A stretch of 64,000 nt of DNA from positions 1,200,666 to 1,264,665 of the forward strand of contig NW_003314316.1 of assembly GCF_000143415.4 (NCBI RefSeq), written 5' to 3'. The position numbers and the translations under genes were made by a program. Below the pieces are notes generated by a model. That model did no database searches. It saw only the letters and a program-made list of their open reading frames with translations, and was not told the DNA's origin. The DNA is from Selaginella moellendorffii (lineage: Eukaryota; Plantae; Lycopodiophyta). Below are positions 1-64,000 of this stretch, in pieces (positions within the stretch are counted from its first letter, which is position 1; each line of letters starts with the position of its first letter).

Positions 1-37
1 TGTACATACTTGAAAGCGTTCTTTTCTTTTTATTCCT

Positions 38-1803
38 TCACCTAATCATGCCACTGGTGTTTGCTCCTCCTAAATTCGCGCCATCCAAATTCTACACACA
101 CAAGGAAGAGCGCGATTAAACTTTTTTCGATCGCAAAGATCGTCACATCGTCTTACAGTTCCTCGAAGATCAGCATGAGCCAAGTACGCTCGCTGGAGAT
201 TTGCTGAGCGAAGATCGGCTCCATTCAATCTTGCTCCCTGGAAACAAAAGTTCTCGCTCGCATGGAGACGAAGCCAAGGAAAATACCTTAAGATTTGCTC
301 CTTCCAAGTTCGCCTTGGCGAAATTGGCATTTGAGAGGTCAGCATTCTGGAATCAACAAAAGTTTTGGCTTAGTACCGCAAGAACGATTAACGAGAGGCC
401 ACCTGTAAGTGTGCAGTGCGAAGATCAGCACCAAGAAGACTGCAGTCCGCCAAGCAAGCATCTGGCAATCCAACCACGTAGAAACCAGTCAGAAAACTTT
501 CCTTTTGCTTGAAAAACTAAGAACTTGAGACCTTGCATGTTGGCACTTTGAAGATTAGCACCCGAGAGAACTGAACCACGGAGGCACGCTCCAACAAATA
601 CAGACCTGTGATCGCCAAAAGCCAGCTTAAAGCAAAAAGAAAAAAGAAAAAAATCGAAACATACTCTCGAAGTATGGCGTTATGGAAGTTGGCGTAATCG
701 GCTGCCGAATCCTGCAATCTGGCCTCGTCAAGTAAGATGGACTTACGAAGACTGATGAACAAACCCGAAAATTCGCCGAGTGTAAGTTGGCTCGACTAAA
801 AAATGTGCTTATGAGCCGTCCATTGCTAAAATCCACTCCTGACAGATCCTGAAACAGCGATCTTAAGCCTGCTTAAGCGTCTGGGGGAAAAAACACCGTA
901 CCAGTTTCGAGAGATTTTGGCCGGAAAGATTCACACCACGTAGTCGAACTCGTTTGGTTTGCAAGCATTTAATCACTTCCTTTCTCGTCAACTCGGCAGT
1001 GTCTTCGTCGTCTTCATCCTTTTTATTTGACACTGCGGTTAGAGCTTCAATCAAACCCTGCCAAAGAGAAAAGAAAAGCCGTTATTTCTGAAAAGCAAAA
1101 GCAAAGCTTACAAAGCTTACACTCAGTTGATAGTACTCGGCCTCGCGTAGAAGCTCCTGGACGGAGGAAGTGTCCAAGGCTGGAGTTACACCATCACGAA
1201 GGTAATTCAATATGTGTCGAAAATGAGTTCCATCTCTGTCAATAAACACTGATCCCTGCTAACATCCATTTTGACATGCAACAAACAAACAACAAAGATC
1301 ATGAAACTCCTACTCTGGCACGCATCAAAAGCTATTTAATCCCTTTCTCTTTTCCTCCCTCTTGAGCAAACAAAACGAAACAAAAGAAAAAGAAGAAAAA
1401 CCAAGCGCGCTTGCCTTGTTTGCATCAATGTGGAGCCGGTGCCGCCCGCTAAACATAATCGCAAGCATAGATCCAGTGTCCCGATGCGTTAGCGTGTCCA
1501 CTGTGGTAGTAAACTGCATCCCTCCTGGCATCCCATCGCCCGAAATATCAGCAACCAGCGGCGATCTCTCCAAAATCTAGCGTCCTAGGGCCGAAACATA
1601 CCGACATTGAGATGAACGATCGATGGAACACCCGGTGCCGGCTCCTGGAGATCCCGCATTTGCGAATCGAGATCTTGCGGCGGCGGCGACGGCTTGCCCT
1701 CTCCGATCGCCAGCCTCCACGCGGCCTCCTCGTCCCGGGCCACACAGGAATCGTCCACAGACACATCCCCATCGCTCTGGGAGGCCCCATCCTCTATCGC
1801 CAT
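38..1803 (-). CDS. FIP2: FIP2-like BTB/POZ + pentapeptide-repeat protein, 11 exons, complete
   Basis: Manual splicing gives ...IVHLNVGGMQFTTTVDTLTHRDTGSMLAIMFSGRH...VFIDRDGTHFRHILNYLRDG...ELLREAEYYQL (KCTD-type BTB), then A(D/N)L pentapeptide repeats, ending NTSGMIR* (TGA 40-38). Introns are GT-AG except one GC-AG (1256-1414). Confidence 0.9.
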
Positions 1804-1968
1804 CCCCCTCCCTCCCCTAGGGATGAAAATGAAAATGCCCTTCTCCTAGTTTCTATTTAACTTCAAACCTAGCCCTAAATCCGTTAACTTTTAAAAGGGT
1901 GGTCTTTCTTTATTACCATTAATAAGATAGAGCTTTACAGCTAAACCCGATTACTTTACAAAATTAGC

Positions 1969-3450
1969 TTAGTTCCTTCTCGGCACCACTCTATAATGTA
2001 TGTCTACGTAGCTCTCTACGTCCCACAAGTAGCTCCCAAACGCCGCCGCCTCCATCACCAGCGCTCTCAAGCTCGCGAATTTGATCTGGATTGCATCGTC
2101 TCGCGCAAGACCCACGCTGCCATCCGCCGCCACTCGCAAATCCGGCCTCCCAAACAGCGCCTCGGCGTGCCTCTCGATCAAATCCACCGTCTCGTGCGTC
2201 CTCATCGTCGCGTATCTCGACAGCGTCTCGTGATCAAACTTGGCAACATACGCTCGCAGATCGTTGTTCTTGAGCGCCACCTGCGATGGCGATCGCGAGG
2301 AGGAGCTCACCAGATCGAGCTCGCTCGCTGCTGCTGCTGCCTGGATCATCTCGGAGCTCTCCCGCTTCTCGATGCTCAAGAACTGGGTGGTGAATCCCCG
2401 CCCCGACTCCGCCACCCTCGTCAGGATCTTCATCTTCTTCTCCAGCTGGTAGCGCTCGTCGACGCGCTTGAGGAAGTAGCCATACATGACCGACGTCGCG
2501 TAGATCTGCCCGACTCGGAGCTTGCTGATCTGCGCCACCGTGTGTGGCTCCACTCGGCTCAGCGTCGCGTGTCCGCCGAGAACCATCTCCATGTGTTCCT
2601 TGATCATCTCGAACGCCTCCGGCGAGTGGACGCTCTCGAGATCCTTCTCTTGGATCGGCCAGGAGCAAGCGCTTCCTCCTTCTCGGTTGACGAGCGCCGA
2701 GATCTTTGGAACCATCTTGATCCCGGCCTTGAGGAACTTCTCCACGACGAGGACGTAGATCACTTCCTGGACTGCTCGTCGCCGCTCCTCGGACTTGAGC
2801 TGCGCGATCCTCCTGTTCCAATCCAAAGCTCGTCAACTCCAAGGATGATCATCGCGGAAGAACAAGAAAAGTTCTTACTTGTAGAGGATGTGATCGTTGC
2901 CGGCTGGATTTGGCTGCTCCAGCGCGCTCCTCCTCTCCAAATCGAGTAGCTCGAGCTGCTGCTCGGCCGCGGCGTGGAAGAGGTGTGGATTTCCCTTGAG
3001 CGTTTGCATCAAGAACTGGCCGGCGGGAGAGCCTGGCTCCAGCGGCGCGATTGGCCTGTCCGCGACAAGAGCTTCCGCGATCTCGATGGCCCTCTGATGC
3101 GAATCCTCGTCGGAGGAGCTCGCCGTGGCGCCGCCTTCCTCTCCACACGATCGAGCCGCCCACACCGATTTCTTGGATGAGAAAAGCATCGTTGGCGGCG
3201 AGGAGGAATCTGGCAGCCAGGTCGCCTTTGGGATGGAATTCCCACTCCCCACTGGGAAATCTCGTCCCTGAGCTCCATTCTTGCAAGAACGAGCAAAACT
3301 TGGTACCTTTCTTCCTGTCATGAAGCAGCTCGAGGGGGATGCCAGCGACCAGAGGGCAATCGATCCTCCCTCCAGCGAGAGCGAGGAAGAAATCTTTCCA
3401 GTGGCAGCGTGGCGAGGCCGGCAGATTGACGCCGCAGCTTCCAGATTCAT
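1969..3450 (-). CDS. DUF760 / UV-B-induced At3g17800-like chloroplast protein, 2 exons (intron 2813-2878)
   Basis: Motifs IAPLEPGSPAGQFL...PHLFHAAAEQQLE, LYKRIAQLK, LHSPEAFEMI-like, ISKLRVGQIYATSVMYGYFLKRVD, LVMEAAAFGSYLWDVESYVD; Ser-rich transit-peptide-like N-terminus. Confidence 0.9.
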
Positions 3451-3546
3451 CGCTTCCCTACAGTGATCTCGCGACTGGAATTCCTGAAGAACTCAACCTC
3501 TCAAGATCGATGCATTGCGAATCCACTGAAAGCCTGCGCTAGCCGA

Positions 3547-3717
3547 TTATCGGCGGCTCATCGCGGCGCCGCTCATCCTCGTCCTCGCGCTCACACGCCG
3601 CCACCGCCATCTTCTTAGCCCACACACCCGAAACGGACGGCTAGGACACCCTCCTGCCAGGACGAGATCGTGGCCGTCGAGTACGCACAGATAAGCCGAC
3701 CACGCGTCCCAGAGCAT
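3547..3717 (-). other. Candidate peptide-coding uORF (56 aa) in the DUF760 gene leader
   Basis: ATG 3717 to TAA 3547: MLWDAWSAYLCVLDGHDLVLAGGCPSRPFRVC...; ends ~96 nt before the DUF760 ATG on the same strand. Confidence 0.4.
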
Positions 3718-3766
3718 ATTCCCCGGACAAAAGATAAGCTTCTGGAAAAAAGAAAAATCTCCTCTA

Positions 3767-4686
3767 CTACACAACACTATCCCCCCAGACTTCTTCGTCG
3801 CTGATAACGTTCACTTCTACAGTCGATCGTCCCGATGGAATCTGGAAGAATTAAAAAAGGATATGGTTTTTGATCGCAACAAGAGCTTAGCTTTTGATCG
3901 ATTAAAAGCTTACCGGACAAATGCAGCTTCTTACAAGATTTCCTCGATTTGCCTCGGCTCGGTATCCAGCCTGAAAAGAGCGAGAGAATTAAAAAAACGA
4001 AGTTTTTTACTTCAGTCGAGAACTCGAAAAGATCAAACTTGCCTCTTGTGCGCCTCCGACCACGTCCAGCTCGCAGTGGCAGCAAGTTCCTTCGAAGCAA
4101 AAGTCCTGGAGGCCGAGAAATGAGACTCGATTCAAGCAAAACGTTTTGAGTGGAGAGCTTACATCATTTGGAACAAGAACACCACAACGCTCGGCCACTT
4201 TCAGCAGGTTCTCGCCAGAGTTCGCAGTCACAGTCACCTGAGCAAGCAAGAATAAAAGAAAGTAAAAATGAAAACCATATCTTCGATTGAAGAGCAGATC
4301 ACTCACATTGTCTCCACTGCCAGTGTTGAATCTCACCTCCACTTTCTCGGCCGACTTGTCGCTGTGCAAAAATGTTAGTTTTCTTAAGTGATGCTAAAAC
4401 TTTAGAACTTCACCTCTCACCACTCCAATAATATGTTCCTGGAACAGCACTCTCTTTGAATCGTTCTTCCCCAACAGTTCCTCTTTTGAGATTGGCATCC
4501 CTGTCTAGAGCACCGATTGAGACAACCCTGGAGGAAAAATGGAAAAGCGACGAACTTACCAGAGATCAGTGAGGAAGAGGACGCTAGTGCACAAGGAACT
4601 CGAGCAGCTCTGATGGGCAAATGGGAAATGGAATTCCAGCGTAGAGTTCCAGGAAGTGCCACCACTCCAAGGCAGGAGCAGGCCAT
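3767..4686 (-). CDS. Plastid-targeted 2Fe-2S ferredoxin-like protein, 7 exons
   Basis: Spliced frame ...VEVRFNTGSGDNVTVTANSGENLLKVAERCGVLVPNDDFCFEGTCCHCELDV...LVRSCICPIPSGRSTVEV...WGDSVV*; Cx4Cx2C...C motif; GC-AG intron 3971-4042. Confidence 0.82.
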
Positions 4687-4775
4687 TCTTCTACCACTGC
4701 TGCTCTTACTTCTTAGGTAATTACGCTCCGTTCCAGTAAAAGATCTCCATTTTTGTTGCGGGCCTGTCGGATGAG

Positions 4776-5833
4776 ATGACTCATTCTATCGAATTTGCAG
4801 CTCCTTTGCTCTGCTCGAGACGCTCTTCCGGGGTGGCGCGATTGAACTGCTGCTGCTCCTCGCAATTCTCACCAGTTCCAGCAGCACAAAATGGTAGGAG
4901 GGCTTTCGTCTTGAGTTCTGGATTGGTAGCTGGACTCTTCACTTCCGTCACCGAAGGTAGAGAAAACTTCGTCTCGGTCTGGATTGGGCTGACAAGTGAA
5001 TGGCTGCTTCTCGTCCATCCAGATGCTCGAGCGGGCCTGGAGAAATACATGAAAAAGTAAGTTTTTCTTGGAGCTTACATAAAACTGTGAAGGAATTTCA
5101 GTACAAACCATTCCACAGAAAGAAGCTGGATCCACTAGAGACTTATATCCCAGGTATCATCCTGTGCCAATCGCAGTTTCAGGAGCTCGGTAAGCCTGTC
5201 AAGAGAAAATACTTTCTTTGAAAGAAGCAAACGAACCTTACGTTGATGACGCTGGAAGTAGAAGCCAAACTTGGAGGCGAGAAGGTCGAGTATCAAGACG
5301 CACGGTCCCTTCTTCGTTCCGGACCAGCAGGATCCCTCAGGAGCAACATTCGTGCTGTAAAAATCGATCCTTCTTTTTCATTTGTTCTTAAGTTTATCTG
5401 AGTCTCAGGTCGCGGAGTACGCATCGGAATCGGGAGATGGAGCAGCTGCCGCAGACGCTGTAAAGCTGTGCTTGAGGTAAGTACAAGTGAAGAGAAAAGT
5501 TTAATTACCTCGCTCGCTCCCAGATCTTTGGAGGACTTGGACTCACTGCTCTTGAGAAGATCTCGAGATGACACCTCCATCACTGTCGATTCCATGAAAG
5601 CCAAGCTTGGAACTTCCATGCAAGCCTTGGACAGGTACCCTGTAGCGTAGTGAAAAAACAAACAAGACCAAACAATATCCTGTGTTCCTCTCAGGCTTCT
5701 CCAAACAGTTCCACAGCCCATTCTCGAGCAAGGCAAAGCGGCTGCCATGGCCTTCTTGGACGACACCCCGGAAGTTGTGACCGACGACGTCGACATAAAA
5801 AGCTTGGAAGATCTCATAACCACAACAAAATAG
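4776..5833 (+). CDS. Uncharacterised chloroplast thylakoid-lumen protein (At5g42765-like), ~7 exons
   Basis: Transit peptide with RR + hydrophobic stretch + ARA (Tat signal); mature KKLDPLETYIPGIIL...LLRSGPAGSLRSNIRAVAEYA...LEDLDSLLLR...LLQTVPQ; stop TAG 5831-5833. Family assignment from memory. Confidence 0.75.
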
Positions 5834-5901
5834 CTCTGATCAATCAAAGTTTCTATCCAAAGTCCATAAAACCAAACGAAAGACCAAGAACAGACTCTCC
5901 A

Positions 5902-6529
5902 TCATCTCCTGGGAACAAGCTTTTTCAGAAGCTCGGGACTGGGGAAACGATCCTCTTCAATGTAGTAGTGATTCCCCCTGGCGAAGAACGTAACAAGAGG
6001 CTTGTTCGTGTCGGGAGGATGGACATCGCTAAGCTGGATCTTCCGCTCGACGCGTCGAGCCAAGACGTCGAGCGTCTCAATGGCGACCTCTTTGGAACCG
6101 GGCTTCCATGAAAGCTTGCGAACATAAGGACCAGCGTACCAATGCAAGCCAGCAGTAGTGAGAGCGCTAAGCATCATCATCATGGAAGCTATGGAGGACT
6201 TTGCAACGACGGAGACCTCGGGATATGTGTGGAACGCTAGCACGGGAGCGCCGAGAGAGGAGAAGACGAAGGAGGTGAAAGAGAGGATTTTCACTCGCCT
6301 CAGTGTGCCGGCCATGGCGCCCTCGTACACAACCTCCGGCTTGGAAGCCGCCGCCGCCGCCGCTACCTTCCCCTGCTTGAGATCTTCGCGAAGAGCTGGC
6401 TGAGAAGCCCATCGCTGGTGCTCCAGCCGCGCTAGCCGGAGCGCAAAACCTAGAAATCGATCCAAATCAGTCGATCACAGGGAAAATGTGGACGATCTCA
6501 CCTTGGCGCCGGAGAGCCGCGGCAGCCAT
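5902..6529 (-). CDS. TMEM70-family (DUF1301) mitochondrial membrane protein, 2 exons
   Basis: ATG 6529 MAAAALRRQG, intron, then VVYEGAMAGTLRRVKILSFTS...TTAGLHWYAGPYVRKLSW...DTNKPLVTFFARGNHYYIE; two TM segments. Confidence 0.8.
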
Positions 6530-6591
6530 AGCCCGTAAAAACCCTAAACCCTAGTTCTTGAGCAAATGTATGTTCTTATAATGCTTCTTCC
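6530..6591. promoter_or_regulatory. 62-bp divergent intergenic spacer with tandem telo-boxes
   Basis: AAACCCTAAACCCTAG at ~6539-6554 between two divergent ATGs. Confidence 0.6.
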
Positions 6592-8397
6592 ATGGCCCTT
6601 CGTCTCCACCTCCTGGCCAAGCTTGTGCGTCACTGTGGAAGCGAGCGAGATCTTTGCAGTGGGCGGCGCATCCATCTCCAAATCATCGCAAGCCAGTACC
6701 GCGATAGCATCTATCTCTCCAATCTCCTCATTGACATGTACTCCAAGTGCCTCAGCCTTGACGAAGCCGAGCGCGTCTTCCAATCCATCAAAACCCCCAA
6801 CGTTTTCTCCTGGAACATCCTCATGGCCGCCTACTCGCAGCACGGCCTCCTCCAAGACGCCATCGCCGTGTTCCTGGACATGACCCAGCGGGACGTGGTG
6901 TCCTGGAACCAGATCCTCGCAGCGCATACCCAAACAGGAGATCTCGATCGAGCCCAATCCATCTTCCAGAGAATGCCCCATCGCGATCTGGTATCTTGGA
7001 ACACCCTGATCGCGGGACTGGCGGAGTCTGGATTTGCGGCCACGGCGAAAGAGCTGCTGGATTCATCCCCGGAGCACGACTGCCTCACGCACAACCCCAT
7101 GATCCAGGCATTTGCCCTCTCTGGGCAAATCCAAGAGGCCCGGGAGCTCTTCGAGGGATTGCTGGAGCGCAATGACGTTTCCTGGAACTCGATGATCGCG
7201 GCCTACACCGCGAATGGTCTTGCCGACGAAGCGAGGATGATCTTCGAGAGAATGCCGCTGTGGGACATCGTTTCTTGGACCGCCATGGTCACCGCCGCTG
7301 CTCAAGCCGGGGAGATCGACGAAGCCAGGAAGATCTTCGACGCCATGCCGCAGAGAAATATCATCTCCTGGAACGCGATGATCCAAGCCTACGCTCAAGG
7401 CGGCCGGGCAAAGGAAGCGCGATCGATATTCACCGCCATGGAGGAGGAGCAACCGCGATCGCGGTCCATCCTGGCCTGGAATTCGCTGCTTCTGGCCTAC
7501 TCCTTCGGTAATCTGGATCAAGCCTCCTCGATCTTCCACCGGATGAGCGCCTGGAACATGGCATCGCTCAACACGATGCTGGCAATCTTCGCTCAAAACG
7601 GACACATCCAAGAAGCGCGAGAGATGTTCTTGGATCTGCCAGAGAAGGACGTAATATCCGGCAACACGATGATCAACGCGTGCCTGGAGCAGCGAAATCC
7701 CCAAGAAGCGAGGGAGATCTTCGAAAGAATGGAGCGGCGCGACGTGATCACCTGGACGGCAGTGATCGCGAGCTACGCCTCCGGCGGCAGCGTCGGCCAA
7801 GCCAAGGCCCTGTTCGATTCAATCCCTAGCCGCAACGCCGTGACCTGCAACGTGATGATCCAGGCGCACGCCGAGCAAGGACAGCTAGATCGAGCAGCGC
7901 AAATCTTCTCCACAGTCCCGGATCCGAGCACTCTCTCCTGGAACGCGATCATCCACGCCTACGCGCGCAATGCCCACAGCGAAAGAGCCCTAGAGCTCTT
8001 GGCGGGAATGGCCCAGTACGGAACGCGCCCAAACTGGGTCACATTAGTGGGCCTCTTGTACGGCTGTAGCCACGCCGGGAAGGTGCCCGAGGGGGTGTCG
8101 TGCTTTCGATTGATCGAGGAGCTCACAGCGGCGCCGCCAACGCTGGATCACTTCGTGTGCGCGATCGATCTGTTTGGGCGATCCAAGCGCCTGGACGAGG
8201 CGGAGGATTTGCTCGACAATATGCCCTTCAAGGAGGACGTGGTAGCTTGCACGACGCTGCTGGGCGCATGCCAAATCCATGGCGATGCGGAGAGGGGGAC
8301 TCGCATCGCGCGGCGTGTGGTGGAGTTCCAGCAGGACGAGGCCTGCCCGTACGTGCTTCTCTCTAGCGCCTACATTGCTAACAGAGGAAGATTATAA
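6592..8397 (+). CDS. PLS-class pentatricopeptide repeat protein with long SS-motif run and E domain, no DYW (601 aa, intronless)
   Basis: Repeated ~31-aa DVVSWNxMIxAYAQxG..EA..F..MP motifs; C-terminal GCSHAG...HFVCAIDLFGRS...LLGACQIHGD...PYVLLSSAY. Confidence 0.92.
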   Translation: MALRLHLLAKLVRHCGSERDLCSGRRIHLQIIASQYRDSIYLSNLLIDMYSKCLSLDEAERVFQSIKTPNVFSWNILMAAYSQHGLLQDAIAVFLDMTQRDVVSWNQILAAHTQTGDLDRAQSIFQRMPHRDLVSWNTLIAGLAESGFAATAKELLDSSPEHDCLTHNPMIQAFALSGQIQEARELFEGLLERNDVSWNSMIAAYTANGLADEARMIFERMPLWDIVSWTAMVTAAAQAGEIDEARKIFDAMPQRNIISWNAMIQAYAQGGRAKEARSIFTAMEEEQPRSRSILAWNSLLLAYSFGNLDQASSIFHRMSAWNMASLNTMLAIFAQNGHIQEAREMFLDLPEKDVISGNTMINACLEQRNPQEAREIFERMERRDVITWTAVIASYASGGSVGQAKALFDSIPSRNAVTCNVMIQAHAEQGQLDRAAQIFSTVPDPSTLSWNAIIHAYARNAHSERALELLAGMAQYGTRPNWVTLVGLLYGCSHAGKVPEGVSCFRLIEELTAAPPTLDHFVCAIDLFGRSKRLDEAEDLLDNMPFKEDVVACTTLLGACQIHGDAERGTRIARRVVEFQQDEACPYVLLSSAYIANRGRL

Positions 8398-9519
8398 ACA
8401 TGGTCGGCAAAGATCATTCGCTACTTGCAGTAGAGATTGACTATAGATCTTCTCACAACCAGTTTTGGAGAAGTGTGGATACCAGAATACACCACAATCA
8501 GCTAGACATTTCTCACTTCGATTTTGAATTTGCTATAGGACAACATTGTCCTGTGTTTGGTGACTCGGAAATCACATCTCTTGTGAGCTGTTTTTTGTGC
8601 CGTATTTTGCAATATGGTCAAGAGGATAAAGGGATATTGTCATTTCCGAAAAACTAGTTTCTCAAATTCAACCTTGTAGGAGGAGCACATCACAAATGTC
8701 TAGACAAAATAAAACTGAGCCAACAAGAACAAGAATAACAGATCTGTTAAAAGTAGTCTCACATGGTTTCAAGCTCTAGAAGGAAAAAAAATAATTCAAC
8801 CATAAAAATGCAAATCACTACAATGGCACAAGATTGCAATGCTGAAAAGACTGAGAGCTTTAGCCAACAGTTAGCCCCTCTATTTAGCATAGGAGGTTGC
8901 TTGGTGTGCTAAGTAGAGGGGCACTGTTGTTTGGTGTGCTAAGTAGAGACTTCCTGTAAAACAACATGTTGTTTCACTCCCTCTCCACTTATGTGGAGGT
9001 GCACCTCCTTTTTGTATTTTCTGCCCCTCTCCCATCTGTTGCCACCCTGCCCTCCTGCCCACAACTATCACCCGAGATCAGCCATTGGAGACAATGAATT
9101 GAGCATGTCTCTGTGAGCATATCAGTTTGATATCATACTAATTGACCTAAAAAATTTCACATGATCAACTATTCCAGACTATTTCAACAAACAATCCCTT
9201 TATTGTTCATTTCCCATATATTCCTAACATTCCTTTTCCGAATGTTTAATATAATATCACTGGCTTAATTCTTTCAACCAGTTTTTAGTTGGACTGTGCT
9301 AGTTTTATAACTATAAAACTTGATATTTAGTGATAACTTAATAATTAATTAATTAATTAACACTAAGTCAATCTATTTTACTAATCATGAGCTTTTTATG
9401 CAAAAACCAATGTTGTTTATATGAATCATTATAAATTTGAAAAATTGTATAACAAAATATATACCATTCAATAATAGTTTCATATGCATAAGCTATATTA
9501 TCTTGATTATAAATTATAA

Positions 9520-9600
9520 AAGTATTATAGTTTGTTGGTAAATCTGTTAGCACTTAAAGTAGATTGTTGGATGAAAAAAATATGAAACTAAGGCATTGAT
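9520..9600 (+). mobile_element. Small relic of family A internal region
   Basis: CTGTTAGCACTTAAAGTAGATTGTTGGATG...AAGGCATT matches 35514-35567. Confidence 0.45.
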
Positions 9601-10819
9601 GCTATACTTGCTATCGAAAAAGGAAATCATCATATAAAAGGATGTTAGGATTTTCTACTTTAAATTTGATCAAGCTTTATTTTTTCATCATTTAGAATTT
9701 GAATACCAAGATTATTATTTACAAATTTGCAATGAATGTTTAAGTTTGGACCTACTTTATTGTATATGCTGATATATTTTTTATCACATAATATGATAAA
9801 TATAAAAAGAAATGAAATATATATGAAGTAATGAAAATGAGATAAAAAATTTCTATCTATAAGAGAATTTATATATCATTTAAAAATAGACACTATTTAT
9901 ATATTGATAATATTTGTCATTTAAAAATCTAAAATTATATTTATTTTAAAAATATTGGTTCTTTTATTGAATTTTACTCTTTTATAAAAGAAAATATAAG
10001 CTTTAGCTAGCAAATGGATACCAAAAATAATTTTTTTGTTTGATTTGATTAAGAATAAATTAAATACAATTTTAATTAATGTATTATTTAAAGAGTAAAT
10101 GGTATTCTATTATTATTATTATTATTATTATGAAATTTGTTATGTATAAGGATTTATATATATTATAAAGATACAAATTAAATAATTTTCACAGAATGCA
10201 AGCAATTTGAGCTATTTAATTTATGATAAGCCTTCACTAATTCCATATCATTTATAACTTAGAAAAAAAGGCCTAAATGTTTTATGGATAAGATTTGATG
10301 GAAAAATTCATTATAGGTGAAAAAACATTTGTTTGTGATAAACATATAATTTGCTATATGTTATGTTGATTTTTTAATTTTTTTTTCTTGGTTGCTAGTG
10401 AGCTTGTTAAAGCTAAATGGTGAAGTTTACTGGTGTCAATTTGAAATGCAGAAACTACAAGCTACCACATTGTTTGAATTCAATGTTGTTTAAGATTGTT
10501 GTGTATTCACAAGATTAAAGTGTACATCATGAACATTTGCTTAGCATTTGGATGGGCTTATATAATGAACAACTTATAAACACTTCAAACAAAAATGTAA
10601 TAAGGAGTCTTTCTACAATCAAGATCCACTTTCTTATTCACTCCAAGAGTTTACAGTACAAAGCCAACCAGTCTCAAGATGCCATATTACAAGTAGTAAA
10701 ATCTAGATCAGAGATACAAAAAAGCTAAAGATTATATCTGCCGACTCTATTAAATTGTAAACAAAGACTGGTGCGCACGGAAAGTTGTATTCATGGATTT
10801 TATTTTTTCATTTCAAGGT

Positions 10820-11782
10820 TTACAGCAGTTTTTTCCTCTCGAAAAACACTTTCATGTGTAACGATTGGAAGACCGCTACCAGCAAGCAAAAAAGCAAGGA
10901 CAGTGCACCGAGCACGACTATCCTTGTGTTCGTGGACTCGTTAAAAGCGCGCATCTCTTGTTCCCTGCCATGACAATTTCTCACAATCGATTAAACGAAG
11001 CTGCGAAACAAACGTTATCACTTACTTCTCTCGCAAGAAGAGCATCTCTTCGTGAATGGAATCCACTAGCTCTTCTATCTTTCGAAGCTCCAGCTCCACT
11101 CCCTGGAACACATCCAAGTATTGTCATGGTTCTACATTTGATACGAAACAAAAAGGTAAATAGCTTACATCGATGTGCTCGCGCTTGGCAATGTTTCCCC
11201 AGTCTTTAGCGGCAACACCAGTCTTCCAGTCGAGATCGACCGCAACCACGGCTTCCTTGGCGTCCACATTCTCGAGCCAGAAGCAAGCAACGTAAACTCC
11301 CGTTGTGCTTGCTTTGAAACCAAACTGTCCCTTGTCAACTCCCTCGGCCAGATGGAGCGTGTATCCATCTGGATCAGACAGCTATGGAAACAAAATAAGA
11401 AGATGAGATGACCCAAGTTTGATCGTCTATCCATCACAGTTATTCCAATTACGCACCAAGGAAAGACATTGAATTGGAAACGTAAGCTAGATCTATCTCT
11501 CCAGTTGACCAAGCAAACACGCAGCAAATTTCTCCGGAGCTAAATCCGTCTAGAGTCTAGACAGCTTACCCGGGCGTGGATTTTGTGGATCGCCGGCTTG
11601 TCGAGCTCCTTGGGATCGGTAACGCGATATTCGCCCAACACCAGCGCGCCAGAGTGGAGCTCCTCGTTCATGCACTTTGTGCGCTCCTTGTGGATCTCGA
11701 AGCTGAGCGATCGCGCGGGCGACACGCAGAGGAGCAGTGAGATCACAAGGACGGAGAGCGCGGCCGACAGCGCCTTGGCCAT
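10820..11782 (-). CDS. p24 delta / emp24-gp25L (GOLD domain) ER-Golgi cargo receptor, 4 exons
   Basis: Signal peptide, KCMNEEL, GQFGFKAS...YVACFW, LDWKTGVAAKDW, ELELRKIEE, NESTNTR, TM and C-terminal FFERKKLL* dilysine motif. Confidence 0.92.
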
Positions 11783-11926
11783 CGCCGGAGAGACTGCGGT
11801 AGACCTAAAATATAGCTAAGGGCTGATTTGACTATAAAAGAGAGTGGGCAAAAGGGGTAAAAGATACACAAGTTTCTCTTGATCGATCGATCGCTCGCTC
11901 GATCGCGCTCGAAATCCTCGATCGCA

Positions 11927-12523
11927 ATGGCGGTAAGGCTCGGATTCTCTCGCTTCTTGGTGCTTCTTTCGCTGGCGGCGACGGCCATGGCGGCGTGTAA
12001 CTTCACAGCCGCGCAATCGTGCGTCTCCAAGCCATCACTCAATCTCCTCTTCTACTGTCACGTCCCTCTCTCCAATGCCAGCGCCGCGCAGCTCCAATCC
12101 GACTCTGCCCCGCTGCTCGGATCTTCCAATCCGGCCGCGATGGGCGCTGGCAGGGTTTTCGATTACAAATGCACGCCCACGCCAGATCCATCCACACCGC
12201 CCTACTGCCGCGCCCGCGGCGTCTCCTTCGAGGATTCTCGCAATGGCACCCAGATCATGGTGAGCGCAATCGCGATGGCGGGCGCGCCGGGCACGAATTC
12301 TACCAACAGCACGACGACGATCAGGCCGCGGGGATCGATGAGCGTGGCGGGTGAGATCCTTGGCAGCGGGAACTACAGCACGAGCGCGGCGGTGGTGGGC
12401 GGCGTGGGGGATTTCCTGGCGGCCGCTGGCGAGATCAACATCTCCACGTACAATGTATCGGGCGATGGTACGGACATGGTGCTCAAATTTATGGCCAGGG
12501 TCGTCTTCCCGCTCTACATTTGA
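11927..12523 (+). CDS. Dirigent-domain secreted protein (198 aa, intronless)
   Basis: Signal peptide; LLFYCH, GAGRVFD..CT..PDPS...RARG, AVVGGVGDFLAAAG dirigent motifs; several N-glycosylation sequons. Confidence 0.8.
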   Translation: MAVRLGFSRFLVLLSLAATAMAACNFTAAQSCVSKPSLNLLFYCHVPLSNASAAQLQSDSAPLLGSSNPAAMGAGRVFDYKCTPTPDPSTPPYCRARGVSFEDSRNGTQIMVSAIAMAGAPGTNSTNSTTTIRPRGSMSVAGEILGSGNYSTSAAVVGGVGDFLAAAGEINISTYNVSGDGTDMVLKFMARVVFPLYI

Positions 12524-12961
12524 ATAGATTTACCCGATTAAATAAACTAATTTATTTTCTAGGTTTACCCCTTTTATTTAGGGCCAATACCTCATAACTA
12601 TAAATTTAAAGATTATTGCAGTATGATTCAACAATCACTATTCCTAAAATATTAGTTATAATTATTAGTTAATCATAAAAATAAAAATAGAAATTGAATT
12701 GACCTTTGTTCAATATATATGTATAATATATTAGTTAAAGTTTGTGTAGTACAATGAATCATTTGAACTATAAATATTCAATCTGAATCATATTCAATTA
12801 CTCCAAATTTTATATTCTTCTACCATAATTATATTTTTTCTTATATATATTTCTATTAAGTGCATATGAGGTAATCCCCCTCCATGGCTATGACACACTT
12901 TATTAACCTTGTGTATATAACTAAAAAGAACAACTTGAGAGACAATCCATATTCAAATATA

Positions 12962-14711
12962 TGTTGCGAATGTGACTTTGGGTATCGAAAGTTATCTGTC
13001 GGCTAGTCTTTTCAGATATTCTTTCTTTACTACCATGACGGTAGAAAGTCAGTATTGCTAGATCTGTTATCAGTTCCCACTTGAGTTAATTGAAAAACTA
13101 GTAAATGAATATGTACTTAAATTGGATAAACATAAAGTAGGAACCTTATGTTTTTTTTGTTGAGCATACTTGGCCTGGTTTGAGAAACTTGTGTGATTGG
13201 CTTGCACTTGCTAGTGTCAAGAACCCCCACAATATTGAGTTTGGTCCCTTAATATCGCTAGATGATAGCTTACCGTGTCTACCAAACACCCTCGCTATCA
13301 TGCCTTTTGTGTTAGTCTCATTTCGGTCCCAAATGCTATGCAGTGAAAGTGTCTAGATTTTCTCATTTAATACATTTATGAAATGTAGAGATTGTCTTAA
13401 ATACAATAGTGTTCATCATGTATCCATTCCATATTTAATAAATTTTGAGCTTGTCCCAAAGACTAACTCTTGATACTAAAGGAGGCTTGGGGTGAAAGCC
13501 CAAAGCATGTGTTCCTCGGGGGGGGGGAAGGGGGGGGGGGGGGGGGGTATAAGGGGGTCCCAAATGATAAAAAGGATAGTGGGTAGGTTGAGCATGGCTG
13601 ACTAACCTGAGGTATAGTCTAGCTCCTGCTTGCATGCCTATCCTTGTTCTGACTAACTGAGGGCATAGTTTAGCTCTTGCTTGCGTGCCTATCCTTGTTT
13701 TACGTTCGGCTTGGGTCTAAGTCCAAGTTCCATTCCATGCTAGCTGATGGAGTACCCATGTCCTTGCATTAGGCCATTGGTATGTGTAAGCTCCTGAGTT
13801 TAGACTTCTCGGAGGTCACCCAACCCAGTACTATTCAAATTCACAAATATCCCAAGACCCTTAACCGATTAAAAAAGGGGGTGCACTTTATTTATAAGCC
13901 TTTTCCCTTTATATTTGAACCCCTATAGATTGTCTCTTAAGTCGTTCTCTTTGGTTGCTTATAATCCACCACGCTTCCTTGCAAATTCACGCCCTCGTGA
14001 ACGGAAATTGAGAGCTGCAGCTCTCTTAAGAGCCCTGCTCTCTTGACACCCTACCCCTTGGGTCGAGCCCAGCGGGAGCAAACTGGACTTGCCAAATGTC
14101 AATCAACATGTGGTGCGATTCCCTAACCAACCAACAAAGTCAAACTTGAGACCCTCTCTAATACAAAATGTAAGCTCCTGAGTTTGGACTTCCCGGGAGG
14201 TCACCCAGCCCAATACTATTCAAACTCAAGGACGCTTCCTTAATTGATTGGAAAAGGGGGTGCACTATTATTTATAGGCCCTTTCTCTTTATATTTAAAC
14301 CCTTATAGATCATTTCTCAAGTCATTCTCTTTAGTTGCTTACAGTATGTTGAAATAATGCCAAATTCTGTTTAGCTCTATTTTGTGTGTTGGTCCTAGCA
14401 TTGGGATGGTAGTTGCTCTAGGACTATTCCAAACTGCTCCGTACTTTTGTCCCTTCACTCCTTGGGCTGTATGCTCAAGAGTTGTTCCATGCTCTAGTGC
14501 TATTGCTCCTTGGCACCATGCTTGGGAGTTTGGCACCATTCCTTCATTCAGTGGCACAAGGCTCTAAATCTTGGATTCCACACCATTGTCCTTTGGACAC
14601 ATGGCATATGACACATGGCATATAGAGGATTTAGAGGGTTTAAATTCCGCTTCCATGTTTATCCTATGGTAAATCACCATAGGATAAAGGGTAAAAGCCA
14701 CGTGCGCTACA
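12962..14711 (+). mobile_element. Family A solo LTR carrying a nested Cassandra
   Basis: TGTTGCGAAT...GTGCGCTACA termini as in 27510-28641; apparent 4-bp TATA target duplication. Confidence 0.85.
13785..14343 (-). mobile_element. Cassandra-type TRIM (559 bp): LTRs 13785-13963 and 14169-14343 with 5S-rRNA-derived segment
   Basis: 5-bp TSD GTATG on both sides; ~205-bp non-coding interior with degenerate iMet PBS and PPT; LTRs contain the reverse complement of the 5S IE/C-box region (TAGTACTGGG.TGGGTGACCTCC..GAAGTC). Confidence 0.88.
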
Positions 14712-17199
14712 TATAAAAGGAAAGGGCTTATGAATAAAAATGCATCCTTTTTTCCAATTGGTTAAGGGTTTTGGGATACAGTGCTTAACATATAGTGCAT
14801 ATAGTGCTTGACATATATGGCATACAGTGCTTGACATTCTCTTTGATCTATGAAGAAAACTGATTAATTGTCCACCTCAAGTTGAGGACTCGGCAAACTT
14901 GCACTAGAAGGAGAGACATTTTTATATATCATTCTATGAAAAAATTGAATGCAATATCCAATCAAGTATAATTAGAAAAGCTTTAATGATTTACCAGCTT
15001 TGTCACCTTTGATGAACTAAGGCACCGACCACACTAGTCAACACATAAGTTGACTGTTTTGCCACTTTTGTAATTCTTGCAAAACAAGACTTTGATAGAA
15101 CAAAAATGTTCTTTAAAAACACAGAGCAATCATGGCATTACATTTGGGACAAAACATTGTTTTAAGTCTTGATCTTTGCTATGTGTGTGTCAAAGATAAT
15201 CAAATAAGATGGGAAAATGAGATACACAATGTGATATGATCTCATTTGACATGGCAGAAATAAAACTCTTGCACTGGATTCCTAAAATATCCTGCACTTG
15301 AAAGAATCATTGTATGGCTAAGCAAACCTAATAGCAAGCCATGGCAGCAAGTGTGATAGGTATGAAGCAAAGGGACAAACCCTAAAAATAGAGAGGGTTT
15401 CTCACCATTCTCCACCACTAACACAATCACCAAGAGCGCATCCACAAGCAAGACAAAGCTAGGCAGCAGCAAGGTTGTGTTCTCACTCAGCCCCACACTT
15501 TTACAGCCACCCATGCCAAGATCAATAGCTGCTTCATTGTGCATCACAAGAATGAGCAGCACACATGAAGTATAGTTCTAGGTCTTGTCCAAAACGAGCT
15601 ATCACCTAGTACCAAGGTTATGAGGAGTCCCTCCACCGCATTCCTGTGTGATTAATTTGTGCTCCTGGTTCTGATTTACCCCCTGCCCATAGGAGGATCT
15701 CATCCTAATACCCACAACAGAGATATACAAGTTAGCACCGAATCTGCACAAGTAACTCTCATGGTACCAATTGTTCAAGTGTCTAACTCCTCCACACAAA
15801 AAAGGCGGGATGACAATGACTGGACCAGACAACGAGATTCATGAAGCAATGGAAAGCAATTATGTTGAGAACCTTCTTTAGAGTCCAGAGTTTTTGAAAG
15901 TCACTTCTGATGTGTGGCCCAGGCATGTACCTAAGTACATTGGCTAGCAAGCATCAACAATGCAAGTCTCATTTTCATTTTAAAGTCTAGTTTTATTTAG
16001 AAAAATGATTGGGCTAGCTGAGATTTCATTACTAATCTCATCTTTGATGATATAGGTAGCCCTTAGACAATCCTACGCCTCAGATGAATGTAACCGGAAA
16101 TGGCCTAGTTGATCAACTTAACCAAACTTACTTTCATCAATTTCCACAATTCTTCCTAGACCACTAATTTGTTTACTACTTTGTTATAATGTGATATAAA
16201 TATCACGACAAAAGCTGTACAAATTCATTTTTGTGTGCTTAATTTTAATACGACACTCAATACAAATTTGATCTTATGGTACTAGTTATGAGAGATCTTG
16301 TGGTATTGCAATTTTTACAATTCCACTTTAAACTAGCTTTATAATTTTGATTATCATATCGATATCTTATTGGTAATTCTCTTCTGGTATTTTAAGAATA
16401 ATTTACATATTCCAATCTAACCATAATACTAAGAGAATGAATAAATAAGAAAGAAAATATAAGAAGGAACACAACAATGAGGAAAAACCTAAACCAAGCT
16501 TACTTTGTGCATTTTCCCAAGCTATCAAGTAAGCTCTATGCTTCTTGGAGCTGACCATTGTGAAAAGACAGTGATCATCACAGTCCATGACTTGAGAGGC
16601 ATCCTCTCTCAAGCTTGATCCAAATCCCTCTCCTGCACGATGCTGGTCATGAGAGCTGTCCATAAGACAACATCTCTCTCATGCATGCTTTGGAAGAGCT
16701 CCTCGGCATTCATTTCCTTGAGCTCCACTGCAATTGAGTTCCAAGACACCACATTCCTCTATCAGTATCGTATCAAATGACACCTTGGATTCATTCAGAT
16801 GCCCATGTTGGGCATACACTGTGACCTGTCAAGACCCCTGACAAGATCAAGACTGGAAAATGCAAAAAGACAAAGAGAAAAGCTAGTGGAAACAAAGAAG
16901 AGGCCTTAGACTGGCGTTGATTCAGATTGTGGAGAAATGGAACAAGGCTAACCCTATATATACTATAGGTTGATGAAGCTCCACCACTCTTGGATCGAGG
17001 ACGGCGTAAATATAGCCAAGGTCGAGGAGGCGCCACATCATCATCAGGAATGTGGCTCGAGACTCAGGAATCGGGAAGTGTCTCGAGAGTCAGGAATAGG
17101 GAAGTGTCTCGAGAGTCAGGAATGTGGTCTGCAGGTCAGGAATCCGGCGAGAGTCAGGAATGTGGCAAGAATTGGGGGATTCCTGACAGCACCCCCTCC

Positions 17200-20100
17200 T
17201 CAAGAACGAGTGGAACGAGGATGTGAACGAGAACGAAGAGGAGGATGAGATGAGCGGCGAGGGATGGGAGATGGAGAAAAAGAATGAGGACTGGGACGAG
17301 AAGGATAGCGGCGGTGGAAGTCCTGAACAAGGTCAGGAGAATGAATCAGGTTGTCCACAGGTTCCCAAGTGCGTTCCTCAGGTCCGTAACCCATCCAGTC
17401 CACCAGATAGTAGAGTTTAGACCGTGAAATCTTGGAATCAAGGATGTCCTGAACCTCGTACTCAGACCCATCCTCGAGCTGCACTGGTGGAGGCGGAGGA
17501 ATGACCCGATTTGGAATAGGACTGGGAATATAAGGCTCAAGGAGAGAAACGGGGTGAATTTGATATGAGGAGGGAAGTGTAAGGCGATAAGTGACAGGAT
17601 TAATGATGGCAGTGATAGGGAAAGGACCAAGGCGTTTGAAATTGAGTTTTGGACAGGGCCTGGTGGTGGAGATATTTCGCCTGAGGAGCCAGACTTTATC
17701 CCCGATATTGTAAGGGGGACAATCCTGACGATGGACATTGGCAAATGTTTTATGAGATTCCTGAGCACGATGGAGGTGGAAGGAGATGGAGTTGTGGATT
17801 TCCTGGAGGTTGGAGATAAATGCCTCAGAGCGAGGATTTGAACAAGAGGATTCAGATGGAGAAGGAAGTGAGAGATTGAATCGGGGATTTCGGCCAGAGT
17901 TCACAAAGAAGGGGGAAACTCGAAGAGAGGAGTGAACAGAGTTGTTATAGGAGAACTCAGCAAGGGGAAGGATATCGAACCAATTATCCTGATGATAGTT
18001 GATGAAGCACCTCAAGAATTGTTCCAACGTCTGAATCGTTCGCTCGGACTGCCCATCAGTTTGAGGATGATATGCCGAAGAGAGGTTGGCCTTCACTCCA
18101 AGCAGCTGCAAAAACTGTTGCCAGAAATGAGAGATGAACTGAGGCCCCCGATCCGAAACCACATCTATAGGAATCCCATGAAGTCGGAAAATTTCCCTGA
18201 ATACCAGTTTTGCCATGTCCTCGCCCGAAAACTCCTTGGTACATGGCAAGAAGTGCGCCATCTTTGTGAAGCGATCCACCGCGACTAAAATGCTGTTGAA
18301 GCCTCCAGAACTCGGAAGATCACTCAAGAAATCCATGGAGATGGATTCTCAAGGACCTGAAGGGACTGGAAGGGAACGAAGCAAACCTGAAGGAAGGTGG
18401 CGAGGTACCTTATTCCGGGCACAAGTGTCACAGGAGGTAACAAAAGCTTTGATGTAGTCGTCCATGTGAGGCCACCAAAAGTCCCGTGCAACTAGCTCAT
18501 AGGTTTTCGCAATGCCGAAGTGACCAGTAGTCGGGCTATCATGGCACGCCATCAAGACCAACCTTCGAGCATCACCTTCAGGAACATAAAGCTGCTCCCC
18601 ATGGTACAATAAGCCATCTAAGAACTCGAACTCGTCAAATCGCCGGCAGTCGGGAGTCACTAGGTGTCCAGCCTGAAGATGGGGGAAAATGTCGCTAGCG
18701 AGATCATCGGATTGAAGATCGTTTCTGATTGCATCCATCAAGGAGGAGTCCTGAGGGGCCAGGGAAATTGCCATAACTTGAAGCCGATCAGGACCGAGGA
18801 TAACTTGATCCTGTTGATCGAAGGCAGGATTACCAAGCCTGAGACTAAGATAGGAGCGCCTTGAAAGAGCATCAGGAAGGCCTTGAAACTTTCCAGGTCT
18901 GTACTTGATAACAAAGTCAAACCGACTCAGGAATTGTGCCCACCTTGCTTGACGACGGCTTAAAACTTGGGAAGTGGCAAAGTACTCGAGATTTTTGTGA
19001 TCCGTCCAGACTGTTGTTTGATGGCTCGCCCCCTCCAAGAAACGGCGCCACTCTCCAAAGGAATCCACGATGGCAAGGAGCTCCTTGTCGTGGATTTCGT
19101 AATTGATCTCCGCAAGCTGGAATTTCCGAGAATGGAAAGCGACTTGATGAAGTTCGTGATCCGCTCCGAGTTGAGACAGCACAGCACCAATGGCAAAGTC
19201 GGAGGCGTCAGCCTCGATGAAGAAAGGTTGTGAGGAATCAGCATGGATCAAGACAGGAGCAGAACTGAAGGCCGCCTTGAGTGTGTCGAAGGCCTGCTGG
19301 GCAGCAGCAGACCAAGAGAAGGGAACATCCTTGCAAGTGAGATGTGTGAGAGGAAGGACAATATCAAAGTAGTGATCAATGAATTTGCGGTAGAAGTTGG
19401 CGAAGCCAAGAAAAACCTAAACGTCCGACATTGATCGTGGAGGCTCCCATTCGAGAATAGTCTTGACTTTGGCAGGATCCATCGTGATACCCTCAGGAGT
19501 GACAATGTACCCAAGGAACTCCATAGACTGCTGATCAAAGGAACATTTCTCAAGCTTCGCGTATAGGCCATGTTCTCGCAACTTCGCTAGCACCTTGTGT
19601 ACATGTTCGTCATGCTCCTCCTGAGTTTTTGAGTAGATGAGGATGTTATCGAGGTAGACGATCACCATCTGATCAAGAAACTCCCGAAAGACGTCGTTCG
19701 CCATGTGTTGGAAAACTGCTGGAGCATTTGTCAAGCCAAATGGCATGACAGTGTACTCGAAGTGGCCATAGCGGGTTCGGAGCGCAGTCTTCCATTCATC
19801 ACCAGGCCGGATCCGGATCAGGTTGTATGCTCCACGGAGGTCGATCTTGGTGAAGAAGCGGGCACCGCCAAGGCGTTCCAACAGGTCCGAGATCAGGGGA
19901 AGCGGATAACGGTTCCGAACAGTCACCTTGTTCAAACCTCAGTAGTCGATGACTAGCCGCAAGCTCCCATCCTTCTTCTTGACAAAGAAGACAGGCGCTC
20001 CAGCCGGGGACTGCGAATGCTGAATGTAGCCCGAGGCAAGGTTCTCATCCACGTACTCTTTGAGGGCTTTAAGCTCGGACGGGGATAACCCGTAGATAGG

Positions 20101-20949
20101 CCCCCACGGAGGTGACGCTCCTTCCTGTAAATCAATGGGACAATCATAAGGCCGATGAACAGGCAGTACACTAGCTTTTTTCTTGTCAAACACATCCCCA
20201 AAATCATGATACTTCTCAGGAAGACTAACAAGAGAAACATGCAAAGCAAAAAGAAAAAGAGGTTCTTCATGAAGGAGTTCTTTCATAGTGATTGTGGAGA
20301 TAGGAGGAGGCGTACGACTAAATGGAATGATGAGACGAGGATACGGTCCAGTGGAAGATGGAAGAGAGGAAAAAGAAGAGGGTGAAAACTTAATAGAGTC
20401 AGGAACAGAACCCCGATTTGAGTTTAGGGAACTTTTCCTGATTCGGACTCGATGAACAGCAGGGGAAGCCGTGGGAGAGATGAGCTGTAATTCCTTCCAA
20501 CAGATCTGAGGCTGATGTAGTTGGAACCAAGGAAGACCGAGCACCACAGAGGAGGACTTGCTGTTGATGATGTTGAAGGCGATATCAGTGACGGTGGACC
20601 CGATGTGTACTCGAACGGGCAACGTTTCCCTAAGTCCAGAAGATGGAGACACAAAATGCCCGCCGATGCCTTCAACCCTCAAATCCCGTATGGTAGGAGA
20701 AAGAGGAACGTGATGTCGGGCAGCAAAGTCCGTGTCCATGAAGCAGGAAGTTGCACCCGAGTCCAGTAACGCCAGAGCCTTGAGTCCTGATTGTCCGGTG
20801 AAAGAAAGGAGACATGGGACGCGGAAGTTGCGGGAATTGGTGGTAGCTTTGATGAAAGGTGGTGAGGAGCTTGATAAGGAAGAAAAGTGATTTTTATTCG
20901 GGGAGTCCAAACAGACAGCTCCTACTCTGTTTGGATAGGGTCATTTCCC
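17200..20949 (-). pseudogene. pol: B1 pol (PR/RT/RNaseH/INT/chromodomain), disrupted
   Basis: Split over ORFs 19939-20910, 19417-19935, 18349-19251 and 17200-18336; near-identical to the B2 pol. Confidence 0.9.
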
Positions 20950-21893
20950 GACTGCAACAGAGGTGGACTTTGAGGCAGAGTGAACTCGAGCAGTCGAGGA
21001 GGCTTCTTGGGACATACAGCTGCTTTGTGATTAGGATCAGCACAATAGAGGCAAAGATTATGAGATATTCGACGTTGCTTCTCAGCAGGACTCAACTTCC
21101 CTCTAATGAGTCGGGGAGTACCAGAAATATCCATCGGAACCGGAGCAGTAGGTTCAGGACTATGCCCCGAAGACTCAAGCTGGGATTCCTGAGTCTGGGA
21201 CGGAAAAACAGCGGCGCGGCGACTTTCCTGACGACGTTCAAAGAGACGATTGTCACATCGAATAGCTTTGTTGATGGCATCCGACAGGTCCTTGGGATCC
21301 TCCATGGTGAGCAACAAATCCTTGACACCGTTGTTGAGGCCGAAACGAAATTGGTCAATCAGGGCCCACTCATCCCACTGAGTGTCCAAAGCAAGGAGTT
21401 GGAACTCTGCAGCGTAGATCGAGGCAGGACGAGACCCCTGAGAGAGACGTCTCATCTTTGTGGTAGCAGCCCGAACCCGATCCGTCTCGCCAAAACATGC
21501 TTCGAGCTTCTCTTTGAACAATTGAAGATCCATCAGCTCTGGAACCACGACCCCTTTCATGCTCTTCTCCAGAAGAGGAGAAAACCATGACAAAGCTGCA
21601 CCTTCGAGCAACGTCCCAATCACGCCGATTTGAGACTCGGGAGTAGGGTACCGCCGATGTTGAAGTGCGAAGATCAACTCCATCTGGTTCAGGAATCCAC
21701 GAAGCTCCGAACGCTTGCCTGAAAATTTCGCCAGGAAGCTCACCTTCAGTTCAGGAACTTTGCTGGATCCTTGAGCCGAAAGTGAAGCAAGCTCCTGCTG
21801 CATGCGAAGAAGGGTCGCCTTCAGCTCGGTATTCTCAGACTGGATTTTTGCAAGGACTTCAGCAAAGAAATCAGGATGGCTTGGAGACTCCAT
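20922..21893 (-). CDS. gag: B1 gag with CCHC zinc knuckle
   Basis: KFSGKRSELRGFLNQ..., CLYCADPNHKAAVC. Confidence 0.88.
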   Translation of the reverse strand: MESPSHPDFFAEVLAKIQSENTELKATLLRMQQELASLSAQGSSKVPELKVSFLAKFSGKRSELRGFLNQMELIFALQHRRYPTPESQIGVIGTLLEGAALSWFSPLLEKSMKGVVVPELMDLQLFKEKLEACFGETDRVRAATTKMRRLSQGSRPASIYAAEFQLLALDTQWDEWALIDQFRFGLNNGVKDLLLTMEDPKDLSDAINKAIRCDNRLFERRQESRRAAVFPSQTQESQLESSGHSPEPTAPVPMDISGTPRLIRGKLSPAEKQRRISHNLCLYCADPNHKAAVCPKKPPRLLEFTLPQSPPLLQSGNDPIQTE

Positions 21894-22744
21894 TGGCAAG
21901 AAGAAAGAAAAAAGGGGGACAAAAAGGCAAAAGGTAATCAAACAATCAAAACGAGCTAAATCAAAAAACAAAAAAACACAATCTGAATCAAACTGTCAAA
22001 ACCCCTGACAAGATCAAGACTGGAAAATGCAAAAAGACAAAGAGAAAAGCTAGTGGAAACAAAGAAGAGGCCTTAAACTGGCGTTGATTCAGATTGTGGA
22101 GAAATGGAACAAGGCTAACCCTATATATACTATAGGTTGATGAAGCTCCACCACTCTTGGATCGAGGACGGCGTAAATATAGCTAAGGTCGAGGAGGCGC
22201 CACATCATCATCAGGAATGTGGCTCGAGACTCAGGAATCGGGAAGTGTCTCGAGAGTCAGGAATAAGGAAGTGTCTCGAGAGTCAGGAATGTGGTCTGCA
22301 GGTCAGGAATCCGGCGAGAGTCAGGAATGTGGCAAGAATTGGGGGATTCCTGACATGACCATGGTGTTCCAGGATACTGGATCTTTGTCAGGGAATATCA
22401 GAAATAAATCCACCATCTCAAAGAACTCCCTTTGTACATATGCACCATGGATGGCATTCCATGTCACAATGCTTGGAAATGGCATTTTCTCGAAGACCAT
22501 CCTCGCGCTGTTTTGAGTAGAGATTCCTCTTGCAGGCCATCAAACACTGCCTTGGCCTTGACAACCGACTGGCAGTTGCCAAACATCTGGATCAGAAGAT
22601 TGGTACCAATGCTAATCCATGCCAGTGATTCTTTGGCTCATGGATCTAGAGGGCATTGGCATCAACAAGGTGGGATTTTTCAATGCCCTAGACGCAGCAA
22701 TCCAACTTGGCTGATGGTTGAGCAGTTCATATTATCACACAAGA

Positions 22745-23040
22745 CAGTGGCTTCTTGGGTGAACAACTCACTTGTCAACACGTATGGCAAGTGTGGCAGC
22801 TTGGCAAATGAGAGAGATGTGTTTGATTCCATGCTGGAGAAGAACTTGGTGTCATGGAACATAGTGCAGTGGAGATTGATCCTCGTGGGTGTTGAGCACC
22901 ACTCTCTTGGCATGCAGTCATGGGGGCCTGTTTAGATCCTCGATCCAGGACAAGTTTGGAGGGATTCCTTCCATGGATCACTACACTTGTATGGTTGATC
23001 TTCTTGGTCATGTGAGTCACCAGCTGAGGAGCTCATCCAG
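22745..23040 (+). pseudogene. Second PPR fragment (opposite strand)
   Basis: NSLVNTYGKCGSLANERDVFDSMLEKNLVSWN; LACSHGGL...PSMDHYTCMVDLLG; frameshifted. Confidence 0.7.
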
Positions 23041-23240
23041 TGTATATATTTGTTTTTGTGATCATGGATGATAGGTTCTTATTCTAGAAACTCAAAGAGC
23101 AAAGGCTGTGACACTAGCTATTCTCACCACTCACTGGATACCTTTGCCCATGTCCAATGACTTATAAACTACTTTGTCCTAAGAAGTTCCCACTATTTTT
23201 AAATAGGATCTTATCAATCAATGCAGTTCTAATTGTTGAA

Positions 23241-23580
23241 TGTTTTTTTATTAAGAATTACTGTTTCCAAGCCATACAATTAGAGAGGTACACATCCAAA
23301 TTTATAAATGATTTATGTGGTACACTTGTCCAGTCACTTTTGATGGAACTTGTTTTAATTTGTGAGTTAAAGCATTTTTTTGGATTTTTGTGCTGATTAA
23401 ATGTTTTTATTAAAAAGTACTGTTTCCAAGCATACAACTAGAGAGGTACACTTGTAGAGATATAGATGATTTATGTGGTGCACTTGTTCAGTCACTTTTG
23501 AATTCTTTTGCTGATGGAAATTTTTTTAATTTGTGTTCTTTTGGACTTTTGTGCTGATGGAACTTGTTTAAATTTGTGAA
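23241..23580. repeat. Imperfect ~160-bp tandem duplication upstream of the lectin ORF
   Basis: TACTGTTTCCAAG...AGAGAGGTACAC...ATGATTTATGTGGT.CACTTGT.CAGTCACTTTTGA occurs twice; TGATGGAA...AATTTGTG occurs three times. Confidence 0.75.
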
Positions 23581-23608
23581 ATGGGTAAGTGAATTTCCCT
23601 AAAGATAA

Positions 23609-24571
23609 ATGAAGCAGCAAAGCATTATAAATTTCGTTTATTTGAGTATATGTTTTCTTAGTTCATCTCACTCTATAGTATATTTTTATACCCCCTTCTA
23701 TGGGGATTACCATGTTCTTCTGTTGGATCAAGCAACAAGAGTTGGTTACTACCTTTCAGAACTTATGATGGCTGGAATACCTTTGGGAACAAATAGCAAC
23801 ACATATGAAGGGTCTACCTTTACTGGAGAATTCAACTATAATGGGATATTGTTTCAGATGGGGTTCTACTTTTTCAGTGTCTTCCCTCCACAATGCCCAA
23901 TTGTTATTGGATCTAATAGATATGTTTCCAACTTGAGAATCCACTCAACACTTGGAGATACTATGGATGAAATTAATGACGAGATTATTAATGCTCGTTC
24001 TGCCTATGGATTAGTTGTAATTGTCACTAAGATTGGGGTGTTTGGAGTCTCCTACATGATCCGGGGCTACACACGTTTAGTCACTGGCTCTAATGCAAAT
24101 CCAAGTTGGATTAATCTTCAATCACTCAATTTAACTCAAGGAAACCCACCTCCTAAGTTTTGCAACCCTTTCTCAACCATACTAATTAGTGGTACAAAAA
24201 GCACCCCCTTTTCAAGGCTTGGTCCTGGGCAGCAAATTCATCTAGGAGGGCATCCACAAATTGGAGTAATTGTATTGTTTATGGATTACACTTGCAATCT
24301 GATCATCTATATATATACTACTAGCAAGTCACTTTGGAGCTCTAAAACTCATGGGTTTGGGTTTGATTGCTGGGCACTTATGCAAGAAGATGGAAACTTG
24401 GTAGTTTATGGATCACTTGGAAAGTCATTTTGGTCAAGCTTTACCTTTTGTGTGCCTTCTCCTGTATGCATTGCTTTATCATTTGTTAGTCTTGGACCCA
24501 AATGCAAGGTTGGTGTGTATAGGTATGGTGCTCCAGCAGTTGAAGTTTGGTCACCAGGTGAATTCTGCTAG
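23609..24571 (+). CDS. Secreted protein (320 aa): unknown N-terminal domain + C-terminal bulb-type (GNA-like) mannose-binding lectin domain
   Basis: Uninterrupted ORF in AT-rich DNA; signal-peptide-like N-terminus; LMQEDGNLVVY (QxDxNxVxY) and degenerate MDYTCNLIIY sites with LWSS/FWSS motifs. Confidence 0.72.
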   Translation: MKQQSIINFVYLSICFLSSSHSIVYFYTPFYGDYHVLLLDQATRVGYYLSELMMAGIPLGTNSNTYEGSTFTGEFNYNGILFQMGFYFFSVFPPQCPIVIGSNRYVSNLRIHSTLGDTMDEINDEIINARSAYGLVVIVTKIGVFGVSYMIRGYTRLVTGSNANPSWINLQSLNLTQGNPPPKFCNPFSTILISGTKSTPFSRLGPGQQIHLGGHPQIGVIVLFMDYTCNLIIYIYTTSKSLWSSKTHGFGFDCWALMQEDGNLVVYGSLGKSFWSSFTFCVPSPVCIALSFVSLGPKCKVGVYRYGAPAVEVWSPGEFC

Positions 24572-24676
24572 TCCTTAAGTTATAAGAATAATGTCCTAAC
24601 TTCCTAAGTTAATGAATGTGCTAATTTGTTATTGGATAATGAATAATAGGTTTGTTGTTATATTAAGCTTAGGCGC

Positions 24677-24981
24677 ATGGAGTACCCACATCTTTATATT
24701 AGGCCACTTCTATAGTGAAATTGTGCTAAATTTCATTTGGCTTTATTTTGCATGCTAACCTTCACATTAGGATTTGAAATACTCTAAGGTTGCTCTAAAG
24801 TATTTCATAACTTTATCCCTTCATTCATTAGTTATAAGTTTTGAAGTTTACCTCCTTTGCTCAATAGTTTAAGGCTTTAAGACTTGAGTATTGCTCCATT
24901 TCCTTAGCACTTATGTCTAATTTCGTGTTTATCCTATGGTAATTTCATTATATGATATAAGGTCAAAATCAAGTGTGCTAT
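24677..24981 (+). mobile_element. Degenerate family A LTR 3' portion
   Basis: ATGGAGTACCCA...TTAGGCCAC...TTTATCCTATGGTAATTTCA...GTGTGCTATA resembles 28250-28641. Confidence 0.6.
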
Positions 24982-25856
24982 AGTGAAGGATCAAATCTTT
25001 CATAGAGGTGTTCTAGGTTGTTAGTAAAAGATATATTTTCAAGTGTATACTAAAAAAAAGGGATTCTTAGTTTAAAAAACCCTATATTAAAAAATTGAAA
25101 CAAATATAGATTGCTAGTTGTGAGTGTCAAAAATATGCATATTCAATTAGTATAAAAACCTTAGATTATATATAGGAGCAAGTGGTTTGGATTAAAACCA
25201 ATCTAACAATTATCAAAATTTGTAGCGCATCTAAATTTGGAGTCAAACTCCAAGATTGTTACACTATAAAATGAGGGTTCAATATGCATTCAAAATACCC
25301 TGCCAGTAATAGCTCTTTGTATTTAGCTCATACTCATAAAACAGTGTTAAATAGAATTTAGCACAATTTCAGTATACCACTATAGAGCTTGGGGTTAGAC
25401 TTAAGTAAGACATAGAAGAAGAAGTGTCACAATCCAATAAGAGTCAAATTAATATCTTTGGTGGTTGGCCATGGTTTCAATCACTATCTTTATTATACAT
25501 TTAGAACCCTCTATAGGCCTATATAGAGGCTAACTTATCACCATCCTTAGAAATCATCTTAGAGAACACAATGCCTAAACCCAAATTTGCTATCTTTTGC
25601 AATGATAAGGTTTCTTGTCTTCAAGGTAAGAAGGAGTAGATAATGGTAGCTACAGGTTGTGAAGAGTCTTAGGTAGCCACACCATAGAAAGTAGAGCATT
25701 TAAGCGGTTATAATACACAAGTTTATCTTGCACTGATAGTTGCTCATACAATGGATTTCGGTTTGGACATTATAGTCTCTAAGATGATTGTTGAGGATGG
25801 TGATGATGAGGATATGGTTCAAGTAGTGGAGCTCCATCTATCTAAGTTTTTTCATA

Positions 25857-26407
25857 NNNNNNNNNNNNNNNNNNNNNNNNNNNNNNNNNNNNNNNNNNNN
25901 NNNNNNNNNNNNNNNNNNNNNNNNNNNNNNNNNNNNNNNNNNNNNNNNNNNNNNNNNNNNNNNNNNNNNNNNNNNNNNNNNNNNNNNNNNNNNNNNNNNN
26001 NNNNNNNNNNNNNNNNNNNNNNNNNNNNNNNNNNNNNNNNNNNNNNNNNNNNNNNNNNNNNNNNNNNNNNNNNNNNNNNNNNNNNNNNNNNNNNNNNNNN
26101 NNNNNNNNNNNNNNNNNNNNNNNNNNNNNNNNNNNNNNNNNNNNNNNNNNNNNNNNNNNNNNNNNNNNNNNNNNNNNNNNNNNNNNNNNNNNNNNNNNNN
26201 NNNNNNNNNNNNNNNNNNNNNNNNNNNNNNNNNNNNNNNNNNNNNNNNNNNNNNNNNNNNNNNNNNNNNNNNNNNNNNNNNNNNNNNNNNNNNNNNNNNN
26301 NNNNNNNNNNNNNNNNNNNNNNNNNNNNNNNNNNNNNNNNNNNNNNNNNNNNNNNNNNNNNNNNNNNNNNNNNNNNNNNNNNNNNNNNNNNNNNNNNNNN
26401 NNNNNNN
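25857..26407. other. Assembly gap (551 N)
   Basis: Run of N. Confidence 1.
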
Positions 26408-26616
26408 TAGACACGTTATCATATTGATTATGAGCGGCCTTCATGCCAATTTGTCAAATTGCAGTATAATGGTGGATTGTGAGTAGGCTTTAGAGTTTTC
26501 AGATTGCTTGATAGTCTTTCAAGAGCAAAGGGTGGAGGAGAATGTCTTTTTTGCTGAGGTACAAGTGGTAGAGTTGATTTTTTTTAAACAAAGTTTGATA
26601 ACCATATATCCCATAT

Positions 26617-27509
26617 TGTTGTGTATGTGGTTTTCACCCTTTATCCTATAGTGATTTACCATAGGACAACCACAAAGTAAAATCTAAACCCTTTATATGC
26701 CACATGTTATGCTATATACCACATGCCACATGTCTAAAGAACAGTGAAATGGAATCTAAGTTTCAAGGCTTTGGGCCACTGAATAAAGGAATGAAGCTAA
26801 ACTCCTAAGCATGGAGCTAAGGAGCGAAGGTACTAGAGTATGGAGTAACTCCTAAGCATACAGCCCAAGGAGTGGAGGGACAGGAGTATGGAGTGACATG
26901 GAATAGTCTTAGAGTATCTAGTATCTCAATACCATGATCAACACACAAAACAAAGCTAAATGGAGTTGGGTGTTATTTCAACATAATGGTGGCTTCACTT
27001 GAGGATATGGGTACTCCAAAACTTAGGCTTAGACCTAAGTCAAATGCAAAACAAGGACAAGCACACAAATTGAAACTAGATTATGCCTCAAGTTGGTCAG
27101 CCATGCCCGAACTACCCCCTATCCCTACTATACATTTCAAACCCCCTATAGCCCCCTTTTGCCTTGAGGAACACACAATTTGGGCTTTCACCCTTCCTTA
27201 CGAGTTAGTCTTTAGGACTAACTTGAAATTTACTAAATATGGAATAGCACTAAGATTGCAAATTAACACCATTGTGTTAAAAATAATTTTTACATTCATA
27301 GATATACCAAATTAGCAAATTTAGACAATTTCCGTAAATAGCAATTTGAACCAAATGTTACTAACACCCAAGTATGCTTAGCAAGAAATATATAGGACTT
27401 CCTACTTTATGTTCATCTGGCTAAGTACAAGTGCTAAGCCTAGTTTACTAACACTTAAACAAAAATGTCTAATAAAGGGTCCAACAATGCCAACCTCTTG
27501 CTGTCATAA
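26617..27509 (-). mobile_element. Family A LTR (inverted), truncated by the next A element
   Basis: Reverse complement of LTR-A from its CA end to ~70 bp before its TG end. Confidence 0.8.
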
Positions 27510-29158
27510 TGTTGCGAATGTGGCTTCGGGTATCGAAAGTTACCTGTCGGCCAGTTCTTACAGATACTTTTTCCTTACTGCCACGATGGCAAGAGGTTGG
27601 TATTGCTAGACTCGTTATCAGTCTCCACCTAAGCTAGTTGAGAAACTAGTCTTCGCGTGTGCACTTGACCAGATGAGCATAAGGAAGGAATTCCTAAGTG
27701 TTTATTTAGTCAAGCATACTTGACCTGGTTAGAGAAACTCATTCGTTGACTTGCACTTGCTAGTGTTGGGAACCCCTGCGATATTGAGACTAGTCCCTTA
27801 ATATTCGTTAAATGATAACTTACCGTGTCTGCCAAACACCCTCACTATCATGCCCTTTGTGTTAGTCTCATTTCGGTCCCAAATGCTATTTATGGAAAGT
27901 GTTTAGATTTGCTTATTTGGCATATCTACGGTATGTAGAGATCGGCCTGAAAACAATGGTGTTCGTCCTGTGTCCAAATTCGCAATCTAGTGCTATTCCA
28001 TATTTAGTAAGTTTCGAGCTTGTCCTAGAGACTAACTCCTGATATTAAGGGAGGCTTGGGGTGAAAGCCCAAAGCATGTGTTCCTCACAGGGGGGGGGGC
28101 TATGGGGGGTTCCAAATGTATAGTAGGGATAGTGGGTAGGTCGGGCATGGCCGACCAACCTGAGGCATAGTTTAGCTTTTGCTTGCCTGCCTGTCCTTGT
28201 TCTACGTTTGACTTGGGTCTAAGCCCAAGTTCCATTCTATGCTAGCTGGTGGAGTACCCATGTCCTTGCGTTAGGCCACTAGTATGCCGAAATAGCACCA
28301 GACTTTGTTTGGCTCCGTTTTGCGTGCTGGTCCTGGCAATGGGATGCTGGTTGCTCTAGGACTGTTCCAAGTCGCTCCGGGCTCCTGTCCCTTCGCTCCT
28401 TGGGCTATATGCTCAGGAGTTGCTCCGTGGTCCGATTTCGTCATTCCTTGGCTCCATACTTGGGAGTTTGGCACCGTTCCTTCGTTTAGTGGCCCAAGGC
28501 CCTGAACCTCGAGTTCCGCACCACTGTCCCATGGACACGTGGCATGTGACATGTGGCATAAAGAGGGTTTAGGTTCCACTTTGTGGTGTAATCCTATGGT
28601 AATTCACCATAGGATAAAGGGTCAAAAACCACGTGCGCTACATTTGGTATCAGAGGATACGTCTCAGCGAGTGCTTGTCAGGAATCCCCCAATTCTTGCC
28701 ACATTTCTGACTCTCGCCGGATTCCTGACCTGCAGACCACATTCCTGACTCTCGAGACACTTCCCTATTCCTGACTCTCGAGACACTTCCCTATTCCTGA
28801 CTCTTGAGACACTTCCCGATTCCTGAGTCTCGAGCCACATTCCTGATGATGATGTGGCGCCTCCTCGACCTCAGCTGTATTTAGGCCGTCCTCGATCCAA
28901 GAGTGGTGGAGCTTCATCAACCTATAGTATATATAGGTTAGCCTTGTTCCATTTCTCCACAATCTGAATCAACACCAGTCTAAGGCTTCTTCTTTGTTTC
29001 CACTAGCTTTTCTCTTTGTCTTTAGCATTTTCTAGTCTTGATCTTGTTGGGGGTCTTGACAGTTTGATTCAGATTGTGCTTTTTGCTTTTCTTTTAGCTC
29101 GTTTTGATTATTTGATTGCTTTTGTCTTTTTCCCCCTTTCTTTTCTTTCTTCTTGCCA

Positions 29159-30130
29159 ATGGAGTCTCCAAGCCATCCTGATTTCTTTGCCGAAGTCCTT
29201 GCAAAAATCCAGTCTGAGAATACCGAGTTGAAGGCGACCCTTCTTCGCATGCAACAGGAGCTTGCTTCACTTTCGGCTCAAGGATCCAGCAAAGTTCCTG
29301 AACCGAAGGTGAGTTTCCCGGCGAAATTTTCAGGCAAGCGTTCGGAGCTTCGTGGATTTTTGAACCAAATGGAGCTGATCTTTGCACTTCAACATCGGCG
29401 GTACCCCACTCCCGAGTCTCAAATCGGCGCGATTGGGACGTTGCTCGAGGGTGCAGCTTTGTCATGGTTTTCTCCTCTTCTGGAGAAGAGCATGAAAGGG
29501 GTCGTGGTTCCGGAGCTGATGGATCTTCAATTGTTCAAAGAGAAGCTCGAAGCATGTTTTGGCGAGACGGATCGGGTTCGGGCTGCTACCACAAAGATGA
29601 GACGTCTCTCTCAGGGGTCTCGTCCTACCTCGATCTACGCTGCAGAGTTCCAACTCCTTGCCTTGGACACTCAGTGGGATGAGCAGGCCCTGATTGACCA
29701 ATTTTGTTTCGGCCTCAACAACGGTGTCAAGGATTTGTTGCTCACCATGGAGGATCCCAAGGACCTGTCGGACGCCATCAACAAAGCTGTTCGATGTGAC
29801 AATCGTCTCTTTGAACGTCGTCAGGAAAGTCGCCGCGCCGCTGTTTTTCCGTCCCAGACTCAGGAATCCCAGCTTGAGTCTTCGGGGCATAGTCCTGAAC
29901 CTACTGCTCCGGTCCCGATGGATATTTCTGGTACTCCCCGACTCATTAGAGGGAAGTTGAGTCCTGCTGAGAGGCAACGTCGAATATCTCATAATCTTTG
30001 CCTCTACTGTGCTGATCCTAATCACAAAGCAGCTGTGTGTCCCAGGAAGCCTCCCCGATTGCTCGAGTTCACTCTGCCTCAAAGTCCACCTCTGTTGCAG
30101 TCGGGAAACGACCCTGTCCAAACAGAGTAG
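29159..30130 (+). CDS. gag: B2 gag
   Basis: ATG 29159; capsid-like motifs and CLYCADPNHKAAVC knuckle; TAG 30128-30130. Confidence 0.92.
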   Translation: MESPSHPDFFAEVLAKIQSENTELKATLLRMQQELASLSAQGSSKVPEPKVSFPAKFSGKRSELRGFLNQMELIFALQHRRYPTPESQIGAIGTLLEGAALSWFSPLLEKSMKGVVVPELMDLQLFKEKLEACFGETDRVRAATTKMRRLSQGSRPTSIYAAEFQLLALDTQWDEQALIDQFCFGLNNGVKDLLLTMEDPKDLSDAINKAVRCDNRLFERRQESRRAAVFPSQTQESQLESSGHSPEPTAPVPMDISGTPRLIRGKLSPAERQRRISHNLCLYCADPNHKAAVCPRKPPRLLEFTLPQSPPLLQSGNDPVQTE

Positions 30131-33100
30131 GAGTTGTCTGTTTGGACTCCCCAAATAAAAATCACTTTTCTTCCTTATCAAGCTCCTCACCACCTTTCAT
30201 CAAAGCCACCACCAATTCCCGCAACTTCCGCGTCCCATGTCTCCTTTCTTTCACCGGACAATCAGGACTCAAGGCTTTGGCGCTACTGGACTCGGGTGCA
30301 ACTTCCTGCTTCATGGACACGGACTTTGCTGCCCGACATCACGTTCCTCTTTCTCCTACCATACGGGATCTGAGGGTTGAAGGCATCGGCGGGCATTTTG
30401 TGTCTCCATCTTCTGGACTTAGGGAAACGTTGCCCGTTCGAGTACACATCGGGTCCACCGTCACCGATATCCCCTTCAACATCATCAACAGCAAGTCCTC
30501 CTCTGTGGTGCTCGGTCTTCCTTGGTTCCAACTACATCAGCCTCAGATTTGTTGGAAGGACTTACAGCTCATCTCTCCCACATCACCATCTCCCACGGCT
30601 TCCCCTGGTGTTCATCGAGTCCGAATCAGGAAAAGTTCCCTAAACTCAAGTCGGGGTTCTGTTCCTGACTCTACGAAGTTTTCATCCTCTTCTTTTTCCT
30701 CTCTTCCATCTTACATTGGACAGTATCCTCGTCTTATCATTCCATTTAGTCGTACACCTCCTCCTATCTCCACAATCACTATGAAAGAACTCCTTCATGA
30801 AGAACCTATTTTCCTTTTTGCTTTGCATGTTTTTCCTGTCAGTCTTCCTGAGAAGTATCATGATTTTGGGGATGTGTTTGACAAGAAAAAAGCTAGTGTA
30901 CTGCCTGCTCATCGGCCTTATGACTATCCCATTGATTTACAGGAAGGAGCGTCGCCTCCGTGGGGGCCTATCTACGGGTTATCCCCGTCCGAGCTTAAGG
31001 CCCTCAAAGAGTACGTGGATGAGAACCTTGCCTCGGGGTTCATTCAACATTCGCAGTCCCCGGCTAGCGCACCTGTCTTCTTTGTCAAGAAGAAGGATGG
31101 GAGTTTGCGGCTAGTCATCGATTACCGAGGTTTGAACAAGGTGACTGTTCGGAACCGTTATCCGTTGCCCCTGATCTCGGACCTGTTGGAACGCCTCGGC
31201 GGTGCCCGCTTCTTCACCAAGATTGACCTCCGTGGCGCATACAACCTGATCCGGATCCGGCCTGGTGATGAATGGAAGACTGCATTCCGAACCCACTATG
31301 GCCACTTCGAGTACACTGTCATGCCATTTGGCTTGACAAATGCTCCCGCAGTTTTCCAACACATGGCGAACGACGTCTTTCGGGAGTTTCTTGATCAGAT
31401 GGTGATCGTCTACCTCGATGACATCCTCATCTACTCAAGAACTCAGGAGGAGCACGACGAACATGTACGTAAGGTGCTGGCGAAGCTGCGAGAACACGGC
31501 CTATATGCGAAGCTTGAGAAATGTTCCTTCGATCAGCAGTCTGTGGAGTTCCTTGGGTATATTGTCACTCCTGAAGGTATCACGATGGATCCTGCCAAAG
31601 TCAAGACTATTCTCGAGTGGGAGCCTCCACAATCAATGTCGGACGTTCAGGTTTTCCTTGGCTTCGCCAACTTCTACCGCAAATTCATTGATCACTACTC
31701 TGACATTGTCCTTCCTCTCACACATCTCACTCGCAAGGATGTTCCCTTCTCTTGGTCTACTGCTGCCCAGCACACCTTCGACACACTCAAGGCAGCCTTC
31801 AGTTCTGCTCCCGTGTTGATCCATGCTGATTCCTCACAACCTTTCTTCATCGAGGTTGACGCCTCCGACTTTGCCATCGGTGCTGTGCTGTCTCAACTCG
31901 GAGCGGATCAAGAACTTCATCCGGTCGCTTTCCATTCTCGAAAATTCCAGCCTGCGGAGATCAATTACGAAATCCACGACAAGGAGCTCCTTGCCATCGT
32001 GGATTCCTTTGGAGAGTGGCGCCGTTTCTTGGAGGGGGCGGGCCATCAAACAATAGTCTGGACGGATCACAAAAATCTCGAGTACTTTGCCACTTCCCGA
32101 GTTTTGAGCCGTTGTCAAGCAAGGTGGGCACAATTCCTGAGTCGGTTTGACTTTGTTATCAAGTACAGACCTGGAAAGCTTCAAGGCCTTCCTGATGCTC
32201 TTTCAAGGCGCTCCTATCTCAGTCTCAAGTCTGGTAATCCTGCCTTCGATCAACAAGATCAAGTTATCCTCGGTCCTGATTGGCTTCAAGTTATGGCAAT
32301 TTCCCTGGCCCCTCAGGACTCCTCCTTGATGGATGCAATCAGAAACGATCTCCAATCTGATGACCTCGCCAGCGATATTTTCACCCATCTTCAGGCTGGA
32401 CACCCAGTGACTCCCGACTGCCGGCGATTTGACGAGTTCGAGTTCTTAGATGGCTTATTATACCGTGGGGAGCAGCTTTACGTTCCTGAAGGTGATGCTC
32501 GAAGGTTGGTCCTGATGGCGTGCCACGATAGCCCGACTGCTGGTCATTTCGGCATTGCGAAAACCTATGAGCTAGTTGCACGGGACTTTTGGTGGCTTCA
32601 CATGGATGACTATATCAAAGCTTTTTTTACCTCCTGTGACACTTGTGCTAGGAATAAGGTACCTCGCCACCTTCCTTCAGGTTTGCTTCGTTCCCTCCTG
32701 GTCCCTTCAGGTCCTTGGGAATCCATCTCCATGGATTTCTTGAGTGATCTTCCGAGTTCTGGAGGCTTCAACAGTATTTTAATCGTGGTGGATCGCTTCA
32801 CAAAGATGGTGCACTTCTTGCCGTGTACCAAGGAATTTTCGGGCGAGGACATGGCAAAATTGGTATTCAGGGAAATTTTCCGACTTCATGGGATTCCTAC
32901 AGATGTGGTTTTGGATCGGGGGCCTCAGTTCATCTCTCATTTCTGGCAACGGTTTTTGCAGCTGCTTGGAGTGAAGGCCAACCTCTCTTCGGCATATCAT
33001 CCTCAAACTGATGGGCAGTCCGAGCGAACGATTCAGACGCTGGAACAATTCTTGAGGTGCTTCATCAACTATCATCAGGATAATTGGTTCGATATCCTTC

Positions 33101-33876
33101 CCCTTGCTGAGTTCTCCTATAACAACTCTGTTCACTCCTCTCTTCGAGTTTCCCCCTTCTTTGCGAACTCTTGCCAAAATCCCCGATTCAATCTCTCACT
33201 TCCTTCTCCATCTGAATCCCCTCGTTCAAATCCTCGCTCTGAGGCATTTATCTCCAACCTTCAGGAAATCCACAACTCCATCTCCTTCCACCTCCATCAT
33301 GCTCAGGAATCTCACAAAACATTTGCCAATGTCCATCGTCAGGATTGTCCCCCTTACAATATCGGGGATAAAGTCTGGCTCCTCAGGCGAAATATCTCCA
33401 CCACCAAGCCCTGTCCAAAACTCGATTTCAAACGCCTTGGTCCTTTTCCTATCACTGCCATCATTAATCCCGTCACTTATCGCCTTGCACTTCCCTCCTC
33501 ATATCAAATTCACCCCGTTTTTCACTCCTCTCTCCTTGAGCCTTATATTCCCAGTCCTATTCCAAATCGGGTCATTCCTCCGCCTCCACCAGTGCAGCTC
33601 GAGGATGGGTCTGAGTACGAGGTTCAGGACATCCTTGATTCCAAGATTTCACGGTCTAAACTCTACTATCTGGTCGACTGGAAGGGTTACGGATCTGAGG
33701 AACGCACTTGGGAACCTGCGGATAACCTGATTCATTCTCCTGACCTTGTTCAGGACTTCCACCGCCGCTATCCTTCTCGTCCCAGTCCTCATTCTTTTTC
33801 TCCATCTCCCATCCCTCGCCGCTCATCTCATCCTCCTCTTCGTTCTCGTTCACATCCTCGTTCCACTCGTTCTTGA
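30103..33876 (+). CDS. pol: B2 pol (PR-RT-RNaseH-INT-chromodomain), -1 frame relative to gag
   Basis: LLDSGA, YLDDILIYS, DASDFAIG, HHCC, integrase D,D35E core, EYEVQDILDSK...YLVDWKGY...TWEP; no internal stops (ORF 30037-33876). Confidence 0.93.
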   Translation, partial: GKRPCPNRVGVVCLDSPNKNHFSSLSSSSPPFIKATTNSRNFRVPCLLSFTGQSGLKALALLDSGATSCFMDTDFAARHHVPLSPTIRDLRVEGIGGHFVSPSSGLRETLPVRVHIGSTVTDIPFNIINSKSSSVVLGLPWFQLHQPQICWKDLQLISPTSPSPTASPGVHRVRIRKSSLNSSRGSVPDSTKFSSSSFSSLPSYIGQYPRLIIPFSRTPPPISTITMKELLHEEPIFLFALHVFPVSLPEKYHDFGDVFDKKKASVLPAHRPYDYPIDLQEGASPPWGPIYGLSPSELKALKEYVDENLASGFIQHSQSPASAPVFFVKKKDGSLRLVIDYRGLNKVTVRNRYPLPLISDLLERLGGARFFTKIDLRGAYNLIRIRPGDEWKTAFRTHYGHFEYTVMPFGLTNAPAVFQHMANDVFREFLDQMVIVYLDDILIYSRTQEEHDEHVRKVLAKLREHGLYAKLEKCSFDQQSVEFLGYIVTPEGITMDPAKVKTILEWEPPQSMSDVQVFLGFANFYRKFIDHYSDIVLPLTHLTRKDVPFSWSTAAQHTFDTLKAAFSSAPVLIHADSSQPFFIEVDASDFAIGAVLSQLGADQELHPVAFHSRKFQPAEINYEIHDKELLAIVDSFGEWRRFLEGAGHQTIVWTDHKNLEYFATSRVLSRCQARWAQFLSRFDFVIKYRPGKLQGLPDALSRRSYLSLKSGNPAFDQQDQVILGPDWLQVMAISLAPQDSSLMDAIRNDLQSDDLASDIFTHLQAGHPVTPDCRRFDEFEFLDGLLYRGEQLYVPEGDARRLVLMACHDSPTAGHFGIAKTYELVARDFWWLHMDDYIKAFFTSCDTCARNKVPRHLPSGLLRSLLVPSGPWESISMDFLSDLPSSGGFNSILIVVDRFTKMVHFLPCTKEFSGEDMAKLVFREIFRLHGIPTDVVLDRGPQFISHFWQRFLQLLGVKANLSSAYHPQTDGQSERTIQTLEQFLRCFINYHQDNWFDILPLAEFSYNNSVHSSLRVSPFFANSCQNPRFNLSLPSPSESPRSNPRSEAFISNLQEIHNSISFHLHHAQESHKTFANVHRQDCPPYNIGDKVWLLRRNISTTKPCPKLDFKRLGPFPITAIINPVTYRLALPSSYQIHPVFHSSLLEPYIPSPIPNRVIPPPPPVQLEDGSEYEVQDILDSKISRSKLYYLVDWKGYGSEERTWEPADNLIHSPDLVQDFHRRYPSRPSPHSFSPSPIPRRSSHPPLRSRSHPRSTRS

Positions 33877-36800
33877 GGAGGGGGTGCTGTCAGGAATCCC
33901 CCAATTCTTGCCACATTCCTGACTCTCGCCGGATTCCTGACCTACAGACCACATTCCTGACTCTCGAGACACTTCCCGATTCCTGAGTCTCGAGCCACAT
34001 TCTTGATGATGATGTGGCGCCTCCTCGACCTCAGCTGTCTTTAGGCCGTCCTCGATCCAAGAGTGGTGGAGCTTCATCAACCTATAGTATATATAGGTTA
34101 GCCTTGTTCCATTTCTCCACAATCTGAATCAACACCAGTCTAAGGCTTCTTCTTTGTTTCCACTAGCTTTTCTCTTTGTCTTTAGCATTTTCTAGTCTTG
34201 ATCTTGTTGGGGGTCTTGACAGTGCTATCCAATGAGATTGGGAAACTAGTCTCATTGCATATGCAGAGATGAAAACGATAATCCGAGTGGGTACACGTTT
34301 TGGTGCAAAGGCTTCGCAATCGTTCCTTGGGTATGGATTTTGGTTCCTTTTTGTACCATAATAATGTGAGCTTGCTCTTGGGCTCATAGGATGGATTGAG
34401 TTGTTCCGTTGCACGAGTTTTCACTTAGGCTCGTGAGTGTATTAGCAACTCAAGGTTACACTTTGAGTTGGTAGGATTAATGTTAGCCTACTAGTGGTTC
34501 CATGAGTTGCTCCTTGTACCATAGGTGAAAGTAAACTTTCCCTGGGTTTGCTATGAGTGGCAAATAGGCTGGTCCGTAACTGTTTAACACGGCACTAGTG
34601 GATCCTTCTTAGGCATGATTATAAGTGGATCAATCAAGACTATAGGGATTAATCTATTGGTTCAAGTAATCATGGCCATGCTCTTTCATAAACTTTTCTT
34701 GGATTGAATTGAAGGCAATGTGAAAGCAAGCTTGAGGTTTAGTCAAAGATGAGACCGAAAAGAGAGTCGTCAGGGATGAAGGATTAAACACGTAAATCAT
34801 TTTCTCTTCTCGGAGAGATGATTTGCAATGGTGTGACTCATTGCTCGTATTCACAATATGCAATCAAGAGTCCCTACCTTGATGCATGTTGGAAATGATG
34901 GTCTTGCAAGTGGTGAGTCATGGGATGGATAGCGGTGAAACGCTAAACCATTTTGTCTAGGCTTCCTATTAGAAGACTTGGGTTGCAATGCTTAATTCTT
35001 TTCCGGAAAACCTTGTTATTACTCCTTGAGTAGCTTGGTGTTGGATTAGTTTTGAGTTTGGTCAGAAAGAAAGTGGCATGAGTTTGTCCGTGTTGTGAAC
35101 AAAAGTTAGTGGTGTTAGGTGTTGTAAATCTCTATTGGTGGGATGTGGCATTTATGTTGCATTTTGTTGAATCGAGTTGGCATTTGATATTCACATAAAC
35201 TTTTGAAGTAATGACATTGGCAATGCTTGTGGTGTTGCTTAATTGATGGTCAAGACACTATGATTTTTATATTATATCCATGTGATAATGAGTAATGTGT
35301 TGGCAAAGTTGCTTGTTTAAACGATGATCAACCCCAAAGTGGTTGATGGTGAGGCTAGTCTACTTGCACGAAGTAGCATTGTAGTAGCTTTAACTGGATT
35401 CTCAATGGTGGTCCATTATACTAAGCTTAAGTTGGTTCTTTAGTTCCTTGAGTTGCCCATTAAGGTGTTAGAAAAGGGTTGTAACATTCATTTGCTATGG
35501 CTTGTTCGTTTATCTGTTAGCACTTGGAGTAAATTGTTGGATGGAGAAGGTGTGTAGTTAAGGCATTAACATCGTTAGCACTTGTGTTAGTGGAAGTGGC
35601 ATTGTTGATTCGAGTGATAAGGAATTTTCCTTAAACCTTGAATTTTCATATCATTTTTCTTGTTAGTGTTTGGGCTTCACATCAGATCTTGAAGGTAGTT
35701 GAAGAAGAGTGTTAGTGCAATATGGATATCTGAAGATATGGTCTTCATGATCAAGCCTTAAATGTTCATTTTGCATTTTGCGGATTTGGATGTTGGAAAA
35801 ATGGGCAAAGATGTTCGATGCTTAAGCATGCTATTGGGTCATGAGAATTTTTGTTGAGGTGAACCTATGTGAAGTTGTTAGTAAAAGGAATTTGATTGAG
35901 TCTTGAAAGTTTGCATTCCTGGACTGAGAGTCATTCTTTCTTTAGGATGGAAAATTTTCCACAAATTTTCTTAGGCTTTTCCAATGGCTGATCTGTTGAT
36001 CACTTTGTCCGCAAACCATTCCATTTTCGTAAGCCAATATAAACTAGTGAAGGGGTTGGAGTTGACTTTGGTTGGCTTAAACCTTAGTCGGTAGTTTGTA
36101 TGATGTGGCTCGAAAGGGATGCTAACTTTAGGGCTAAGGTAATTGAGTTGGATAGAGTCTAGAGTTGGTGTAGAAAAGTGGCCGTTGCACTTTTCTAAGA
36201 AGGGTGACCCTTGTGCCTTTTTTCTGTAGCGTTATGTTTGGTGGCAGGTTGCACTTTGCATTTTGATAAGACTCCATGAGAGTAGTGAGCTCTCACTGAT
36301 CTTGATTTAGTCTTAGTGGCCCTGTGCTTTGGCTGAGGATAGTGATGTCCAACTTAGTTGTTCGAGGTTAAGATGTTGGTACCTATACTATAGCTTTGTC
36401 TATGAGGAGGTTGTGTACCTATATGAGTTCATTTCATGGTCTTCACTTTAGTTTCGACTAAGTGTTGATCGTGCATAGCTAGCCTCTTCAAGGCATGCTC
36501 AAAGCTAGTGGCTAAATGCATTAGTGAGCTTATTGCAGTTGAGTTAGATTCGAGTAGTCATTTAGTTCATGCTTGTCCATGAACCTTTATCTTGTACTTG
36601 AGATATTACATTCATGTTGGATGAGTATATGACTTAATGACGTGAGTTTAATGTTTGGGTCTTATGAAGGCAAGTTAAAAGGTGATTGTTGGTTGTTTTG
36701 CGACTAGTGATTACTTGTAAACTTTGTCAAGGACTTTTGACACTTGCTTCACTCGATGAAAATTTATCAGAGATGGGTTTACTTTATTGGATGATGTTGT

Positions 36801-37191
36801 GGAGGATCGTGTTGTTAGACTTGCATGGTTTTTCTATGTTGGCATATCAACTTTACTTCTGTTGATATCATTTGGTTGCATTTAGTTCGTGGTGTTAGAT
36901 TTCGTTGAGTCTTAGATATGGTGAATCACTTCTTGATGATGTGTTATCTGTAACTGAGTATTATTGGAGGATTAATCTCAGATACTGACTAAAATATCTT
37001 CGACTCTAGTTAGCTTGATTGCAAGAGAGTTTTGAGAGGTGATTCACTCTTGCTTTCTTCTAGCTTTGTTCTAGTGTTGATGGCATTAAAGTGATGCTTT
37101 GTCGTTAACATTGTTGTTGTTGAGATTTGAGTGAAATGAAATGTCTCTCTGAGGATTGATATTAAGTTTCATCAATCTCGATGAAGATAGT

Positions 37192-37696
37192 TGTAAGCCA
37201 CAATTTCCTTTCCAATTTGCCAGCTTACCTCGTCTATCCGTCCAACACTCCCTTGGCTTTTGCTAAGTTCCCTTACCAAAGTTCTCGCCTATGGTACCAG
37301 CTCCTACTTGGTCTCAGCTACTCACTGCACAAGCAACAGAGGGTTAGCCATCCATCCACGGATTCCCAAATCACCCCCAATCCCCCTCCCCGGGTTAGAC
37401 TGGACTTAAGGTTCGGCTACACTCCCCGCAAGCACAAGCAACCAAGCACACCAAGCTTCCAAGTTCCTAACATCCCTTGGTACCACAAGACTTGATCATG
37501 GGACCCTCTAAATCCCAAGTCTTGAGTGCAACACTTGCTTCGGGATGCCGGGGCAAAACACCGTGGCCTAGCGGCCCGGTATGGGTACCTCTACCCCCCA
37601 CTTCCATCCCGAAGGAAGGCCCAAGCCCCTAGGCAGGGCGAGGACCAATGAGTACCATGCGACCAATGAGCCGCATGGTACTCAAGTGGGGCACCA
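37192..37696 (-). mobile_element. Partial family C LTR
   Basis: Closely matches 38878-39369, from TGTAAGCCAC to GGGGCACCA. Confidence 0.85.
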
Positions 37697-37698
37697 AA

Positions 37699-38008
37699 TG
37701 TAAGCTCCTGAATTTGGACTTCCCGGGAGGTCACCCAGCCCAGTACTATTCAATCCCAAGGACGCTTAACCCCAAGTATCCCAAGACCCTTAACCGATTG
37801 AAAAAGGGGGTGCACTTTTATTCATGGGCCCTTTCCCTCTATATTTGAACCCCTATGGATCGTCTCTCGAATCGTTCTCTTTGGTTGCTTACAATCTACC
37901 ATGCTTTCCTGCAAGTTCACGCCCTCGTGAACGGAAGCTGAGAGCCGCAGCTCTCCCGAGAGCCTCGCTCTCTTGACACCCTACCCCTCGGGTCAAGCCC
38001 AGCAGGAG
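37699..38008 (-). mobile_element. Cassandra LTR (37699-37893, best-preserved 5S segment 37716-37770) plus part of the interior
   Basis: Reverse complement GTTAAGCGTCCTTGGGATTGAATAGTACTGGGCTGGGTGACCTCCCGGGAAGTCC resembles the plant 5S A-box/IE/C-box; interior matches 13964-14078. Confidence 0.88.
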
Positions 38009-39661
38009 TCAAGAACACTGCCAAGGAAACAACTCTAGAAAAAGTTTATGGTATTCACACTTTGTGAGAAATGCACCAACTTAATTAAGTTAGGGTAACC
38101 TCTTTATCTAATGCGGATGCGCTACCAACTCATACACCTTTCAACCGTCACTGATAAGGAAATAACCTGGATTGTTTATTCAATAAAAATTATACATCTC
38201 TCTATTGATAAAATAATTGATGATTTTTTATAATAGTTAGTTGTTCTCTTTAATGGTTTATGGTTTTTCACATTATCATATATTCTTTGTGGTTTGCTCT
38301 AGATTAATCTTTTGGGTTTGAGCTTGTTGGTTGATGATACTTGTGTTTTTTGAGTTGTCTTTGGTAAATTGTTTAGCATGCTATCTACAATCTTTGGTAG
38401 TTAAGTTTTATCATTGAGTTTCTTGATGATTTACTTGCTATTGAATTTTGTTAGATGGTTAATTCTATGACCTTAACCTTGATCTTGGTGGTTCTTATAC
38501 TATAATACTAGTTTATTGGATGATAACTTACTTGGAATACTTTTGTGTTCTATTTTAAGATTTATTCACTGATAATTAAGTTTCCAAGATATCATTTTTT
38601 CTAACTTTGATATTGTCCATATATTGATCTTTAAGTTTGGGCCATAGGCAAATTGGCTTCGGCACTTTGTGTGCATAGTGAAATGTTTAGTCATTGGGTA
38701 GTTACTTTCGACTGGTCACTTCACCTGCCTTTCTGTTGATGTTCCCTATTTCATTTAAAAAAGGGCATAACCGTATAAATAACTCTAACTATCTATTTAT
38801 TTTAGTCTATCTAAACCTTACCGATGAGTTTGGTTTCTTTACTTATGAGAGTTGGGGATAACAGAGTTAGCCACTTGTGTAAGCCACAAATTTTTCCTTT
38901 CCAATTTGCCAGCTTACTTCGTCTATCCGTTCAACACTGCCTTGGCTTTTGCTAAGTTCCCTCGCCAAGGTTCTCGCTTATGTTACTAGCTCCTACTTGG
39001 TTCTACTTGGTTTCAGCTACTCACTACACGAGCAACGGAGGGTTAACCATCCATCCACGGATTCCCAAATCTCTCCCAATCCCCCTCCCCGAGTTAGACT
39101 GGACTTAAGGTTTGGCTACACTCCCCGCAAGCACAAGCATCCAAGCACACCAAGCTTCCAGATTCCTAACATCCCTTGGTACCACAAGACTTGATCATGG
39201 GACCCTCTAAATCCCAAGTCTTGGGTGCAACACTTGCTTTGGGACGCCGAGGCGAAACACCGTGGCCTAGCGACCCGATATGGGTACCTCTATCCATCCC
39301 AAAGGGAAGGTCCAAGCCCCTAGGAAGGGCGAGGACCAATGAGCCGCATGGTACTCAAGTGGGGCACCACTCCACATGAGCCGGGAGCACTGCAGTCGGT
39401 TTCCCTTTCGGGAGTGGGAGCTGCTCTTGAGCACTTTCTTGGATGGCCCCTCCAGCACCAACCAAGTCCATGCTCACTCCCACCCAAGGCCCCTCGGTCC
39501 CAATCTCAACCTCAAGTCAGTTTGGAAGCCCCATTGGAGAGTTCCTTCAAAACTGGATCCTAGACCTCACTATCTCTACTATACTTTTGGAACCCGCTGC
39601 AGCCCCTCCCCCCCTTTGGGAGACACATGCTTTGGGCTTTCACCCCTTGACCCGTATTAGT

Positions 39662-39930
39662 ACTCGGACTCGGTCTTGGACTTGATCTCGGACTCAATCT
39701 CGGACCCGACTTTGGACTCGGTCTCGGACTCGATCTCGGACTCGATCTCGGACCCGATCTCGAACACGACTTCGGACTCGACCTCGGACTCGGTTTCGGA
39801 CCTGATTTGGATCTCGGACTCTGTCTCGAACTCGGTCTCGAACTCGGTCTTCGATTCGGCCTCGGACTCGATCCTAGACTCTATCTCGAACTCGGTCTCA
39901 AAGTCGGTCTTGGACTCGATCTTTGACTTG
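39662..39930. repeat. Degenerate 6/12-bp minisatellite (CTCGGA/CTCGAT/CTCGGT) in LTR-C
   Basis: GGACTCGATCTC-type units. Confidence 0.9.
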
Positions 39931-40449
39931 GTCCCATCCGATGAACTCTTTGTCATTTTGGTCATGCCTTTGGGGATCCTTTAGCATATGACATCTCGGC
40001 GAGTTGGTTCCTTACAATTCCACCACCCATAGAAGAAGTTCGATGCCCACATCGAACGTCTCTCTTTTTGATCCTACGACTTGTTGACTATGTCTCCGGG
40101 GGCATCCCCCCACTTAGCGGTGTGCCTAAGTTAGCCTCCTTGGCCAAGAGCCCATGACAACGGAATATAGGTGTCCCTATACTCCTCACCTCACCACGCC
40201 CTAGTATGGGGTCGGGACTTGAACCCAACCTTGCTTTACTAGGGGGTTGGGACTCGAACCCAACCTCCGTAGAATACGTTTACGGATTTGACATCCCCGC
40301 AGGGAGTTGGGCGTAGTTCCCTACGCCTGGTCGACCTAATTAACCCATGCTAATTAGCTTACCTTTAGCGCGCCTTCGGGTCCCAACATATGCCATTGCT
40401 CAACTTCACCAATTGATACTTTTAATTGAACTTTGCATAAGTACATAGA

Positions 40450-43400
40450 GTTCTACCTTGCAGAAATTCCTCCACTAGGTCTCACGCGTTCGCTAGGTTC
40501 TCCTCCGGTTCCCACATTGCTTCGTAGTGTGGAAATCCTTTCCACTTCACATGGAACTGTCTCACTTCGTGTCCTTGTCACTTGCTCCTGCACGCATTGA
40601 GGATGGCCTCGACTTCGTATTCCTCTTCCCCTTGGATAACCTCAAGTAAAGGCCTTACTTGGTCCTTGCAAAGCGGATCCTCAAAGTACAGCTTGAGTAA
40701 GTTCACGTGGAACACGGGGTGCATTTTCCCCATCTCTCGAGGAAGTCGGAGATAGTAAGCCACTTTACCGATTCGTGCCTCAATCTCATAAGGCCCCGTG
40801 AACTTGCTTAAGGAACTCAAGATCAATTCATTTATGGAATACATGCATTTTTACCTTTGGGTCAACTTCCAACTGATCCCACTTGGTAATCTGAGGTTCT
40901 TGGTGTTCAGCCACACCTTCTCCCCAGCTTGGAACTCTACATCCCGACGCTTCTGGTTCGCATATTTGGTTTGCCTTTGTTGAGCTCGTTCCAAGGAATC
41001 CCTCACTAGATTCCAAATGTTGAGTCTTTCCACTGTGAATGCCTCCACTGCAGGTAACTCTCCATGATACTCGGCCATGCCGAGCTCCACAGGACCTTCA
41101 ATAGCTCGCCCATTGATGACTTCCCATGGACTCACCCCGATACTCGAATGTGGTGAGTTGTTATAACACATTTCCGCAAGTCCTAAATGATTTACCCAAT
41201 CGGTCTGGTCTCCCGAGACATAGCATCGCAAATAATCCTCCAGCTGTCTATTCACCCTTTTCGTTTGTCCGTCTGTCAAGAAGTGTTAGTGCCATCAAAC
41301 TTGACTTAATACCCCATACTTGTCTGTGGGTGATAGGCTGTGTTGAATTTCAACTTGGTGCGCTACTGTTCCAAAAGAGTTCTCTAGAACCTACTGGTGA
41401 AGATCTTATCTTGATCTGAGATAATCTCTTCTGGCCTCCCCCGCACTCGAACTACTTGTTCGAAGAACAGCTTTGCCACACCTTCCGCATCCACTTCTGT
41501 TGTGGTGGGTATGAATTGTGCCATCTTCGAAAATCGGTCCACCACCACGAATATCGCATCAAACCCCTCGCTTGGGGGTAGTCCCGTGATGAAGTCCATC
41601 GTAAGACATTTCCACGGACGATCTGGAATTGGGATGCTTTGCAACAAGCCCCCACTAGCCTTAATCACAGCTTTGACCTGCTGACATGTTGGACATATCT
41701 TTACATAATCTTGGATGTCCTTAGCCATATCTGGCCAATGATACTTCCTCTTGAGTAAGCCTATCGTTTTGGGCACTCCGCCGTGTCTCGCAAGAGGTCC
41801 ATTATGACACTCCTCTAAGGCTACATTCCTTAGTTCCCCTTCTAGGACATACACCCTCATTTGCTTGTAATAGATGAGTTCATTGCGTTCCGCATAGCCC
41901 ATTTTCTCTTCCATTGGCAGCTCACCTCTCTGGTGAGCTTCCCGTGCCTCCAGATTCCACAGCAACACTTCTTGTGCTAGACCATCGTTCTCATATACTG
42001 TCCACACATCATCCCAAAATGTTGCTGTTGCACTGGATATTGCCAACTTCGGGCTCGCTTTTTGACTTAGCGCATCTGCCACGATGTTGCTCTCCCTAGG
42101 CTTATACAGAATCTCGCAATCAAACTCGGCCAAAGCATTGGTCCACCGACCTTGTTTCCCCCTCAGGCCGGGTTATGACAAGAAGTGTTTCGTTGCCACA
42201 TTGTCCATATAAACTTTGAAGTGTCTCCCAAGGTAGTGTCTCCACTCCTTGAGTGCCTTGACCACCGCAAACAATTCCTTCTCATGGGCAGGCCACTTCC
42301 GCTGAGCCTTGTCGAACTTTTTCAAGAAGAACGCTACTGGATGGTTGTTCTGCTTCAACACTGCGCCTAACGCAAAGTCCGAAGCATCCGTTTCTACCTC
42401 AAAGTCCTTACCAAAATCTGGTAACGCCAACACTGGAGCTTTCCTCAATATCCCTTTGAGGTGGACAAATGCCGCCTCACACTTCACTATCCATACCATC
42501 TTCCCTTTTCCCGTTTGGTCTGTTAAGGTAGGGCTACTCTCGAATAGTGTCTGATAAACTTTCGATAGTAGTTGCATAGCCCCAAGAATGCCCTTAACTC
42601 GTGTACATTCGATGGTCGCTCCCAATCCTGGATCACTTGGACTTTCTCAGGGTCCACTTTGAGCCCGTCCTTGCCCACCACATGCCCGAGAAACTTTACC
42701 TCTTGTTGAGCAAAGTCACATTTGCTCTCTTTAGCATACAACTGGTGTTCCCTTAGTTTCTCAAACACCTTCTTTAAGTGTTTGGCATGCTCCTCTAGCG
42801 TTTCGCTATAGATCAGGATGTCGTCAATATAGACGACCACAAAATGATCCAAATAGAGTACAAAGATATGGTTCATCAATGCCGAAAACGTTGCCGGCGC
42901 ATTGCATAGCCCGAAGGGCATCACCAGAAACTCGAAGCTCCCATACCTTGTTCGATAGGTTGTCTTCTCGACATCTTCCTCTGATACCCTGATCTGGTAG
43001 TATCCTGACCTTAGGTCAATCCTTGAAAAGTATTTTGCCTTTCCCAACCTATCGAATAGGTCCTCAATCCTTGGCAAAGGGTACTTGTTCTTCTTTGTAT
43101 ACTTGTTGAGCAATCAGTAGTCTATGCACATGCGCATAGATCCATCTTTCTTTTTCTCAAATAGCACTAGTGCCCCATACGGCGACTTGCTCAACCTAAC
43201 ATACCCTTTTTCCACCAACTCCTCTAGTTGGCACTTGAGCTCCGCGAGTTCTTTTTCGTTCAAACGATAGGGGGGACGAACCACCGCCTCAGCACCCTTG
43301 ACCAACTCAATCTTATGTTCTATCGGTCGTGCGGGGGGCAACCCCGCCGGTAGCTCCTCCGGCATGGTATCCCGGAATTGGTCCAACACCTGCTGGATCA

Positions 43401-45060
43401 CTAAAGGTACTTCTTCCGTTCCTGTCTTTTTGTCACTCCTCACTGAGAGTAAGCACAAAAATGCAACCTTGGTCCCTTTAGTGAGTTGTCCTCTCGTGGA
43501 CACCCGGTTTAAGCACGAATCTTTGGCCTTGCATTGCCCTACCTTTAGATCCTGGGCTTCCACCCTGGATCTTCTTCCTTGGGCATTCGCTAGTACCACA
43601 AGGTTCTTACCTTGTCCATGCAGGGTTACCATGAACCGATTGAACCAATCCATCCCGAAGATCACGTCAAATTCTGCCATGTCCAACACAGTGAAATCCA
43701 TGTCCACTTTCCAAGTCCCTACTTTGACTCTCGCTTGTCGAAGTACCTCATCAGTGCTTTGGCTACCTTGAACAAAATCTATAGTCCTTGGTTCACTTAG
43801 CCACTACACCGTTAGTTTGGCTTGCCGGACTATGTCTACAACCACAAAATTATCCGAAGCACCCGTGTCAATAAGGATCTTAATAAAGCTACCTCCGAGC
43901 TTCCCTCGGAGGGCTAGTAGATGTCGCGAACGACTCTCTACCAAAGTTGCTCGTATAATGAGTAACTTTGAGCTAGGGATTGGATCACATACCTCAGTTT
44001 GGACTTCACCTGATTTAATAGCCATATTAGCTCTGGCCTTCTTTAGGTAGGGACATTCCCTCGAAAAGTGTCCTGCTTCACCGCAGTTATAGCATACGTT
44101 ATTTCCCACGCTGCTAAACAACTTGACCTTTTTATCCGTGGGTTTGTCTCTTTTTGCTTGACTCCCCCATGTACTTGCTCGCTGGCCACCAGATTTGCCT
44201 TTCCGGAACCCCGAGGATTCATTTTTAGAGAAACTCTTCTTGAATTTCCCTTTGCTATAAGTTCCCCTTGGTTTGGCCCCTTTGCTAAACGTGGACCCCG
44301 ACCCCGTCGTGTTTCCCTTTTGCAAGTTATCGTTGAAATGCACCTTGATAGCCGCATCCAATGCTTCTTTGTAATTGGTCGGGTTCCAACGCATCACCTT
44401 GCCGCGAGCCCAGGTTTGCAAGCCCGCTATGAAGGCATGGAACGCATCCATATCCCCCATGTCCATGACAAGTATCCTCTTTGCCATAAACCCATTCATA
44501 TACTCCTGAATGGTTCCGGTCTGCTTCAGCCTACTCAGCTCATCTCTTAGATGCAGAGTAGCATTTGGAGGAACGTAAGTCGCGTGGATCCTCGCTTTCA
44601 TCATGTCCCAAGTGGCCACTGGTCCTTCGTTGGCCTCCATTATTCTCCACCAAGACTTGGCATTATCTACCAAGTATGGTTTTGCACATGGGACCTTCTC
44701 CAAGCTCGGTAACCGCAACGTTCGGAAGTAATCTTTCATATCGTAAAACCAATCTTCCACCACCTTATAGTCATTCACTCCCTTGAAGACCAGTGGGGGC
44801 TTTGGTTTATACTTGGGAACAGCTTGAGGGACTGATTCCACTTCGGTCTATTCGACCTTGTTTGGTTCTGCCTCAGTCCCTACTGAAGGGTCCGCACCTT
44901 CTGCACTGCCAACATCCGTAGTCTTTCGCTTTTTCTTCCGCTTCTCGTCATGCTTTAGTTTGCGTAAGAGAGTCTCCAGCAAGGCATTGGTCTATGCCAA
45001 CTGTCCTTCTAGAACGTCCAATCGAGCCTTAAACAACCGAACCTCGCCACCAGATTCCTG
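40450..45060 (-). pseudogene. Family C gag-pol
   Basis: Fragmented ORFs 43804-44841, 43114-43707, 42523-43113, 42173-42625, 41384-42133, 40851-41279 and 40578-40844. Confidence 0.88.
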
Positions 45061-45353
45061 TTTTCGGGAGCACTACAGTCGGTTTCCCTTTCGGGAGTGG
45101 GAGCTGCTCTTGAGCACTTTCTTGGATGGCCCCTCCGGCACCAACCAAGTCCATGCTCACTCCCACCCAAGGCCCCTCGGTCCCAGTCTCAACCTCAAGT
45201 TAGTTTGGAAGCCCCACTGGAGAGTTCCTTCAAAACTGGATCCTGGACCTCACTATCCCTACTATACTTTTGGAACCCCCTGCAGCCCCCCCCCCCCCCC
45301 CCCCCCTTTGGGAGACACACGCTTTGGGCTTTCACCCCTTGACCCGTATAAGT

Positions 45354-45645
45354 ACTCGGACTCAGTCTCGGACTCGATTTCAAACTCGATCTTGGACCCG
45401 ACTTTGGACTCGGTCTCGGACTCGATCTCGGACTCGATCTCGGACCCGATCTCGGACCCGATCTCGGACTCGACTTCGGACTCGACCTCAGACTCGGTCT
45501 CGGACCCGATTTGGATCTCGGACTCTGTCTTGAACTCGGTCTTGAACTCGGTCTCGAACTCGGTCTCCGATTCGGCCTCGGACTCGATCCCGGACTCTAT
45601 CTCAAACTCGGTCTCAGAGTCGGTCTTGGACTCGATCTTCGACTT
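45354..45645. repeat. Same minisatellite in the other C LTR, with more units
   Basis: As 39662-39930. Confidence 0.9.
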
Positions 45646-48600
45646 GGTCCCATCCGATGAACTCTTTGTTATTTTGGTCATGCCTTCGGGGATCCTTTAG
45701 CCTACGACACCTCGGCGAGTTGGTTCCTTACACTACTTTAGATGTCACCCAACTTACAAAAGTGTGTTATACCCATGTCTGTAGGGACATAGAGAGCCAT
45801 CCCAAAGAATGGCAAATCCTTCACCACCACCAGCAATCAAATAAAAATCTTAATGAGAATAATCAACTATCCCAATATAATAATCATTCATTGTCAATGA
45901 TTGCTATATGCAAATACTAACTTCAATATCGAAGCTAATGAGCCAAAAATGCTTTCCTTAACAACTTCTAACAAATAGAATAATGAGTATAAAATTCAAA
46001 GAACCAAAAGTTTGAAGAAGCCTATAGCCAAGTCTTGTTTAACAATGATCACGAGTCTCACATGAACTAACTTTAATATTAAAGAAAAAATCATGGTACA
46101 ACCCACAATATTCTTAGCATATCCAAAAGCCAAACTTTATAATGCAAAAGCTAATGAAAAGCATTTCTGCATCAATCTAAAAGCCAAGCACAACAAAGCT
46201 ATGCTCAACAAGTAACCATCAAACTAATCCTCCATGAATTCATCTTTTATAGTAAGATGTAACTCACTTCATAACAAGCATAAAAAAAATCACCAATGAT
46301 CGATATATCCCAACTCAAAGCCAACAAGGATTTAAACATGCCAATGTCAATCATTAACTTTTCCTCTTGTAAAGCTAACTTGCCACTCAATTCATTTGAA
46401 CGTCAATACAGTTGCTAACTAGCTAACGTACAAATGCTAATAACACAAAGCTATAGCCCAAGTATCAACACTATTTGCATTGAGACTAATGTAACTCAAT
46501 AGCAATACTATGGAGAGACATTTTGTTCTACTCAAATCCCAATATCAATAATATCAATGACAAAGAATCACTTTAATGCTATCAACACCATAACAAAGTT
46601 ACTAGAAAGCAAGAGTGAATCACCACTGAAAGCTTTTTAGCAACCAATCAAACTTTACTTAGTATTTGAAACTAACTCTTCAACAAATCTTAGTTACAAG
46701 TAACACATTATCAAGGAGTGATTCACCACATCTAAGACTCAATAAAATCCAACACCATAGACTAAACACAACTAAATTATATCGACAGAGGTAGAATTAA
46801 TATGCCATCATGGGAAAAACTATGTAAGCCTATGATACGATCCTCTGCAACACGATCTGGTAAAGCAAGCTTATCACTACTAAATCATCATCGAGTGAAG
46901 TAAGTATTAAAAGTCCTCGACAAAGTGTACAAGCAATCACTAGTTGCAATATGATCCTTTACAACACCATTTGATAAAGTAAACCTATCACTGCTAAATC
47001 ATCATCGAATAAAGCAAGTGTTAACAGTCCTCAATAAAGTCTATAAGTAATCATTAATTGCAAACCAATTAATAATCACTCTTTCAACTTGCCTTTATAA
47101 GACCTAAACACTAATCTTATATCATCAAGTCATATATTTGTCCAACATGATCATAATACCCCAAGTACAAGATAAAGGTTCATAGACAAACACAAACTAA
47201 ATGACCACTTAAATTTAATCGAATTGCAATAAGCTCACCAACACGTATAGCTAATAGTTTTGAACATGCCTTGAAAAGGTTAGTTATGCATGATCACACT
47301 TAGTTGAAACTAAAGTGAAGACTATGAGATAGACTCATTTTGGTACACAACCTCCTCATAAACAAAGCTATAGTACAGATATTAATATTTCAACCTCAAA
47401 CAACTAAGTTGGACATCACTATACTCAACCAAGGTGCAAGACTACCAAGACTAAGCTAGAATTATTGAGAGCTCACTACTTTCATAGAATTTAACAAAAT
47501 ACAAAGTGCAACCTACCACCAAACACAATGCTAAAGAAGAAAGGTATAAGGGTCGCCTTTCTTAGAAAAGCACAATGGCCACTTTCCTACACTAACTTCA
47601 AATTCTATCTAACTCAATTGGTTTAGGCCCAAAAGTCAACATCCCTTTTGGGCCACATAATACAAACTACCTACTAAAATTTAAGCCAACCAAAGTTAAC
47701 TTTAACCCTTTCACAAATTTGTAATGGCCTTTGAAAATAGAGTGGTTTTCAAACAAAATAATCAACAAATTAGCCATTGAAAAAGTTTAAGAAAATTTTG
47801 TGAAAATTTTTCTATCCTAGAAAAAGAATGACTCTTAGTCTAAGAATACAAACTTTCAAAACTTAATCAACTTCCTCCTACTAACAACTTCACATAGATT
47901 CATCTCAACACCAATTCTCATGATGTAATAATATGCTTAAGTATCAAATATCTTACCCATATTTTTTACATCTAACACTAACATCCGTAAAATGCAAATT
48001 GAATATCTAATATTTGATTACAAAGACCATATTTTCAGATATTTATACACTCTTCTTCAATCACCTTTAAGATCTAATGTGAAGCCAAAACAATAACAAA
48101 AAAAATAACATGAAAAATCAAGATCTAAGGAAAATTCCTTATCACTCGAAACTATAATACCACTTCCACTAACACAAATGTTAGCAATATCAATGCCTTA
48201 ATTATACACTTTCTCCATCCAATAGTTTACTCCAAATGTTAACAAATAAACCAACAAGCCATAACAAATGAATACTACAACTTTTTCCATCACCTTATGG
48301 GTAAACCCTCAAGGAAATAAGGTACCAACTTAAACTTAACATAATAGATCACTATTGAGAATCCAATCAAAGCTATTACAATGTTATTATGTGCAAGTAG
48401 ATTAGCTTCACTATCAACCACTTTGGGATTGATCATCGTTTAACCAAGCAATTTTGTAAACACACTATTCACTATCATATGGATATGATATAAGTATCAC
48501 AATGACTTAATCATCAATTGAGCAACACCACGAGCAACGCCCATGTCACTATTACAAAAATTTACGTGAGTATCATATGCTAACTCTATTTGACAAAATA

Positions 48601-50839
48601 TAATATAAATGCCACACCCCACTAATAGAGATTTACAACACTGAATACCACCAATTTTGTTCATAATATAGACAAGTACATGCCACTCTTTTTTACTAAA
48701 CTCAAAACTAATCCAATACCAAGCTACTCAAAGAGCAATAGCAAGGTTCTCTATAAATAATTGAGCATTGTAACCCAAATCTTCAATAGCAAGCCTAGAC
48801 AAAATGGTTTAGCACTTTACGGCTATCCATCCCATAATTCACCATTTGTAAAACCATCATTTCCAATATGCATCAAGGTAGGGACTTTTGATTGCATGAT
48901 GTGAATACAAATAATGAGTCAAACCTTGCTATAAATTGTCTCTCCAAGAAGAGAAAATGATTTACGTGTCTAATCCTTCATCCTTGATGACTCTCTTTTC
49001 GATCTCATCTTTCACCAAATCTTAAACTTACATTCGTATTGCCTTCAGTCCAATCCCAGAAAAGTTTATGAGAGAACGCGGCAATGACTACTTGAACCAA
49101 TAGACTAATCTTTACAGTCTTAATTGATCCACTTTTAATCATGTCTAAGAAGGATCTACTAGTGCCGTGCTAAACAGTTATGGACTAGCTTATTTGCCAC
49201 TCATAGTAAACTCAAGGGAAGTTTATTTTTACCCATGGTATATGGTTCAACTTATGGTAATGACTAATAGGTTAACATTAATCCTGCCAACTTAAAGTAT
49301 AACTTTGAGTTGCTAATGTGCCTCACTTATGAGCCCAAGGGCAAATTCGTGCAAAATGGTACACCTCAAATCCATCTTGTCAACTCAAAATATAACCTTG
49401 AGTTGCTAATATCCCTCACTCATGAGCCCAAGCACAAATTCGTGCAATTAGAACATCTCATTCCATCTTATAAGCCCAAGAGCAAGCTCACATAATATGG
49501 GATAAAAAGGTAACTAAATCCATACCTAAAGAATAAATACAAAGCCTTAGCACCCAAATGTGTATTTACTCGGATCATCATTTTCATCTCTACATATGCA
49601 ATGAGACTAGTTGCCCAATCTCTACTCACTGAGACTCACTCTCTGATACCAAATGTAATGCATGTGGTTTTCACCCTTTATCCTATGGATAGGATAACGA
49701 CAAAGAAGAACCTAAACCCTTCATATGCTATGTGTCACATGCCACATGTCCCAAGGATAGCAGAGTGGAACCCAAGTTTTAGGGCTTTGGGCTACCGAAC
49801 AAATGAACGAAGGAATGTAGCTAAACTCCTAAGCATGGAGCCAAGGAACAAAGGTATTAAAGAATGGAGCAACTCCTGAGCGTACAACCCAAGGAGCAAA
49901 GGGACAAGAGCATGGAACAACTTGGAATAATCCTAGAGCATCTAACATCCCAATGCTATAACCAACACACAAAATGGAGCCAAATAAAGTTTGGCGCTAT
50001 TTTCGTATACTAGTGGCTTAACGTGAGGATAAGTACTCCACCAGCTAGCATGGTGTGGAACTTGGGATTAGACCCAAGCCAGACACAGAACAAGGATAGG
50101 TATGCAAGTGGGAGCTAAATTATGCCTCAGGTTAGTCAGCCATACCTAACCTACCCACCATCCCTATTATACATTTGAAATCCCCCATAACCCCCTGCCC
50201 CCTCTCGAGGAACACATGCTTTAGGCTTTCACCCGTAGCCACCCTTAGTACTAGGAGTTAGTCTTTAGCACAACTAGAAACTTACTAAATATGGAATGTC
50301 CCTAGATTGTGAATTTAGACACGGGACGAACACCATTGTGTCAGGATAATCTCTACATTCCATAAATATGCCAAATTAGCAAATCTAAATACCTTCCATA
50401 AATAGCATTTAGGACTGAAATGAGACTAACACAAAGGGCATGATAGTAAAGGTGTTTGGCAAACACAGTAAACTATCATCCAACAATATTGAGGGACTAA
50501 TTCCAATACGTGAGGGTTATTATTAAGCCAGTGCAAGATAAAGCAAAAGAGAACTAAAAGCAAGGCTGAGTATGCTCAACAAGAAATACATAGGAGTTCC
50601 TACCTTATGTTCATTTGGCTAAGTATAGGTGCTAAGCTTAGTTTACTAACACTTGAACAAGAGGGACTGATAAAGCATTTAGCAATACTAATTGTTGTAG
50701 TAAGGAAAGAGTATCTGAAAAGACTAGCCGACAAGCAACTTTTGATATCTGAAACTACATTCACAACACTAAAATTGTTCTAACATCACTTTATACTTCC
50801 GTTCCTTACCTTTTTAAGTTGTATGGTTGGGAGTTACTT

Positions 50840-51212
50840 TGTGCTCTTGCTTCTTCAAAGCTAAAGGCTCAAGAGTTATACCATGCTTTAGTTCCTTCAT
50901 TCCTTGGTTGTATGCTTAGAAGTTTAGCTTTGTACTTTCATTTAGTAGCCCAAGGCCCTTACATTTGGGTTTCACTCTACTGCCCTTGCCTTATATATCC
51001 AAGGGTTTGGTTCTACTCCATAATTATTCTATGGTAAATCACCATAGGGTAAAGGGTGAAAAACACATATACTACATTAGGTTTTAGAGAATGAGTCTTA
51101 GCAAGTACTATCTAATGAGATTGGGCAATTGAGAAACTAATCTTGTTGCATATACAGAGATGAAAATGATGATCCAAATGGATACACATTTGGTTGCTAT
51201 GACTTTACATGC
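50840..51212 (+). mobile_element. Family A LTR 3' part + degenerate PBS + start of interior
   Basis: ...GGGTGAAAAACACATATACTACA (ends 51076), then TTAGGTTTTAGAG and sequence matching 34227-34320. Confidence 0.7.
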
Positions 51213-52720
51213 ATCCCTAAGGCAACCTTCTCCAACATCTCCTTGACATTCGTGCATAAAATTTTGATCTCCTTTGGTGATCAATGGACATGCATCCTTA
51301 GTTGGAATAGGATGACATATTGCAATCTTAGCTCTAGATGATAAGTCAAATTTAAAAAAATTAGCATACTCTTTCATGAGCCAGTTAACTGTTGTAACAC
51401 AAAGACTGTTGGATGGATTTGAAGAGGGAATAGAAGAGCAAGACAGAAATATAGGAGAAAGAAATGGGAAGACAAAAGTGATGGAAGTAAAAGTAAAAAT
51501 AAAAGGACAAAGAGAAACAAAAGCGAGAGGAATGGAAGAAATATAAGGAAGTATAAGACAAAGGGGAGAAGTCTCAAAGTCATATTTGGCATGATTAAGC
51601 CACAATCAATCCATACCAAAGATGAGGTCAAAAACTTGACTTAACACCACCTTTAACAATTGAAGCTCAAGGTCGAGATTGCCCATATATAGAACTAGGT
51701 GTACCTCATCCTATGCATATACATATGTATGGCTGTTGTATAAATAATAAAAACTAATGTTGCCTTATGACACAAATATAGATAGCAATAAGTCGAGCAG
51801 TAGAAGATAAACTTGAGCCTATATCAACCAAATAATAAAAGACCTATTATTATGAAATCGAGCTTAGAAAGTAAACACTTGATAAACTAGTGCTGGTAAA
51901 CCCCTTGATGATACTCCCAATAGAAGAATAAAAGGGTCATTGACTTATTCACACAAGGACCCTCCACTACTCACGTGACTCCTTGTTTCTTGGAAGAATC
52001 TTGGTGTTCAGACCTTCTATTGTAGCAACACTAATAGGTTGTTGCTAATGCCAAGGCCACTACATAGGAAATAGATGACGCTATTTTAGAAAACACTAAC
52101 AACACCAATACATGTAGCCAATCTCATCACATGCCCAGCAGTAGACATCATAGCCACAACCATGTCCTTGCCCTTGTCCTTGAACATAAATAGCAGTAAC
52201 ATCAACCTCCATCAAAACAAAACCATCTCCCACAAGAAGTGGAGTTGAATGATGTACAATGAGAAGTGGAAGAAGTGATATATTATAACATTATGTTAGT
52301 CAAAGAGCATCGTTAAGGGTGGTTGGAGCAAGTGCATACACAAATCTTATAAGATTTTGACAAAGTGCTAGCCACAACATTTTTAACTTGATCTGCTTTG
52401 ACATATTTGGCTCCACACAAAGCAAGAGGCTCTGAAATTGAATGCTAAATTGCATCACTAACTCAGATGGCCCTTAAAGATAATGCAATTGTTAGAAGGT
52501 CATGACAGTTATCAACATGTTTAAATATGCATTTAAAGATGTTTGGGAAAATGCTCCAATCCATATAAGTGGCTAGACTTAAACCATTGTACCACTACAA
52601 TGCCATTCTTTAGAGCATGTGGGAAACTCATACAAATGCCAAGCATCATCCCAAGAATAATAGGTAGCAATCACTATAAAATGATTGAACTAATAGTATA
52701 TATCATCCCTAAGATTCCCA
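51213..52720 (-). pseudogene. Ancient Gypsy gag-protease-RT remnant
   Basis: Minus-strand relics WYNGL...FVYALAPTTLNDAL (gag), CWACDEIGY (knuckle), LVDIGSS and FDLIFGMD (protease), HPIPTKDACP (RT start). Confidence 0.6.
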
Positions 52721-53384
52721 CGAAAGAACTTTAGTTAAACATAAAGATTAATAGCAAGAGTAAGAGGAGTTCTACCATGTGCCTTGAATGCCACTATCAT
52801 TTGAGTATGATTGTTCAATTGCAACCACATAGCATTGAGCAACTACACTAACTGCTGCTTTAGAGTCAAAAGAGGTGGAGATTGCTACTTTGCCATAAAG
52901 ATGAACAAAAAGGAGAAAAAGCAAAAGAGAAAAAAATAAAAGAGCTACAAGGAAAGTGAGATTTAGACAATGCAAAAGCTAAAATTAAACCAAAATCCTA
53001 AATCCAAGCAATCCTTATGGACAATCAAAAGTGCCCTCTCTTCCACTATTGTGAATGCATGGAATATAGAAAGGAATATAAAAATGTGCATATCGGAGTG
53101 AGTGGTCCAGATTGAAATTAATCCAACGGCTATAACACTAATATTAGTATATAGCCATTAATATCATTATATAGCATTATACTCACCCTACTTTATAAGG
53201 GCTATAAAAATTAATGCAATCCATCCATTAGCTGAGGTTTAGGGTTTTATTTTGCCTAGAAGTCCTTAACCTATAATACACAAATCCCTAAGTTCTAAAA
53301 TAGAGTCAAAAGTGTACTATATAGTAGTAACTAAAAAATAACAACTATAACATGTTTGGACTAAAAGTGTGCCATTTATAATAT

Positions 53385-53871
53385 TTAAAAGTATCATTGA
53401 TATATCAACCTCTCACTTATGCCATGTTTATTCTTGTTGTCCTATAAGTAGTCTAAAACCACTCATACTATAGATTTGTTTTGATATGGGGTAACATTAT
53501 TCTCCAATATGCCTTCTTTGATCCTCACTAAATCTTTCACTCTAGCTTTTGGACTCTTTAATGCTTATATTATCACCCACCATCATGACACTTACTATAT
53601 ATTAGTCAAGCTCTTGAATTTGGACGTCCTGGGAGGTCACCCAACCCAGTACTATTCAAACCCAAGGACGCTTAACCTCAAATATCTCAAGACCCTTAAC
53701 CGATTAAAAAAGGGGGTGCACTCTTGTTTAATGGATGTTTAATCCACTCATGTAATGGATGGTTTAATTTTAGAAACTAAATCTATAGTATGAGTGGTTT
53801 TGGACTACTTATAAGACAATAAAAATAAACATGGCATAAGCAAGAGGTTGATATATTAATGATACCTTTAA
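53385..53871. repeat. Foldback/MITE-like element with ~95-bp inverted arms enclosing a Cassandra 5S LTR fragment (~53607-53722)
   Basis: Arm ~53385-53478 is the imperfect reverse complement of ~53779-53871. Confidence 0.7.
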
Positions 53872-53904
53872 GTATTTAAAATAAAACTTGGACACATAGA
53901 GTAT

Positions 53905-56900
53905 TGTAGCATATATGGCTTTCACCCTTTACCCTAAAGTGGTTTACCATAGGACAACTATGGAGCGGAACTTTAACCCTCCACATACCACATGCCACAT
54001 GCCATATGTCCAAGAGTAGCGGAATAGAACCTAAGTTTCAAGGCCTTAGGCCACTAAATGATGAGGTGGAGCCAAACTCCTAAGTATGAAGCCAAGGAGT
54101 GAAGGAAGTGGAGCATAGAATGATTTTCAAGTGTACAACCCAAGAAGCAAAGGGACAGGAGCATAGAGTGACTTAGGATAATCTTAGAGCTTCCAACATC
54201 CTAATGCTAGAACCAGCACATAAAATAATGCCAAATAGAGTTTGGCACTATTTCAATATATTGGTGGCCTAACGCAGGGACATAAGTACTCCACTAGCTA
54301 GCATGGTATAGAACATGGGCTTACATCCAAGCCATATGTAAAACAAGGACAAACATACAAATGAACTTGATTATCTTTTAGGTTGGTTGGCCATACTTCA
54401 CCTACCCACTATCCTTACTAGTACACATAGTATATATTTGGAACCCCCCATAGCATCTGCCCCCCCCCCCCCCCCCCCCCATCCATAAGGAACATATACT
54501 TTGGCTTTCACCCCAGTTTCAGGAATTAGTTTTTATAACAATCACAAAAACTTACTAAATATGGAATGGTGATAGATTGTGAATTTGAACACAAGAACAA
54601 CACTATTCTATTGTATTCAAGAAAATATTTATATTCCATAGATATGCTAAATTAGCATATTTAGACACTTTCCATAAATAGCTAATGGGACTAAATAGAA
54701 CCACATAGGGAAATAATAGTGAGAGTGTCCTCATAAACATGGTAAGCTACCACTTAGTGAATATTAAGGGACCAAACTCAATAGGGTTCCAAACACTAGC
54801 AAATGTAAGCTAGCAAATAAGTTTCTTTAACCAGATCAAGTATGTTTAACTAATAACACTTAAGAAATTCTGTCCTTATGCTCTTTTGGCTAAGTGCACA
54901 AGCAAAGACTAGTTTCTCAACTAGCTTGGGTGGAAATTGAAAAAGGGTCTGACAATACTGACCTCCTGCCGTTATAGCAGTAAGGAAAGAATATCTGAAA
55001 GGACTCACTAATAGGTAATTTTTTATATCCACAGTCATATTTGGAACACTCTACCCCCATTAGGAGAGATTGACGTCCTCATCAATACATACTTTAGTTT
55101 AGACCACCACTAAGGAAATAGCTCTAGAAAAAGTTTACAATGTTTATATTTTGTGAGAAATACACTGACTTAAATGAGTTAGGGGATAACCTCTTTATCT
55201 AAAGCAAATGCACTACACTCAAACACTTTCTAGCCATCATCAACAAAAAAATGACTAATGAAATCAACCATCTTTGTTACTTAGGTATCACCTAGTTTAC
55301 AAAAGATGATATGCTTTTACTAGTAGGTGGTATAAAGAGAGAAGTTAGAGGCCTCAACCCTCATGAGCAAAGAAACAAAACTTGTCAGTAAAGTTTAGAT
55401 AGACTACTGTAAATAGGTAGTTAAAGTTGTTTATACGATCATGCCCTTTTAATGGAATAAAAAACATTAAGAGAGAGGCGTCAGTAGTAGTTTCCCTATA
55501 ATTAGAGATTTCACCATTGTATACAGTGCTAAAGCCAATCTACCTATACTGACCCAAACTCAAAGATCAAGAGATAAACAATATCAAAATCAGATACAAT
55601 GATATCTTAGAGACTAAAGTATTAGTAAATAAATTTTAGATTAGAACACAAAAGTATTTTAATGAAGTTTTCATCCAATAAACCAAAATTAGAGTATAGG
55701 AACAACCAAGATCATTAAAATCATAGGATTTACCATTCAATAGCAAATATATTATCACAAAAACTCAATGATAAATTTTATCTACCAAAGATTATAGATA
55801 ATATGTTAAATAATTTACAAAAGATAACTCAAAGAACATAAAATATCATCAATTGGTAAACAAAATGCTTATCATTTAAAGGAAATAACATCCAAATTTA
55901 GTATAACCAACTTAAGAAATAATCAACAAAACAAAATGAATACTACAACACCAATAAATACTCATTCATACCAACTATTATATTAGCAAATCTGAATAGA
56001 TTTAGGTTAACAACACTAAGGAACTCAAACTGCCTAAGTAAATGTTAATAATATTCTACTGATATCTCAAACCCAAGAGATGAATCTAAAGCAAACCACA
56101 AATAATATATAGTAGTGCAAAAAATTAAAAGTTATCAAAGAGAATAATTAACTATCATGAAATATCATCAATCATCCCATCAATAAAAAGATGTATAATT
56201 ATTTTCGAAGAAAGAATCCACCATACCAAAGAGCGGCAAATCATTTTACATTAACAATAATCAAGAAAAACACTTAATAAGGATAATTAACTATTCTAGA
56301 TGATAGTCAATCATCGCCAATTATTCAAAACTAATAAACCAAAATGCCTTCCTCAACAACTTCAAACAAATGGAACAATGGGTATTAAAACTCAAGGAAC
56401 CAAAAGCTTCAAGAAGCCTATAGCCAAATCTTATCTAACATTAATCACAAATCTTAAATGAACTAATGCTAATATTAAAGAAAAACTTATAGTACAACCC
56501 ACAATATCCTCCTTAACACATCCAAAAACTAAACTTCATAATACTAAAGTTAATGAAGAGCTTTTCTACATCAATCCAAAAGTTAAGTACAAAAAAGTTA
56601 TGCTCAATAAGTGATCACCAAATAATCTTCCATGAATTCATCTTCTATACTACAACGTAACTCACTTCATAATAAATGCAATAAAAATCATTAATGACCT
56701 ATCTCAACATAAATCCAATAAAGATTCAATCACTCTAATATCGATCATTAGCTTTTTCTTTTGTAAAACTAATATAGTCCATAATTAAATCACTTTTCAA
56801 GAAAACACAAAAACTCAACCCTTACTAAGTAGTCTCATCTAAAATAAAACTAACTCAAACTTGCCATTCAACTCGTTTAAACACTAACATAGTTGCTAAC

Positions 56901-59900
56901 TAGTAAAATGCACGAATGCGAATGACATAAAGGTACAACCAACTATCAACACCACCTTTATTGAGATTAGACAAATAAAATAACATTAATAATCTCAACA
57001 ATCTCAACTTTAATAATGTTAACGATAGAGCATTACTTCAATGCCATTAACACCATAATAAAGTTAGAAGAAAACAAGAGTGAATCACCATTCAAAACTC
57101 TCTAACAACCAAGCTAACCAAAGTCGAAGATACTTTATTTAGTATCCAAAGCCAAACTTTCAATGATACTTAATTACAAATAACATATAATTAAAGAGTG
57201 AATTACCACATCCAAAACATAATGAAATTTAATACCAAGGAATAAATACAACTAAATGATATGCTAGAGGAAAAATTGATATGCCAACATGGAAAAACCA
57301 TATAAGATTTAGAACACAATCTTCCGAAACACCATCTAGTAAAGTAAGTTTATCATTGCTACAAGCAAAGCAAGTGTCAAAAGTCCTCAACGAAGTTTAC
57401 AAGCAATCACTAATTGTAAAGCAACCAATAATATCTTTTCAATTTGCATTCACAAGACCCAAATACTAAACTTATGTCATTGTTTTATACTTGTCCAAAA
57501 AGAAGGTAACACTCCAGATACAATATTAAGCTTTATAGACAAGCACAAATTAAATAACCACTCGAATCTAAATGAATCGCAATAAGTTCACTAACACGTC
57601 TAGCTAAGATCATGTTTTGAAGCAGCTAGTTCTGCATAATTAACATTTAGCCAAAACTAAAGCGAAGACCATAAGATGGACTCATATAGGTATAAAAACT
57701 TCTAATAAACAAGACTATAATACAGGTAATAACACTTTAATTGCAAACAACCAGGTTAAACATCACTATCATCAATTAAGGCATAAAGCTACTAAGACTA
57801 AATTAAGATCAATGAGAGCTCACTACTCTCATAAAGTCCAACAAAATGCAAAGTGCAACTTGCCACCAAGTATAATACTACATAACAACAATAGAAAAGT
57901 CACTTTTCTATAAAAGTGTATCAGCCATTTTTCTATACCATCTCCAAACTTTATTTAACTTAATTGCTTTAACCCTAAAAAGGAAGTTTCTTTTTCAACT
58001 ACATCTTACAAATTATTTACTAAAGTTTAAACTAACCAAAGTCAACTCCAACCACTTCACTAATTTGCACTAACTTATGAAAATAAAATGGTTTTCAGGC
58101 AAAGTGATTAATAGATCAACCATTGAAAATACCTAAGAAAATTTGTGAAAAATTTTCTATCCTAGAGCTTAGTATAAGAATGTAAATTCTTAAAACTTAA
58201 CCAACTTCCTTCTACCCACATGTTCATATAGATTCACCTCAACATAAATTCTTATGACTCAAAAATATGCTTAAACATCAAACAATATGACTATATTTTT
58301 TACATCTAGTATTGACATTCGCAAAATGCAAAATAAGCATCCAAGACTCAATCATATCTTTAGATATCTATATTGCACTAACACTCTTCTTCAATCATTT
58401 TCAAGGTCTATTATAAATCTAAAACACTACATGGAAAGTCAAGCTCTAAGAAAAGTTCCTCATCATTCAATATAACAATATCATCTCTATTAACACAAGC
58501 GCTAACAAAATTAATGCCTCAACTATATACCTTCTCCATCCAACAATCTATTCCAAGTGCTAACAAATTCACTAAATTATAGCAAATGAATGTTACAAGT
58601 TTTCAATAACCTTAATGGGTAAACTTTCAAAGAACTAAGGTACCATCACTAGCTTAGCATAATGGATTATTTTAAAAGAATCTAGTCAAAGCTACTATAA
58701 TGCTACTATGTGCAAGTAAACTAGCATCATTATTAACCACTTTGGGGTTGATCATTATTTATCCAAATAACTTTGTAAACACATTACTTACAATCACTAA
58801 GATATGATATAAAAATCATAATGACTTGATTATTAATCAAGCAACACTATAAGCAACATGTATATCACTACTATAAAAATTTATGTAAGTATCAAATGCC
58901 AACTCAATTCGACAAACTCAAAACTACCAAGCTACTCAATGAATAATAACAAGGTTTCTGGGAAAAGAATTGAGTATTGCAACCTAAATTTTCCAATAGC
59001 AAGCCTAAGCAAAATGGTTTAACATTTCACCACTATTCATCATATGACTCACCACTTATAAGGTGATTATAGCCAACATGCATCAAAGTAGGGACTCCAA
59101 TTTCATGACGTAAACATAAGCAATGAGTCACACTTCATTGCCAAATCATTCCTCAAAGAAAAAAAGATGATTTTCATAATTGATTCTTTGTTCTTGATAA
59201 CTCTTTTTTTTGTCTCAACTTGATTAAATCTCAAGTTTGTGTGCATACTGCTTTCAGTCCAATCCAAGAAAAATTTATGAAAGAGCATGGTAATAATTAC
59301 TTAAACCAATAGACTAATCCTTATAGTTTTGATTGATCCATACATAATCATGCCTAAGGAAGATCCACTAATGCTATGCTAAATAGCTATAGACCAGCTT
59401 ATTTGCCACTCATAGCAAATTTAGGGGAGGTTTACTTTTACCCACGATAACATGGAACCACTTATAGTAACCACCAATAAGTTAATATTAATTCTGCCAA
59501 CTCAAAGTGTAATCTTGAGTTGCTAATGTGCCTCACTTATGAACCCAAGTGCAAACTCGTGTAAAAGGAATATCTCATGTCCATCTTATGAGCCCAAAAG
59601 CAAGCTCACACAATATGGTACAAAAATGTAATCAAAATCCATATCCAAATAATGAATATGAAATAGCACCCAAACATATACCCACTTAGACTATCATTTT
59701 TATCTCTACATATGCAACAAAACTAATTGCCCAATCTCATTGAATAATGCTTGCTAAGACTCATTCTCTGATACCAAATGTAGCACATATGGTTTTCACC
59801 TTTTACTCTATAGTGGTTTACTATAGGACAATAATAGAGTGAAACCTTAACCCTCCACATATGATATGCCACATACCATATGTCCAAGGGTGAGGGAGCA

Positions 59901-60285
59901 AAACCTAAATTCCAAGGCTTTGGCCCACTGAATAAAGGGGTAAAACCAAACCATTAAGCATGAAGCCAAGGAACAAAAGAAGTGGAATATGAAATGACTC
60001 CGAAGTGTACAACCCAAAAAGCAGAAGGACAAAGTGACTTGGAATAGTCTTAAAGCTTCTAACATAGAACTAACATGCAAAAAGGTGTTAAATAAAGTTT
60101 AGCACTATTTTATTATATTAGTGGCCTAATGCAAGAACATAAGTACTCTATCAACTAGAATGGTATAGAATTTAGGCTTAGACCTAAGTTAAATGCAGAA
60201 TAAGAACAGGCATGCAAATGGGAGCTAAATTACATCTTAAGTTGGTTAGCCATGTTTGACCTCTATCCCTACTATACTACTATAC
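53905..60285 (-). mobile_element. Family A copy 3: 3' LTR 53905-55048, PPT ~55049-55058, ~4.7-kb non-coding interior, PBS 59766-59776, truncated 5' LTR 59779-~60285
   Basis: GGGGGTAGAG-TGTT junction on the minus strand; CTCTGATACCA-AA-TGTA junction. Confidence 0.85.
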
Positions 60286-62919
60286 CCAAGATACATGAAA
60301 GTTGTGACTAATATTTTTCTAAGTGGTTAATGTGGTTAAGTGACTAAAATTTAATTACTTATAATCTTCCTCTAATATTCAGCATTGAATGGCAATTAAA
60401 GTGGGGTAAAACTATAATTAAATGGATTTTACTGATAAAAACTCACAACTAACCTAGAATCATAAGGAAGATGAGAAGCAAGCTCTCAACTATGATTATT
60501 AGAAGAATACCTAAGCCAATTGAAAAATGAAGAGTTAGGATGAAAGTCATAGTTAATAAAAAATAAAGAGTGATTTGTTGAAGAATGTTAAGAATTATTA
60601 TGATCAAACTCAATGAAAGGAAGTAGATCAACTCAATCATTCTATTACTGGAAAATAAAGTATCAAAAATATTATTTAAAAGCTTGGATAGTACATTATC
60701 AGTTTTATTGTGAGAAGTTAACAACTTATAGAAAAAGAAAAGAAATTAATGCCAAAAGGTAGAAATAAATTGAGGCCCATAATTTTATTGATAATATTGT
60801 TTGGCTCTATAAAGACAAAAACAACTCCTTATAAATAAATTTAGCTAGTTACTATCCATCAATCACCTTTCGATATGACAAAAAAATGTGTTATTTTGGA
60901 AAAATAAGTTAACAAAAACACTATCAAATCCCCCAGAAAATGAAAGATCAATAAAAAAATCCATAAAGACAGATTTCCAAAGCAAAAGATAAAAAGGAAG
61001 GAATTAAAAAAAACCAAATGAAGGATGTCAAAGCATCTTGGTCCACTAACATATATCATAAGTATGAATAAAGTTTTAATAAACTTATAAATATATAACC
61101 ATTAAAAATATTGTTAAAACAATTTTAAACTCTAAAGTACCCTACTGATAGGTGTTATAGCATGTTTGAGCAACGCATAATTGTATTTCACCATTAGGTA
61201 TATATAATTAAATAGTTTGTCCCAAAAGTAAAGAAACTAGTAAACACTATATTATATCAGAGAAGAACTAAAAGAAATCAATTGCTAAACTTTATGAACA
61301 AATAGATTAGTGGTTTAAATTGCTTCAATCTATTACTTGAATGAGTGATTAAGAGGAGGAAAAAACTATATAAAAGAATTGATGTACAAGTAAAAGGAAT
61401 TAAAGAGAGTTTGATTGTTAAGGTTGAATGTAGGGTTTTTAGATGAAAGTATATGATAATTACATCAATTATAAGTATCATCTTTTTCAATTGCTTTCCT
61501 TTGGTGATACAATCATAAATTAAAAAAAAAAAAAGTAATTGTTGCATCAAGAGGTGATGCCAATTGAGGATACGTGCTGAGGATTAATATTGGAAGTTTT
61601 TGTTATCACTTGAATATAGTGGTCATTTGTGGAGAACATTCAAGGAAATGACCAAAAGGTCTATAACTATAAATAGTTATTTATTGAAAATGTTATAATT
61701 AATCTTTATAATTATGTACTTTCAATAGTGAAAAACAGTTGGGTGAAATTTGCAATTTTAATCCCTATTGCAACAATACAGTGCACAAAGCAAAATTTAA
61801 AATATTTAGCTCAAAAAAATACAATTTTATATTGTCTAGATGGATAACAATTAAAGTGGAAGTGAATATGCATTTAAGGAGGTCAAAAAAAGTTTAAGAA
61901 ATAAAAGACCATATAAAATGGGCATATTTCAACCTTGATTACCTTTTATTCTCAAAGGAGAGGATGATATGAAGTTCAAGTGTACAGTTACAATATTATA
62001 TATTAATATTAAAGGCAATACACTAAGATTAGTATAATGGAATTTTGATAGTCATTGGATTTGTTTCAATTAAACTACTCGCTCCTATATATAAACTAGA
62101 GTTTTTGGGTTACTTGATATGCACATTTCTGTATTCCTTTTTTATATTCCATGCACTCAAAGTACTTAAAATGTTTAATACAATTATATTTTTGCTTCTC
62201 CATTGCTTTAATATATTATTAGTAATTTTATTATCTTCCCTTCTCTTAATGATAAGCTTCAGACTATACACCTTCAACCTCCTCAATATTAAACTCAACA
62301 TTTTGAAACAAAAAAATCAAAGAAAAACTAACCTTAAGGGAAAGAAAGAAATCCTCAACAAAAAAAAAAACTCTCAATAGTAGTTATAAATTTTAAGGAA
62401 CACTCAACATGAAAATTTGGCAAAAATGATTTAACCCTTGGAACAAAAGAATACTCAACACTAAAATAATCAAGGACTTTGTTTATGAAACAAAAACAAA
62501 TTCTCACTTATATACACACTCTCGATATCTAAATCAATTTGAGGGGAATAAAGAACACTCAACTCAACACTATATAAACAACAAGAATCATAAAAGTAAG
62601 AATTGATCAATATGCCAGAAGAAGGAAGTACTATAGATGAAGAAAAACATATAAAGAGGTGGTAAAATTTATGAAATAAGAAAAAGTTGGGAAAACATAA
62701 AAGGGTAAAAAAAATCAAATAGCAAATTGAAGGATTGACACTTACCTTGTGAAATATTCAACTCATATTCAAAATTATCCTTAAAATAATCAAATTCCTT
62801 GTTAGCAAGATTCTATACAAATTTGTAAACGTCATTTTCCCAAAAATATACTCAAGCATCCTCAATGAACCAAACTACATCATCCAAAGGTCTCCAATCA
62901 ATCATACTCCACATTAACA

Positions 62920-63210
62920 AGGGATACCCAGCGGCACGTTGGTTGCCATCCCCAGGAGGCTGATTGCCAGGAGTTTGGATGGCAATGGTTGAGGCCTCAA
63001 GTTCTTTGCAAACAGGGCGGCTTGAGTGGCGACGATAGCCAGGGGACACTGGTACTTCATCCCTGAGGGTGGTTTGAACCACTTTGCGACGAGAGGTAGC
63101 ACTCCATTTACTGCTCGACAAGAGCATGCAATTGGGCAGTTCCCAGTTGCCAGCCACTCGGAGCCAAGAGCTTCGTGAAGATGGTCCTGAAAATGTTTCA
63201 TTGAATCATC
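62920..63210 (-). pseudogene. Fragment of an NHR2-like (At4g25030/At5g45410 family) gene
   Basis: HEALGSEWLATGNCPIA...PPSGMKYQCP..IVA..AAL..AKNLRPQPLPSKLLAISLLGMATNVPLG, then truncation; GC-rich island in AT-rich DNA; family recognised from memory. Confidence 0.65.
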
Positions 63211-63955
63211 AGAAGGAAGAAGAAGGTAAAGAAAAGAATTCGTGACAATGATAGGAAATGAATGCAAAGTTACAGTAATTTGATGAATCAAAACAAAGAA
63301 ATCACACCATAGCAGTCCCAAGGATTATTGAAATGTAGTACACCAAGAATAGGAGAAGTAATGTAATCACGTCTTATATAAATTGATGACAATATACCAA
63401 GGATTGGTGCAACACCAAAAAGATCACACCCCACAACTAAAAAGTAATTTGAAGAGGATATAGCTATAAGAACAACATTCCTAGATGATAAGAACACTGC
63501 ATTATCTGCAATCTAGAATGCCACACTTCTTGATAGTATGACATGGCAACAGAAGATAATGCGATGATGATTAAAAGAAAAATATATTAGATAGTTATAA
63601 TCTTAGATCTGACAAAAAACTATAACAAAGAAAAGAAGAATGATAATAATTTTGAATATTAAGAAAAATACTCTAACTTTACTCTCTAGAGATAATTTAT
63701 AATGCCTCTCCAACTCCATTAGGATATGAGAATAAAATATTAATTGAGGTTTAAGTCACTTGTTTATATATAAAAATGGACAAACTTCAGTCCAAATAGT
63801 TAATTCATATGTTATATTACTATAATTAATGTATTACCTAGGCATTAAACAGGGTTATATATGTATTTACAGACTTAATCTAATAAATTTAACCCAAAGT
63901 AAACTATATTACCTTTAGGTTATCAAGGTTAGGGTTTTGTAGAATATTCCACGAA

Positions 63956-64000
63956 ATGGATGAAGCGGCATTTGCGATGGCGGCCGTGGAGCGCCCTCGC
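63956..64000 (+). CDS. Possible start of a gene running off the window
   Basis: TTAGGGTTTT telo-box ~63929, shift to high GC, MDEAAFAMAAVERPR open to the edge. Confidence 0.3.
   Translation, partial: MDEAAFAMAAVERPR

Follow-up and report, generated by a model that had tools for sequence, protein, structure and literature searches.

Few small retrotransposons of vascular plants are as widely distributed as Cassandra elements. They are TRIMs whose short LTRs contain a 5S A box and, after a spacing of 18 nt, a C box; they have an iMet PBS, a PPT, no ORF and a 5-bp target duplication, and the published table holds 81 of them, 3 from ferns, 78 from angiosperms and none from lycophytes (PMC7215508, PMC10853983). 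Their autonomous partner is stated to be unknown in PMC7215508, and PMC10886601 states that there is no indication of the family that mobilizes it, in line with the remark in an earlier note on this DNA that Cassandra helpers are not firmly identified.

The only resemblance between retrozymes and their Ty3/Gypsy helpers lies in short boxes at the PBS, at the PPT and at the LTR ends; retrozymes differ from the element described here in their hammerhead ribozymes and 4-bp duplications, and in the main text of that report the helper is named only as Ty3/Gypsy, with no mention of Galadriel (PMC4918200). Helenus and Ajax (TRIMp3) are TRIMs with Pol III promoters in their LTRs, for which helpers were deduced from the PBS and the type of target duplication; they differ from our element in that Helenus is tRNA-derived, with one family known in Selaginella moellendorffii, and Ajax is a 5S capture in animals (PMC10886601). 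Two Galahad families, SM1-Galahad and SM2-Galahad, have also been described in S. moellendorffii (PMC3350952).

The window analyzed here is a stretch of 64,000 nucleotides from the lycophyte S. moellendorffii (contig NW_003314316.1, positions 1,200,666 to 1,264,665), and its features are listed in Table 1. It contains a Cassandra TRIM, as had been proposed from the sequence, in the form of one full copy and one partial copy; no lycophyte Cassandra was found in print in the open-access full-text literature. The full copy has two short LTRs, a short non-coding interior with no ORF of 150 aa, a total length of <1 kb, a tRNA-Met PBS, a PPT and a flanking 5-bp target duplication (GTATG on the + strand), in agreement with the definition of Cassandra. 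Its two LTRs differ by K2P 0.174±0.037. The LTR of the partial copy (37893-37699, minus strand) reads TGTAAGCAACCAA...GAGCTTACA, and the internal part of this copy is truncated upstream at the start of family-B internal sequence. The iMet PBS is decayed in the window Cassandra and intact in other Cassandra copies and in RNA reads.

Table 1. Cassandra and family C features of the window (positions are those of the window)
Feature	Position	Strand	Remarks
Complete Cassandra TRIM	13785-14343	minus	559 nt; nested in family-B LTR (12962-14711)
Complete Cassandra, 5' LTR	14343-14169	minus	
Complete Cassandra, internal region	14168-13964	minus	decayed iMet PBS, hairpin, PPT
Complete Cassandra, 3' LTR	13963-13785	minus	
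Distal half of second C LTR	37192-37696	minus	ends GGCTTACA; inserted in family-B internal DNA
Cassandra-LTR/C-LTR fusion	37693-37698	minus	TT + TGGT (start of Cassandra PBS)
Partial Cassandra copy	37699-38008	minus	
Cassandra LTR	37699-37893	minus	195 nt; 5S-derived A box and C box near 3' end
Cassandra LTR, 5S A box	about 37771-37760	minus	box definition per PMC7215508
Cassandra LTR, 5S C box	about 37741-37729	minus	box definition per PMC7215508
Cassandra internal region, 3' part	37894-38008	minus	hairpin 37915-37932 and PPT; 86% to full copy
C 3' LTR	38878-40016	minus	1139 nt; 12-nt tandem repeats, G-rich tract
C PPT and hairpin	40017-40057	minus	PPT GGGTGGTGGAAT; hairpin 40038-40057
Broken C gag-PR-RT-RH-INT-chromodomain region	40464-44847	minus	Pfam
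C chromodomain	about 40619-40464	minus	aromatic-cage type
C 5' LTR	45065-45732	minus	only the proximal 668 nt kept; PBS and distal LTR part lost by deletion
Third Cassandra LTR fragment	53608-53728	minus	both 5S boxes present

The A box is followed by an 18-nt spacer and the C box, with one mismatch per box relative to the published pattern. Rfam gives a partial match to 5S RNA (33.7 bits, E 0.004, short of the gathering score of 38), and at the gathering threshold it returned zero matches across the window. An LTR of about 195 nt and an internal region of 205 nt are close to the dimensions of fern Cassandras (187-208 and 190-193, respectively), and the 5S part lies at the 3' end of the LTR near the PBS, as it does in ferns; the hairpin core (ACG-AGGR-CGT) and the PPT/LTR junction (GGTGGAT/TGTAA) match those of angiosperm Cassandras, apple among them (PMC7215508, PMC10853983). 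Besides the single off-pattern position in each box, the window element differs from published Cassandras in a tandem-duplicated A-box region and a T-interrupted PPT.

Judged by its sequence, family C belongs to the Galadriel clade of chromoviruses and is similar to SM1-Galahad, and the description "Galadriel-like" in the earlier note agrees with both its tree placement and the published account of SM1-Galahad. It has the Ty3/Gypsy order PR-RT-RH-INT with a C-terminal chromodomain (Pfam). In a 35-row quick tree of RT-RH-INT, built without named Reina or CRM rows, the REXdb set or bootstrap, C and protein P0243 grouped with six seed-plant Galadriel-type proteins (a label given by visual comparison with named integrases and with the Beon1 PPT) with an SH-aLRT of 97, and separately from Tekay-type proteins and family A; the RT-only tree gave the same grouping at 86. 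C resembles SM1-/SM2-Galahad in a length of about 7.4-7.5 kb, LTRs of >1 kb with a poly-G tract, a tRNA-Met PBS, the order CCHC-PR-RT-RH-INT, a type I chromodomain, high copy number and many deleted copies, the likeness being to the published description rather than to the sequences (PMC3350952). The PBS of C is of the tRNA-Met type and not self-priming like that of Tcn1. A library-wide integrase search returned distant matches only (30-52% identity). Scans of viral contigs yielded neither Cassandra nor any relative of P0243 or the C RT, the single motif match in those scans (L001) being a chance match. The dirigent-like protein of the window had zero homologues at E 1e-8.

The earlier note gave the span 37192 to 45732. 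Within it, family C occupies 38878-45732, and 37192-37696 turned out to come from a second C LTR, of which the distal half is present, 93.7% identical to the segment 38878-39369 of the C 3' LTR and fused to the Cassandra LTR. The C 3' LTR (40016-38878, minus strand) reads TGTAAGGAACCAA...GGCTTACA and has the terminal inverted repeat TGTAAG/CTTACA; its full length holds across the family, with loose contig ends at 37696 and 38878. The distal part of the 5' LTR and the PBS are missing, because the remaining 668 nt run directly into gag. In other C copies the LTR is followed by an iMet PBS, as read from 64 contigs with loose ends at 38878 (agreement 0.49, the flanks being mixed in), and a non-iMet PBS did not appear among them. 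The two LTRs of the window copy differ by K2P 0.056±0.010, its coding region is interrupted by 10 stop codons, counted in all three frames used, and by two or more frame changes, and its flanks are rearranged such that the length of the C target duplication (4 or 5 bp in the Galadriel clade) is not readable there. The window copy of C is dead and cannot itself be a helper.

Cassandra and C are alike where an LTR meets the interior. Their first LTR bases are identical at 12 of 13 positions, compared to 8 of 13 for family A and 5 of 13 for family B, and both LTRs end in GCTTACA, so that the near-identity of termini reported earlier stands, and the two other LTR families of the window do not have these ends. 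The binomial chance of the match at the LTR start is 8e-5 given TGT and 8e-4 given TGTAA, beyond which 7 of 8 bases agree. The PPT junctions are likewise as similar as had been claimed: GCGTGGTGGAT adjoins 13963 and GCATGGTAGAT adjoins 37893 in Cassandra, and GGGTGGTGGAAT adjoins 40016 in C. The PPTs of Cassandra and C are T-interrupted (GTGGTGG), whereas families A and B have G-runs, and the interrupted form is absent from all 22 beet chromovirus PPTs in PMC3605345 (supplement 1). Global alignment of the 60-nt junctions of Cassandra and C gave scores of 14 and 12, against a mean of about -4 for shuffled C; of 2000 shuffles, 0 and 2 scored as high. In the same test the scores were reached by 155-225 of 2000 shuffles for family A and by 75-81 for family B. 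Beyond the junction, four tests detected no similarity between Cassandra and C, none of them better than 45 of 300 shuffles; the similarity of family B to C in the promoter region of the LTR served as the positive control. For lack of similarity outside the junction, we reject Cassandra as a deletion derivative of C.

A hairpin precedes the PPT in both elements, as the earlier note had seen, although the Cassandra hairpin had been placed one base off (Table 1 gives the corrected position; that of C was right) and the loops had been given for the + strand. On the element strand the loops are AGGG in Cassandra and TGGG in C, and they lie 28 nt and 29 nt from the LTR, respectively; family B has its own hairpin 27 nt before the LTR, and the distance is 24-26 nt in those 13 of the 18 tabulated metagenome loci in which a script detected the AGGR hairpin. 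The outer stem GTTC/GAAC is common to Cassandra and C and occurs in none of these 18 loci. The earlier note had pointed to compensatory changes in the two hairpins. We reject the hairpin as evidence for a link between these two families in particular, because it also precedes the PPT in Galadriel, non-5S TRIM and many other Gypsy-type and non-autonomous loci. In a motif scan of at least 117 loci, about four fifths of which look like chance matches or stayed unclassified, seven of the eight plant-type loci with an integrase directly upstream best match the Galadriel-type group and one the Tekay-type group, the search pattern being biased toward this outcome. Seven metagenome loci may be retrozyme-like; Rfam found no hammerhead in the 12 such loci given to it, and no 5S in the three Cassandra-type loci from outside the window.

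The earlier note proposed that family C mobilizes Cassandra in trans. The shared PBS type, PPT and LTR ends partly support that proposal; the dead window copy, the generic hairpin and an ancient junction core weaken it. Retrozymes and their Gypsy helpers have likewise been reported to be similar at the PBS, at the PPT and at the LTR ends only (PMC4918200), which favors the helper reading; in these features Cassandra is closer to C than to the two other window families and 18 outside loci, the helper comparison within the window having covered three LTR families (A, B and C). We put the probability that the helper is C or a close sister family at about 0.55. C specifically is plausible but unproven; that the helper is some Galadriel-clade family is better supported, and we regard it as quite probable.

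According to the preferred reading, Cassandra is a gene-less LTR retrotransposon that probably relies, for its copying and insertion in trans, on proteins encoded by C or by a closely related sister family with the same ends. Its RNA would be made from its own 5S-type Pol III promoter and packaged by the Gag of the helper, with tRNA-iMet as the likely primer; the helper RNase H would cut at the GTGGTGG-type PPT, and the helper integrase would process the TGTAAG...CTTACA ends and produce the 5-bp duplication. Since the window copy of C is dead, this role would have fallen to other members of the C family. The conserved core of the signals probably goes back to an ancient partnership of Cassandra and Galadriel, and the local extra matches would track the helper of the host genome.

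It is unlikely, though it deserves serious weight, that the helper is a different Galadriel-clade family and that Cassandra resembles C through ancestral chromovirus ends retained by descent or from past dependence. The GGTGGAT/TGTAA junction occurs in apple Cassandra, and part of the match is therefore ancient; because this core is found in apple and a PPT ending in GGTGGAT in 8 of the 81 published Cassandras, the local features come down to about eight additional bases of the LTR and the outer stem of the hairpin, and the junction may have been inherited rather than copied from C. The spacers also differ by one base on each side (AAT and ATT in C, AT and TT in Cassandra), and ATT is the spacer of apple Cassandra as well. 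Several related families coexist in this genome, as indicated by the promoter-region sequence and separate hairpin of family B. Two Galahad families are described in S. moellendorffii (PMC3350952), and the age of the full Cassandra is about threefold that of the window copy of C (K2P 0.17 compared to 0.056, from one copy each). Against this explanation, the ends of the related family B are different (TGTTGCG...CTACA), so that Galahad-type ends are not uniform, and neither the GTTC/GAAC stem nor the 7/8 match that follows TGTAA was seen in anything compared other than C.

Less probable still, and in our view rather improbable, is that the shared motifs are generic LTR-retrotransposon signals combined with chance, and that the helper is unrelated or that there are several, any iMet-primed Gypsy or Copia family being suitable. 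In most lineages an iMet PBS and duplications of 5 bp are more common than any other state (REXdb table), the module of hairpin and PPT occurs in many elements, and published Cassandra PPTs vary widely; furthermore, a genome contains some tens of families, so that a 7/8 match at 8e-4 each is not negligible. Nonetheless, it is one and the same family that four separate features point to, all in fixed register, and the hairpin module was found upstream of Gypsy-type and not Copia-type elements, in a comparison set of Gypsy proteins only. Very improbable is a separate origin of the 5S TRIM, by capture of a 5S fragment in a C-dependent TRIM (C being the helper but uninformative on true Cassandra), for which Ajax of ribbon worms (PMC10886601) is a precedent and the partial 5S match an argument, but to which the fern-like dimensions and 5S position (PMC7215508) and the angiosperm-type hairpin core and junction are opposed.

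At the fusion point the Cassandra LTR meets the middle part of a C LTR, with TGGT as a 4-nt overlap. This fusion was bridged by none of the 24 longest pieces listed among 3882 from three DNA runs, in a search whose filter drops records and for samples from which the window allele is possibly absent. The fusion appears to have arisen once; neither an amplified chimeric family nor a proof of co-packaging is supported, and a deletion in the rearranged nest accounts for it equally as well as co-packaging.

From the sequence alone a lycophyte host was likely, and the best PPR identities, at 37%, had not suggested S. moellendorffii itself. A lycophyte host, if true, moves the origin of Cassandra well before the split of ferns and angiosperms. 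A broader reading is tentative, and we would give it somewhat less than an even chance: Cassandra would have been a parasite of the Galadriel clade from a time when the lycophyte lineage had not yet separated from that of ferns and seed plants (about 400 million years, compared to the published 250), and would keep only the ~60-nt plus-strand/integration junction and the LTR tips of its helper, updated to the local helper, with C as the helper here and the Galadriel subgroup with the polyprotein end TRTS..GGGGL (Camellia P0079) as the flowering-plant counterpart. A named candidate lineage makes the question of the partner directly comparative: the ends of Cassandra should co-vary with those of Galadriel across plants, and the two should co-occur in particle or linear-DNA libraries.

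Cassandra and C are both very abundant in the same DNA runs. The C internal region, abundant in DNA, is near zero in two RNA runs (about 12% of each read). Stranded RNA reads run from the Cassandra LTR through the PBS into the interior, likely on the element strand (27 in X22 and 44 in X23). Run X4 (organism B), not counted as an independent species, contains near-identical sequence at low depth.

The window is plant DNA and holds a dense nest of LTR elements plus a few genes, with coordinates collected in the table. The LTR of Cassandra, a gene-less TRIM, has 5S-type A and C boxes with an 18-nt spacing close to its 3' end, and Rfam gives a partial 5S match (33.7 bits, E 0.004). The A-box region is tandemly duplicated at 37760-37795, with A-like motifs 24 nt apart, and each LTR of the full copy lacks about one A-box unit, through different deletions. 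Coverage of Cassandra in public DNA runs is very deep, and other copies in public sequencing runs have an intact iMet primer binding site (PBS).

Features of the window, in window positions
Feature	Position	Strand	Remark
PPR protein gene	6562-8397	+	
Gene, presumably for a p24-like cargo receptor	11000-11782	minus	
Dirigent-like protein gene	11927-12523	+	
Family B	12962-14711, 27510-28672, 45797-50771, 53902-60277		
Complete Cassandra, 559 nt	13785-14343	minus	GTATG target duplication; sits inside family-B LTR
Family A copy, chromovirus	16826-22355	minus	young
ORF with a motif we take to be bulb-lectin-like	23609-24571		no Pfam match
N gap	25857-26407		
Family A copy, chromovirus	28677-34221	+	young
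Second Cassandra LTR and 115 nt of interior	37699-38008	minus	
Family C element	45732-38878	minus	
Third Cassandra fragment	53608-53728		

Family C, the candidate autonomous helper, has recognizable Gag, protease, RT, RNase H, integrase, and chromodomain regions and a 3' LTR of 1139 nt; the distal part of its 5' LTR and the PBS are gone. The window's copy is dead, its coding regions being broken by 10 stops and two or more frame changes. In contigs of other C copies the full LTR is followed by an iMet PBS, as the earlier note expected of a helper. That note's Galadriel-like label also holds: in a 35-row RT-RH-INT tree, its rows hand-picked from the long proteins retrieved (seven planned rows fell under the length cut-off), C pairs with P0243, an unnamed protein (support 94); the pair falls in a clade (support 97) that includes Galadriel-type proteins of seed plants and is separate from Tekay-type rows and family A. 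The name Galadriel is based on by-eye comparison to named integrases and the Beon1 PPT (PMC3605345, supplements 1 and 2). The description of SM1-Galahad fits C in size, poly-G LTR of >1 kb, PBS, and chromodomain type.

The two family A copies have LTR pairs that are ~99% identical and 5-bp duplications (GGTCA and GTGCT). No tRNA PBS was found in them, and the first 15 nt downstream of the 5' LTR can pair with LTR position 258, the arrangement predicted for Tcn1-type self-priming. Passages of PMC6317226 and PMC3350952 describe self-priming Tcn1-type and type I chromodomain Galadriel-type families together in Selaginella, the combination seen here. This element set makes a stronger case than the PPR gene for a host that is probably a Selaginella, though one other than S. 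moellendorffii; a fern with a small genome is less probable. Of 120 hits for the PPR protein, 21 bear the name S. moellendorffii and two Adiantum, but no identity exceeds 37%, and a Ginkgo protein has the top BLAST score. Family B, with LTRs of ~1.16 kb that have a promoter-region block in common with C, has an iMet PBS and a hairpin and PPT at 55049-55098; its AT-rich interior of several kb matched none of the Gypsy proteins retrieved, and the family is probably a large non-autonomous element related to Galahad.

At the LTR start, 12 of 13 bases are the same in Cassandra and C, and the final 7 bases of the LTR are identical; both have a PPT interrupted by T and a hairpin whose outer stem is GTTC/GAAC, at a near-equal distance from the LTR. 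Their 60-nt junction score was matched by 0/2000 and 2/2000 shuffles, compared to 155-225/2000 for family A and 75-81/2000 for family B. No alignment was found beyond these signals, and we therefore rejected an origin of Cassandra by deletion from C.

In retrotransposition, as outlined in the introduction of PMC10886601, a tRNA primes at the PBS, the PPT resists RNase H, and integrase acts on the LTR tips. Cassandra would be transcribed by Pol III, its RNA packaged by C-family Gag, and its copying and insertion carried out by C-family RT, RNase H, and integrase. We consider C or a close sister the probable helper, at odds slightly better than even (about 0.55). The shared LTR tips, PPT, and PBS type favor the help in trans by C proposed earlier, whereas the dead copy in the window and the age of the junction core weigh against it. 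Retrozymes were tied to Gypsy helpers by evidence of the same kind, according to passages of PMC4918200. The proposed Cassandra-C pairing is the novel and testable part: passages of PMC7215508 and PMC10886601 call Cassandra's autonomous partner unknown, and those of a paper naming both Cassandra and Galadriel draw no link between them.

That another Galadriel-clade family is the helper is the foremost alternative, though an unlikely one. The junction core is old, since apple Cassandra has GGTGGAT followed by TGTAAC at its junction and an ACG-AGGA-CGT hairpin (part of the PMC7215508 supplement) and 8/81 published Cassandra PPTs end in GGTGGAT (PMC10853983, supplement table 2A). The local features are a 7/8 match between Cassandra and C in the bases after TGTAA (chance 8e-4 per family), the outer stem, a missing G-run, and a longer hairpin spacing (27-29 in this genome versus 24-26 outside). 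A Camellia Galadriel-type polyprotein ends TRTSASSGGGGLL; read from protein rather than DNA, this ending is consistent with the junction of angiosperm Cassandra and offers a lead for flowering plants. In some Cassandra-type elements (L016, a motif-scan locus, and a Vaccinium row in PMC10853983 table 2A) the canonical Galadriel PPT end GGGGAGAA replaces GGTGGAT, as might be expected if they had changed from one Galadriel subgroup to another.

Generic motifs are a still less probable source of the likeness. A motif scan of metagenome contigs, with a pattern biased toward Galadriel and Cassandra, gave at least 117 loci, which we sorted by our own reading. Among those listed, seven have an upstream integrase matching the Galadriel-type group and five more have Galadriel-type gag or pol pieces; one is Tekay-type and one other Gypsy. 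Both 5S boxes occur in two and a C-box-like stretch in one, two are TRIMs without 5S, seven are short elements with the PBS 82-85 nt upstream, and the majority of the remainder look like chance matches. This range indicates that the combination of hairpin and PPT is widespread in Gypsy elements, being present in family B as well, and the hairpin loses the standing of a C-Cassandra family mark that it had been given. Independent 5S capture is very improbable, sizes here being close to those of the three fern Cassandras among 81 published elements (PMC10853983, supplement table 2A). Those 81 include no lycophyte. Passages of Gao 2016 report TRIMs in S. moellendorffii and 5S sequence in Cassandra families only.

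At 37693-37698 the Cassandra LTR, with the first PBS bases after it, runs into the middle part of a C LTR, TGGT forming the overlap. Template switching inside a particle shared by both elements could have produced this fusion, but the nest around it also contains an inverted block and several deletions. None of the contigs listed from three DNA runs bridges the joint, which we regard as a one-time event of uncertain origin. The C LTR breakpoints of the 5' LTR deletion and of the fusion are independent and lie no more than ~12 nt apart in LTR coordinates (window positions 39370-39382 and 45065). Compared with the copy at 55332-56220, a family-B interior block at 38168-38877 is displaced and in reverse orientation, and so the nest around C has either undergone more than one rearrangement or been misassembled.

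LTR divergence, from one copy each, is 0.174±0.037 for the full Cassandra, 0.056±0.010 for C, and 0.011 for family A. The C interior is abundant in DNA, with nearly no RNA reads in two runs. Stranded RNA reads run across the Cassandra LTR, PBS, and interior, and many further reads come from transcripts containing just part of the LTR. At least two transcripts hold the 5S-box part alone (37713-37770) between unrelated flanks and may be host transcripts in which a fragment is embedded.
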